Counted from the stretch's first letter, positions 1 through 64,000 are shown. The stretch is 64,000 nt of DNA from Trichoplax sp. H2 (GCA_003344405.1 NOWV01000001.1:1550001-1614000), one strand, 5' to 3'. The notes: generated by a model from the letters alone, not told the origin. A program made the numbers and translations.

Positions 1-3000
1 CCAACTGTTCATCGCGTTACTGCTAGCATGCCTCTTCATTTCTTGTTGGAACCTGAAGAGGATACAGAGTTAGATCATGATGGAAAGTCGTCGGAACCAT
101 CTGTAACTGAAACAGCACAGTCTAATCCAAAAATACAAGTACCAACGGATATGAAAGTGAATCATATTCCTTCTGCTGATGAAGAGGCTAAGGAAAGAGT
201 TACAGTTCATCCTATAAATGAGCATGACAGCAACAAGGTTGTAAAAGACCTAAAACATGGAAGTCAAGCTACACCTTACACAAAGTCAAATAGTCCTAAA
301 GTAGCCATTAAATCGAAACAAGAAGAAGTGGATAACAAGCCTCATACTAACCTACATGATACTCCGAGCTACACTAAAGCGTATCCACAGAAAGAAGAAG
401 AATCCATCCATCATGATGAGCGAAACAATGTTAATGCAGCCACAGAACCAAAAGTAAACACAACTGAAACAGCAAATCTATCACCTAAAATGAATAAAAT
501 CGAAGAAAGTAAGACTATTCATACAACAGACCAATCTGATCATAAAACAGCCAATCTATCACCTAAAATGAGCGCTAATGAAAGTAAGAATATATCTCAA
601 CCAGATCATTCTGATCATGATCATGAAACATCGGGAGTAAAAGCTCCAATGACTTCAACAGCTGCAGTTAATAGCTCGATTACGACTACATCGCACGATG
701 TGCCAGCCGCAGCTAGTATCGAGAAAACTTCTGCCCATGATGAAATTGCAAATGCAAGGACTAGCGAGGTTGCACCACCATCATCTACCGCAGAGAAAGC
801 TCCAGTGAAGGCAGAAACAGCAGCTGCGGTAGCAGGGACGACAGAAGCGGTTGCAACTACATCCGCAACAATTTCAACAGCTTCCACTATCCCAGCTAAT
901 ACAGCTCACGAAATAACTCCAGCAGCTTCTACTTCCATAAAAACTGTAAGAAATGCTACAGTCGAGGATGCAACGGTGGTAAAGCTTAACAGTAACACTA
1001 CTAATGAATCCATGTCAGCTACTCCTCATGTCGAAGCAGGCAACGATGCTAAGAAAGAGCCAAACCACGTTGTTGCTCAAGATGACCATGATCACGCAAA
1101 AGTAGTTGCAGCTGCAGTTGGAGCTACTGCAGCGGCGCAGCTACTGCTGCAGCTGTTTCTGTTACAGCTGATGCAACAGCACATCCTTCACCCGAAATTA
1201 ACACCAAAGAGGCTACAAAAGCTGCAGCTAATTTACATGCTGATGTGCATCATGAAGATGTTAAATCTGTTGCTGCTGCCGTTATTGCTTCCAATCGTGC
1301 TAGGAAACGTCTACAAAATCGTATTGCATCTCAAACATCTATTCAAACTGTTGATAAAGTAACGGGTAGGATGAAGATAAAGTTATGGCATGAAAAGGTA
1401 ACAGAGAATTTAGTCATAACCGTTTTTGGAGCGGAAGATCTGTATCCATGCGATCATAAAGTATATCGCAATGCCTACGCTAAAGTATTTATGTATCCAG
1501 AAGCTAGCCAATTTGGTAAACGTCGGACCAAAACATGCGACCGACAACTTAATCCAACGTGGAATCAAACCTTTATGTATTTTTCAATCAGTGATAAAAG
1601 ACTTGAAAGTTCTAGCTTGCAAGTAACGATCTGGGATAACGATAAAGATCATGGCATTAAGTTTTTAGGTGAAGTAATCATTAAGATGGCAACTGCTAGA
1701 TTGGATAATCAACCTCATTGGTATTTACTACGAAATCATGATCATTCTGTTGGTCAACTTCCTCCTCCGACACCAATTAAGAAGACTGCTTCGGATAAGC
1801 AATCATCTCATGGTCTACGCCGATCAAATGTATCTCTACATGCAACAAATACTAATGATGATAGTGTAGGTGCTATCTCAGAAGATTCAGTGGTTGGCCA
1901 TCCTGAAGAAGTTTACCATAGCTCAGTGAATGCTAATAAGTACCGTGTTGCTGATTCATCTAACTACGCCGAGCATGCAATGTCTAACACTGGCCATGAA
2001 GATGCTCCATCTCAATCACAAGATCATCCGAGTGAAGCGGATGATAATACAAAGAATCAAAATCATGCAGCAACTAGCGATGCTAGCAATGATGATAAGA
2101 AAACACCTCCGAGGAAACCACCACGAATTGATAGGCCACCAAGTGAAATAGAAAATCCAGCTGTACAAGAAAATCAAACTCCATTAAAGACGAATCATAA
2201 TGATGCCCATCAAACCAATCATGTATCTACAACACCAACGAGTAAGCTGAGTGTCAATATCTACAGTACAAAATCCATGTATTGATATAATAACGAATGA
2301 TTTTATCATCCTTGATAACAAAACTTAATTATTATACTGATTTGAAAGTAGCTGTCATCTGCTATTAGCAATGCATACATCAGCAGTTTCCATTATAGGA
2401 TGGCTTGCAATAGTTCATATTTTATTAGTCTTACAGTTTATATCCATGCAGTACTTGCTTCTAGATACGTATTTAAAAATAGCGACATAATGAGTTCAAG
2501 TTTAGTAGCGTATGTTATAGTTTATGCTAATAGCCATAAAAACAAAAACATTTCTTCAGGTAAAAGTGATTCATAAATTATAAGATAGCTTCGAAGTGAG
2601 CTTTGGCTGAACTGTTTATGAATATTAATCATTACATTGCAACGAAGAATTTATATATTACCATTCTTAATATCTTTAGATGTCGGTAGCTTTTATTTTA
2701 TTAACATTACTTTAGCTTAAATAATATTAATGGATCTCGAACTTCTTCTAGGTAATCACACTACGCCAGAAAGTCAAATTAGTGCTCATCAGACTACGTC
2801 ATCTAATCAAGAGCTTACGCCTCGTAGTAACAGTCATGGCAGAAGACAGCAAAATTCCGGTAGTGTATCATCTAGTGGATCAAACGACTCAAAGAAAACG
2901 AATTTACCTGATATCCATAACGGAAATAATACTAATCCTCCGACCTCTCATACCAGTAATTCTCCTAGCGGCTCGAGTAGCAGAATGCCTCAAAACTGGA

Positions 3001-4151
3001 CTAACGGGTATGCAACGAGTCTGTAGCGACAATTTATTAGTACCTGATTACTTAACTCATGTCGCAATAGCCTTATATGTCTTGATAGTGAAAAGTTGGA
3101 CAAGTAGAAAAGTATAGTATAATTGATCATGTCTACTTTTATTATTACCTTTTTCTAATAGAGCAACAAAGACACCGGAAAAAATTCGTAAAATGCGAGA
3201 TGCTTTGGGACATGGTCAAGTGGTTGGGCCACATGTAACAAGTAAACACAATTCTATAGCAAAATAATTTTTAATATGATATATAGTGCTTAAAGGTGTC
3301 AAAAAATATTGATTATCTAAGTATATAAAAATATCCTTTCTTGCATTAGCATCGTCATCATTTGGTAAACTGCAATTGGGGTTACAATACAAGAATGGCA
3401 TTTTAGAAGTAGAAGTTATAAGAGCTAAGGAACTGATAGCTAGAAATACCAAATCTTTACCATGTAAGTAAAAAGTATACGATAAATAAGAGATGCATCT
3501 TTACAACATGTTTGCTTACGCGTCAAATACATGATTGGATCATGATTAAAAATACCAGACGTTCCTGCATGTATGTAATACGCTAGACTTTTTATTTTTT
3601 TATTTTTTGTAGCAACCTATGCCAAATGTTATATACTGGATGCATCAGATAAATACATTGCAAAAAAGAAATCGAAATCTGTTCGAAAAACTCTCGAGCC
3701 TGTGTATCAGCAAAAATTACAGTTTCCAGTATCAATTACGGATAAAACCTTAGAGGTATACATGGGACACTTGGCCTTTGACGAAATTAAGCATAGACTA
3801 TGACATTAAATCATATTATAGCAAAATCTCAATGATAAATAGCTATTTTAATAGTGCATCGTCTAGTACCCCTCTATTATCTCCTAATCAATTTTATGCA
3901 TAAGAATTGCTTTACAATTCCCATTAGTTAAAAAGTATTACATAAATTGATTTAATTCTACATTTATTCTTCTATTCTAGGTCATTATATGGGGCAATTA
4001 TAATTTAATAGATAAAAAAGTTTTCATGGGAGTTGCACAAATTGTCTTAAGTGAAGAAGATTTATCGAATCTGATCATTAGTTGGTACAAATTATTTGAT
4101 TCATCTGCTGCTAATATTAATAATTTAGATGCTTCAATGAATAGTAATTAA
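1..4151 (+). CDS. RIM: RIM (Rab3-interacting molecule / UNC-10)-like scaffold, 3' part (C2A and C2B); 5' end lies upstream of the window
   Basis: Exons <1-2241, 2752-3007, 3162-3241, 3350-3463, 3613-3755, 3981-4151, all GT-AG and phase-compatible. C2A: GRMKIKLWHE...RNAYAKVFMYP...KRRTKT...LNPTWNQTFMY...LQVTIWD...FLGEV...LDNQPHWYLL. RIM-typical pre-C2B motif DALGHGQVVG. C2B: GKLQLGLQYKNGILEVEVIRAK...YAKCYILD...KKKSKSVRKTLEPVYQQKL...VIIWGNY...KVFMGVAQIVL...WYKLF. Needs one frameshift near 1135. Confidence 0.9.
467..620 (+). repeat. Two-copy ~78-bp coding tandem repeat in the RIM linker
   Basis: TANLSPKM...ESK...D(Q/H)SDH occurs twice; AAACAGCNAATCTATCACCTAAAATGA at ~467 and ~545. Confidence 0.85.
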
Positions 4152-7100
4152 TGACGCTTAACCTGTCACATTGGCGCAACTATAACATGAAACTATAATT
4201 GCTCACAGTAGCAATTATCTACGAGAATTTTTATATCATCACATTTTTCATCCTGTCCAAATTTACAAAACATCGATGGATAGCATATAGTTGGACTGTA
4301 TTGTAAATGAATCCATCTTATTTTTAAGATTACTTGATCCTTTATAATATATTGGCTTAGAACTGTTTATACTATCTTCACTTAATCAATCTGTATGTAT
4401 CGTTTGATAAATTTTTATATATGGACTATTTGACGACAGCACTTTAAAAAAGCTATTTTATTTGAAATCTATGATAGCCTTTTAATGTTATTGCAATATG
4501 GTGATAATGCTTTACATTTAGCGGTAATGTAAGCTCAATATATCATTTAGAAGTAGACGATTGAGCTAGTTTTTACAGTATTACAAGAAGATAGATTATT
4601 CAGCAATTTTTACATATTTATGTATTTACCACAATGTAGATTTACTCATTCTTTATATGATAGCTTTTTGTATTTTCTATTTTACGTACGAAAATTCTCA
4701 ACGCGGAAATAATCTATGCTACTACTGCAATAGCTACTTGTAGATTATGTAATTATATACGGTACGTAAGTTTGCCTGCCATTGAAAGCATGATAAGCGA
4801 TAGGTCAAATCATTTTTTGAGGGGATTGTGATTTATACTTAGATAAATATCAATAAGATGTATGTTACCCTTTTTTAGCTTATCGATTGGTATTTTCTAT
4901 TTTAAGTAACTGCTTCTTATCGTTAAGATAGCAATTATGATGACGGACTGCAACGATGATATGTTGTTAGTAATTTACTCGTAAGACACACCATTTTTAA
5001 TATATTCATAATTATTTAACATTGGTTATGATAGTTATAAAAATATGCTACGATCACTTTCTACGCTATGATCTAAATGACCGAACCAAAGTAGTTTCTA
5101 GATCTAGTATTATTGTAATTTGGATAATAATCATTTTTTTGTTGCAATCTACGCGTACCTATTAATTATTACAGCTACTATATTAATCAGCGATGATGCC
5201 ATTTCAATTCACGACAATTGTATTACTGTTCTTAAAGTTTTACTTGGAGTTAGCTTTAAACAATGCATCAAGACTTTTTTACACGCATTATCATCTCGAA
5301 ATTTTTTGCCTTTGTACTAGTAGCAAATCATTTAATTATGTTATTTTCATGCTTATTATCACTGCACCAATTTTTGTGCAATCGTAAAATTCTTATTGGA
5401 ATACAATCTAAAATCAGGTTGCTTCAGAAAATAAAACACTTTAAGTAATTATGCTATTATTCATCTTATCTGTATGATTTATTGCCAAAGTAGATCTGCA
5501 TGGTTAGTTTAAGGTCGTTGGAAGCGATTATGTTTCGTGATTAATCACTCGTAAAGGTAATTTCTAGTGTTTACTTCGGCTTTATGCGGTAGGTAAACTA
5601 TAATCATTAGAATTGGAATTCCATCAACTTTATTTTAACCTAGTTTGTCTTAAATTCATATGAATTTGCGTGAATATCTCATCATTTATTGTACTTAATT
5701 ACTAGATATCCTATTCGATATCGATATAACTATACTACCTGAAATTAGTTCAGTTGCTTAGATTATTCAGTTGATAAATAGGGCTAAGAATGTCAGCACT
5801 CTCTTTAAAATTTCAATTGCGACTATGAAATCGCTATCTTCTATTTTTTCAATAGATATTTATTTCAGTAGTTCCTACCTCAACCGTAGATGTGTTTGCT
5901 TTACCTCTACACTCTCGTTCATAGACTGTGGTAGGGACTCTTATAGATCTTCTTACTGCTATATAAGATTGAAACGAATTATGTAGACATAAATAGTACC
6001 TCAAATTCGAATTAACTACACTTTGCTACAGTTAATTTCAATTACAAAATTGGGTATTTCTCTCATCAGAAAATTCTTGTAATTTATCCTTATTAAATAG
6101 CATATTTACGATCAGATACTTTTGCAGTAGTATTGGCTTCTGTTATAAGCTAGGAATAGCTTAACTTGTAAAAAGGTTTGAGAGAGTATCTTCTAACCCT
6201 ATACCAAAGTTATTTGGAATACTAATCAATTACCGTAGTATATTAAATTTACTGTATCAGTATTAAGTTAATTAATTCTTAATAATAGTTTAACAAACAC
6301 ATATTAGTCTATCCTACCAAGATATTTCATCTAAACTTAGAAATGGTATTTTCAACCTGAATATCCTTCGAGGTGATAGATAAAATCCAGTTAAACTAGT
6401 TGGCATTTACTATTTAGTCTATCTAATCATAAATTAAGGATTGCTAATGCATCAACTACTAACCATTAAAGTTACGATAATTATTAATGCATTAATTAAT
6501 GAAAGGATCATTCCGATGCTAAAGTGGAGAGTAACTTTACTTTCGAGGCATTTAATTAGGCAACTGATCATTTTAGAAAATGGAAGGGTTAGGGTTGGAG
6601 TTAAATTTCAGTCGAATTCTCTATACTAAATTAAGTACATGATTTTATAATCTAATCGATAATACTATATATTCCATCAAAAGATTATCATTCACCATTC
6701 TGACGATAGGCTCGATTGAATTTTAAAATTTCAAAGGCAAGGGTACTTTATTTAAGTTATATAGATGATTTATAGCATGACGAGGATAGTGAGGAGTCTA
6801 TAATTACAATGATTATGTTTCTATCGTTATAGTTAGGTCAGATCGACGCTGATATCCTAGTAATAATAGCACAAATAATTGGATTCTCACCATCATTAAA
6901 TGCTATCAATTCAAATGGTAATTAAATTAATGCTGGCACAATTCGATGAATAACAAGTAAGATAATAAAGCAAGCCATTTTTTTCTTTAGTAATATTGAT
7001 TTATATATTGTTGATAGATAATAGCAGGTTTATTTACATTGCAGTAGAGGATTCCATTATAAACTGAATATTGTCTCTGCTGATAGATTAATAGGGCACG

Positions 7101-8351
7101 ACGATCGATATGAGTAATATTTCTTATTTTATTCTATCGTCCATGTCATCAATCACGGACAAGGCTAATTTCTACTTTGGTGCTCCAACCAGCTTGTGCT
7201 AGCAGCAATTGATAAGTTCGTCAGGAAAATTGAAAGCCTCATCTCATTTAATCATCTACTGTTAGTCTTGCCTAAATCATCAATTTTGCTTGTTCTGGAA
7301 GGAGTCGAAATTGCAAGTATAATTAGAACTTATGGGCTGTATTCTCCGGTAGAAGAATCGAATTTAGACAGAAAAAAATGCAACTAAAAGAAATAAATTT
7401 TTGACATCAATTATTGGTTCGTTGACTTGATAAACTCTCAGTTGTGCATTCTAGTAGCTAGTATATAATCAGTATTATTAAAGTAATTTAGCAATCATAG
7501 CTAAAGCTGAATCAAATTGTTTTAGACTCTAAACTATCACCTTTGGCATTCTCATAATCGACAAGAATTTTCTTAATTAATTGACTGTTAGCGTTGATTT
7601 TCCAGCTTCATTTGAAACTATTCAAATCCATTTGTACGTCTCTGCAACCAATTTGTTTGTCAACAACGTTAGAACCATTTTTAAGGCTTCATTTCAAGTT
7701 TTACTTAAATTATTTGGGACTTTTCATCCTCAGTAACACTGGACAACTTCGAATCCGTCGATTTTTGCTGCATTTTAGCCAGAGATTATCGCGCTATTTT
7801 CTTGGTTATAACTTGAATATTACCAACTTGCTATTATCATTCCATAGCTAGTACATAATCAAGGATAACAAGACTACTTTTGCAAACTTTACAAAGGCTT
7901 TCTTGAAATCATTTTAAGATCACAATTACCACTGCTAACTCTCTCAACAAATCTAACTTGGCAAGTTTCTTAATTTAGCTAAAGATTATATAGGAGCGCT
8001 TTTTATTGATTATTTTTGAGCATTTTATATCTTCCTCTATTCTATTTTAGTTTCCTCCAATGCCTAAAATTGACAAGACCAGTACTATTACTTTGCTTCA
8101 TGTCTTGGCTATGCGATACTATCAATTTCTGAAAGAATAAGTTTATTGGTTAACCAAGATAGATAAAAGAATCTAGTCAACGATACAACAGCTAAAATAA
8201 ATTTATTAGGATCGACGTCATTTATCTGTTTCAGAGTAATTGTGCAAATTCATTACAACATTGATAGTTTATGAAGTAATTTGAACCATCTTGGATAAAT
8301 TAGGATGAAAGAGTAATTTTAAGAGCAGCAGTTAATAGTATTAATAACAAT

Positions 8352-11300
8352 ATGAGACAAGCTGTTTCTTATCCATTTCTCAACGTAGTAATTATAATAA
8401 TTGTATGGCTAAACAGCGCTAATAATGTTGAAGGAAATATCTTACAACAATGTCGCCGGGAACATATCTTTTCTGATCATAGTTTTCAACGGATCTACAA
8501 ACCTGGTGATATCACATTAACAGGACTATTTCCGATTCACGCCGAGCTAATTGCTTATAATACAACTGGTGAAGAGGAAAGAGTGAATTTTTTCAATTTT
8601 CACGGTTTTAATTGGGCTTTAGCCATGGCCTATACTGCAGAATGGGTTAATAACCAAACCGATTTTCTACCCAATATAACGCTCGGATACGATATTCGCG
8701 ATACCTTTTATAACATTGAGCATGCAGTCAATCAAGCGATTAATCTAACTCGTTCTATCGTTGTTCAATCTACATGTAGCCGACATGGCAATGAATGCCA
8801 TTCTAAGCAATCTCCTGCTAGCCAATTTAATCAACAACAGCAACAAGTATCGCCATTAGTGTCCATTGGTCCATCGTATGCATGGATTGCATCACCAGTA
8901 GCCGATATTTTCTCAACTTATGGTATTCCATTAATCAGTTATGAATCAGCGATTGCAAATGACCAAAATAGCAATCAACTATTCCTCCAAGTACGCCATT
9001 CTAATTTTTTACAAGCTAGTGTTATTGCTAATTTAATTGAAAAATTTCAATGGTCTTATATCACTGTCATCAGTAGTGATGATGAATTTGGCAGGGTTGG
9101 ACTGCAATCCTTGCAAGAGGAATTAAAATCAAGAGATAATATATGCATTGGACGTAATTTCGTTATTCCAGGTGGCGATCAAATTGACTTTACTCAGATA
9201 AAAAGAATGATTACAACTATCAAAAATGATATCAATATTCAGGTTTGTGTTGTCTATACCAATGTATTTCAAGGTTATGCAGTTTTTGAAGAAGCAACAA
9301 GGCAAAAATTAACTCAAACAACCTGGATTACTCCTGGTGAATTGGGCCAATCGCCAGGTATCCTTCACCAGAATAAAGATGTTTTGCAAGGGATGTTAAC
9401 CGTAACCTTGCCAGATAAAAATCCTCCGATGGATTTTGAATTATTCCTTGCATCGAATGAAAATTCTCTCGGATTGAACACATCGGTCTTGCCGAATTCT
9501 TGGCAGCACGAATATCTCAGTAAAGTTCAACAATGTCGTTCTGAACGCTTTACTATGAATGCTAATCAAAATTGTAACTTAAAATGTTCTTATCGGAAAT
9601 TTTTCTGCTATGGCATAAATAATATTGAAGGCTTTGATTACGTTATCAATGCAGTCTTAGCTGTAGCAACTGCTATCGAAGCCATGAAAGATTGTCGCCC
9701 TGGCTATGGGCTATTAAATGGCAAACGATGCCCCAAACCTCCGCCAAATATCAATCCAAGAGATCTATGGACTTACCTCCGAGCTGTGGAATTTAAGGAT
9801 CTCTTCGGCTACAACTTTTCATTTAATCATCATCCTGATTCTCATTTTCTTATTAAAAATCTACAACTAGATGCTCAAGGTAAGCCAAAATTAGTTCCAG
9901 TGGGAGAATGGCTAGCCAATGATCAAAATGCCACGTTACAAATGAATTATAGCAAGATTATATGGAGAAATAATGCCCACAAGATACCTGTATCACGTTG
10001 TAATAAACCATGCCCACCCGGCTATCAAATCTTTTATAAAACATCACAGTGCTGCTGGAATTGTATACCTTGTAAAGAGAATCATTATAGTGAAAAAGAA
10101 GGTAAGGAAAAGTAAGAAAGGCTAATAATTACCGTACTTCTAAGTAGGAATTACGAGTAATAACTAAGCAATTACTTTAAATAAAGTAGTTTTACTTTTC
10201 TTCGACAAAGGTATATTTTAATATTATATTCCAGATGTAAACTTTTTGTAACTATCAGGCTCTATATTCGAAGCTACAATCATCATTTAATATGTTTTTA
10301 ACATGAGTACGCAGCAATTATAAAATTCATATGACTTGAGGTTGTAGCTTGAATGTAACTATAATACTCAGTGTCTAGAGTTGAAAACGAGCAGTTATAT
10401 TGATAGACATGAGTACTGTATAGTAAATCTAAAAATTGTCAAACTTATATAACTTTAAGATTGTAGTATTAGTGTATTTTAATATTAAATGTCAAGAATC
10501 AAACAGGATGAGTTATAGTAAATGGAATAAATTGAGTTATTAAATTCATATAACTTGAAGTTTGCGCTATTAACGAAATTTTAATTCCGGTACTAAATGC
10601 CCAGAATTAAACATGATCAGTTATATTAAATAAGATTAATCGAGTAATTAATTAGGCTTATATCCTTGGTTCTAATCTTCCTTTTCATCTACTCTTTGTA
10701 ATGGAAAATCTTTTTCTCCTTCCACGATCTAGATTCCATTAGCTGTTCTCTATGTAAACAGGGATATCGAATCAACTTAAATAGTACAGGTTGTAATAAA
10801 TTACCTGTTACTTATATCAGCTTATCCGATGGTAATACTATCGCCATTATTTTTACATTCTGTAGCTTGTTAGGGTGTTTAGTAACTCTAGCTTTTATAT
10901 CATTATTTATACGCTATCGCAATAATGGCACTATTAAAGCAAGTAGTATCGAATTAAGTATTTTACTCTTAGTATTTATTATGATTTCATTTAGTTTACC
11001 AATTTTATTCTGTTTAAAACCAACTGATGCATTATGCCGTGTAAGATCATTTTTATCTTTTAATACATTTACACCTCTATTAGCGTTACTATTAGCTAAA
11101 ACCCATCGAATTGTACGACTATTCCATGCTCGATTATCGACATTAATGGATAGAAAATGTCTAAGCAACGCTTATATTTTACTACAAGGAGCAATAATCA
11201 GCGCTGTACCATTAGCTTTATCCATTATTACTTTGGCTTTGTATCCATCTAAAGCTGCTTACGTTTACGACGATTATTTAGTCGTTTCTCTAGAATGTCA

Positions 11301-11823
11301 AGGATCCAAATCTCCTGTTGCTGCTATATTTCAATATATTATGTATGCCTATTTTGGCATCTTGGCACTTTATTGTGCCTACTTAGCTTATCGACAACGG
11401 CGTTTACCTGCACGATTTAATGAGGCTCGTCAAATTGCATTTCCTATGTGTGCCATTTGTCTGACAAGTGTTGCAACTATCATTACAGACTTTAGTACAT
11501 CTGGTGAAGCTAAAGTGATTGTCTATTCCATGGTCATTATTGTTAATTGTGCAGTCATTCTAGTATTCCTATTTGTACCTAAAATTCATTCATTACGCCA
11601 AAATATTAATAAGGATAACGTCCATGGCAATGGACTAGGCAGTCGATTGCGTGATATTATGTCCCTTGGTTTTACCATTGGCTTTATATCCACAAAAAAT
11701 CGATCATCGACTAACGATGATATCAATATTGCAAATATAATTGCTCCTGAAGGTGAAACTTTTACGACAGATGTAATTCGCGAATCGGAAATTGGGCCAG
11801 CTTCTTTAGAAAATGAATCGTAG
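8352..11823 (+). CDS. Class C GPCR #1, CaSR/GPRC6A/V2R-like (VFT + Cys-rich domain + 7TM), ~946 aa, 2 coding exons
   Basis: Exon 8352-10101 (G|GTAAGG) joins 10733-11823 (TCTAG|AT) in phase, giving YSEKE-D-SISCSLC. Signal peptide, GDITLTGLFPIH, FLPNITLGYDIRDT, PVSRCNKPCPPG...CCWNCIPC, then 7TM motifs LAKTHRIVRLF, LPARFNEARQI, FVPKI. Confidence 0.93.
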
Positions 11824-13724
11824 TGTCTCAAAGCTAGTTGAAGTAGATCAGTTATTCATGCATTAATAACGATCGAAATAGAATTTAAGACTATCGATTA
11901 TTCTTACTATTAGAAGTTAGCAATTTTTATCAGGATATACGATATTTAGTCAATAATCTTGGTCGACGATTTTATTAGAATAAAAAATTTTTCTTTATTA
12001 TTATTAAGCTTTCAATAAATATAATTTTATTCCAACTTTAATCTCCCAACAGTCAAGAATAGATCGTTTAATTACAAAGCCAACATTGATATCTCAATCT
12101 ATTTGTATTATTTTGTCTTCGTATTATAGCTTAAGAACTAATATAAGATTTCCTATAAATTTCGAAATCAATTCAGACAGTAAATTATATTTAAAAATCT
12201 ATTTTTGAAAGCTAGAGTATTAATTGGTAATTGAAATTTGGTTATAAGACTCTCATCTAAGCAAGTTATTTATTGAGGCAAAAGAAATCGACAGTGTAGT
12301 ATTTTCAATGATACTTTAAAGCATGCTAGTCGATTGTTTAAAATTCTTTATGCATAAGTCTTGAGCGATTAGAGTAGAGGTAATAATTAGCCGATCTAAA
12401 AGGCTTTATTAGCTTAACCAAAGCTTACTTTAAAATATTATCGCCTATTTTATCTTGTTTCCCTTCTAAGTCTAGAGATACTGTTGTAGAATAACCGAAT
12501 AATGTAAAAAAACTAAGCATGGGATAATTTTAGATAGTAGCATATTCATGATCCTGGATTTAATCGTCGATTTCATTTATGACATATCTAATTGGTAAGT
12601 TTAGCTCACTAAGCTAATAGAGATCTATTCTTCGTTTCCGTCCACTACCAAGCTAAATATGCGATATCATTGTCTTGAATTTAAGTGTTTGACAGATTTT
12701 TCCAGCAAGTCTTATTATTTACTTACAGCGAAATGCATTTAAATGTCTGCAGTACATTATCGATAGTTTCAATTTAAGTACATCGTAATATTTGTATGTG
12801 ATCGAGTAGATTTTAACATTATAGAATGCTCATATGATGAATGGAAATTATGATTTTGAGTTTCATTGCGGACAATATCCTAGATTTTTTATTCAAAGCA
12901 TAGGAACAAATATTCATGAGCTATATTCATTAGTTTTATTCTCAAATTTATGCCATGTTAGTTAAGTTATAACTCTAGATATTTGAGGCTACCAATTTAG
13001 AAATAGTCCTGATATCATCAAGAGGGTACTAATAAGCTGTTTCATAGACGAAAAATAATATGAATATATTATTATTTCTCTTAGAATAAATAACCTCTCT
13101 GTGATGTTTTGTATACAGTAATAAACGTATATTACTTAATGACTATAAATAATGTCGTTTCAAGGAAAAGAAAACTATAGAGTTCATGGGAAAGATCTCA
13201 CTGTTAGAATTACAAAAGTAACTATCATGACGTTATCATAATCAAATTATTATCTCCCTCCTTTTACACCTATTCCATTTTTAATTAGAATTGTATTGAT
13301 ATAAATTCAACTATTTCAAATTGGAATGTTTTCACAATGATTATTTGTCTATCAAAGCCTTCCTTTATTGTTCTGTTACAAACTAAATTAATGCGTAGTT
13401 TATTAATTAATATCAGCGACGTTACTGAGTATCTCTCTATATGTATTACGCTAAAATTATCATTTTTGCAAGCATCATCCTTCCAAATAATACGCCTTTG
13501 TTGACATACAGTTGCCATCCTGTATTTATTGACTGTTAAGATGGTAGGAGAACTATTAATATAGAGATATCAGTTGATATTCTGCGCATGAAAGTGGATA
13601 ATTAATTATTATTTATGCCTTCAGGGGTACAGGATGAGATAGAGTAGAACAATTTCAACGCTAATTGCTTAATTCAATGTATGTTAGATCGCTATAAAAG
13701 TAATTTTGTAAAGCTTTTGTGAAT

Positions 13725-14240
13725 AATAAGTTTAAGTGCATTAATGCTCATCGTGTGACAAGATGATTGAATGTTTATCGAATATGCTAAATAATTTTTA
13801 ATAAAAGTACCATAGGACCGCGACTACTAAGGGCGTACGGTACTTTTGATACCATTCTCGGATATCTCGAATAGTTAAATAATTATCTAAATCGTAAATT
13901 TTCTATATATAGTCATGTAAATGCCGTAAAACAATTTCTAGTTCTACAATAGTTTTCTACTAATTAAGTTTACCTATGTCCAATAAGTTTAAGTGTATTA
14001 ATGCTCATCGTGTGGCAAGATGATTGAATGTTTATTGAATATGTTAAATAGTTTTAATAAAAATGCCGTTGGATTGAGACTAAGGGCATAAAATACTTTT
14101 GGTAACATTCTCAGATATTTCGAATAGTTAAATACTTATCTCAATAGAAAAAATTCTGTACAGTATACAGTCATATAAGTACCGTAAGAAAATTTCTAGT
14201 TCTACAATAGTTTTCTATTACCTAAGTTCCCATATGCCTC
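13725..14240. repeat. Diverged tandem duplication, 2 x ~257 bp
   Basis: AATAAGTTTAAGTGYATTAATGCTCATCGTGTG starts at 13725 and 13982; both copies end near AATTTCTAGTTCTACAATAGTTTTCTA. Confidence 0.9.
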
Positions 14241-15185
14241 AGTAAATGGACGAGATCAACATCTTTCAAGCCAAAACTAACTTCGACTGATTAATGATTG
14301 ATCTTCATGCATCTGACAGTGAATCCATACATTTTTTTCTTCAGGGATTGTTTATGACATATATAAACAAAATATGCGAAATTGATGTTAATATAATATT
14401 AAACTACCATACAATAATCAATCAGAAAATTTTAACTATGATTTAAAATAACAACCGAATTTTCATACTTTATTAAGCTTTTCAATCTACCAATCTCTCA
14501 AGTTATCTTAATATGTCTGTAAGAATCATTTTTCATTAGACTGCAACTATCAATTGATAATACACCAACGTTGCCTTACATTTATCTACCGTTGATAAGA
14601 GGAAATACAAGGATAGCAAGTTGAAGAATAGCCTGTTATTTATAATGTGTTAATTAAGTCGGACACTGATTAATTATAATACCGTGATAGCGTTACAAAA
14701 GATAGTGAATAAGGCATAAAAACAATACTTTAGGTCAATAATTCATTTACTTAACAATGCAATATTAATAAGATGTTTATAGCTAGTTCACGGTCATTAC
14801 GAAGGATGGGATCGATGTTTAGCGATAGACATAGTTTAGGCATAGTCAACCAAAATACTTCTTTATTTCAACGGATTAGAATTTCCCCTCTAGACAAACA
14901 GTGGATTTTTGTTGATTGAAAAAAAAGTGATAGGCTCTATTTATGAGTCATGTTCTCGTCGTCAATAGAGGAATCTTTTGACACATGGACTACATTGTGG
15001 CAATGTTAAAGATGAATTTGATGTAGAGTATCGATTGCTAAATAACACTCAGAAAATAGTGATACGAATCATTATAAGCAATGAATCATAGATGAAAAAA
15101 TTGCAGTTAAATTGTTCAGATAGGTAGAACTCCTTTTACGAATATTAAAGTTTTCTTCCAAGAAACAATTCTTAACAACATCGTT

Positions 15186-17786
15186 ATGTGGAGTAGTAAA
15201 CGAATTCATTGGCTATCATGGCTCTCAACATGTATTATCCTAGTTATTGGGATAGTATCAACTACAAATGCGGCAATTGGTAGAATGGTTAAAGATGGCG
15301 ATGTTATTATCGGCGGCCTATTTCCTGTCCATATTGAAAATCAGCTTTCGCATACGTTATGTAATGAAACAACCGAAAAAGGCGCAATATGGGTAAAAGC
15401 AATGATGTATGCTATTGATAGTATTAATAATAATACAGAGTTATTGCCTACTGTTACATTAGGCTACGATATTCGTGATACATGCCATAATTTACAGCGT
15501 GCTATTAAAGCTTCGATGGACTATGTTGTTGATCCAGATTTAGACATTTCGGTTGCATCGTACTTAAATAGTTCTGATGGCACGCTCGTGATGAGAAATG
15601 ATTTCGATATTTTTAGTAGTGTCAATAAAATTAAGCTATCACAAGTCGCTGCTGTTGTCGGTGCATCAAGTTCACATATTTCTATGGCGGTAGTTGATAT
15701 ATTGCGCGTATACTGTTTACCAGTCATAAGTTATTCATCCACTAGTCGATTATTGAGTAATAAAATACGTTATAGTTCGTTTTTAAGGACAGTACCATCG
15801 GATGTTCAACAAGCTCGGGCTATCGCTCAATTAATTCGCTACTTTAATTGGACTTATGTGTCGACCATTGCTGTTGATACAGCTTATGGCCGCCAGGGTA
15901 TACAATTATTTCATGAAGCAGCTGCTGCCTTAGGCATTTGTACATCACCAGTGAGCGAAATATTTTCAGCGTCTAATCCAAAATCCGAATTACCACGAAT
16001 TATCCAAAAATTGAAGCAGCAAAGTAATGCAACTGTAATCGTTTTTTATAGCGATGAATATAACGCCATGTTATTACTCAATGAAGCTGATAAACAAAAT
16101 TTAGTTGGACGAACGTGGATTGCAAGCGAGTCATGGGGTGATTCTAGTTATATTACAAGAATGCCACCGGGTGTTATTGGCGGTATGCTAGGGGTAGTAC
16201 CTCAAACTACTAGTATGGACTATTTTAAAAATTATCTTAAACAATTCGCACCACCTAATCCGATCGCAGATCCGTGGTTTTATCAGTACCTTTACGATCG
16301 ATATAACACTAAAATTGAATCTAATGGCGATAAACTAAATCGTAACGAATTGATCAAGTTTGAAGTTGATGATTTACCGATGGGTAAATCACAAAACGTT
16401 ATCAACGCAGTCTATGCAATTGCACATGGATTAGACAAATTATTACGGCATGATGGCAATCAACATTTACAACAACCAATTGATCCAAGTCGATTATTGG
16501 CTTTTATTAATAATCAAACATTTATAGATCAAGCTAAAAATGTTGTTCAATTTGATGATCATGGTGATCCAGTGCCTAACTTTGTCGTTGTTAATTTACA
16601 ACCTGATCGTCAGCCATTTGGTCGTATGAAATATAAAATTGTTGGTCACTGGCAATTAGTTAATAATAAATCTTCAGAGATGGAATTAGTGATGAAAGAT
16701 GATGATATTATTTGGAATGGATGGACACATAATCTACCGATATCGACTTGTAGCGAACAATGTAGTCCTGGTCAAGAAGTTGTATATTTAACTTGGAAAT
16801 CAAGTTGTTGTTGGCGATGCCGAAGATGTTCAACTGGTTTTATTAGTAATACAACAGATGCAACAAGTTGCCAGAAATGCCAATTAGGTTTTAAAACAAA
16901 TCTAAATCGAACAAAGTGTTTGCAATTGCCTATTGAATTCCTTAATTGGAATAATGCCGTTGCCATAACTATCATCACACTTGCTAATGTTGGGATAGCT
17001 ATTAATTTTTTATTTCTTGGTATTTTAATTTGGAATCGAAATCATAAAGTGATTCAAGCTACTAGTAAAGGCTATCTTTTCGTTGTGTGGATTCTGGTTA
17101 ACGCTGGTTTTTTGCTATGCTACTTATACATTGGTGAACCGACTGATATTCTTTGCACTATTCAACCCATCTATTTTGGACTCAACTATACCATTGTTTT
17201 ATTAGCTATTACGTTGAGAGAGATGACATTAATGTTTAAAGGTTATCAAGAAGAAAAAATTGCTAGTACTTATCTTATTCGGTACTTTCAGTCATGGGGA
17301 TTTCGTTATTTTTTCTCCTTTGCAATATTATGTGGCCAAGTCACTATCTTAGGCATTTGGATGTTTACGTCCCCTCAAACGTCTGTGAAAAATTATAAAC
17401 ATTCTGATCGCATCTTATCTGGATGTTCACGTGAATTTGATTCTTCTTTTCCAGCAACCACAAGTATCGTCTACGTTATTATGATATGTTTATTCACCAC
17501 TTATATCAGTTTTAAAGTACGCCACTTACCATATTGTAATTATGAGGGCAAATACATTAACTTTTGCTTACTATGTATTTTATTAGGCTGGATCGCCTTT
17601 ATACCGTCTTATTTAGCTACTGCGGGTATTGGCCATGTTAGTTTAATTTGTTTTTCAGTTATTATTAATTCGAATTGTGTGCAATGGTTTATAATATATC
17701 CTTCAGTTTATCAGATTGTTATTAGGCCTCATTTCGAGACATACCATAGGTCATGGTCTTTTAGTAAATTAAGTCGACGTAATTAA
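15186..17786 (+). CDS. Class C GPCR #2, CaSR-like, 866 aa, intronless CDS
   Basis: Single ORF with signal peptide, DGDVIIGGLFPVH, LLPTVTLGYDIRDTC, VVGASSS, ISYSSTSRLLSNK...FLRTVPSD, WIASESW, Cys-rich domain (STCSEQCSPG...CCWRCRRC) and seven hydrophobic segments. Confidence 0.96.
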   Translation: MWSSKRIHWLSWLSTCIILVIGIVSTTNAAIGRMVKDGDVIIGGLFPVHIENQLSHTLCNETTEKGAIWVKAMMYAIDSINNNTELLPTVTLGYDIRDTCHNLQRAIKASMDYVVDPDLDISVASYLNSSDGTLVMRNDFDIFSSVNKIKLSQVAAVVGASSSHISMAVVDILRVYCLPVISYSSTSRLLSNKIRYSSFLRTVPSDVQQARAIAQLIRYFNWTYVSTIAVDTAYGRQGIQLFHEAAAALGICTSPVSEIFSASNPKSELPRIIQKLKQQSNATVIVFYSDEYNAMLLLNEADKQNLVGRTWIASESWGDSSYITRMPPGVIGGMLGVVPQTTSMDYFKNYLKQFAPPNPIADPWFYQYLYDRYNTKIESNGDKLNRNELIKFEVDDLPMGKSQNVINAVYAIAHGLDKLLRHDGNQHLQQPIDPSRLLAFINNQTFIDQAKNVVQFDDHGDPVPNFVVVNLQPDRQPFGRMKYKIVGHWQLVNNKSSEMELVMKDDDIIWNGWTHNLPISTCSEQCSPGQEVVYLTWKSSCCWRCRRCSTGFISNTTDATSCQKCQLGFKTNLNRTKCLQLPIEFLNWNNAVAITIITLANVGIAINFLFLGILIWNRNHKVIQATSKGYLFVVWILVNAGFLLCYLYIGEPTDILCTIQPIYFGLNYTIVLLAITLREMTLMFKGYQEEKIASTYLIRYFQSWGFRYFFSFAILCGQVTILGIWMFTSPQTSVKNYKHSDRILSGCSREFDSSFPATTSIVYVIMICLFTTYISFKVRHLPYCNYEGKYINFCLLCILLGWIAFIPSYLATAGIGHVSLICFSVIINSNCVQWFIIYPSVYQIVIRPHFETYHRSWSFSKLSRRN

Positions 17787-19353
17787 GATATTCTCATTCA
17801 ACGTATATTACTAATTTCTTCTGTTTATGAACTACCATTTAATATTAATATAGCGCTTATGTCATGTATTTATTCTTAATTTCTTAGTTTGTTTTTTTCA
17901 ATTGGAAGGGGCTAATGTGTAAAGTAGATAGTGTACTGTATATATAAATATTTGTCATGGGTACTGCTGCCAATATTTAAAATGTAGCGGTATATGAAAT
18001 ATGTATAAATACTGGATATTACATTACATGGGTAAAAGTAATACTTCACGTAATGTAAGTATATTCGAGATGTTAGTTTTTCTAAAGGCAATAACTAATA
18101 AGTATGACATTGCTAATTTATTAATATATTATCAATTTAAAGGAGCTTTGCTGGATAATCTTTTAATTTAATTACAATTATATTTAAGTTTATGTAACAA
18201 AATACTTGTACATCGGTGAATTATTTAATTACATAGCTGTAAATTGATTGCTAGATATGGTTAAAAGAATTAATTTCTGTTGATTTTGCTTATCAATACA
18301 GCTAATTTCATTTAAGTTTGACTAGCGCTTTACGTATAGCCGTAACGGAGACGAAAATAACGTTCTGCTAATCTGTAATAATTTTCAAACTCCGAAAGTG
18401 AAATTGTGCGTTTCTTTGTAGGCATATAAAAATATACGGTAAAAACTTATGCCCAGTAAATCATATATATAGATTAAAATTATCTTTAATAATAAAATAA
18501 TAAATATACGAAATCTTGAGTGTTATTATTCTAAAATCCTGCGGGTAAAAATGAACATCGTTGAGATCTTCTGCAACTATCAATAGCCCCTTTACGTACG
18601 CTTACAGAAAATGTGGAAAGTGGAATTGGGTGTCATTTTAATTTCTCATATTTATTAATTTTAGCTAGCCATCATTATACTGTCCATTCGAATACTTGAT
18701 GACATTAAGTTAAACTTAATATTATTTTAATTTACACATTAGAACAGTATCGTAGTGTCAAGCTTGAATACTTAAGAGTAGTCACTGTATATTATTTTCA
18801 GGACACTTAAAGTTAATTGATCATGCAAATCATTATGGTCGTAGACCAAAGATTTATCTTTCTAAGGGTATGCATGCATTGTAGGGTTAGGATCATTGCT
18901 ATCTTCAAGACAACTTAGACTTTATTTACAGTAGAGGTATAAATACTAATAAGAACTCATTCGCCGCAGTTCGGTTATGGCTACAGAAATTAATAAAATT
19001 GACAATAAGCTTATTAGCCTTTGATGGAGATACACTGTAGCACCGTTGCATTTATATTCAAATAAAGTACGATATTATATCCAGAAATGATATAAGAAAA
19101 ATGAGAATCTTGGCTTTCTTTATGATTTTAGTAATGCGACAAATACAGCATACTCATGGTTCCGCTTATAATCGTTTTATTTATTACAGTATACAGTTAC
19201 ACGTGTGCAAATTTAAGTTTTGAATAATGAACAACGATTTCGCATTGAGGTGGCATTATTATTTACAACGTGCTATTTTAAAATATATTAATTGAACTTT
19301 TAGATCACTTTACACTACATGTAGTGTTGTGTTAAATCGAAAGAAAGCAAAAT

Positions 19354-22300
19354 TTAAGCCTCTTCACCAACGACATGCTTTTTTCTTTCAGGGACACGTT
19401 CGACTTTATCTGGCTTGGTGTACCGCAACCTGTTCTCCTCCCTAAAGAGCAACCAAAAAAACAGTTTAGCACCCAACATACAGTAAATACTGGTAGATAT
19501 AGCATTACAGTTAACATCGCTATAGCTGTTTTCCAAACTACTATATAATAGTAAGATATCGTACTTTCTCTTTTGAGAATCGAGTATGACTCTTTTTTCG
19601 GCTGCTGCTCTATGAATCGGTTTCGGAACGTGACGATGCCTAATGTGAAGTTAATAGATATATAATTTTGGTCACTGCCATTTGAATCTAGCTTACAGTT
19701 TGGATGAATGTTTCAGTAAAAAGTTATATTTATACCTTAGGATTCGTTTTACTTGAGGATGATTTTCGAATTTTTTCTTCAGTTTTTTATTATAATTATT
19801 ACTGGCCTTCTGCCTTGCGGTGAGCTAAAGAATACCAAGAAAAACATATTATTGCTATCAATTTTTTACAACGACTGGGGATGAAAATAAAATAAGTAAT
19901 TGACTTTATACGTACAGCTCCGAGTCTAGCTGAGGAATCCGCTTTCCATAATCTGCAAGAACCAAGGTACATCGATTACATGACAACATATTTCTTTAAA
20001 TTTCTTGCAATTATTTTACCTTAAGTTTGTTTCATCACTCCCAGAGACAATAAAATTATTATCCATACTCCATTTCACACAGAATACCCTTTGCATACGT
20101 CTAGTATGATATACTTCCCTGAATATTATAAATTTGTAGTAAAATACATTTAAGATGCGAATCAATTTTCATAGACTCAAACTTCATATACGAAATTTCG
20201 CTATTAAGCAAAGCGAAAGTATCCAAAGACGGTAATAAATAGTGAACTTACCGACTTTTTCCTTTGTTAACAGGGAAAATGCGAACAGTTTTATCAAAAC
20301 TACCAGACACAAATTCTTGTCCAGTCGGAGAATAGTCAACGTCCAAAACTGCAGAAACGTGATCAACATGGACACATAATGCTGAATCCAAACGACGCAT
20401 ATCGAAAGTATACAAGCTATAAGGAGTTGATGATATATTTATTACTATATGATCACGCCATCAAATGGTATAAAAATTTCTTTAAGTAACTGCCTATCGT
20501 AAATATTTAGTTAGATCGAAATTTAAGCCTTAACTCGATTACTTACTTGCCATCTTCATTAGCAGCAGTGAAATGGTATGCCTATGATAAATTATATTAA
20601 AAGTGCAAATAAAAACTTAGATAACACGTAATAGTACATACAGTCGATATGCAATGGAAAATACACTTTATCAGCAACCTCTAAAGGATTCCATGCAACT
20701 GTATTTGTCTTCATTTCGAGAATAACCTAGTTACACGATCAATTGGCGTTAATAAGCGTTCACTAGAGTAATAATGAAAGCTGTAAAATTTATTTTGGTA
20801 TGCGAATATCAATATATACCTTTCTCATAGGTGTTGAAGCTCGTACATCGTATAAAGCAATCGATCGATCGGAGCCCGTACATGCTAATACGTTAGTCTA
20901 TTCATAAAAGTTGAAAAGCATATAAAAACTGATTGGCTTTATTTCAAGTCATTAATGATGGTTTCATTATTCTGAAATTAGTCATAAATATCAACCTTAT
21001 TGAATATAATAAGTACCTCAATGGGATTAAATCGGACACCGATGTGACTTTCGATGCCCCACGTAAAAGATCGAATAGGCTCGGTTTTTTCTTCATCCCA
21101 AATTTCAACTACTTGACCGCATGTAGCGAATATATCACTCTTCCAGCTATGGTCAATAGCGTTGAATATATTCTGAATACAAAAGTAATTCGTTAGGTTA
21201 ACATCATGCAATGAAAATGCTCGCAAAGGAAGCAACGCTAAAAGGCATACTGCAGAAGCAGATTGAATAGATAGAAAGAAAGTGTATTGGGTAGGGTAAT
21301 TGTTGACGAAATATTGCAGATAAACATGTTATTATAATGTCATTAGAATTAAAGTTGGTACGAAGCTACGAATTGAGTCACCCTACTTTACTCAATATTG
21401 TCATATCCGGTTCCTTTAAAGAGTTCTTAGTAGCTAAATCTAGCGACCAAATTTTAATTGACTTATCATCTCCACCCTACAGCAAGATATGGAAATTAAT
21501 ACAAGTGTAAATTGTGCATACGTATGCGTAGTTTAGCGATATAAAAAGAGAATTAATATCTATGCAACATATCTACTGTAATTGACTTGTCGGTTTATCA
21601 CTATATTTATCTTAGTTGACAACAACATTCATATAGTACGTATGTGGTAATATTATTAAGTACTGTAGGTTATTTATTGATTGAGCGGTATATCAATTAT
21701 TATCAAGGACTGAACTGTGACGCATATAAAATACGAGTGGCACTGATCTGTTGATATTGCACTAGGCGAGTCTACCTCCAAATTACGTTACTGTTGTTGG
21801 TGGTAGACAATGTTATTTCTTAATCGATTCAAGTTATTATGGGCTGTCCAACCTACCGAAATTAGCTTTTGACTTGTAGGAGATATACATAGGCCTCGGA
21901 CAAAACCACTGTATGATACAATCAAAGATCAAGTAGAATCTATTATTACTATTGTATTTAATCATCAGTAAATAAGAGACGATGAACTACCATTACTATC
22001 ATAATACAGCATTTATGCAATAACTACAGCAACAAGAAAATATGTCTACTGAAATCACTGTGCTATATTCTGTACAGCACTGTCTAAATGATAATCCATC
22101 GCTATGCAACCTGTGGGCGTTGACAGCCGATAAGCATTTTCTTGTCGATAAGTTCCATATCCTAATCTATAAAAGACAGAACAGCCATTAGCCACTAGCC
22201 TTGATAGATCTATCTTCAGATCATTCAAATCGCTCTAGCGATAGCGTGTCAATTTGTTGTAGTAATTAAAATGGTAGTCACAAAGTACGTCTTGGAACCC

Positions 22301-22724
22301 ATGACTTCATTCGGTTGTATAGTACAGTACAATAGTCATGTCCATCTTAGAAGAGAGTGGATGGTCACCCATCTTAATGTTATCGCTATTTAATGAGTTT
22401 TAACAGTGTCTCCATCAAGATTATGTATCGAAGGAAAGAACATACTTCACCATCACAGCAGCCACTCGCAATACAAGACAGGCTAACGGGATGCTTTGCT
22501 AGTGAGCAAATAGCATCAGCATGTCCATCCAGTGAATGGATGAATGGTTTAGCAAATAATCGTTCTAACTTGGCTGCATTGAGTGCTCTAGTATACTCGC
22601 GTGCAGCCTGGAACGGATGAAGCTTTGGATCAGTATTTCTAGGCTGCTTAAAAATATCATGTCGTGTTTGACGTAAATAATCAGCAGGATTTCTTGAGAT
22701 AACTTTAATTTTCGCCTTTTCCAT
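19354..22724 (-). CDS. DCAF13: DDB1- and CUL4-associated factor 13 (WDSOF1/Sof1; U3 processome WD40 protein), ~448 aa, 14 exons
   Basis: Exons 22724-22446, 22166-22111, 21908-21857, 21476-21387, 21172-21017, 20897-20820, 20726-20679, 20581-20547, 20416-20252, 20118-20020, 19952-19916, 19824-19736, 19639-19565, 19441-19354 sum to 1347 nt in frame. Motifs KVISRNP...HPFQAAREYTRALNAAKLERLFAKPF, AWNPLEAYHFTAANED, DYSPTGQEFVSGSFDK, YHTRRMQRVF, RHRHVPK. Confidence 0.95.
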
Positions 22725-22819
22725 TTGGTCCACCAGTACAAATGGAATTAATCCTCCATTTTTCGCAAGTCAGTAGCCAGCATGGTCTCGCATGGAAGGC
22801 ATGGGCAAGTCATATCGTA

Positions 22820-23390
22820 TAGTACAGTGCAATTACATCGGCTCGGACAGTCGGACATTTGTGGCTCATGGATGTGTGTCTAATATACTGTACTGTTCCA
22901 AACACTTTTATTCGTTGGAATGTCCTGAAGGGGTTGATCGATCCTGTAATAATTCGCTTATTTTTCTAAATTGAGCCATATTATATTGAAATCTATTCTA
23001 TTTTACTAAGTGCCTGCTTCAAAACAGTGATATCAAGTCGTGAATGTTCTTCAATGACCACAAGGGATTAAGAAGATTTAAGAAGAATTTGATGCAAGAC
23101 GATCCACACTAAGTAGCTCATTTTTGGCTTCGTTTCCCCTGAAAAGTCTGTCCATCCGAAGAATTCCCAACCCTGTCCTTTCCGTCTGGTCTAGTCCAGG
23201 TCCAGGGTACGCTGCTACAGTATTTTTTATACTTGAGATTGTGGCCCGTACAGTACAATACACTCTGTTTTTGTACCGTACTGTACTGTATTCAAAGTTT
23301 TTACACACAACCCTACTAAATCTTACCATAACTCTTCCGATACTGTAAACAAGCATACGGTACCAAACAACTTGTAGCGATACTGTAGAA
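22820..23390. promoter_or_regulatory. TACAGTA/TACTGTA-rich region upstream of DCAF13
   Basis: Repeated motif instances (TACTGTACTGT ~22887, TACAGTA ~23216, GTACAGTAC ~23248, GTACTGTACTGTA ~23278) within 0.7 kb of the DCAF13 ATG. A regulatory role is inferred. Confidence 0.35.
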
Positions 23391-26292
23391 CACCAGGGGC
23401 TTTCTGAACTTTAAGGGGAAATTTTCTCTTGCAAAATTTTCATGTCCCCTCCTAATGCTGGTAGAAAAATTAGAATTTTGGAAGACCAGAAGCAACACAA
23501 CACTGATATGCTGTAGTCTAAGTTCACTGGAAATTCCCCCTAAACATCAATGATACCGTAGAAAAAGCTCTTAAAATAGTCCTACAATCCAGTCCTGTTC
23601 AGTCTGATAGAAATATAGAAAAATCGACACACTGGAGTATTGTACTGTATGGATGTGACGAGAAGCCCATGATCCACTTCATTTTTTGGATCGTACAGTA
23701 GTAAATATTTCTTATTCTTGGCATTTCTTCGTGTGTCCTTCCCTAGCTTCCTTACTATTCCGATGTTGCGTATTGAAGTATATTTTTTGTCGTGCTGTAC
23801 AGTATACTATAAAATAATGGAGATCTGTCTTTCCTTGGGCATGAATCACCTTGCTCTGTCTTTGGCTCTTACTGTATATTATATTATTGATTGAAGTGAT
23901 CACGTTCACAGTTGGAAACGATGTAACTAGATGTACATTGGATAGTATCATGCAGTGATCTCCAGTACGCTAGTAAATAACATTACATGTAGAATCAATA
24001 TGGATATACAGTAAAAGAGAAAAGCCCATCCCCAACAACAGTCATCAAGTTGGCCGGTTCGAGCAGCACATCTTTGATAAATTAGATCATCGACCGATGG
24101 GATGGCGAACAGCGACCATACAGCTTCACTTCTGCGATATACAGTACACTCACTGGTCGAGAATTGACTATGAACATGGATAACTACCAGCCGTATAGCA
24201 CAATAATATAATATTCAGTTGAGCATCGTTATAGTTAGGCTTAATGAAAACGCTCTTGACCGACTTCTATATTATATTTAAAAATTCATTCATTTCCCTG
24301 ATATTTACTTTCTCCTATCTACGTGCCCACCGGTAGCTTGATCAGTGTTATACCGGTAACTAGTAATGCGCTATGTAAAAGAGTATACAATCAATTTCAT
24401 AGTAGACGGTCATTTGGTGATTAAACTAGCTGAAAGTAACTTATCTGACCGTAACTTCCAAGGCGATCAAAACTTAATACTACAGTATTTTTATGAATGA
24501 ATACTTTCTTAATCCGTATATGTGGAATTTTCTCGGCGATTTCACGTATATTCTCAATCGTCACTACATTGGGATAGTTGTATAAGATAAAATAGAACAT
24601 TTGAGTTTACTGTATATTGTGCCTAATTGCACCTTGATATGATCAATGTCGGTTGGAAGGCCACATTCAATTTAGTATATGGCGAACAACAATAATAAAA
24701 AAAAAACTGTATTGTAACATTGTTTCTGTTTGGCGTCTGTAATTATAATTATTAACAATAATAAACAAGCAACGCAAGTTATGGGAATAGGGTTTAGATG
24801 CAGGGTTTGTCGTACTACTTTGTAGATTTTGTACAGTACTTCTACGTGATCATTTGCTCAAGAGCATATACCTACCAATCGTTGGATATCGTCATGCAAT
24901 GATTAGACAGTAAACTGCAGTATATCGCCATCGATTTACATGTCGATATTGTAATTACTGTACTAGACAGGAGATTTCGATATACGCATATCACGTAAAT
25001 GCATTGAGCACTTTAATCCCTTGAAAGGACTTGCCGAGAATACTTCGTTAATACATGTAAGTCGAATGCTTTGATCCATTCTTCAATCGCTTATATATTA
25101 ATTATAATTATCATTCGTTCGTATCCAGATGACTGTTTCAAGTCGTAAAGGATACACGTGCACTGGATCTAACAAACGAAACTACAGATGAAATTTGAAC
25201 TCTAGATGGGAAGGATAAATTAAACGCTTAGTCATGCGGAAAAATTATGTGGGCAGAAATAGAAGAGATAAATGGAGCTATCAATTATCGTAGTAAAATG
25301 ATAAGGGTGCGAAAGGAACGAGAAAGAATATCTAGAATTTATTCCGTACTCGATGCGTAAATGTTAAATTTTGCGAATACGTGTATTTTAAATACTTTAT
25401 TAAAGAATTAAATATAATTATTACTATATTATATACTCGTATGCAGTGCAATAATACAATGGACTATATCATTTAGTAATGTTCTCATTCTAAGCACATT
25501 CCTTAATCAAATCAAGAAAAGACTTATAAATAAAACTGTGAACAAGTAGTGAGGAAAGAGATAATTGAAAACATGTGTGGTACGATTAAAAAGCAAGGGC
25601 ATCTCAATCAATTTAAACAAATAGATTAAGAAAGGTTATAGTTGAAACCGTTAAATAGCAGTTAATAGGTTCCATAAAATATTTCAAGATTGTTAAAATT
25701 GGTAGGAGCGGTTACTATGATGCCAGCAATTATTACAATTTCGATGTCTATACTTCTAGCACATCATTAGATTAATCACCTAATTATCCTTTACTGTATC
25801 AAATGTTGTTATAGTGCACAAATGTGGGGGATAATAGTGACGTTTTCCTTGTTTTAACTCAAATATAAGAAAGTTGATAAGAGCTATCTGACTGATATCA
25901 TCCATTAGATGTAATTCGAGCTGATGGATAGAAGTGTATTATTTTAGACCGATAAAATAGATTGTCTACTGTCAATATCCTATATACGTACATATATATT
26001 TATAAATATATAATATAGCAGCCAATTTACGCTTCTTGAGTATTATTAAAGAAAGTTAGGATTTAAAAATAGTACAATGAATATTAATCGATCATAATAT
26101 CGAAGGAAGAGTAATTGCATCTGCCAATGTTAATGTAGGGAGTTTAACACTTAAAATGAAGTTTCTATCGTTGTAGTAACAAGAATTTGTGAAGCATGCG
26201 AGTAACATTTAAACTAAAACAATAACCTTTAACATTTTATATACTGTCTATAAAACTCTTCATCATAAGATACGATTGCAGCTTAAACCATT

Positions 26293-26565
26293 TCATTCTG
26301 GTAATGACTTTGAACGTGACATAGAATGAGGAAACTGCCTAATATTAACGGCTATTTTGGCCACTTCTTCGTTAACTTGATTTAACTTGTTTTTTTTACA
26401 TTCTATTTCGGATTTCAATTCACCTAATTCTCGACTGAGTCGTCTGATATTTTCTCGTACCATACAGGCATTTTGATGGCTACTTGCTAACTCGTCTTCT
26501 CTTAAGGAAGTCGATTTGGTTATTGGTCGGTAATTCGTTGAAATTTTATCTTCGTTAGATGCCAT
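26293..26565 (-). CDS. Orphan 90-aa small protein with central coiled coil
   Basis: ATG in strong Kozak context (CCTACCATGG); TATAAAG on the minus strand at 26622-26616; heptad pattern in VRENIRRLSRELGELKSEIECKKNKLNQVNEEVAKI. No family recognised. Confidence 0.55.
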   Translation of the reverse strand: MASNEDKISTNYRPITKSTSLREDELASSHQNACMVRENIRRLSRELGELKSEIECKKNKLNQVNEEVAKIAVNIRQFPHSMSRSKSLPE

Positions 26566-28549
26566 GGTAGGATGGAAGTAGTAGATAATCTTAGAGTATC
26601 GTACAGTCAGTAGGTCTTTATATCTTATATCAATGAGTTTGGATTGAAGTTAATTCCATAAAGGTTAGTGTGTGGTTTAATTCTACTCACTGTATTATGA
26701 ACTTTACCCCCTACGGTTAAGACTACCTTTGTATACTTATTTCCTATTAAGTGGACATGTCATCGGGTGTATCAGCACAATCTAAGGCAAACAATAAAAA
26801 CTCTGTTATCATTTCATATATATCAAAAAACAAAGTTCACGAGAAAAAGAAAGACTTTTGCTATTGTTTTCAACGTTTATTTCTCTTTTAATTGCGATAT
26901 AAAAATTTTAAAGATGTTTTGTTTTCATAGAGTCAAAATTACTCTAACTAGAGCAATAGGACAATTTCGCGCGAGCAACTAGACTACAATACATAGCGAT
27001 AATATTTGACTCCCAATCGTGTACTTGATATTATCCTATAGTAATTATAGCAGTATACTGACCAGAACTAAATCTTATCCAGTTGAGCTTGAATAGTAAG
27101 ATTTAAATGAATGCACTATTCATAATATAACTACATTCTTGACTATACGAGAACGTGATAGAAGCGTAAGTGCTCATTATCGCGTTATCCTAATGTCTGT
27201 ATATTTTATTTGTTTGCAAAAGTACTACCCGCTATGCGCACTACTCAAGAATGAGTCACTATCCCAAAACCTGTTAGTGTTGTGATGCTGCCGTTAAATT
27301 GAAAGCTAATACATCTAAGTTATTATCTTCGTATCTCGAGACAAAATGGCTCAGATAATTATCGTCATTAATATTTAATATATCTGCAAATTTATAGATT
27401 GTTAACGCAGAATGTGTTTAATCATTTATTTTTAAATCTTTATAAATAATTTATTATTTCAATTAGAGCACATTAGAGGAACAGTTCGTGTATTTATGAT
27501 TTTATAATTTCAATTACATTGTCTGTTTCTGCTTGCATACAGAATGGTACTATACCACTAATGATATGAATTACTCATTTGCTTAATACGATTTTCTTTT
27601 AAGATACCCGTATAATACGACAACTGAACCTTCTCGTAATCATAGTTTCAAAAATGAATTTGCCGCATTAATTTTCTCTTTGAATTATATAATGATTAAG
27701 ATTGTAGTTGTAACGATTCGATATAACTAAATATACTGATAACTCTAGAGTTAAGTTAACTTAAGGTTCAACCCATTTTCAGTAAGGCGGCCTTTCAAAT
27801 TGCTTTCTTATAGTTTTAAAATGCTGATATTGATTTACTGTATTTTTGTGAGGATAACGTGCGTAGCTATAGCATGTAGTTGCATAATTCACTAACTTTT
27901 ACTTTTATTTAACGCACAATTATTTCATCCTGAACAAAATATGGTGATACATAGACGCTGCACAGTACGCAATTCAGATTGCATTGGAATTAAGCTCTCA
28001 ATGAACAAATTAAAATTAGAATCCTTTATTATTCGGTATTCTCAGACATATCATAGGCCATAGTTCGCATAAACGGTGATGTAGAATTTTATTTGCTTGA
28101 ATTCATTTATGTAAGTACTTTAAGGATGTGAGATTTAATATGAATGGTTACCAAATAATAATTAATGAAACAATTTGGCTATTTACTAGCGGACCCAAGT
28201 TTAGTTGTTAGCATTTATGGCAGAGGATAATGTAATGACATTCCGAAAATGCATCAAACCCGGCATGCGCCATCACACTAAAAATAATACATCACTCTGA
28301 ATATGACATCAAGATTATGTTTTTTATTGAAGGAATAGGCATGATATAAACATAAACCAATAATATATCCAGATAAATTTATACAAGTAATTTTAAATGT
28401 CAGTAAAGATTTTCCAACTTTTGATTTTAAGTTTTTCGTAATTACTTTTCTATTGATATCGAATGATTTTAAGTTAATAAAAAATAGTAGTAATGAAATG
28501 CATAACTGTTTCTAAAATGTAAAGTGATACTATTTTTTTAATCTTGACT

Positions 28550-30029
28550 CTAAGATAACGAATTTTCCTTATCAAATCTTAAAATAAATAGATTTTCACG
28601 CCCTGCCTTTCGAGACAGAATTATTTCACCACTGAGACCAACCATCTTCATTGTCTTAATAATTTCATCTACATGTATAAATAAACAATGCGCTTATTTT
28701 TCTTCTTAGCGTTAAGAGATACCGTAAGTAGTGAAGATAGCCGCTGTTTATTACAGCCATTTAGTAGCCTCAAGTTAGTAATTGACATACTATAGATATA
28801 ATACTAGATAATCATTTAGTTTAATTACTAGGAGATGGATAAAATTACCAGACTTTGGCAACTTTCGAAATACCTGGATAATTTTCTTTTATGGCAACCA
28901 GATAGAACAATCCACTAGGCGAAAGAAGTTGTGGAACTATGGTAAACAGTCTGTCCATGACCTTTAGAATAAGTCGTAAAAAAAATCTCAACTTAATTAT
29001 AGATATTAATGTCCTAACTTTATTTCACTATAATGTAGGATTATCAATTATTAATGCAGCATATAGAGTAATAATTATATACACAAGATTATATAATTAT
29101 TAGTAGATGGATGACCTCTCTTCCATTTTCTCCGCCGGCCCAAGAGGCTTCAATGCCATTTCCGGAAATCTTTAAGAAAGGGATAATGCGACATTTACTC
29201 GTAATTTCATACATTTTACTAAGGAGAGTTAAAATCGACCTCTTTGGAAGGTGTAACTACGTATGGAGGATTAAATAATATCACGTCTACATTTCCAGTT
29301 AAGCGATCTTTTAAGCCAGATACCTACACGTAATTACATAGACCTTTAACAAACGCGTGAACATGTAAGAGCGTATAGTATTATGCAGTTTGTAGCAATA
29401 TTCTAATAGCAAACGTAAATAGAAGTAGCAACATCAAACACTTAAGCGATGCTTTCCAGAAGATGACTAAAAAGCTCTATTCCCATACCAGATCTGTTAT
29501 GATAACTTCACATTGTGGCATTTCGTTCAATTTTGCAGTATCGATCGTGCAATTAGCTGCGATAGGGTTAATATCGGTAGCCCTAAGGTAGAGTAAAATG
29601 AAGGATTTGAAGTCAAACAGCAGCAATTTACTCCCTAACGTTATAATCAACATTCATAAAAGATATGTTGAATGTTTTCATCTTTAGCACTTATCAAGTC
29701 TCTTACATATAATAACATTCAGGTCCCAATATTTTCGATATGAATGATATTATAGCACCAGAACCAGAACCAACCTCTATACAAATTAAAGGGCTACAAA
29801 AGGTAACAGCTTCAATCTTCGAGGAATCTTTTACAGTACTGTACTGCGAGAAAATAATGGTAAAGATAACTTCATGTTAGCCATATTAGACTTGCCTTCT
29901 TTCTTTTAACAGAATCGCATCATTTTGCAATGCATCCATAAATAGGAAAGTATCTTCAGCAGCATCGTAGACATAGTTTACGTAAGGCTTTCTTGATAGA
30001 TGAGAGATTGAAGGTGTGGGATAATCCAT
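28550..30029 (-). CDS. N6AMT1: HemK2/N6AMT1 (eRF1 glutamine methyltransferase, KMT9 alpha), ~219 aa, 7 exons
   Basis: Exons 30029-29896, 29793-29707, 29582-29489, 29323-29240, 29169-29116, 28961-28874, 28668-28550 (660 nt). Motifs VYDAAEDTFLFMDAL, CIEVGSGSG (SAM binding), TDINP, FNPPYVVTP, ASWAGGENGREVMDR, LSPSGLFYLV, SRKAGRENL. Absent from the ORF track because the exons are short. Confidence 0.95.
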
Positions 30030-30386
30030 TGGTTATCAAGTAATGATTTTACGAAATTATAAACTTTTCTTCCAATTTGATAAAATGTATTTAGAAATGC
30101 AGTAATTATGTAGAATTCGAATTAGTTGGTTAGCAAGTAATTGTGTAACTACTGTATTATCCAAGCTGCAAAACTATGAGCATTTTCAAGCCCATAAAGT
30201 CCATTTTACGTCATCTAAAGGTGATAAAGTACTGCATACATTTCTCTTGTCTGATCATATACCCTATATTTACTCTTGTACCCTTACTAATAATTGAATG
30301 ACTAGGGTATACTATAATTTGTAAATGAGGATAGCATCGAAATGAGAAGGGCTCACGTTAGCTCGAGTATTTTGGGAAATGCATCT

Positions 30387-30560
30387 AGTACTACAGTACA
30401 GTACTACAGTACAGTATAATGTACAGTATACTGTACACTGTACACAGTACAGTACGGGAGTTCATGACTGGAAGGACTTTACAGTACGTACTGTACATAC
30501 TGTACTGTAGATTTGGAGTTGAAAATGGTGTCTCACACTACAGTACAGTACAGTACTGTA
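30387..30560. promoter_or_regulatory. Dense (ACAGT/ACTGT)n cluster upstream of N6AMT1
   Basis: For example CTACAGTACAGTACTACAGTACAGTA and CTACAGTACAGTACAGTACTGTA, 0.35-0.55 kb upstream of the ATG. Function is inferred. Confidence 0.45.
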
Positions 30561-30609
30561 TGACCAGTGCCCAAGATTGTCTTATGTTGCACTATTTGGC
30601 TTAGTGGAA

Positions 30610-30978
30610 GTCAAATCGATGTTAGTAGATTGACGAGGATCGAAGTAGATTTACTGTCAAATAAATGTCAGTAAATTGACGAGGATCGAAGTAGATTTAT
30701 TGTCAAATAGATGTCAGTAAATTGAGGAGGATTGAAGTAGATTTATTGTCAAATAGATATCAGTAGATTGAGGAGGATCGAAGTAGATTTATTGTCAAAT
30801 AGATATCAGTAAATTAAGGAGGATCGAAGTAGATTTATTTTCAAATAGATATCCGTAAATTGACGAGGATTGAAGTAGATTTATTGTCAAATAGATATCA
30901 GTAAATTAAGGAGGATTGAAGTAGATTTATTGTCAAATAGATATCAGTAAGTTAAGGAGGATCGAAGTAGACTTATTG
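30610..30978. repeat. Minisatellite, ~8 x 46 bp
   Basis: Consensus TAGATATCAGTAAATTGAGGAGGATCGAAGTAGATTTATTGTCAAA; equivalent positions at 30631, 30677, 30723, 30769, 30815, 30861, 30907, 30953 (exact 46-bp period, no spacers). Confidence 0.95.
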
Positions 30979-31006
30979 AAGTATAACGAACACACTTTAC
31001 AGGTGT

Positions 31007-32212
31007 TGTTGTTAAGATAGAGATATATCATCGGAGAAAGAGTAGATCAAGAATGCTTTTAATAAGCAGATGTATACGATGATATACACCAATTTGTCAC
31101 AACCCTCTCTTATGACATAGGAAACGTAAATTAACTAAGTAAAAAAATCTCTGGTGTAACTATAATAACTCGGGTTACTTCTCCCAGTCTCTCCAGTTTC
31201 TATGTTAGTGATATACGAGTGTATGTAGGTAGTTCTATAGATCAAGATAGGTGTGCTATCAGTATACTGTGCACGTACTGTGCCCATTCTATCATACTGT
31301 ACAGTGGTCTGATGCTACGTTGCAATGGCTACTCTAGATATCATCACTTTTACGTCCAGCTATAGCGGGACTCTGCAGCTATTGCTATTTTCGAGAATTT
31401 CAATCATTAAATGTTTCTTTCTGGAAAGACTGTAGTCAATAGGAATTAGTATGGACTATAACAGAATGAGACGAACTCTAGCTATAAAATCGCTCGCTCT
31501 GCATTAAAGGGAAGGTGGGAAGGATGAGATCGAAGAATACTCTGATCTTCTTCATCTAGTTGCCAGCATACCAGCTTGATTTCATGCATTGCTCACGTGT
31601 ACCATCTACCCACCAGTATTAAGTCCCTAGTAATTATTGTGCGGTATTACGACGCGTGTATGCTCAGAAATACCTGAGAAACAAGTAAGGTCTCGCAAAA
31701 TAACAACCGAGAAGAGTACCCAAAGAATTCATACATTAAGCTATGCCTATATATACGCGTAAAATAACTGTTAAGCGGTAGACAACTTACTATACTGTAC
31801 TATATACTGTACAGCATCACACTCTGGCGGAGAATGTATTGGATCTCCCTATGTATAACTTTAGAAGGATAATTTTACTTTATGTGTACCAGGAGTTTCT
31901 GACCAGACTATAAAAGGCTGGTGTCTGAAGATCACTTTTTAGTTAGTTAGTCTTAGTCGGTTAGTTAGTCAACTAGTTTGTCAATTGCTATTGAATTGTC
32001 AAGACAATAATCTTGGTTGTCAAGATTTCTTCAGCAATAAATAGTAGTCAATCTCTGACTACCTCGTCTACATTATACTATAGTATTCGGTCGTTGGAAC
32101 TGAATTATTTGGTGATATAGCTAATCTCGCTTCTTTAAGTCAGTAAGAGGCGTTCTTCATAAGCATTGGCGTTTTGTAGACTACTTTGTCACTAGTGGTG
32201 TGTGTAACAACA
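31007..32212 (+). mobile_element. Candidate solo LTR (~1.2 kb)
   Basis: Termini TGTTGTTA...TAACAACA (8-bp perfect inverted repeat, TG...CA); flanks GTGT / GTAT (4-bp TSD with one mismatch); TATAAAAG at 31909, then a TTAG-rich tract and AATAAA at 32036; no ORF. Confidence 0.45.
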
Positions 32213-33659
32213 GTATATCATTGAACTACCAACTTAAATGCAAGGGAAGGCTCGATGAATCGGCAGTAGTGGACTTTAGTTGTTATACAGAGAATTATAC
32301 AGCGTATCAGAAGTTTGCTATGCAGTTCTAAGACTAACATATTATTCAGTAGATCAACATACTAACGTACAGTGTACACCGCAGTAGAATGCTTTAGCAG
32401 ATGGAACATCGACCAACTAGTAATTAATAATCGTTTGGTCAACGGTATCGCATTCCATAATTACATCTAGCATATTGCTATATTATTCGCAAGACAAAAT
32501 TATTTATTTTTAGAACGTAAGATGATTTATTAACATTGAATAGGAAGTTATAACAGCGCCAGCACGTCGAAGTTTACATGCAATATTTATATGCACACCA
32601 TGAATTAGTTGCGCCGGATTGCATTCAAGATTGATTTCTAAAGCGCAAGCACATATTTAGCAAAGCATTCTATGCATCTAAAGATTTAGAAAGTGTAGTA
32701 TCGTATGGTGTAAGATAAAAAAAATGAATTTTTTTGCGGTTAACAAGCAATTGACTACAATTTCCAGCTATTATTATTATTAAATCAAATCGTCAGATAG
32801 TTTGCAATGGCAATAATCATAGGTCAACGACATCTATAATTTCACAGAAGTGTCAATTTCGCTATATGTAGACGTATACGCATTTATTTTTAATCGCTAA
32901 ATTTATACATTAAGAACGAATAAATATAAGACATTCTTTGATTAAAGCATACTGTATAATCGGTGAATTTTCGTGCAAAAATCGGAATACTACAGCTTTA
33001 ATAGCAAAATTTAGGGTATGTGCCTAGTTTTTTTGTCCTAATAATACTTTGGAAAATTCACAATACCTATGCGAAGGGTAAGCTATGAATCTGTTTAGAA
33101 ACTAAAATACAAGGGTAAATTTGGAAAAATTGCAAGGTTATCATACGTAAGCTCATATTATCTTGTTGTTATAACATATGATATAAACTCCTTTTGAAGT
33201 CATGTCTCATATGCGTAGAACTTTTACTGGTGGCATAAATGTACGAAGATGTATATTTACATAACAGACTAGCAGTTTTTAATTTGTTTTTGCTTAACGT
33301 GCGAGCCTACGTCAGTAAAATATTAGTTTCTATGCGTACAGGTGCTGAAAATGAATTTACTGCCTAATATTTTATTGATAGATTAAGTATGTACTTGAAG
33401 CTGATTCAATCAAGCTTTTCAAATTTGTTACTCGCTTAGTTGATGTTATTATCTTTAACAGAACTCATTATGATACAGCTTGCTGGTATCCAAAAACTTA
33501 TTCTAAAGTACTACAGCGAACATCGGAGTTATGCACGGAAGTCATAGCTATACGGACGCCATCTACGTAATGCATTTGGTTATCTCTTGATATCTATCTT
33601 ACTTGCCAATGTATCGTAATCTAGTACCGCATGTAGTCTAAAGGCGAAAGTTCAAATAA

Positions 33660-36600
33660 TTAATTATAATCTTGCTTAGCTTTCGTTAGATTTTTCGATT
33701 TAGCAAGGTCGATTTCCGTGTTCGAAACTTCGTTAACTTTTCGAAATTTTCTAGTTAAACTTGGTGATGCACTTGCCTCTGGAGGAAGGAAAGGTGGAAT
33801 TACTTTTGATGGACTTCTGCTGGTGCTACATCGTCCTCCAGAAATGCCCTGACTTTTGCTTGTTAGAAATCTAGCCTTAATGTCACTTTCAAATTCGGTA
33901 TTTGCTAATGATTGCTTTCCATTGATAGAACTGCTCGAACCAGGATTTAATTGGACATCCTGGGTTAAGCAAGGATCGTTTGACTCCTTACTGGCTAAAC
34001 TCTGAGTAGAAGTAGTACTACTAAAGGAAGAGCTATTAGCTCTTTTCGACATTGTACACTTATTATCAAAATCATGAGCTACCCATGAATTGCGATGCTC
34101 GATACTTTGTGAGACGGGCAAGTAGCAGAGATTGCTGGCTGACGATTTTGGCCCTCCAGATTGATTCCTAGGATTATTCTTACTAACGCTATCATTTCTA
34201 ATATCGTTATAAGCGTCCATTTCGATATAATCAGCGAATTCTTTCTTACCACTTGTATTATTTCTATCATCTGATGTTTTATAGTGTCCAACAGAATTTT
34301 TACGAAAATCGATATCAATGTAATCTGATGGCTTGCTATTAATATCTCTATCCGGTTGCATGACCGTATAGTGGCCGTACTTTTGACTAATTTCTTTCTT
34401 TTTGGCACAGTTATACACATGGCTTTCATCAGTTTGCGATGCTACATCAACGTATACTTTAATGGTAGGTTTTACTTCGGTTAGCTGCAATTTTGAACTA
34501 TCTTTGGATGCATTAAGAATGTTGACAGGAGCATTAGATTTATTATGATTTCGTTCCGATTGAAGAGATTGATCAATGTAATTTTGAGCGATCATATCAT
34601 AATAATCAATCTCTGCGCACTGTTTCTCATTACTAGGTTCCATGTTTATGTAATCTGTTTCATCATTCGTCCCGTCGGTTGTTATTTCAATATTCATGTA
34701 GTTGGTAGATTGAGGCTTTACCGGTTCCATATCGACATAATCAGTAACTTTTGAGTTTTTATCTAAAGGCGCCATATCAACATAACCGTCTGCCGCTTTT
34801 GTGTTTATCTGAGCAGCCACGGGTTCAATATTTACATAATTATGTGATGATGTACAATTTGTCGCTAAAGAAACTTGATTAGAATCGTCAGACTGAATTT
34901 GTGTACTAGACATATTGACGTTATTTCCGCTTGTGATGCAGGTTGTACTGTGCGTCTTTAGTTCAATATTGTCCACACTAAATCCTTTCTCTTTAAAAAC
35001 AGCTTGCAAACTGATCCGGTCATTTGGTAAACTGTGACTTAGAAAATTATATGCTTTGTTTGCATCTTGCCTGGGATTAATTTCTGAGTTTTTACTTCTT
35101 AAATTGGTATCGGAAACATTTTTAATTATTTTCCTTTCTTGATTTGTTTCTCTTTGAAACCTTAAAGGGCGATCTGTTTTCGCAATTGAAGGGTCTCTTG
35201 GTCTACCTGACTTAATATCAGGGCATTCTGAAGAACTATTAGTCGATTTTGATCTTATGCGTGGAAGGAAATGTGAGAATGAGAATCGCTTGGATATTCT
35301 CTTACTACTTCTATGCAACATATAAAAGTCGGTCCCAGTCAATGTACTTGTAGTAGATGAGATAGTATTGAAATCAATGTTGCTATCATTCCGTGATAGA
35401 GCACACGCATCTGCAATCGGAGTTGTTTCTAGTTTATTTCCTTTCCATGTTCGCATAATTCTGCCAATCCAAATAAACAATTGATTGTTATGAAAAGAAG
35501 ACAATTAATTAAAGTTGCATTGATTAACGTAAAACGGGAAACACTATTTTCTTTACTACCTTATAGCCTTTGCGTGTATTCTTTCGGCTATTATTTGATC
35601 ATCGACCTGCATCCAGAGTTTACCAGGACCGGTACATGCAGAATGACCATTTTCTACAAAGAAAAATTGCCCGGCATGGCCGCATCGCCTTATATATAAA
35701 TATTTTAAAACTAAAGGGTCGGTCGTATCTGAAGAACCTAAGCGTGTTAATTTCATCTCTGATGGTAGCATCTGTAGACTATAAGCTCCGGCCAATTGTT
35801 TGGATTTGGCAACATCTCGGTCAATTACTGTCACTTGCCAGCAATCCTCTAATCAAATAATAATGAAACGTCAGAATATATTACCTACTGTTCTTAATTA
35901 AAGTATTTATTTTTACGGATTGAATCATTTTAATGTAGAATTTATCTTGAATTATCTGTGTAAATGATAATAATGATTGCAATCTAACAATTAAGCTAGA
36001 TGATTGATGTAATAACGAAAAGAAATTGTTATACAATCGTATCGCATTGTAGATCATTATCGTGGCGATGTCGGCGGTAATCATGTAGGCAAAAAGTTAG
36101 CTTTTAGAAGAATAAATAAACAAGGATTGTCAATGGTTCGTAACGCCAAAATTTTTGGATAGTATCTAACAAGCGATTCGGTAACCATTTGTGCAGTACT
36201 AAACTTAAAAAAATTTGATTTTATAGGGCAAAACCTAAAAACCTAGAGGAAGAGAGAATTATTTGCGACTATTCCTCTGTGGTAACCAGCGATTCTTGAA
36301 TGGCGAGACTCATTGCATAGCAACATCTGGCAGTAAATAATTACAGAGTTATGCGACTTTTGTTTATAGTATAGTATACTGTACAGTGTATTGAACTTCT
36401 AAATAGGTCATAGAATTGTAATTAGTTACGTTATTTGGAAAGAAAACTGATAACGAGATTGTATTTTCTGCTATAGTATCGCATAAAGCAGGTATTTAAG
36501 ATACACAAGTCACAGAATCTCCACTGCAATCGCTCTCGAACATCTTAATTAATCGCCAAAAAATTCAGTGCAACATTTTGACATTTTGTAAAGTACATAC

Positions 36601-38292
36601 AGTGATTACAGTAAGAAAATTTAGCTGAAATGGTATATAAATTTTCTTATCGTAAAGAGTGGCCAATGGATTTTAAATACAGAAATTAGTGACTTTAGAA
36701 TATACAAGTATAACATTATCTATCGGTTCATCTTAAGAATATTAAAAGGAAAAGCTATTTGAAAAATCGTGTAATCGTATAGACTCTGCTTATTATTTCA
36801 ACGAGATACTATAACAGATATATTTACATCCCACTATAACAGCTGCTTCTTCTATCATTGTCTACATAGGGTGATATATATATGAATAATTAGGAGTTAT
36901 TTAAGGCTGATAGAATGGTGAATATATAGACCGATATATAATACCACTGAATCCTTTTGACACCCTTTCAAAATACCAAGATCTTAATGTATACGATCGA
37001 TAATGAAAATTGTAAGCGTATGATCTCCGAATCTGATGGAGACCCTACCATCAGTATTCAATTATATTAGACCTCAATATTCATGTAGTCTTCTGCTTTG
37101 ATAGATATCATTTAATTATGACATCAGAATACGTAAATGTTCAAATATCTTTAAATTTTAAAATGAAATTTTACGAAATCAAGTTTAATAACAATGATCT
37201 TATTCCATAAATACTCGTAGCTATGTGCTAATGAAGGCTTGAAGTATCCAAAAGGATACTAAGTATACCTCTGCGCTTAGTATTTTAGTAATAATTTAAC
37301 ACTGTAAAAGCGAGAATAGAACAAAAATTCAATTGTGTTGATAAATGAAATACGAAAGAAAATTTGGTTGACAAAGGACGTTTAAATGGAACACTAAAAT
37401 CGAAAATTGTCGATCTTGAAGTGGTTTAATGTCCAATAATATTGTTGAACTACAATTTGTTATATTGTATGTCCCGTACAATCTTCAAATTGGAGCTATC
37501 ACTTCTTTAAAATCTCTTTCAGTAGAACTCATTAATATCTTTTAAGTACTTATGTATAACGTTACTATGTCCTAGTAACACCTTTACCCATATTATGTAA
37601 CTGTCATGGTAGTTACTAAGCCAAGTTGCTTCTATTCAATTATAAAACATTATTTTTTCACATGCTGCATAGGGTAATAATAAACTTACGATTATCTCTC
37701 GAATTCTGACTATCTGAATGTTTCACTTCATCAATCGCTATCAGCCAGCTTTCTAGTTCTTCTCTTGCTTTAGTATATAAACTATAACAATATTCTTGCG
37801 TATAAAATGACATAGTATATGGGTATTTACTGTTTGCCATTTTGATAATTTTCCAGCAATCAGCTAATCTGATAACACGACGTGGTAAAGCATTTCGATT
37901 AAATTTCTTCTCGTTGTGATAGCATTCTATCCTACTCGGACCAGAATTAGACTCGTATCGTAAAACATAATATCGTTCTCTGGAGTTCTAGTTAACGTAG
38001 AATAACATGGAAAATTCGAATTAATATCTAGTAATATGCGATAGTTTCTAGAGGCACCACTACATATACTTTAAGATGATCTCGATTTTAGTACATGCTT
38101 ATATCCAGATATCGTTTGTAAGTAGAAGCAACCATATCGTAATACATGAAATAAAATAATGTATTTTACTATAAAAGGAATATTTTGTCTAAAAGATGAG
38201 TCACTATGAAAAACCATTACGTTAGTAGAGGTACGACTTACTTTAACTTTTTTCAGGTATCCACGTTTTCTAATATCGGTACTTTCAGCCAT
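33660..38292 (-). CDS. IRS: Insulin receptor substrate (IRS/chico-like): PH + IRS-PTB + tyrosine-motif tail, ~812 aa, 4 exons
   Basis: Exons 38292-38242, 37987-37690, 35848-35560, 35460-33660 (2439 nt in frame). PH: DIRKRGYLKK...RYYVLR...GPSRIECY...EELESWLIAI. PTB: WQVTV...IRRCGHAGQFFFVENGHSACTGPGKLWMQVDD. Tail has YVDM x2, YINM, YYDM, YTVM, YIEM, YVNI, YMNI. Confidence 0.93.
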
Positions 38293-41200
38293 TTCTTGAT
38301 TTAATTACAACAGTACGAGTACAGCTTACCAGTTAAGATATTTAATATACAGGGTGATTACAGCTTGTGATAACATCAAAACGAAATCTCGATAATGAAA
38401 ATACTCAGACTTTGACGAATAGATCACAAGAAATCCTTTGAATAAAACTACGTAATGGATAGGAGTTACTCATATAATGTAGTGAAAACTAAATAAAAAG
38501 CTTTTTCAAAACTAACAAGTCGTTATCTTGGAGAAAGGGCCTAGGAAAATCTTTTGAATGTAATTTATTTCTGTCTTAATAATTAAAATCTATCCAGAAC
38601 AAATTGAAAACGAAAATATAGAGCTAAAATTTTTAATTAAAAGTTATAGGAACATGATCCCCAGAATGAATATACGCACAAGATTGCGTTGATATTCAGA
38701 ATTCTAAAGAGGGAAAATAAAGACGTTAAAGAGATCTATCAATAGAATGCGTAGGTAATGGAAAGTCGTTAGATAGGTGGTAATTATACTTCGGTCATAA
38801 AAACCAAATACATAATCATGGCTAATCGAAAAAATTGATTTAATAACGTTAGCAAGTAAAAATATGAAAGAATTCAGTCTTTGATGAACTTTTGCACGGT
38901 TTTAAAGACAAAAAAAGTAACGCCAAGCACATTAAACAACAGACCAGTTAACCAACTTGGCTGACAGCATTTTCGGTTTTGAAAATGTAAATAGCGAGGG
39001 AAAATTGAAATTTTGGTATAAAGAATAAGCCTTAAATAGAGCAAGGAGAGTTTAAACTGAAAATTAGAGACTCAAACTATGGTAAGAAAGTTTATGAAGA
39101 AAGAATAAAATACTTTCAATATTCTGCCGCTATGGAGTCATTCAATTTTAATTTGCATTGGCCTTCCCATATGTAATGTCAAAGTAAGCCTCTATTTATG
39201 ATTCTCTTTGAATGACAATGAAAGTCGATGAAAGCATAATAAAATAATAATTAAGGCGAATCAATAAACTTTTTCAGATCATTATAACCGTTTAACACCT
39301 ATAGCATCAGTAGAAAATCATAATTATAAAATACAATATTGCGACACTTAATTTAATAGGTTGATAAAAATACAGCGATGAACGGGAATCAGGCTAAGGC
39401 GGATGCTATGACTTTTATACATTCCAGAGCATAAATGTTTGTAGTATATTGTTTCATAGTCAAATACACCGAGGCCATATTCTTCTTGAAAAATTTATGA
39501 TCCTACAGTGCTAACTGTTGTATGATGTCATTATTCTATAACGTTTCTATCTACTACACAATTAAAGACAGGATCCTAACTACGAATGATAAAAATCTCG
39601 AATGTGTTGATAATTATTAATTAATGTCCATTGTTTTTTTTATAGAGCATTGAGAATAATGCTCAACGTTGGCTAAAATTAAAAATTTTAATGACGTAAC
39701 TCGTTTTAAGATTTTATTCTTTGATTGAGTGATAAAGTTTATAAAAGTACTTAAGAAGATCATCTAAATTCAACTAATAGAGTATAAAGCGTTTGCGAAG
39801 TGCAATCGTGAAAATTATAGCTTAACTATTGCACGCGTAAAAAAAATCAACTAAAACTATGAATTTATAACATCTTTAAGCTACAGTATTTGGTAATGGT
39901 TTGGTTTTGCGATTGCTGATTCCTCAAAAATAAGTAAGGCTTCGTCTACTAACACAGTCTGTGATATTAATTTTATAGGATATATGTATTTGACTACACC
40001 TAATACTCAAGAAGCACTGTGTAAATATCAATATGAAAGCTAGTATTACATAATATAATCGATAATACCAGTAGGCCTTTTAAGAAAGCGTTATTCATTC
40101 TGCAGTACGTGGGCATATTTTATGCATTTATAGCAGTCCAATACTACAGTACATTATAATATATATTTCGTAAAGCCGCATCAATGCTGCATCTACTAGA
40201 AAGCATTTGTTGTACTAATTTATACGATAAAAATTTGTTGAGATAAATATCGTATTTACTATTCACTTATGTATATTACGAATTTCGACTAGCACTGTCA
40301 AATGTAGATATACACGTAAATTTAAAAATATGTTATATAATAGTCTATATCTTATATAGTAACATGTATCCTCAAGTGAAAGGGAAACAAATGAATATTG
40401 ACTTCTTCTCCATACTGTAATATGATAAAAAAAATAGCTAGATATCTTGATGCTTGCTTTAGATGTTTCTTAATTAATTGTCTTGCACTTTGAGTAGATT
40501 CTATAGCATTAGCAAGATCCAATAATCGTTTACTTTTCAGAGGGTTTAGAGTGTAGTCTACCAGATTTTAAATATAGATGTCGTGTATCGGCTATAAAAT
40601 GCACTTTTACCAGTTTGTTATGGAATCGGGTTAATCACTGATTAATTTCTGACGGTTCGAATTTAGCCTCCAATGTGTAATAGGTTCTTCACATACGCTA
40701 TATGCGTCACTAATAAAAAATGAAAACTTACATAGCACTCGTATTGCCAAGGAAACTGAATTAAGTAATACGAAATGACATAATTGGTGTACTTCATATC
40801 GTAAGCGTAATATGGTTATTAAAATTTCTCACTGCATATAACTTATAACCTTTTGAAATCCCTCGCCTATATATGATAGCCTTTAGCTGCTGTGGTATTT
40901 TAAAATAAAAATAGAGAATGAGAAGTTTTTACTGATTCTATTCACAGTAAATTAAACCATGGCCTACTTACAATCTTTTACGACATTTATATTTTTTAAA
41001 TTAACCTAGGTGTAAAGCAGTAAATACAATTATGGATATGTGATTAACGGCATAGGCAAGGTATGATATCAAGTGATCAGGCTATCGGCAGAGCCATTAC
41101 TAGTCCGAAAGATTTTAGTAACGAGGCAAGAACGATTCTAGAGCCGCTGCCATTTTTTCTACCCCTACATTAATACATTATAATATCTTAAAGATATTGT

Positions 41201-42748
41201 TATAAGAACTTTAACTGATTTACCAAATGCTATGGACAATCTGCCTACAATCTAACTATATAACTCATTGCAATATAATCTATGATTTATAACAAAATTG
41301 TTCCTTGTCCGCGCCATCGAGCAGCTAGATTAAACTTTACTGACAGTTACAAGTATGTAATAGAATTGATCTGATCGGATTTAAGTAACTATTCTTTACG
41401 TAATAACTCTATCTATGCAGAATAATGGCAGTTATACATATGTTTGATGAAGTGTCTTAAAAATAATAAACAAGAACTACAGTTTCTTGTAAATTTCACT
41501 TTATTACAGAAATTGGGTTCGTCTGATAACTACCAAGGGCTATTTGGCTGCTGTCAGACTATCTAAATTATTACAGCAATATTCATTATTTATATATATA
41601 CAATGCGTCATAATTTAAAAATTAAGATAATTTAGGGTTGTACTATATATAATATATAATAAGTCACTGGTAAAATTAACACTTAGTAGATTATAGTCGT
41701 AATTAATCAGCTGCCAAAATTAGAACTCCTTATAGTCATCGGAAACGAAATCTTCAAACTCTAGATGACCCAAATCTAACTCATTGTTATTGCAGTGTGA
41801 CTGTCTCGGCTGTTTTACTCTATTGAAATCATAATTTTCTTTTTAAAAGATATCTATCTGTCTGCCCGTCTCACCTTCACGACCTTTGTAGTAATAGCTG
41901 CCTGATATTTGCAGAACACAGGATAGTCATTCATTCGATCTCATAAAGATTCTGAACTATTGTCGCTACTCAAGTATGATACGATATTTAAGAGGATCTG
42001 TGAAGGGGTGTTGGCTACTTATTTACGATCATTTAATACAGGAGAGCGAATTATTTTCTGATATGTATCTTAATTTGTACCAATGCAAAAAGAATACACG
42101 GGTATCTTTATCTAATAAATGTCTGATTTTATAATTTTGAGTTGCGATATTTGTAAAAATGTATTAGTTACAGCGACAAAATGATCAGCTACAAGAGATC
42201 TCTCTTCGTAAAAACATAGGATCATCGATCCATAATATAATAATAATAATAATAATAACAATGATAACTTCAATACAGCCACATTAGTTGATAAATAAAT
42301 ATCAAAGAAATAAGTCACAATCTGATTAAAAAGTGTAGGATACTAACTTGAGCCATTAAAATTCTTCAGTATTCTTACTGATATTAAAAATTACCGAACA
42401 AGGTGTACGCATGATACATTTGTTATTTCTAGACAATTTTTTAGGAAATATGTGCGAAATTTATAAAGCTGATGAAGCCTGTAAATTATAGCATGGATAT
42501 TTTTATGTTCCGTCAGTCTTGTGAACGTAAGGTAACATTGATATGCTATCGTATGATAGTATATTGATACTATATTGCGATCATAATAGATATATCATGA
42601 GTATTGTTACAATAGGCTTAATACAAACAGTTTAAACCCTAGTTTAGCTTATAAATTAAGGAAATGTTCAGTTTACAGTACTTGTCCTTCAGTGCTCTGC
42701 TGAGCATTTCGTGAACTAAGTTTTAAAAGAGAGAGTACGATAGCTTGA

Positions 42749-45128
42749 TTAATTTCCAATTCCTGCATACGGAGGTGGTGGAAGGTTGTCCTCTTTATCA
42801 GTATTATCTTCATCTATTTCATTCTGATATAATTCTTCGCGGTGACAATCTTCATTTATTTCGGTGCTTACAGCGAGGTTCACTTCGATATCATGATAGG
42901 ACGGTAATACTTGCGATTCTGTATTACATGAAATGCCAGGATATGGAGGTGGAGGGTCTTGAAGTCGATTCACAGCAATAGCTTGCTGTATTTATAATAA
43001 ATAAATGGATATTATTAATATTAAATTTTATTATGACGCTAATCGTACATTATCAGAAACACCGGTTAACAAGTAGACAAGATTATTTTAATTACCTGGA
43101 CTGAATCTAAAAATCTCTGTTCGCTCGAATACCGACAATAATAAATCAAGCTTTTTAAGCAAACTAGAAACGCTACTAGGTAGCAGCAACATTCTAGCAT
43201 ATTAATTCCTATACTGGGCCAGTCAGTTACAGTAAAGCTAACAGATGTTCCAACGCAGCATAAAATTAGCCCAACCAAAGATGCAACTGATGCAATTGAT
43301 GTCATAGCCGTATAAAAGTATAGCTATAAACAGACATACAAATACACCGATATAAATATGATTAAATAAAATTGAGATAAAACTTTTCATTAACCGTGAT
43401 AAGTGATAGGCACAACCTCAGAATTTAAGAACTAAATAAGTATATTTATTATGATGAACTTACTGCATAGTCTATAAAAACTAGATTTAGTAATTCAATT
43501 TTACATGCAACGTAAAATTTTAAGGCTTTAAGTAAAGTACGCATATAGCAAAAGGATAATTACCCATGTTTTAAGTATAACGTTAATCCGAAATGTTCCT
43601 ATCCCTAGTAATCCAGCGATCAGTACCTATGATTAGGAAGTCGTCACTTTGATTAGATTCGTGAGCATCATAAGGATTAGATAGTAGTCGATTGTATATC
43701 CTATAATTTCTTTATCGGCAATATGTAAAAGTAAAGTAATAAAATTCTATAATAGCGAAATTTAAATTAGTAGCCGTGTACGAAAATATTTTTTGTAACT
43801 TAAAGTTAGATTAGGTTAGGGTTAGTATTAGGGGTAAAATGAACAGCAGTATAAATTATAATTATATTGAGTTGCTATAATAAGTCATACAATTTAGTCT
43901 GTGTTATATATGACATTTTCATATTTTATGCCTTAGTTACTGTGTGGTAGCATGTTACAGTACTTATCTGTTCACATGCATGGCTTTTATAGCGAAAATA
44001 CAGCGACTGATAAGCATTTAATGCGATATACTGAAATGCATTTAATCACATTTACATACAGTATATAGTGGTATGATTGAAACAAAAAGAAATCAAATTA
44101 CATAGCTATGTCCTTCTAGTTATCTTTATAGCCGGTAGTTTCGGTGAATTACATACCCGACTGATATATTTAGGATAGCTTAACTCCACCACTACTATTC
44201 TACCACTGAGGCTTGAATAGTGTATACCCATTTATGTATTTTAAGCTGGGTATCTATAGTAGATTACAATATCGCTGCACACCGACGGGGAACGTATCGC
44301 AGAATATTAAAATTTTGGCACAATAAGATTACACAAACGTTGTTATAAAGTGTGCCTTGATACTCGTATATCACATTTTTACTTCTAAAGTAAAAATTCA
44401 AAAATGAGTTTGACTTATAATACAATATAATTGGTATTGGATAGATAACTCTGATTTATATCCGAGGGCCTGACTGCATGTCGAGCCTTTAATAAGAAAT
44501 TTTAGTCGATAATAAATCACTTTATAGTTAAAAGAAAGGAAATGTTGTATATCGGAAATCGGCATGACGTATATACATTGATGAAGAATATCTGCTGATA
44601 CTTGTACATGTTATCAATTATTTTTGCCCTTTATAAAAATATCATATTAAAATAGATTGTATTTGCATATTACACAGTACATTGGTTCAGTAAGTTTTAC
44701 TACCGGTACCTTAGTACTATAGTAACGTAGGTACCTCAATAAAAATTAAAAATAACTTCTGACGGTTGAATATGTTATGCAGTGCCAATCAAGATATCTC
44801 TTTGTATATATAAGATCGATGGACATAGACTATCCGCTTAGGACAATTTAGAGCGACAAGATTACAATATCTAGTTTTTATAGTTCGTAACACAGTACTA
44901 TCAAGTGATGAGAGATTAAAAGTCTATTTCACTTACCGTTACTCCGGCCCAAAATGAGTGAAAGAAAATATCGGTATTGGAGTTATATCCTAATAAGGCC
45001 AAACATACAAATCCAAAAGTTACAAAGAGGACACCTTGTATTGTCAGGATAACTGCTAAACGGTAACATTGTCGTCGAAGTTTTAACTGATGGTCGTTGG
45101 GAATTGAAATATTACTTTGTCGGTTCAT
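42749..45128 (-). CDS. CD20/MS4A-like four-transmembrane protein A, ~239 aa, with PPxY tail
   Basis: Exons 45128-44937, 43626-43564, 43323-43096, 42985-42749, all phase 0, 720 nt. TM2 reads FHSFWAGVT|VLIAGLLGI (CD20-family W-x-G-x5-G pattern). Four hydrophobic segments; tail has PPPPY, LPSY, PPPPY. Confidence 0.8.
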
Positions 45129-45642
45129 AATTTTAGATTAAAACAAAGTCAAAATTATCAGGCACATGCAAACTATTTTAAGTCATCATAGCCACAAATA
45201 TCAACTACGACCCTACCAAGTATCGTGATACAACAACAACAAAAAAATAAACCAGGTGCCTATTTCTATTGTACTATACTGAAGTCATCTACACCAGTTA
45301 GTTTTGTTATAGTGTACCAGTGCTATTTTATATTAAGGTATTTTGGTCATTTATTTATTTTATTTTATTATGTATTTCTTTCCTTTTTACTTTGTAATGA
45401 TCCGCAGTTGCGTGGTTGCGCATACCGTAGTATATTACAGCAGTGCACCTTTATAAAAGTATAAAGGTATTGGTACTGCATTGGATTACATTGGACCTTT
45501 GTTCTACGGACGTGATGTACACATAAAAGAAACTAAAATGTACGTCAATAATGATAACTAGCAACACAAACTAGATCCTGCATCCGATACGATTTTATAG
45601 TCTATATATGGATTCCATTAGCGTATTGTGCACTTCTTTGTA

Positions 45643-46430
45643 ACCCACAATTCTGTGAGTGAGTGTTGAATTACAATTCATTAGTTCGTAGTAATTTTAA
45701 TTCGTATATTCATATATAACAGACGTATCTAATATATATATACTTATACAGTATACGGATATACTCGTATGTTGTATATTACACCGATTCGCAATGGACA
45801 CAGTTAAAAAAAAAATCATGCTTAGATAATTGCATATCATGCGATATAACGTCTTGATATAGGCTTATCTAAGCAAAGGCTTTTTTAGCTTTATGTAATC
45901 TGACCCAATCTATTGTATAAGAGCATATTAATGTACGTATATATTGTAGCAGGGACTTGTAAGAGAAATTCCTGTTCCTACATGCCTTGGGCCCTTCTGG
46001 ACCCAAGGTTTCCGCTAAGTGTACTGATGGAGTAAACCACAATTCAGTGAGTGTACGCAGGGTTACAATTCATTAGTTAGTAGTAATTTCAATTCGTATA
46101 TTTATAAATAACATACGTATCGAAAATATACACTTATCAGCACACGGGTATACTCGTATGTTGCACATTACGCCGCCGATTCGGAATGCACAATGTTAAA
46201 AAAAGTTATGCTTAGATAATTGCCTGTCATGCGATATTATGCCTTGATACAGGTTTATCTAAGCATGGCTTTCTTAGTTTTATGTAATCTAGCCGGTCTA
46301 CTGTATACGTATACGAGTATATTAATGTACGTAGATAATACAGCAGGGATTTGTAAGAGAAATCCCTGTTCTCACATGCCTTGGGGCCTTTGGCACCCAA
46401 TATTTCCACTTGATTTACCGATGGAGTTAA
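45643..46430. repeat. Diverged tandem duplication, 2 x ~392 bp, upstream of four-TM gene A
   Basis: CCACAATTCWGTGAGTG...TTACAATTCATTAGTT at 45645 and 46037; shared GTAAGAGAAATYCCTGTTC...CATGCCTTGGG; both end GATGGAGTWAA. Confidence 0.9.
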
Positions 46431-48012
46431 GATTTTTCTGAAGTTTCTAAATAAAAACGTCAACTCATCGTTCATTCATAGAAAGTTCACTCTGTTATGT
46501 GTAATTGTCCTTTGTATGTATTCAAAAAATAGAAAGAATTCTGTAATAGAAATTAACCAAGACAGATCTCGTTTAAAAATTTTGTGTAATCGATGATACA
46601 TTGACGAACGTATACTCTTACTCGTATTGTATTTTAGTTTGAAGCTAGTATTAATAACGGTACTAAATTGTAAATAAAGAGATGAATTATATAGTTATAG
46701 TTCCGCATAAAATACTATACTACGCAATTTTTTGGCCTTTTTCCTTGGTCTCTGTGAATAAAGAATGTGTATACTATACTATCATTCATCTAGCTATTTA
46801 TTTCCACAAGCTATTAGACTACATTTAATGATGTCACCCTTATTGCAGGTGATAACGTCTTTGCTTACTCAAATGCATTTTGTACACGTAACTACTATGC
46901 GTACAATACATACAATATATAACGATCGAAGATGTTATTTAACCAAAACTGTGCTTGCGATATTCCTACGTATACATACTGTACAGTATTAATTAGATAA
47001 TTATGTATTAGGACTATATTTCGCTAGCGGTTCATGGTATTTTATTATTCGTAGCACTACTGAAGATATCAATATAACGAAATCATATTGCAGGTACGGC
47101 GTGATATTGTAGGCTAGCGATGTGACCCGTTGGGAATGTTTACCACTCATCAACAATTTCGATGAGCTCAACGGCTGAGACTATGTAATGTACAATTAGG
47201 CTTTCAAGTACAGTATGCTGCAATTATGTTTTCTGTGAGCTGTCGTATTGGTAGCCAACCAGGCAACAGTAAAACTTATAGCCATGCAACAAATGGTATC
47301 ATTCATATACATCCTACATGTAATTTTTGATAAAATCGCTGTTACTGTATTATGCTCAATTTTTTCCAGATAGTAATGCTTAGGTATTACCATAACATGT
47401 CGTGAATAAGATTTAAAAGATTCACTTTATTTTACTATTCGTATTCGAGCACATACAACAAAGATTAGATAACTTACTGCCAATGAGCATCATTGTAGAA
47501 TATTGTACATTGTCCCTGATAACCATATCGCTAGGATTAGAATATAATTTGTAATGGCCATATCTACCTTTAAACTTACTGCATTGCAAAAAGTAATATT
47601 TAATCACAACATTTTGTTTACATCATGCAAATCGGATTAGAGAAGAAAAATAGAAGCAAAAGTGGACGTATTTACAGAAAATTTTTAACATTTTTCGTAC
47701 TCGCGGAACATTAGCATTCGTGCGAAGAGGTTACTGCATCCATACTAGATGGTTGCTTGTGAGATGATCAAAGTTCATTGTAAATAACATTCAGTTACGC
47801 ATAAAAGAATAGATTATAGTTCTTAACGGACATATACACTACAGATGTAGTGAGACATATCCTAATTACAACTAGAAGTAATATAGGAAGGTACCGTGAT
47901 GTCAGAGATGGAACGTCATATTAAATTTACGTTTAAATAAGAATGGAGTTAAATTATGAATAAGTGCAAAGTCACAAAATTATGATCATCCAAAATTTAA
48001 ATTACATCATAA

Positions 48013-51000
48013 TTAGGACATTACAAGATTGACGGTATCAGTATGACCGCTGTTTTTAACCGCTTGTTTTCTAACCAAATAGGCAATACGGAATAGCAGC
48101 GCCGTTAAGCCCAGTGCAATTAAGTAAATGACAATTTCGATACTATCCATGACGTACGCAACAACCGGTTCATCGTGCTTGATGGTTGCTAATCCAACTA
48201 TACATAAAATCATACCAGTAACCGACAAGATAGCAGTTACGACGTTGAGGATAAAAACCACGATAAACTGAAAAATGAATTGGAAGATGAGTTAGGGTTG
48301 TTACTTTATTAAGCCTATCTCGATGTATTATTATCTGCGCTAGCATATATAATACAGTCTAAGTGTAATGGCGTATCTGCGCGTCTTAGCTTACAATATA
48401 ATATAGAGAGAACTAATATTTTATCACGTATTTTTTACACTGCAACGTGCAGAAGATATAGTATAGTAAGGGCTCCATTTGCGTCGTTAACGTATGATGT
48501 TTTGAGATCGATAATATGGGTACAATTTTCATTATCGTCATATTGTCATAATACTAACATTAATGTTTACAGTAGGATAGAAAATATTCAAAATACTGTC
48601 TTTAAATTTAAAATCTTTATTACACTGTAGCTAAGACTCATGAATAATAATAACGAGTGCATACCATCCAAGCTGGAGGCAAAGTTTCATCTTTGAGGGT
48701 TTTCATTCCAGTGAATCCAGTAATGAGAATCTAAAGATAGGATGAATTCATTGTTTATTTATATAATGATTATGATCGATTTGTTCGTTGATTCATTAAA
48801 ATACCATAAAACGGATAAAATTTGCATCACAGATCTTATAGAACCGAGCAATTTCAGTTTAGTTGATAACTGCGGTTAAAAGGTTACTATTGCGTAATTT
48901 CGCGATACTAGACACTAATACCGTAGGTGAAGTAATGTGATCATAAACTGAAGATCCATCCACTAGTTCACATGGCTTCAAACTCAATGGATCGGTACTA
49001 ACAGTCAATTAGTAGGAATTGGATATAAATCCAGTATCGGCAAGGTCGGACCGAATCCTGTTCAGATGTTATTATTGATGTCCAATTGAATTTATTTTTT
49101 TTATCTTTCCTCTTCCTAGATTACTTTTTCTTTCGAAGTGCACGGCATACAGTACAACATTGGTTATAGTACCGTCCTATATACTAATTTTTGGCTATCG
49201 CATGGCTGCTAGAGAACGAGCATTTAATGCGCAGTACTGTACACACAAAAGGGGGAAATGGAGATTACGGTGCCGGGATGACTAATTTTAAGAGGCAATT
49301 TTTTCTTCATTTGCCTTTAGTTCCTTTGGTACTGTACACAATCATAGACTCCTCAAAATGCCTACTTATAGCTATTTTTAGTAGTCTAGAACAGAGTATC
49401 TCATCTTGAATACAGTTAGAATGACAGTAAAGTTGAAAACGGTAATACTGTACCGTACCAGCTAGTTTTTGACCTTTTTTCCCCGTTGGGGAAATAGTAC
49501 AAAATTAACTGGTAGTAGTTCCCGGATAACATGGTTCGATCAATGTCGGTCATATATATGAAAAACGATACACTACTATACTGCCCTCGATTCCCATCGC
49601 AACTTAGCAGCTTGGTTGATTTTGTAAAGTATGGTATACGGTTTCAGTGATAGCGTATGGTGAAATGAGGGGGGGGGGAAAGTAGTCAGCCTTTTCATTA
49701 TTTTGTACTGAATAGCCAGCCATTGCCTGTTTGTTCTTCTCTTTCCTTATAAAAAAAAAGTTGCTGGTACGATCATGGACTACTACTACGGTCGATGCAC
49801 CAGCACTTGTTATTTGCTGTAGAAGTCCACAGCTGGTACACTACTGTCTAGTACAGTATGGCAGAGCGATTGCGGTTGCAGCGGGTGTTATAAAGGTAAA
49901 AATATGGTAAACAAATAAAGTAATGCAGTTGTCAAGCTTTTGAATATACAAGTACAGTATGTTAATTTGCATGCGAATAGAAAGAAATTGTTAACATATA
50001 TAGTACAGTACAATGGAATAGTACTGAATAAGTGAATATCTTGATGACAACACACCTGCACAGAATATATACAGTATAGTAAGTAAAACAAATAATGCTC
50101 TCTAGCCACCATCAATAAAAAAGTCCCAGTAGTGAATCCAAAAGTACAAATATTGAAAATCAAAAATCAAAATTTAGTGATAATATGTTACAAAAGTAGC
50201 AATTCGCAGTGCGGTATTCTCGTTCATGGATCAATCATGGAGTAGTGACTATCTTATAGGCTGTTTACGGTTATCCTCTATCACGGAGCGAATCTTGTAC
50301 TACCATAAAAGAGTTACCAGTTTGGTAAAATTATATACCCCATAGGCAATACGGTCTAGTACTTCATCAATAAGGATATTCATCTATCCCGGAGAAAATA
50401 GGTCTTATTGTCTTTCCTTATTTGTAAGGCAATATCAAGGTACTTCTCTTTTACCACAAATTCAATACACAACGAGTACGAGTATTTTAGAGAAAAATAT
50501 TCATCCTAATGATATTGATCGCAACACAATTGTACATCGAACTATGATGCTGTCAAGGAGTTGTTTCATGTTACTTATGGCCCATACAGTAGAGTAGTCT
50601 CCTCGACAGTAAGCTTCTTGAATGGGCAAAAAGCCAATACTCTACATTGTACTGTATTCCACTGGACCCCAATTTAAAAAAATTTTTCGGATTCCATGAT
50701 ACTACAGTAGTTCAATGGCGTTGCAGTAATTCATTGACACGATATAGCGCAGGAAACATGCGAAATCTCCATGCAACTATAACGCCGGAAAGAGATGTTT
50801 CATGTTATTTATAGTACTGTACTGTCCATAGTCTCGAAAGGTCCGCTTCTTGAATAGCGGCAATTTCTTTGTGAGATAAGACAACAAAATACCGTAGTAA
50901 TATTAATATAGTAAACCACATGCTCGTGGTAAGTAATTGCATATTTGGAATCAACTTCCTGCTCTGCCAAACTGAATTGTTACTACCAATTGTAAACTTG

Positions 51001-51611
51001 ATCGTTCTGAATTTTGTAGCGCAATTGGAAAGAAGGCAAACAAAACTGAGTGTAAAGTCCATTCTACATTATTAAACAACATGCAGTCAATACTGTGGCT
51101 GGTACTTTAAAGTTTGGGTAACTGCCAAAATACAACCATGTAGTACAAAATACACTACTTCAAATTTAGTTTAATTAAATAATAATAATACCATTACTAC
51201 TTATAGTATAGCAAAGTCAAAATTGAGTTTCTCCTAGGAAATCATTTGGTCATTCACACTTTTTCCTCAAGGAAATTATTCAATCGCCGCTGTACTTTGT
51301 CACTTGCTATACCGCACAGCTACGTTCAAAGACCATTCAACGCTTTTCAACTTGAATAATAATATTAATTCATCTTTGGTTTAATCTTACGATACTATAC
51401 TTCAACTTACAAATCCACCAGCCCAAAATAGATGATAATGTAAATCGGTAGTAATAGGAACTTTTGTACCATCGCCAGTGATGTGTTCACCTAAACCTAA
51501 AGCCAGTAGGGCGATACCGGCAAGAGTTAATACCAAACACATTCTGGAAACTTTCTGAAACGAAGGAAGACCCTTAGTCGGTGGTTGCTGTTCATTTTCG
51601 TTTTCCGCCAT
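48013..51611 (-). CDS. CD20/MS4A-like four-transmembrane protein B (3' end uncertain)
   Basis: Exons 51611-51411 (...HYHLFWAGGF|), 48730-48665 (ILITGFTGMKTLKDETLPPAWM|), and 48267 onward (FIVVFILNVVTAILSVTGMILCIVGLA...MDSIEIVIYLIALGL). Same phase-0 layout as gene A. It ends at the 48013 stop or splices (CTT|GTAATG) to a short exon near 47757-47711. Confidence 0.75.
50098..50630 (-). mobile_element. Highly decayed Ty3/Gypsy reverse-transcriptase relic in intron 1 of gene B
   Basis: Minus-strand fragments in RT order, interrupted by stops and frameshifts: MKQLLDSII, LRDR*, LIDEVLDRIAYGVYNFTKL, YKIRSVIEDNRK, TAY..VTTP, TRIP, FVTYYH*ILIF, CTFGFTTGTFL.MV. Compare Gypsy-type motifs RDRYP.PLIDE.LDRL, FTKLD, ED..KTAF.TP, RMPFG, YxDDILIF, KCTFG...G.FLG. 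Confidence 0.55.
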
Positions 51612-51857
51612 CGTACTATCAACAAGGCTACTTTATGATTTGATACAACTGCGAGACTTTTACCACTAAGATCAGGTCAATTCTAACGTACAATAGTCAC
51701 AACTGTAGTAATCCAATGTACAAGGTAATTCCACCAATTTTTCAAATTCTACAAATTAATCACTGGCGATTAACCAAACGTAAATAAAACGCGGACTCTG
51801 GTCGTGGCCAAAGTTATAAATAAACGATTTAGCACGTTGTGCAATAGCACGTCTGCT

Positions 51858-52073
51858 GGTACCGTACAGTACCGTACAGTACAATGCACATTCCTTGGAC
51901 CTCGCTGATTGTACTGTAGTCAAATGGAAAGTGAGTGGAACTGTATGGTCGAGCACAGTACTTCCGCATTTTCTTGATAGGACTACTGTACACTGTACAC
52001 TGTAGGGCAAGAGACAGACTACCGTGCGGACAGACGACAGCATAGTGCACATACTGTACTATACTGTACTGTA
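51858..52073. promoter_or_regulatory. TACAGTA/TACTGTA cluster upstream of four-TM gene B
   Basis: GTACCGTACAGTACCGTACAGTAC, CTACTGTACACTGTACACTGTAG, ATACTGTACTATACTGTACTGTA, 0.25-0.46 kb upstream of the ATG at 51611. Confidence 0.4.
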
Positions 52074-52267
52074 TTGTGAAAAAAAATGAGACAAAATGAT
52101 CACCACGACACTGCCATCAATCGCTGCGATATCGGATTACGCCCTCTTTTGAATTAATGTCACCATGTTGTTCTTTCCCACAATCGCCAGTGATTACCAG
52201 TGATCCTTTTTTTGTCAGTGTGGTGATGCACCCATATTTGATTATAACGATAGCTAGATTTGATATA

Positions 52268-53761
52268 CTGTAGTTCGGTTATTGTGAATCGATGTTATCG
52301 CGAAGCTAATATTCGATGATTGCCAACGACAGTACTATCGTAGAAATTGTGGATGACTAATATTAGCCAATGGACTAATTATGGTACAAAATTGATGTGG
52401 CTAGAAACACTGTAGTGGTTAAGATGCCCTTGGGAGAAAGGGACTAGACTTGAATAGGAGAGTAGTGACATCTTAAGTAGAATGATTTACATTGTAAAAG
52501 ATAATGATCTACTATTTGAGAAAGGTATTTTGTTTGATGATTCATGTTCACGCTGCTTGGACTGTACATTAATCAGGTGGTCAGAAATGGATTGAACGAA
52601 ATGGATATATAATATAGAACATATACATGTACATTATTGTACAGTACAGTCAGTAAGAACTGCAGAGATGAGCTTACAGCACAGTACAGTAAGAACTGAA
52701 GAGATGATTTCATGAGAGAAAAGAGACTTCACTTCGCTTTGAGCTTGGAATGCTGCCAATAGTAGACTAGATTCTTGTAGCAATTAATAATTGCCTTACT
52801 ATTCCTAAAATCTTGTAATAAAAGCCTTTTAGAGAATACTATTTGACTAAGATTGTTATTTTGAGACACTTTTATTCTACTCAGGTATTTGCTGTTCACA
52901 ACATAATCCACCACTAGTATGCTTACTATCGATAGAATACAGTACATTGCAATATATTTTACTTCATATTGNNNNNNNNNNNNNNNNNNNNCTGTAGTTC
53001 GGTTATTGTGAATCGATGTTATCGCGAAGCTAATATTCGATGATTGCCAACGACAGTACTATCGTAGAAATTGTGGATGACTAATATTAGCCAATGGACT
53101 AATTATGGTACAAAATTGATGTGGCTAGAAACACTGTAGTGGTTAAGATGCCCTTGGGAGAAAGGGACTAGGCTTGAATAGGAGAGTAGTGACATCTTAA
53201 GTAGAATGATTTAGATTGTAAAAGATAATGATCTACTATATGAGAAGGTATTTTGTTTGATGACTCATGTCTGCTTGGACTGTACTGTAGATTAGTAATA
53301 TATAACATATACTGTACATTATTGTACAGTACAGTCAGTAAGAACTGCAGAGATGAGCTCACGAGGGAGGAAAGACTTCACTTCGCTTTGACCTTGGAAT
53401 AGATTAATCAAGTGGTCATAAATAGCACAGTACAGTAAGAACTGAAGAGATGATTTCATGAGAGAAAAGAGACTTCACTTCGCTTTGAGCTTGGAATGCT
53501 GCCAATAGTAGACTTGATTCTTGTAGCAATTCATAATTGCCTTACTATTTCCTAGACTAGATTCTTGTAGCAATTCATAATTGCCTTACTATTCCTAAAA
53601 TCTTGTAATAAAAGCCTTTTAGAGAATACTATTTGACTAAGATAGTTATTTTGAGATACTTTTATTCCACTCAGGTATTTGCTGTTCACAACATAATCCA
53701 CCACTAGTATGCTTACTATCGATAGAATACAGTACATTGCAATATATTTTACTTCATATTG
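52268..53761. repeat. ~0.7-kb direct duplication on either side of the assembly gap (52268-52971 vs 52992-53761), probably uncollapsed haplotypes
   Basis: Both copies start CTGTAGTTCGGTTATTGTG and end TTTTACTTCATATTG. Copy 1 ends exactly at the Ns and copy 2 starts exactly after them. Confidence 0.85.
52972..52991. other. Assembly gap (20 N)
   Basis: Run of N. Confidence 1.
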
Positions 53762-56700
53762 GACCAATACTGTATTTTATTTTAGCAAATCGTCGCTTGC
53801 CTGGTGTACACGGTGGTTGGAAAGGCATTGAATATTAGAAATCGACTTTATCAGTATGCAAATGATGAAGCATGGTCAAGTAGCCCTTCTTAAGTCTTCG
53901 ATTTTGTGTCTCTTACTTATGAAATAACTTAGATTGTCATATCTCTCTCTTATTATGGTCTCTAAAATAATGCAGATCTTTCAGAGCTTGGCTAATTAAT
54001 ACAGTGCCGTAATAAATGTATGAAAAATTCATTTCTAATGTATAATTAGTATATCAAATATCAAATGACTTTCCTCACACCCTGTACTCTATACTATCAA
54101 CTGTTCTACGTTATGACATGGTTATGCAATCGACTCGTAAAAGAATTGCGCAAGTGCAAGTACCTGAATGATGTCGCACCAAGGACTGTGTATACGTTAT
54201 AATACACAGTAGTCAAATAATATGAAATAAAACAAATCAGTAAGATAGGCCTTCATGAATAAATATGCTGGAAGTAAATTATAATTAACGGAATGAAATC
54301 ATTAAACTATACTTTGTAACTTAGTCCTTGAGGATAAGATTGAAAGAACATTTTCTGAAGAGAAATATGCATATCCATTGCTATCCTATATTATAAATGT
54401 CTACGCATTTATATTATATATATATAACATAACATATACAAATATGTACTGTATACGAGTCGCATACAGAGACATGTTACGGTATGTGCAAAAATATAGT
54501 AGATACGTCGGTAGTACTTGGTCTGAGTTGGAGGCTCCGACAACGGCTGGTATTACCTTATAGATATTCTGAGCGTATGATGGAATGATTAGTATTAGCT
54601 CTATTCAATAACATTTTATCCATAATGCTATTGCTTTACAAGGATTAATAATAGAATTATAAGTTAGCGCTCCTTATACAGACTTAGGCTCATATGCTGA
54701 ATAACGCGGCAATGCAAATTTAGTTGTTGCGTTCAAAATTTATTGTATTATTACGCGTAATCCTTAAACGCTTATAGTAGAAGGAAAAGCAAGCTGATAT
54801 CTCAATTTTCCACTGTTGAAATCTTGGACTGCAACCACTTTATAATGGGTATTACGATCAATACATTAGCCATGAAAATATGAATATGCAGTAATTACTA
54901 ATGCTGGTATATCAACTTCAGTAATATATAGAATAGCGGAATTTAAGAGTTTAACTCAATTTCCAGCACATACGTAATTAAGGCTAGAGAAATTTATAAT
55001 TATACAATAGAACGACTTATTTGGGTATGAATATGATAAATGACAATGATTACAGGAAAGATATGAGTAATATACAGCATACTATTCCATTAATCTAAAA
55101 TAGGCGAACGGAAATTTTACTAGTTTTTGGCTTAATATAATACGCGAAAGCTCAGATACGAGATCGTAACTTAAAACTCAAATTATGCTCATATATCTCC
55201 TCGTATTTACGATGTAGCGAACAAATTTTACTGTAAGTTTCTAAGATATCAACTCCTTGCATGCTCCGTTGAAATGCAGCAGGCATTTGCTTGAAGCTAA
55301 TTTTAAATCAAGTAATTAGCCACATCTCTACTGTCTCTCATATCGCTATCATCGAGTAATTAATTTTGTTAATTTCCATAGATTTTCATGCATTAAAAAT
55401 TTAACCATCTGGATACCATATCGCATGTTCTTCAAAATTATAATTATCACTACAACCTATAAGGGTATGTTCAAATCTAGTAACGCTTATTATGATATAA
55501 TGATACTAAAAATAGATAATTCTTAACGGAGTAGTACAGTTTAAGATATAGATCTATATAACTATTGTCATATTTTGTAGTCTATAAATGCAGGTATGTG
55601 ATGATAGGGTTTTTAACCCTTAATTTTATACAAACAAAGTGAATAGTAGAGGTACGCGATTTAATCATGCCAGCTTACCCGATACTTATTTTATTGTCAA
55701 CAACCGATTATTCTACGTTACATAATGCTTTTACTTCATACTAACCTTATATTCTTCAATAACTCAACTACTGTGATCAGCTGAAATCTCTATAAAGAAT
55801 ACAGTCAAGAAAAATATTATTTCCATACTTTACTAACTACGTATACAGCAATCATTCAGCAATGCATTGTATAGATACTATTGCTATTGTAAACGATTAG
55901 TAAAAATGATTCTTAACTCTGATAAACACTTATCCTAATTTAACCGATTTGTGTTGATCCAATTGGACATGAAGTAATAATTGTATATACGCAATACTAG
56001 AGTGTCAGATTTCAATTAGAATTTAACTACAGTAAGTTGATAAGGTACTTTCAAGAGTTAATCTTCATTTTGATATCCTTTATTACCGTACTTCAGCGGA
56101 TTCTTAATCACCCATTGACAAGAAGAGCAATAAAAGTAATTTTTATAGCCAAACAAAAGTTAAAAGTTGCTAGATTCCTAATAAATGATCATTATCTACT
56201 TATCTCATCTTAAATAATGACACTAGAATTGAGTCATGCTGTTAATATAGGCCACTGGGAGTGATTGCATTAAATGAACTCGCTTGAAGTATCACTAATT
56301 TGAAAGCGCTGTATTCTTTAGATAAAAAGTGATCCACTAAAATTCATAATATTACGAATAAAATTGTTAGAAATGGTCTTGAGTCGTTTGACAATCTAGA
56401 GCAGAGCATTTTATTTTAGAGTAAATATGCAATATTTTGGATGAAGATGTTAGAGATCAAAATTTTGGTATCTTTATTACTATTATCAGTAATATGTACT
56501 AGAAAAGCATAATCATATATAATAAATGAATATGCTTTCTAAGTTAAACTTATCATAAATCTATGCCAAGAATATAAGCGAAAGAAGTTTCTCATCTTCG
56601 ATTAATTATAATACAACAATTAGATTTTAGATTTTGAATATATCTCTAGTTTGAACAATTACTACGCTATTCTACTGAGTATAGTGTCATTCTTAGAATT

Positions 56701-58080
56701 CTATCGCAGTAGCCCTTCATTAAGTAATGCAGTACTAAATCCTAATGTTACTGCTCATCTCTTTCTTACCGCTGTTTTACAATAATCTGGCTCATATTTT
56801 TTTACAACAGAATATATTCACTTGACGTAGTTAGTCTGCCGTAATATGAAATAGGTCAGAGCTCGGTCATATTAGAAAATTAGTGCTCTACCAAAGCTGA
56901 ATAACTCTTAAACTGAAAGCACAATACTTTACTGATAGATATCAATATGAAATGGAGGACATGTCCGAATATTGAATTTGTGAGATGCCTCAATTACCAT
57001 CTTTAGTTCGGTACTGGCATTTGTTCAATTTGCAGTCAAGTTGTAGAAATGTTAAGTATATATATGCATACAAAACTGTATTTATGGTCATATACAATTT
57101 ACTCGCTACTAAAATACCGAACACGTGATGGTTGCCTTCTTGTGATTATGGTTTAAATTACTGTAAGAATGATAATATTCATCTCATGGAATGAATCAAG
57201 ATTGATAAATTAACGACTTACGAAAATACTGAAACAGCTACATTTATCGCTAATCTCAATAGATATGGTATAAAATTCTTATCAATATTGATAAATAAGT
57301 AAATATTCACTAAACTGAACTAGAAACTAGTATATTACAGTACTACTATATTGATAGCTATAATAGATTTTAAGTGACCTGCACTGTTTACTTACTATAT
57401 CACAAATAATCACACCTTGTAATATAGTTTGCTATATTCCTTGCAGACTTAACTATAATAATCAAAAGGAGGTAATCGCTAATAAAATCGCCCTAAAGCT
57501 TTATTGGATCTCTTGTCGTTGTGAGATTAAAAGCGATTTTATTTGATGTTGTATTGTACTCTCTCTAACAACATTGATGAAGAGTTAAAGATTAGATTTT
57601 ATAGTAATGAAAAATGGTGAATATTAAATCAGACAGCCTTAGATTTATTTTTTCCTCTTCAAATTTTTACTAAATAGCTTGTAATTAGATCAGTATACGG
57701 GGAAATTTATGACAGCATGATGTTTTATTATGCATTAAAATTAAGAAATAAAGGTACCGTTGGCTTCGGGCTTCCTACGTTCGTTCTTTGTATTCCATTG
57801 CCTTTCATTTAAATAACAATACTGAACCAGTTTTGTATTTGTATTTGCCAGACAACAAATAAATAATTATAATATTGCAACAATGTATGATGGCATTATA
57901 TATTTTTGCCGTTAGAAGTATAGCGTAAGATATGTAGAAAATAATCAACGTTAGCGATTATCAAACTAATCAAAAGCAGCAATTATTTAACTAGTATACC
58001 CGTATGAAAAAAACTCAGCAGAAGATACCTCGAATGTTATAATTTCCAATTCTGTTAACAGTCTATATTAACAGGTTGCA

Positions 58081-60570
58081 ATGGCAGTTAAATTTAAAAA
58101 TTTATATCACTATGGCTATATTTCCAATCACCATTACGTTATGACGTTATTAGTGGTTTTGCTTTTACTAAATGGTGTAGCGAGTGTTATTATTGGAGGT
58201 TTTAGCATCGCATCTGAACAATATTATACCCTAGGTGCCAGAATTTCCGCTCCTATTTGGTGTGGAATAGCCGTAAGTAATCCATGATCGTGTAATATTT
58301 CTTCTATCGCATTCTTTTAAGATGAAAGATAACTGAGTAAACAGTTTTTCTTGATCAATAATCGACATATACCCGCAGATTTTATCGCATTGATTCCTGT
58401 AAGGAACTGCTTTTCACTTACCGTACAAATTTTCTATAGCTACCATTAAATACACCGGTAAATAGTATAAGTCCTTAAAGTCTTATTTAGTTAATAACTG
58501 TGGTATAGTACAACAGCGAAATGCTATTTCATTAATATCGGATAAGTTATGTCCTACGTGCTAGTGAGTCTTTAATATTTTCAAGCGATAGTACACGGAT
58601 AACTTTAGATTACTAGTATGCGAATATAAATCCTTTCTACCACGCATTATTTCTATACCTTTGCCTACAGCGAGTATAAGATATGTTCTCTTATTGATAA
58701 ATTTCTCAAATATACGCATATGTCAACACGATTGATGCCGCCTAAGCTAACCAGAACTCAGTTCTTACCATTTCATGTCCAATGGTACCGTAGCGCTTTT
58801 TTTACTTGCATACCGGATCGTTGCCTATTTGTGATCTACGAGATAATTGCTGTTGGGAATCTCTTATACTATATAGGGCTTCGTCACATCTACGTATCCA
58901 CCGTCGTTTTCAGTTATATAGGTCATAATCGTTATTTGTGAATACATTTTTCTACGTACTTTATCTACCCGTATGCAATACGCATTACACTAATTGGGTT
59001 CCTTAATTATGTGAAATTAACTGTACAATAGCATTCCTTACCTTACAGTATATGATCGTAAATAATCAAATTTCACGAAGCAATGCTAATCATTTAACTT
59101 TTCCATGATAAGTTACGTACTGTATACTTCAGACCGTAGAGAAAGACTGGTCATCCACCGACCCAAATATTCTCTTATAAATCGGGCGATCTAGCAATGT
59201 AACATTAATGAAAGTATTTTGCCAACTTGATAAAGATTGTACTAACAGGCAGTCCTTTGTTCCAATTAAACATACACCGTTAAATTTATATAAAGCTAAT
59301 TAATATTGAAACGTTACAAGATTATATTATATATTACCTTCACGGATTTGTAATCTGGTGATGAAACTGATTTGTTATATCTTCGCTAGATAGCTGGATA
59401 TAATATCAGTACTTTTGTCAATTTTTTCTATTAGGTTACTCTTTCTGGAATCTCTGGACTGTTGAATATGTTTTATCGCGATAGTATTGCACACGTAAGT
59501 TAGCATCATGCTTACTTCACAATAGCTCAGGATAAAGTGATTAATTTACTAGTTTATTGTTACAAAGGCTTCCAAAGCTAATAATAAGTCTAATCTCTTG
59601 CGAATACGTGCCATTTATATTTTACAAAGAAATGTATCTAGCATAAGTTAATAATTTTTTAACTACCAATAAAGCCAATCGTAGAACCAGAGCACTTAGT
59701 CTTGTAGTTTACTTATGCCAGTTCTACGCTAATTTTTTATTATTACTGGCGGTTTGACGTAGTGAAAACAGTACAGAGTACTGGTCTCCTATGAATATTG
59801 TCCTTTGCTATGTAGAATTTTATTCAAATTTGATAAAGAGAATTTTAGTTTTACATCTAATGTTAATTCTGAACTCTTAAAATCTGTAGTTACTCATTAT
59901 TTATGTACTGTATGAATTTAGACCAAATGGTTTTATGGACTCTCTATCTTTGCTGCGGTTACTAATGCTTTCGGTTTGGTAACTCTATTTTTGGGTATTG
60001 GTTTCCATAGCCCATTCAATATTGCAGCGGATGTTTTGATAGGAGTTGGATTTTTATTGTCTGTTACAACTGCTTTAATGATCGGCTGTGGGGTTTATTG
60101 CTACCGTGATGACTTGGTAAGTTAGATTTAAGGCTGCTTGGATCATTGAAAGACATAGTGATGTTAATATAATAGTCAACGACCAGTTAAGGCATGAATT
60201 TCATATTTTTGGAGTGATTTACCAATAATGTTAATTGTAAAATTTGATTAAAGCACTGATATCGTACTAAAATATGCTTTTCATTAATAGTCTTTAATTC
60301 AAAAAGGGACCTGGGCTAGCATAAATCATAGCTTAGCTTATAGAAAGATGAGTCAAGATATATACGATGATGCCAATTACAGGATCGGTAAATTAAAATA
60401 TAATAAATTAATTGATGCACTTCATAAAAGTTGAGACGCATTTACATATACTGAAATACGATATAATTTCTAAAATATTATGCAAAAGAAGCTTAAATAA
60501 TCTCTGTATCTTAATTTATATACCAGAGGTTCGAAAGTCAGGCAAGATCATCGAAAAGTCCGAGTTTTAA
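58081..60570 (+). CDS. CD20/MS4A-like four-transmembrane protein C
   Basis: Exons 58081-58272 (...ISAPIWCGIA|), 59435-59494 (VTLSGISGLLNMFYRDSIAH|), 59922-60116 (TKWFYGLSIFAAVTNAFGLVTLFLG...VYCYRDDL|), 60291-60387, and a probable 60527-60570 (EVRKSGKIIEKSEF*). Without the last splice it stops at 60434. P-x-W-x-G-x5-SG is the CD20/MS4A TM2 pattern. Confidence 0.8.
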
Positions 60571-63500
60571 ACGATCAAGCTCATTGTTGAACTATAGCCC
60601 ACGCGATAGCTTGGCTAATTGAAGGGGTCGATAGTATTAATACTGAAATCAAGTATAAAAATTTTACTTTCGATATTAAAGAATTGAGATTTAAATGATC
60701 AAACAGGTGGAATCTTCATGTGCTAAGAAAAGCATCGCAAAAGTGCCCATCATGATCTTTAAACTCATTCAGGACTTGGTGATTGGAATTGTACAAACTC
60801 ATTTAACCGGTTTATTATAATAACTATTCTTTTAAGTTATGGCATAAACATAGCTTAAAGTAGAAATACGGCATCTCTACCAATGAACTAACAAAATGTT
60901 GACGTCGTGGAATATCCATGCAATATTTTATTAATCGTTAGCATTGTCGATGATTTTAACTCTAACTGAATTCAAACTTTAATATAGACGAACGGAATAA
61001 CTTTGCTTATTAAAAAGGATCCTAACTATTGTTCTGCTTTGTGATACTTATCACTGCTATTTTATTCACGGTATTTTTATTAATATGCACCACATTTCTA
61101 TCACAAAAGACAATTTTTAACTTTAGTTTATTCTTTTATTGAACAGATCGTAATTAACGATAACTATTGTCTTGCAACTTAGTAATGGAAAATTTTTTGT
61201 AATTAATTTAAATTAAATTGAACAGTACGCTCCTATATCTATGGTGATTATTATTGGAAGAAAGCTAAATAAAACGTTGCGATGCTGAACTGGAGTTGTA
61301 TTTTAGACATTACGTACAGTAGCATATTATGTAATTAATAAAATTCTATAATGCGGCACTGCCTAGAGAGAATGATACAATTGAGCTTGGAAATGTATTC
61401 AGTACTTAATAGGTATAAATTAGATTTTGAATATAGTTACCATCCGACATCTGAGTACGATTAAACTTTAAACATTAAATTAGGGTATAAGCCAGGTTTT
61501 GTTTACATCGCTTAGAAGAGATAGGTACATAAAAGTACAGTATAGTTAACTATAGTTTGTAGAAGCTACTTCAGATACAAGCTTACAAGCGTAAGTATTG
61601 TACTACACACAAAAATCTCTTGTATATTATTCAGGCGAATATCCAACTTGTATGTGCAGTACTGATATGTACTCAGGAACTAATCATTGTTTTTGTAGAC
61701 TTGGACATCAAATTTACGATAGATGACATATGTAGATAAACATTTTACCAGTTGAATGTAAATATTATTCATCTGATCTATTCTATTTTTTCAATTTTCA
61801 GACGGAAATTAATATAATATTCTGTATTTAAGTTATTTGAGTTATTCTAAGCTTGTATATTAGGACTGTATTGTGTAGGAAAGCTTGATAGAAGATAAGC
61901 AAATACAATGTAAAATTTCATTAGTGGTCTGGTACAGATGTCATGAGACCAAAATTAGAAGCAGAGTTTTTGAAATAATCTATTATAGTCGCAAAGGGAC
62001 TAGATAATACTATAAATTCTTAGTTACGTATGTATATGTATGTGCTAAATATGTTGCAATTACGTTAAAATAGAGCATATCGTAGCCTTATTTTATCAGC
62101 CAGCATCTCTAAGCAAATGAAATTTAATTTAATTAAGCACCATTTCCACTGTTTAAAAGTTGATACTATCTGTTTGTTAACGTTATAATAAATCATTCAC
62201 ATATAATTATCTAATAATTGGATCAAATGTAAGTAATTCTCACCCGTATTAATGAATGGTACGTGATTTTTGGTCGATAATGATGAATTTCAAGCTGTAG
62301 AAGATTTGCTTTACTGTTTCTTCATAGGTTAATAATTATAAATGTCTATTTTCCGTGATAGAAAATTTAAATCTTTTATCTTTCGAAATTGCTATAATAT
62401 GGAGATGTGATGAAATAGTTTTAAATTTATACTACTAGCTGAATTAATCAAAACGCGGCAACATTAATCAATTAGATTTTTGTTAGAAAATACGTAACAT
62501 AAAGTATTGACAGTTCAGACTGTTTTATTAACAAACTAAGCATATTTGTCATAATTCCTATCTTAAAATTATCTACTTTCTTCTCTAGAACTAGAACGAA
62601 AATAAAAATGATCATAAAATATATTTATCTCCTTTAACGTATTTGTAATAAGCTAAATTGACCTTGAATTCTAGCGATCACAGAGCTTGTGAGCAATAGT
62701 GCTATTTTAGAGCTGCAACGGCCAGAAATAATGCACTTTATCTCAAAAATGATATTGCAACATGGGGCCTTAGCATCTGATCATTAAAACTGAAGTAAAG
62801 TCTCTATAACATATTGTCAAAGACATAAACGCTCAATCGTACTTTGCTATTAGTGCTACTGAAAGCTAATTATTTCTAACGTACCGTATAAGAGGCGCGA
62901 TGAATTCAAATTTAGGTGCTGAGTCTCTATATGTACAGGGGGTGTTTAAATTAATTACCCGGTAGAATTATGTTACAAGTGGAGGGTAGTAGACCCAGTA
63001 TGGATTGCTAATTGCATTGACTAGGAAGGCAGCCTTACAGCTTTGATTTAATTATATTCTATCGATTGGCTGCATAATTACAAATGATTAATCTACCATA
63101 TTGCAAGACATATGTTTATAACTAAATTTATATACATAGCACGAATGTTATGAATCCAGTGTGAGAAAGTTAAAAGATATAATAGTACTCAAGAACTTCT
63201 ATTTTAATGTGTACCAGAAAATTTGAAATAAAGCGTTATTTTACGGATGAGTCTTCTATAAAAGGTAAATTGGAAATTTTAATATTAGTAAGTTAATAGG
63301 ATATATTGTAAGCAAAGGTATAGATTTCTTTGATTAAAGTGAAGACTGGTTTTGCTATCGTGTCCTAGAGTTATTCCACATACTCGGTAAAAGTTAAAAC
63401 GCATCAGATTAATAGAATCGCTAAGTCACATTATTATTTAAATTAGCTCTAGTTAGCATAAAACATGGCCATAACATTGATATTTTAATCACCTAATACT

Positions 63501-64000
63501 AGATTATCTAATAAATGTACTAGATTTAGTAATTTTATACTATAAGAAGAAATATTATCTATGTTGTTACTCTTCTGGCAATAATATCAAAACTGTAATT
63601 AAATTCTATTTGCAGAAGGCCCACGCTATTATCTTATTCGTTCTCTAATTTCTATAAAGCAATAACTATAGGGAGAGATAACACGTACAGTTAGTCTAAT
63701 ATTATACTAGCGTACCTATAATACGTTCAAAAATATCGAACACATTGGATAGCAAAAGTAGTGTTTATACGTAGACTTAAAATTCATTTTTATATAGATT
63801 TTTGGGCAATCATAATTTTCTTGAGATTTTTCTGAACCTATAAACTCATAATATGCTAACATAGTTTCTTTAGAGATCGAGAAAATCTATCCGAATAGTA
63901 ACAACGATAAAAATTTCTAAATCGGGTTGGCTAGAAATCGTTTTATACCTATTCACATTGATATACAGACTATACTGTAAGCAAAGAACAAATATGATAC

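What the first reader, a model, noticed from the sequence alone, without database searches (positions are those of the whole stretch)
8352..17786. Tandem class C GPCR pair with complementary degeneration: candidate ligand-binder + signal-transducer heterodimer
Seen: receptor #2 keeps the amino-acid-binding residues equivalent to CaSR S147, S170, Y218 and E297 (GASSS, YSST, DTAYG, WIASESW). Its 7TM motifs are altered: TM3 KTxRI becomes ITLRE (ionic-lock Lys lost), ICL3 FNEAK becomes NYEGK, TM7 PKxY becomes PSVY, and the tail is only ~20 aa. Receptor #1 is the mirror image. All four binding residues are replaced (GPSYA, YESA, DDEFG, WITPG), while KTHRIVRLF, LPARFNEAR, FVPKI and an ~80-aa tail are canonical. 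Established: class C receptors are obligate dimers, and GABA-B1/B2 split ligand binding from G-protein coupling. Inference: these neighbours may form a CaSR-clade heterodimeric amino-acid/nutrient sensor with the same division of labour.
Basis: partly seen in the sequence, partly recalled or inferred. Interest (0 to 1): 0.75.

Follow-up and report, generated by a model that had tools for sequence, protein, structure and literature searches.

The report
Neighbouring placozoan class C receptor genes
Two neighbouring, expressed nutrient-sensor-type receptor genes of the simple animal Trichoplax differ in opposite halves, which fits a two-part receptor, but nothing yet shows that they work together.

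Summary
The window comes from a placozoan. The best protein matches are named Trichoplax sp. H2 (100% identity) and T. adhaerens (98%).

It holds two complete class C GPCR genes on the + strand:
- R1: 8352-10101 plus 10733-11823, 946 aa.
- R2: 15186-17786, 866 aa, single exon.

Both are transcribed, and the R1 intron is spliced as predicted in 4 of 4 runs.

The ligand-domain claims hold. R2 keeps the CaSR S147/S170/Y218/E297 equivalents (S, T, Y, E). R1 has A, A, F, G, and each of these states occurs in at most 3 of about 255 homologues.

The 7TM claims are only partly right:
- R2's "lost" TM3 lysine is a two-residue misalignment; it is K to R.
- R2 keeps the ionic-lock Glu and the FNEAK Lys.
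- R2 does lack the KTxR arginine, the CaSR F801 equivalent (N) and the TM7 Lys (S). Its short tail is real.
- R1 is not fully canonical either (PKIH in TM7).

The two receptors are 26% identical and are not sister paralogues. Published orthogroup tables number their orthologues consecutively in three further placozoans. One module table puts both in the same co-expression module in 1 of 4 species. The closest R1 relative keeps 3 of the 4 pocket residues.

The heterodimer idea remains plausible and testable, but it is unshown (about 0.18).

The parts
8352..10101 (+). R1 exon 1: signal peptide, Venus-flytrap domain (Pfam ANF_receptor, aa 88-494 = 8613-9833) and the first part of the cysteine-rich domain (aa 545-581)
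   Evidence: ORF and splice donor; Pfam; identical to public model P0121; RNA contigs
10102..10732 (+). R1 intron, 631 bases, GT..AG, phase 1
   Evidence: Sequence; skipped in contigs of 4 of 4 runs laid (table 5)
10733..11823 (+). R1 exon 2: end of the cysteine-rich domain, 7TM domain (Pfam 7tm_3, about 10831-11583) and a 78-aa C-terminal tail with stop
11824..15185 (.). Intergenic spacer of 3.36 kb, including the R1 3' UTR and the R2 5' UTR. No contig bridges the two genes.
   Evidence: table 8: R1 contigs end at or before 12201 and R2 contigs start at or after 14813; only short low-depth pieces lie between
15186..17786 (+). R2 single-exon CDS, 866 aa: Venus-flytrap domain (aa 71-473 = 15396-16604), cysteine-rich domain (aa 518-568), 7TM (aa 586-839 = 16941-17702), 18-aa tail after the TM7-end RP, and stop
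   Evidence: RNA contigs 14813-18454 without joints; 98% identical to T. adhaerens TRIADDRAFT_11108
20016..22769 (-). Next gene downstream: multi-exon WD40 gene whose N-terminal exon reads like DCAF13/Sof1. It serves as a synteny anchor and is not part of the receptor pair.
   Evidence: ORF pieces. The family name comes from my recognition of the N-terminal sequence and from the neighbouring orthogroup name in the published table; no Pfam scan was run.

Best explanation
R1 and R2 are two anciently diverged members of the large placozoan expansion of CaSR/mGluR-like class C GPCRs. They have stayed next to each other, and each is a complete, expressed receptor under selection.

R2 most likely senses an L-alpha-amino acid or a close analogue in its Venus-flytrap cleft, because all four anchoring residues are kept. 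It signals through an atypical intracellular face.

R1 has lost the alpha-amino-acid anchor in steps: first the S147 equivalent, then the other three in the Trichoplax lineage. It most likely recognises a different ligand or acts through non-orthosteric sites.

By default each works as a dimer of its own kind, as class C receptors do. On this reading the opposite-looking divergence reflects fast, mosaic evolution within the expansion, not a fixed division of labour.

Shown: gene structure, transcription, residue states and their rarity, non-sister relationship, conserved neighbourhood.
Inferred: ligand classes and homodimeric action.
For: Both genes are complete and transcribed:
- Both carry ANF_receptor, NCD3G and 7tm_3.
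- Both are transcribed and correctly spliced.

They are old, separate paralogues:
- They are 26% identical.
- In a FastTree of 239 sequences, R2 sits in an 11-member clade (support 0.89) with the named Trichoplax paralogues P0011, P0013, P0036 and P0053. R1 sits on a long branch (1.30) elsewhere.
- The family is a known expansion: 34 mGluR-like plus 37 GABA-B-like genes in Trichoplax (PMC10133484, passages read).
- Tandem class C genes are common. Many top representatives are gene models of 1,700-3,900 aa with up to 13 matched stretches, most simply read as fused neighbouring receptors.

R2 keeps much of the 7TM core: Arg at K3.50, Glu at 6.35, the FNEAK Lys, P7.50, Y7.53 and the CaSR L797 equivalent.

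R1 is not fully canonical in 7TM. It has PKIH and no IILxxPExN stretch. Its 7TM HMM score is 188 bits, against 194-253 for four Trichoplax paralogues.

Similar motif changes are scattered within R2's clade:
- P0251: Y218F, E297S and CY for FN.
- P0279: E297I and no KTxR.
- P0181 and P0036: P7.50 replaced by Y or N.

The R1 pocket changed recently. Its closest relative P0122 (60% identity, ending at the same exon boundary) has A, T, Y, D at the four sites.

R1 is under purifying selection. Of the 11 listed coding variants in RNA contigs, 9 are synonymous, including one in the Ala200 codon. About 22% would be expected at random, and the binomial P is about 2e-4.

R1 has two Cys in the loop that holds the CaSR inter-subunit disulfide, conserved in P0122. 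R2 has none.
Against: Both proteins are outliers in opposite domains.
- R1 VFT: 314 bits, about the 3rd percentile.
- R2 VFT: 469 bits, about the 54th percentile.
- R2 7TM: 151 bits, about the 7th percentile and below all four named Trichoplax paralogues.

R2's changes fall where signalling is known to be sensitive.
- The CaSR F801 equivalent is Asn. F801A is cited as impairing IP1 accumulation (PMC9545990, passage read).
- K7.51 is Ser, against K or R in 227 of 238 homologues.

R1 carries the exact S147A and S170A substitutions that abolish the CaSR response (PMC4977154, passages read).

The pair's orthologues have consecutive gene numbers in the three species with ordered ids. They share a co-expression module in one species.

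The homologue sample was chosen by similarity to R2 and R1. It holds only four named Trichoplax paralogues, so the base rate within the roughly 71 Trichoplax class C genes is unknown.
Confidence: 0.55

Rival explanations
1. R1 and R2 form a heterodimer in which R2's flytrap binds the amino acid and R1's 7TM and long tail couple to the G protein in trans. This would be a GABA-B-like division of labour arising independently in a CaSR-like lineage.
For: - R2 keeps S, T, Y, E at the four anchor sites. R1 has A, A, F, G, each state found in at most 3 of about 255 homologues.
- R2 lacks the KTxR Arg, the F801 equivalent and K7.51, and has only an 18-aa tail, confirmed by unspliced RNA contigs.
- R1 keeps KTHRI, FNEAR and PK, and has a 78-aa tail.
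- R1 is under purifying selection, so its altered flytrap is maintained and not decaying.
- Both mRNAs are present in the same 4 libraries.
- Orthogroups OG_8217 and OG_8218 are one-to-one in four placozoans, with consecutive gene numbers in three.
- Both orthologues fall in module HoiH23.violet, with membership 0.708 and 0.504.
- Engineered CaSR dimers combining a signalling-dead protomer that has an intact flytrap with a flytrap-dead protomer that has an intact 7TM reach wild-type maximal responses in trans (PMC9545990, abstract and passages read).
Against: - Nothing here shows binding.
- P0122 keeps T, Y, D, so three of R1's four losses are recent. They cannot underlie an old division of labour matching the old linkage.
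- R2 keeps R3.50, E6.35, the FNEAK Lys and the L797 equivalent.
- R1 lacks Y7.53 and the following conserved stretch.
- In the module table the pair shares a module in only 1 of 4 species. In T. adhaerens only the R1 orthologue is listed, and in H2 and H13 neither is.
- Flanking orthogroups (DCAF13, SLC22A18) are also kept in order, so the linkage reflects general synteny.
- R2 has no Cys in the dimer loop, while R1 has two.
- R2's tail is too short for a GABA-B-type coiled coil and has no RSRR motif.
- The two are not sister paralogues.
Confidence: 0.18
2. One or both receptors do need a partner, but the partner is another of the many placozoan class C paralogues. Examples would be R1 as a shared co-receptor in the manner of T1R3 or family-C V2Rs, or R2 borrowing a different signalling subunit. 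The adjacency would then be incidental.
For: - Trichoplax has 34 mGluR-like and 37 GABA-B-like genes (PMC10133484).
- Placozoan peptidergic cell types express a median of 25 GPCRs each (PMC10580291, passage read), so many potential partners coexist.
- R2's intracellular changes and R1's pocket loss each suggest incomplete stand-alone function.
Against: No candidate partner was identified. The same lack of any interaction data applies. The conserved neighbourhood and the shared module in H23 point, if anywhere, to each other.
Confidence: 0.12
3. R1 is losing function: relaxed constraint on the way to a pseudogene.
For: R1 progressively lost family-invariant pocket residues relative to P0122. 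It has a long branch and a low VFT HMM score.
Against: - The ORF is intact, correctly spliced and transcribed.
- 9 of 11 listed coding variants are synonymous.
- One-to-one orthologues are retained in four species.
Confidence: 0.04

Closest known systems
Calcium-sensing receptor (CaSR) and GPRC6A, vertebrate homodimeric amino-acid/cation sensors
   Same: - Same three-domain architecture.
- CaSR chains are the best solved-structure matches of R2 (E 2e-114).
- R2 keeps the four L-Trp-site residues.
- R1 has two Cys in the loop that carries the CaSR C129/C131 disulfide.
   Different: - There is no one-to-one orthology. Both receptors sit in or near placozoan and cnidarian clades, at 26-35% identity to the nearest non-placozoan proteins.
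- R1 lacks all four site residues.
- R2 lacks the loop Cys, the F801 equivalent and K7.51.
GABA-B1/GABA-B2 obligate heterodimer
   Same: It is a conceptual match: one subunit with a competent flytrap and one without, and G-protein coupling assigned to the other subunit. This description of GABA-B is textbook knowledge that I recalled. The abstract of 10.1101/2020.04.21.053488 appeared in a search listing only.
   Different: - Both receptors here have a cysteine-rich domain, which GABA-B lacks (the GABA-B side is recalled).
- R2's 18-aa tail has no room for a coiled coil and carries no RSRR retention signal.
- They belong to the CaSR/mGluR-like branch, not the GABA-B-like branch.
- Heterodimerisation is not shown.
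T1R taste receptors (T1R1 or T1R2 with T1R3), and V2R/OlfC receptors with a common co-receptor
   Same: They are class C receptors of the CaSR-related branch in which unlike paralogues pair. T1R3 chains are among R1's solved-structure matches (E about 1e-30).
   Different: There is no orthology. In T1Rs both flytraps can bind ligands (recalled). No evidence of pairing exists here.
Engineered complementary CaSR mutant dimers (flytrap-dead plus signalling-dead)
   Same: They show that in this clade a dimer with one working flytrap and one working 7TM, located in different protomers, signals in trans (PMC9545990).
   Different: They are artificial point mutants of one protein, forced together with GABA-B tails. 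R1 and R2 are natural paralogues at 26% identity.

Membership tests
Class C (glutamate-family) GPCR | N-terminal Venus-flytrap domain (Pfam ANF_receptor) | tested here: met
   R1 1.4e-43 and R2 4e-66, both far above the cut-off
Class C (glutamate-family) GPCR | Nine-cysteine domain (NCD3G) between flytrap and 7TM | tested here: met
   R2 scores 49.9 bits against a cut-off of 38.9. R1 exon 1 alone scores 36.3 bits because the intron splits the domain; the rest (SISCSLCKQGY...GC) follows in exon 2.
Class C (glutamate-family) GPCR | 7tm_3 heptahelical domain | tested here: met
   R1 175 bits and R2 131 bits, against a cut-off of 33.5
CaSR/GPRC6A-type L-amino-acid sensor | Alpha-amino-acid anchoring residues at CaSR S147, S170, Y218 and E297 | tested here: met
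   Met for R2: S163, T186, Y234, E315. Not met for R1: A177, A200, F246, G329. The role of these residues is taken from PMC4977154.
CaSR/GPRC6A-type L-amino-acid sensor | Orthology to vertebrate CaSR or GPRC6A | tested here: not met
   R2 groups with Trichoplax paralogues and R1 sits on a long branch. Neither is sister to the vertebrate sequences in the tree (FastTree, midpoint root, no outgroup test).
CaSR/GPRC6A-type L-amino-acid sensor | Cysteine(s) in the lobe-1 loop forming the inter-subunit disulfide (CaSR C129/C131) | tested here: inconclusive
   R1 has two Cys in this loop, shared with P0122. R2 has none, as do P0281 and P0251. The loop is aligned only at loop level.
Canonical class C G-protein-coupling face | K3.50 with the KTxR motif, FNEAK in ICL3 (E6.35), and FxPKxY in TM7 | tested here: inconclusive
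   R1 has KTHR, FNEAR and PKIH (Tyr replaced by His). R2 has R--E (Lys to Arg, Arg lost), NYEGK (Glu and Lys kept, Phe and Asn lost) and PSVY (Lys lost). The functional effect was not tested.
GABA-B-type obligate heterodimer with division of labour | One ligand-competent and one ligand-incompetent flytrap | tested here: inconclusive
   The sequence pattern fits. However, R1's closest relative keeps 3 of the 4 residues, and a different ligand for R1 is not excluded.
GABA-B-type obligate heterodimer with division of labour | C-terminal coiled-coil pairing and an RSRR retention signal masked by the partner | tested here: not met
   R2's tail is 18 aa after the TM7-end RP and has no R-x-R. R1's tail has no evident heptad pattern. 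This is by inspection of the sequences; no coiled-coil predictor was run.
GABA-B-type obligate heterodimer with division of labour | Physical heterodimerisation and trans-activation | not testable with these tools
   This needs co-expression, FRET or co-immunoprecipitation, and signalling assays. No complex prediction was run (see Tried and rejected).

The most novel reading that the evidence does not exclude
R1 and R2 are a natural CaSR-clade heterodimer, conserved across Placozoa. R2's flytrap senses an amino acid, and R1's 7TM and tail activate the G protein in trans. This would be an independent, pre-bilaterian origin of the GABA-B/T1R style of subunit specialisation, caught in progress: the R1 pocket would still be intact at 3 of 4 sites in a sister lineage.
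Probability: 0.15. Interest if true: 0.7.

Novelty: new member of a known kind. Interest (0 to 1): 0.35.

Why it matters
Placozoans have no neurons, yet they respond to amino acids and carry more amino-acid-type receptors than any other sequenced animal (PMC10133484). None of their class C receptors has been deorphanised, as far as my four literature searches show.

This pair is a concrete, cheap test case. R2 has a textbook amino-acid site, so it is a good first candidate for deorphanisation. Co-expressing it with R1 would show directly whether subunit specialisation of class C dimers arose outside bilaterians.

If the two act independently, the finding is an ordinary example of mosaic divergence in a lineage-specific receptor expansion.

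Tried and rejected
- **Own-genome search for paralogues.** No genome is held for this window. The base rate of such motif states and of tandem pairs among the roughly 71 Trichoplax class C genes could not be measured.
- **Earlier notes of this scan.** Nothing was found.
- **Search for short fragments of R2's 7TM (residues 560-866, 'shorter' lengths).** 580 candidates, none scored. The full HMMER library search found no relative closer than about 35-40% identity apart from the T. adhaerens orthologue. Clusters are at 50% identity, so closer orthologues could be hidden. I therefore could not see R2's 7TM in other placozoan genera.
- **Metagenome scan with R2.** One locus, L001, at 29% identity. 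It is not an orthologue and was not used.
- **Contig depth of R1 against R2.** The tool states that depth cannot rank genes, so I use presence only. Parts without cover (12.5-14.8 kb) are not interpreted.
- **Module annotation.** HoiH23.violet and Tadh.lightcyan are absent from the annotated module sheet. No cell type can be assigned.
- **Complex prediction, not run.** Any two class C flytraps are expected to pass because they resemble solved dimers. One job cannot compare heterodimer with homodimer, so a pass would not have changed my odds.
- **Structure prediction, not run.** The TM3 register was settled by two alignments and by counting from the conserved Cys.
- **ER-retention idea.** R2's C-terminal ...SRRN has no R-x-R or di-lysine signal. 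R1's tail contains an R-L-R tripeptide, which I regard as chance.
- **bioRxiv supplements.** These were closed and none were needed.

Full report
**What is there**

The window is AT-rich eukaryotic DNA, 29-41% G+C. Between 8.3 and 17.8 kb it holds two long + strand reading frames.

R1 starts at ATG 8352. It has a donor AG|GTAAGG after 10101 and an acceptor ...TAG| before 10733 (phase 1, joining G+AT into Asp), and it stops at 11823. The spliced 946-aa product equals the public protein P0121, named 'Metabotropic glutamate receptor 7, partial [Trichoplax sp. H2]'. That model carries 16 extra residues upstream of the Met.

R2 is a single ORF, 15186-17786, 866 aa. It is 98% identical to T. adhaerens TRIADDRAFT_11108. 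That H1 model lacks residues 135-150 and both ends, and otherwise differs by three substitutions.

Pfam finds ANF_receptor, NCD3G and 7tm_3 in both. A tblastn of both proteins against the window finds no third class C gene and puts R1 and R2 at about 26% identity. The organism is therefore a placozoan, by the names the searches returned.

**Transcription**

Four runs were laid: two on record as RNA and two guessed RNA, from three studies. Contigs from 4 of 4 runs skip 631 bases with GT..AG ends exactly at the predicted R1 intron.

The long contigs are:
- R1: 7903-12201.
- R2: 14813-18454, without any joint.

No contig links the two genes. R2's stop, and so its short tail, is real. These are Logan contigs, so depth cannot rank the genes. 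I claim only that both mRNAs occur in the same libraries.

**Flytrap residues**

I aligned each protein by pairwise phmmer to CaSR chains with native numbering.
- R2 has S163, T186, Y234, E315 at CaSR S147, S170, Y218, E297.
- R1 has A177, A200, F246, G329 at the same positions.

Geng et al. (PMC4977154, passages read) report that S147, A168 and S170 hold the ligand's carboxylate and amine, that E297 and Y218 contact L-Trp, and that S147A, S170A, Y218A or E297K each abolish the CaSR response. R1 carries two of these exact substitutions.

I then aligned 259 proteins:
- R1 and R2;
- 145 of the 146 hits (P0121 omitted because it equals R1);
- 112 of the 138 new representatives (26 dropped for lengths outside 700-1400 aa).

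In that alignment the R1 states are rare:

| Position | R1 state | Count among non-gap cells |
|---|---|---|
| S147 | A | 2 of 254 |
| S170 | A | 1 of 254 |
| Y218 | F | 3 of 256 |
| E297 | G | 2 of 257 |

The sample was picked by similarity to R2 and R1, so it favours canonical receptors.

**7TM motifs**

Three lines of evidence put R2 R678 at K3.50: phmmer, MAFFT, and my count from the conserved TM3 Cys in the sequences. In CaSR, R1 and R2 alike, the FG pair lies at +7/+8 from that Cys and the basic residue at +21. This is a Lys-to-Arg change shared with 26 of 242 homologues, among them the Trichoplax paralogue P0053.

R2 really lacks the following:
- The Arg of KTxR. MAFFT shows a two-residue deletion (R--EMTLMF) that keeps the downstream Phe.
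- The CaSR F801 and N802 equivalents, which are N785 and Y786 (3 of 244 and 3 of 245).
- K7.51, which is S840 (2 of 238: R2 and its H1 orthologue).

R2 keeps E6.35, the FNEAK Lys, P7.50, Y7.53 and the L797 equivalent. F801A is cited as impairing IP1 accumulation in CaSR (PMC9545990, passage read), so at least one R2 change lies at a signalling-sensitive site.

R1 has KTHRI, FNEAR and PK. Its PKxY Tyr is His, however, and the conserved IILxxPExN stretch after TM7 is missing. The phmmer alignment to mGluR1 stops there.

**Domain-wise divergence**

I built HMMs from the homologues, excluding R1, R2, P0001 and P0122, and scored each domain.

| Protein | VFT score | 7TM score |
|---|---|---|
| R1 | 314 bits (about 3rd percentile of 244) | 188 bits (13th) |
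| R2 | 469 bits (54th) | 151 bits (7th) |
| Four named Trichoplax paralogues | 404-526 bits | 194-253 bits |

The training sequences score themselves, so the percentiles are pessimistic. The asymmetry is nevertheless real: R2 combines a typical flytrap with the most divergent 7TM of the Trichoplax set, and R1 has a very divergent flytrap. R1's 7TM is merely ordinary-to-low, not a mirror image.

**Relationships**

I ran FastTree on 771 columns and 239 sequences. Twenty were dropped for gaps, including the fragment P0122.
- R2 and its H1 orthologue fall in an 11-member clade (support 0.89) with P0011, P0013, P0036 and P0053 (named Trichoplax) and five unnamed proteins.
- Its sister is P0279 (support 0.985), at only about 29% identity.
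- R1 sits on a branch of length 1.30 in the neighbouring clade, with weak placement (0.74, 0.15).

They are not sister genes, so this is not a recent tandem duplication.

Other members of R2's clade carry their own changes at the same motifs:
- P0251: Y218F, E297S, CY for FN, P7.50R.
- P0279: E297I, no K3.50 or KTxR, Y7.53N.
- P0181: P7.50Y.
- P0036: P7.50N.
- P0013: N802C.

I do not know the linkage of these genes, nor that the unnamed ones are placozoan.

**Related genomes**

P0122 is the only close relative of R1's exon 1 (60% identity, 100% coverage; the next best is 32%). It comes from an unnamed assembly contig and ends at the same exon boundary. It shares GPSYA (Ala at S147) but has the family-consensus Thr, Tyr and Asp at the other three sites (YESTS, DDEYG, WIATDAW). 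Three of R1's four losses are therefore derived within the Trichoplax lineage.

In Najle et al. 2023 (PMC10580291, supplementary files 3 and 4 searched), TRIADDRAFT_11108 sits in OG_8218 with TrispH2_000668, Hhon_g00023 and PlH23_008518. The preceding orthogroup, OG_8217 ('glutamate_metabotropic_receptor_7'), holds TrispH2_000667, Tadh_wf_g7079, Hhon_g00024 and PlH23_008517. OG_8219 is DCAF13, with 000669, g00022 and 008519.

I equate R1 with 000667 and R2 with 000668 on three grounds:
- the name printed;
- the consecutive gene numbers;
- the DCAF13-like WD40 gene found on the minus strand at about 20.0-22.8 kb.

On that reading both genes are one-to-one in four species of three genera and stay neighbours. 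The flanking genes do too, so the linkage is general synteny.

File 3 (WGCNA modules) lists both H23 orthologues in HoiH23.violet, with membership 0.708 and 0.504. It lists only the R1 orthologue in T. adhaerens (Tadh.lightcyan, 0.543), and neither in H2 or H13. Neither module appears in the annotated module sheet. File 4 is marked as cut when stored.

**Selection**

One search listed 40 of 95 differing positions. Of those, 11 fall in the R1 CDS and 10 in the R2 CDS.
- R1: 9 synonymous and 2 not. One synonymous change lies in the Ala200 codon.
- R2: 6 synonymous and 4 not. Two of the four lie among the first 14 residues, which I take to be the signal peptide.

About 22% synonymous would be expected for random changes. 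The binomial P is about 2e-4 for R1 and 0.03 for R2, computed at p = 0.27. R1 is maintained, not decaying.

**Reading**

The family context is a published expansion: 34 mGluR-like and 37 GABA-B-like genes in Trichoplax (PMC10133484). Tandem class C genes are common. Many top library representatives are 1,700-3,900-aa models with up to 13 matched stretches.

I judge it most likely (0.55) that these are two independently acting receptors. R2 would be an amino-acid-type sensor with an unusual intracellular face. R1 would have a remodelled orthosteric site.

The heterodimer model (0.18) is mechanistically feasible. Engineered CaSR dimers with the working flytrap and the working 7TM in different protomers reach wild-type maxima in trans (PMC9545990). 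The model gains a little from the conserved neighbourhood and the shared module.

It loses weight from five points:
- the recency of R1's pocket losses;
- R2's retained core residues;
- R1's atypical TM7 end;
- the absence of loop cysteines in R2, against two in R1;
- the lack of any GABA-B-style tail device.

**Literature**

Four literature searches found no paper that proposes or tests class C heterodimers in placozoans. I read only the listings and the passages cited above.

Noticed in passing
window 15186-17786 versus P0001: The public T. adhaerens model of R2's orthologue (827 aa) lacks residues 135-150 of the uninterrupted ORF and both ends. RNA contigs on this window show no joint there. 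The internal gap therefore looks like a gene-model artefact, at least for this strain.
   Followed up: partly
window 33660-35504 (-): A 614-aa Ser/Asn-rich ORF without any Pfam match. It carries a string of D-Y-[VIM]-[DN]-[MI] motifs (DYVDMAP, DYVDMEP, NYMNIE, DYINMEP, DYYDMI, DYIDIDF, DYIEMD). These resemble YxxM phosphotyrosine docking sites of IRS/Gab-type adaptors; the resemblance is recalled and was not tested.
   Followed up: no
window 1-2285 (+): Open-ended ORFs encode a long low-complexity Ala/Thr/Ser-rich stretch followed by a C2 domain (Pfam 2e-18). This is probably the end of a membrane-trafficking or synaptotagmin-like gene.
   Followed up: partly
window 20016-22769 (-): A multi-exon WD40 gene whose first exon reads like DCAF13/Sof1. 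It matches the orthogroup that follows the receptor pair in the published placozoan table.
   Followed up: partly
window 52972-52991: A run of 20 N, which marks an assembly gap.
   Followed up: no
window 11480-11540 (R1 tail): R1's cytoplasmic tail holds an R-L-R tripeptide (GSRLRD). It is formally an R-x-R, the type of the GABA-B1 retention signal, but it sits in the putative signalling subunit. I take it to be chance.
   Followed up: no
P0279 and P0251 (unnamed proteins in R2's clade): R2's sister P0279 lacks the whole KTxR motif and has Ile at the E297 position. P0251 has Phe and Ser at Y218 and E297. Loss of 'canonical' class C motifs seems frequent in this presumably placozoan clade.
   Followed up: partly
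L001 (metagenome contig, 5401-7647): A single-exon-like class C GPCR relative (29% identity to R2) on an 8.9-kb metagenome contig. It is presumably from another marine invertebrate.
   Followed up: no
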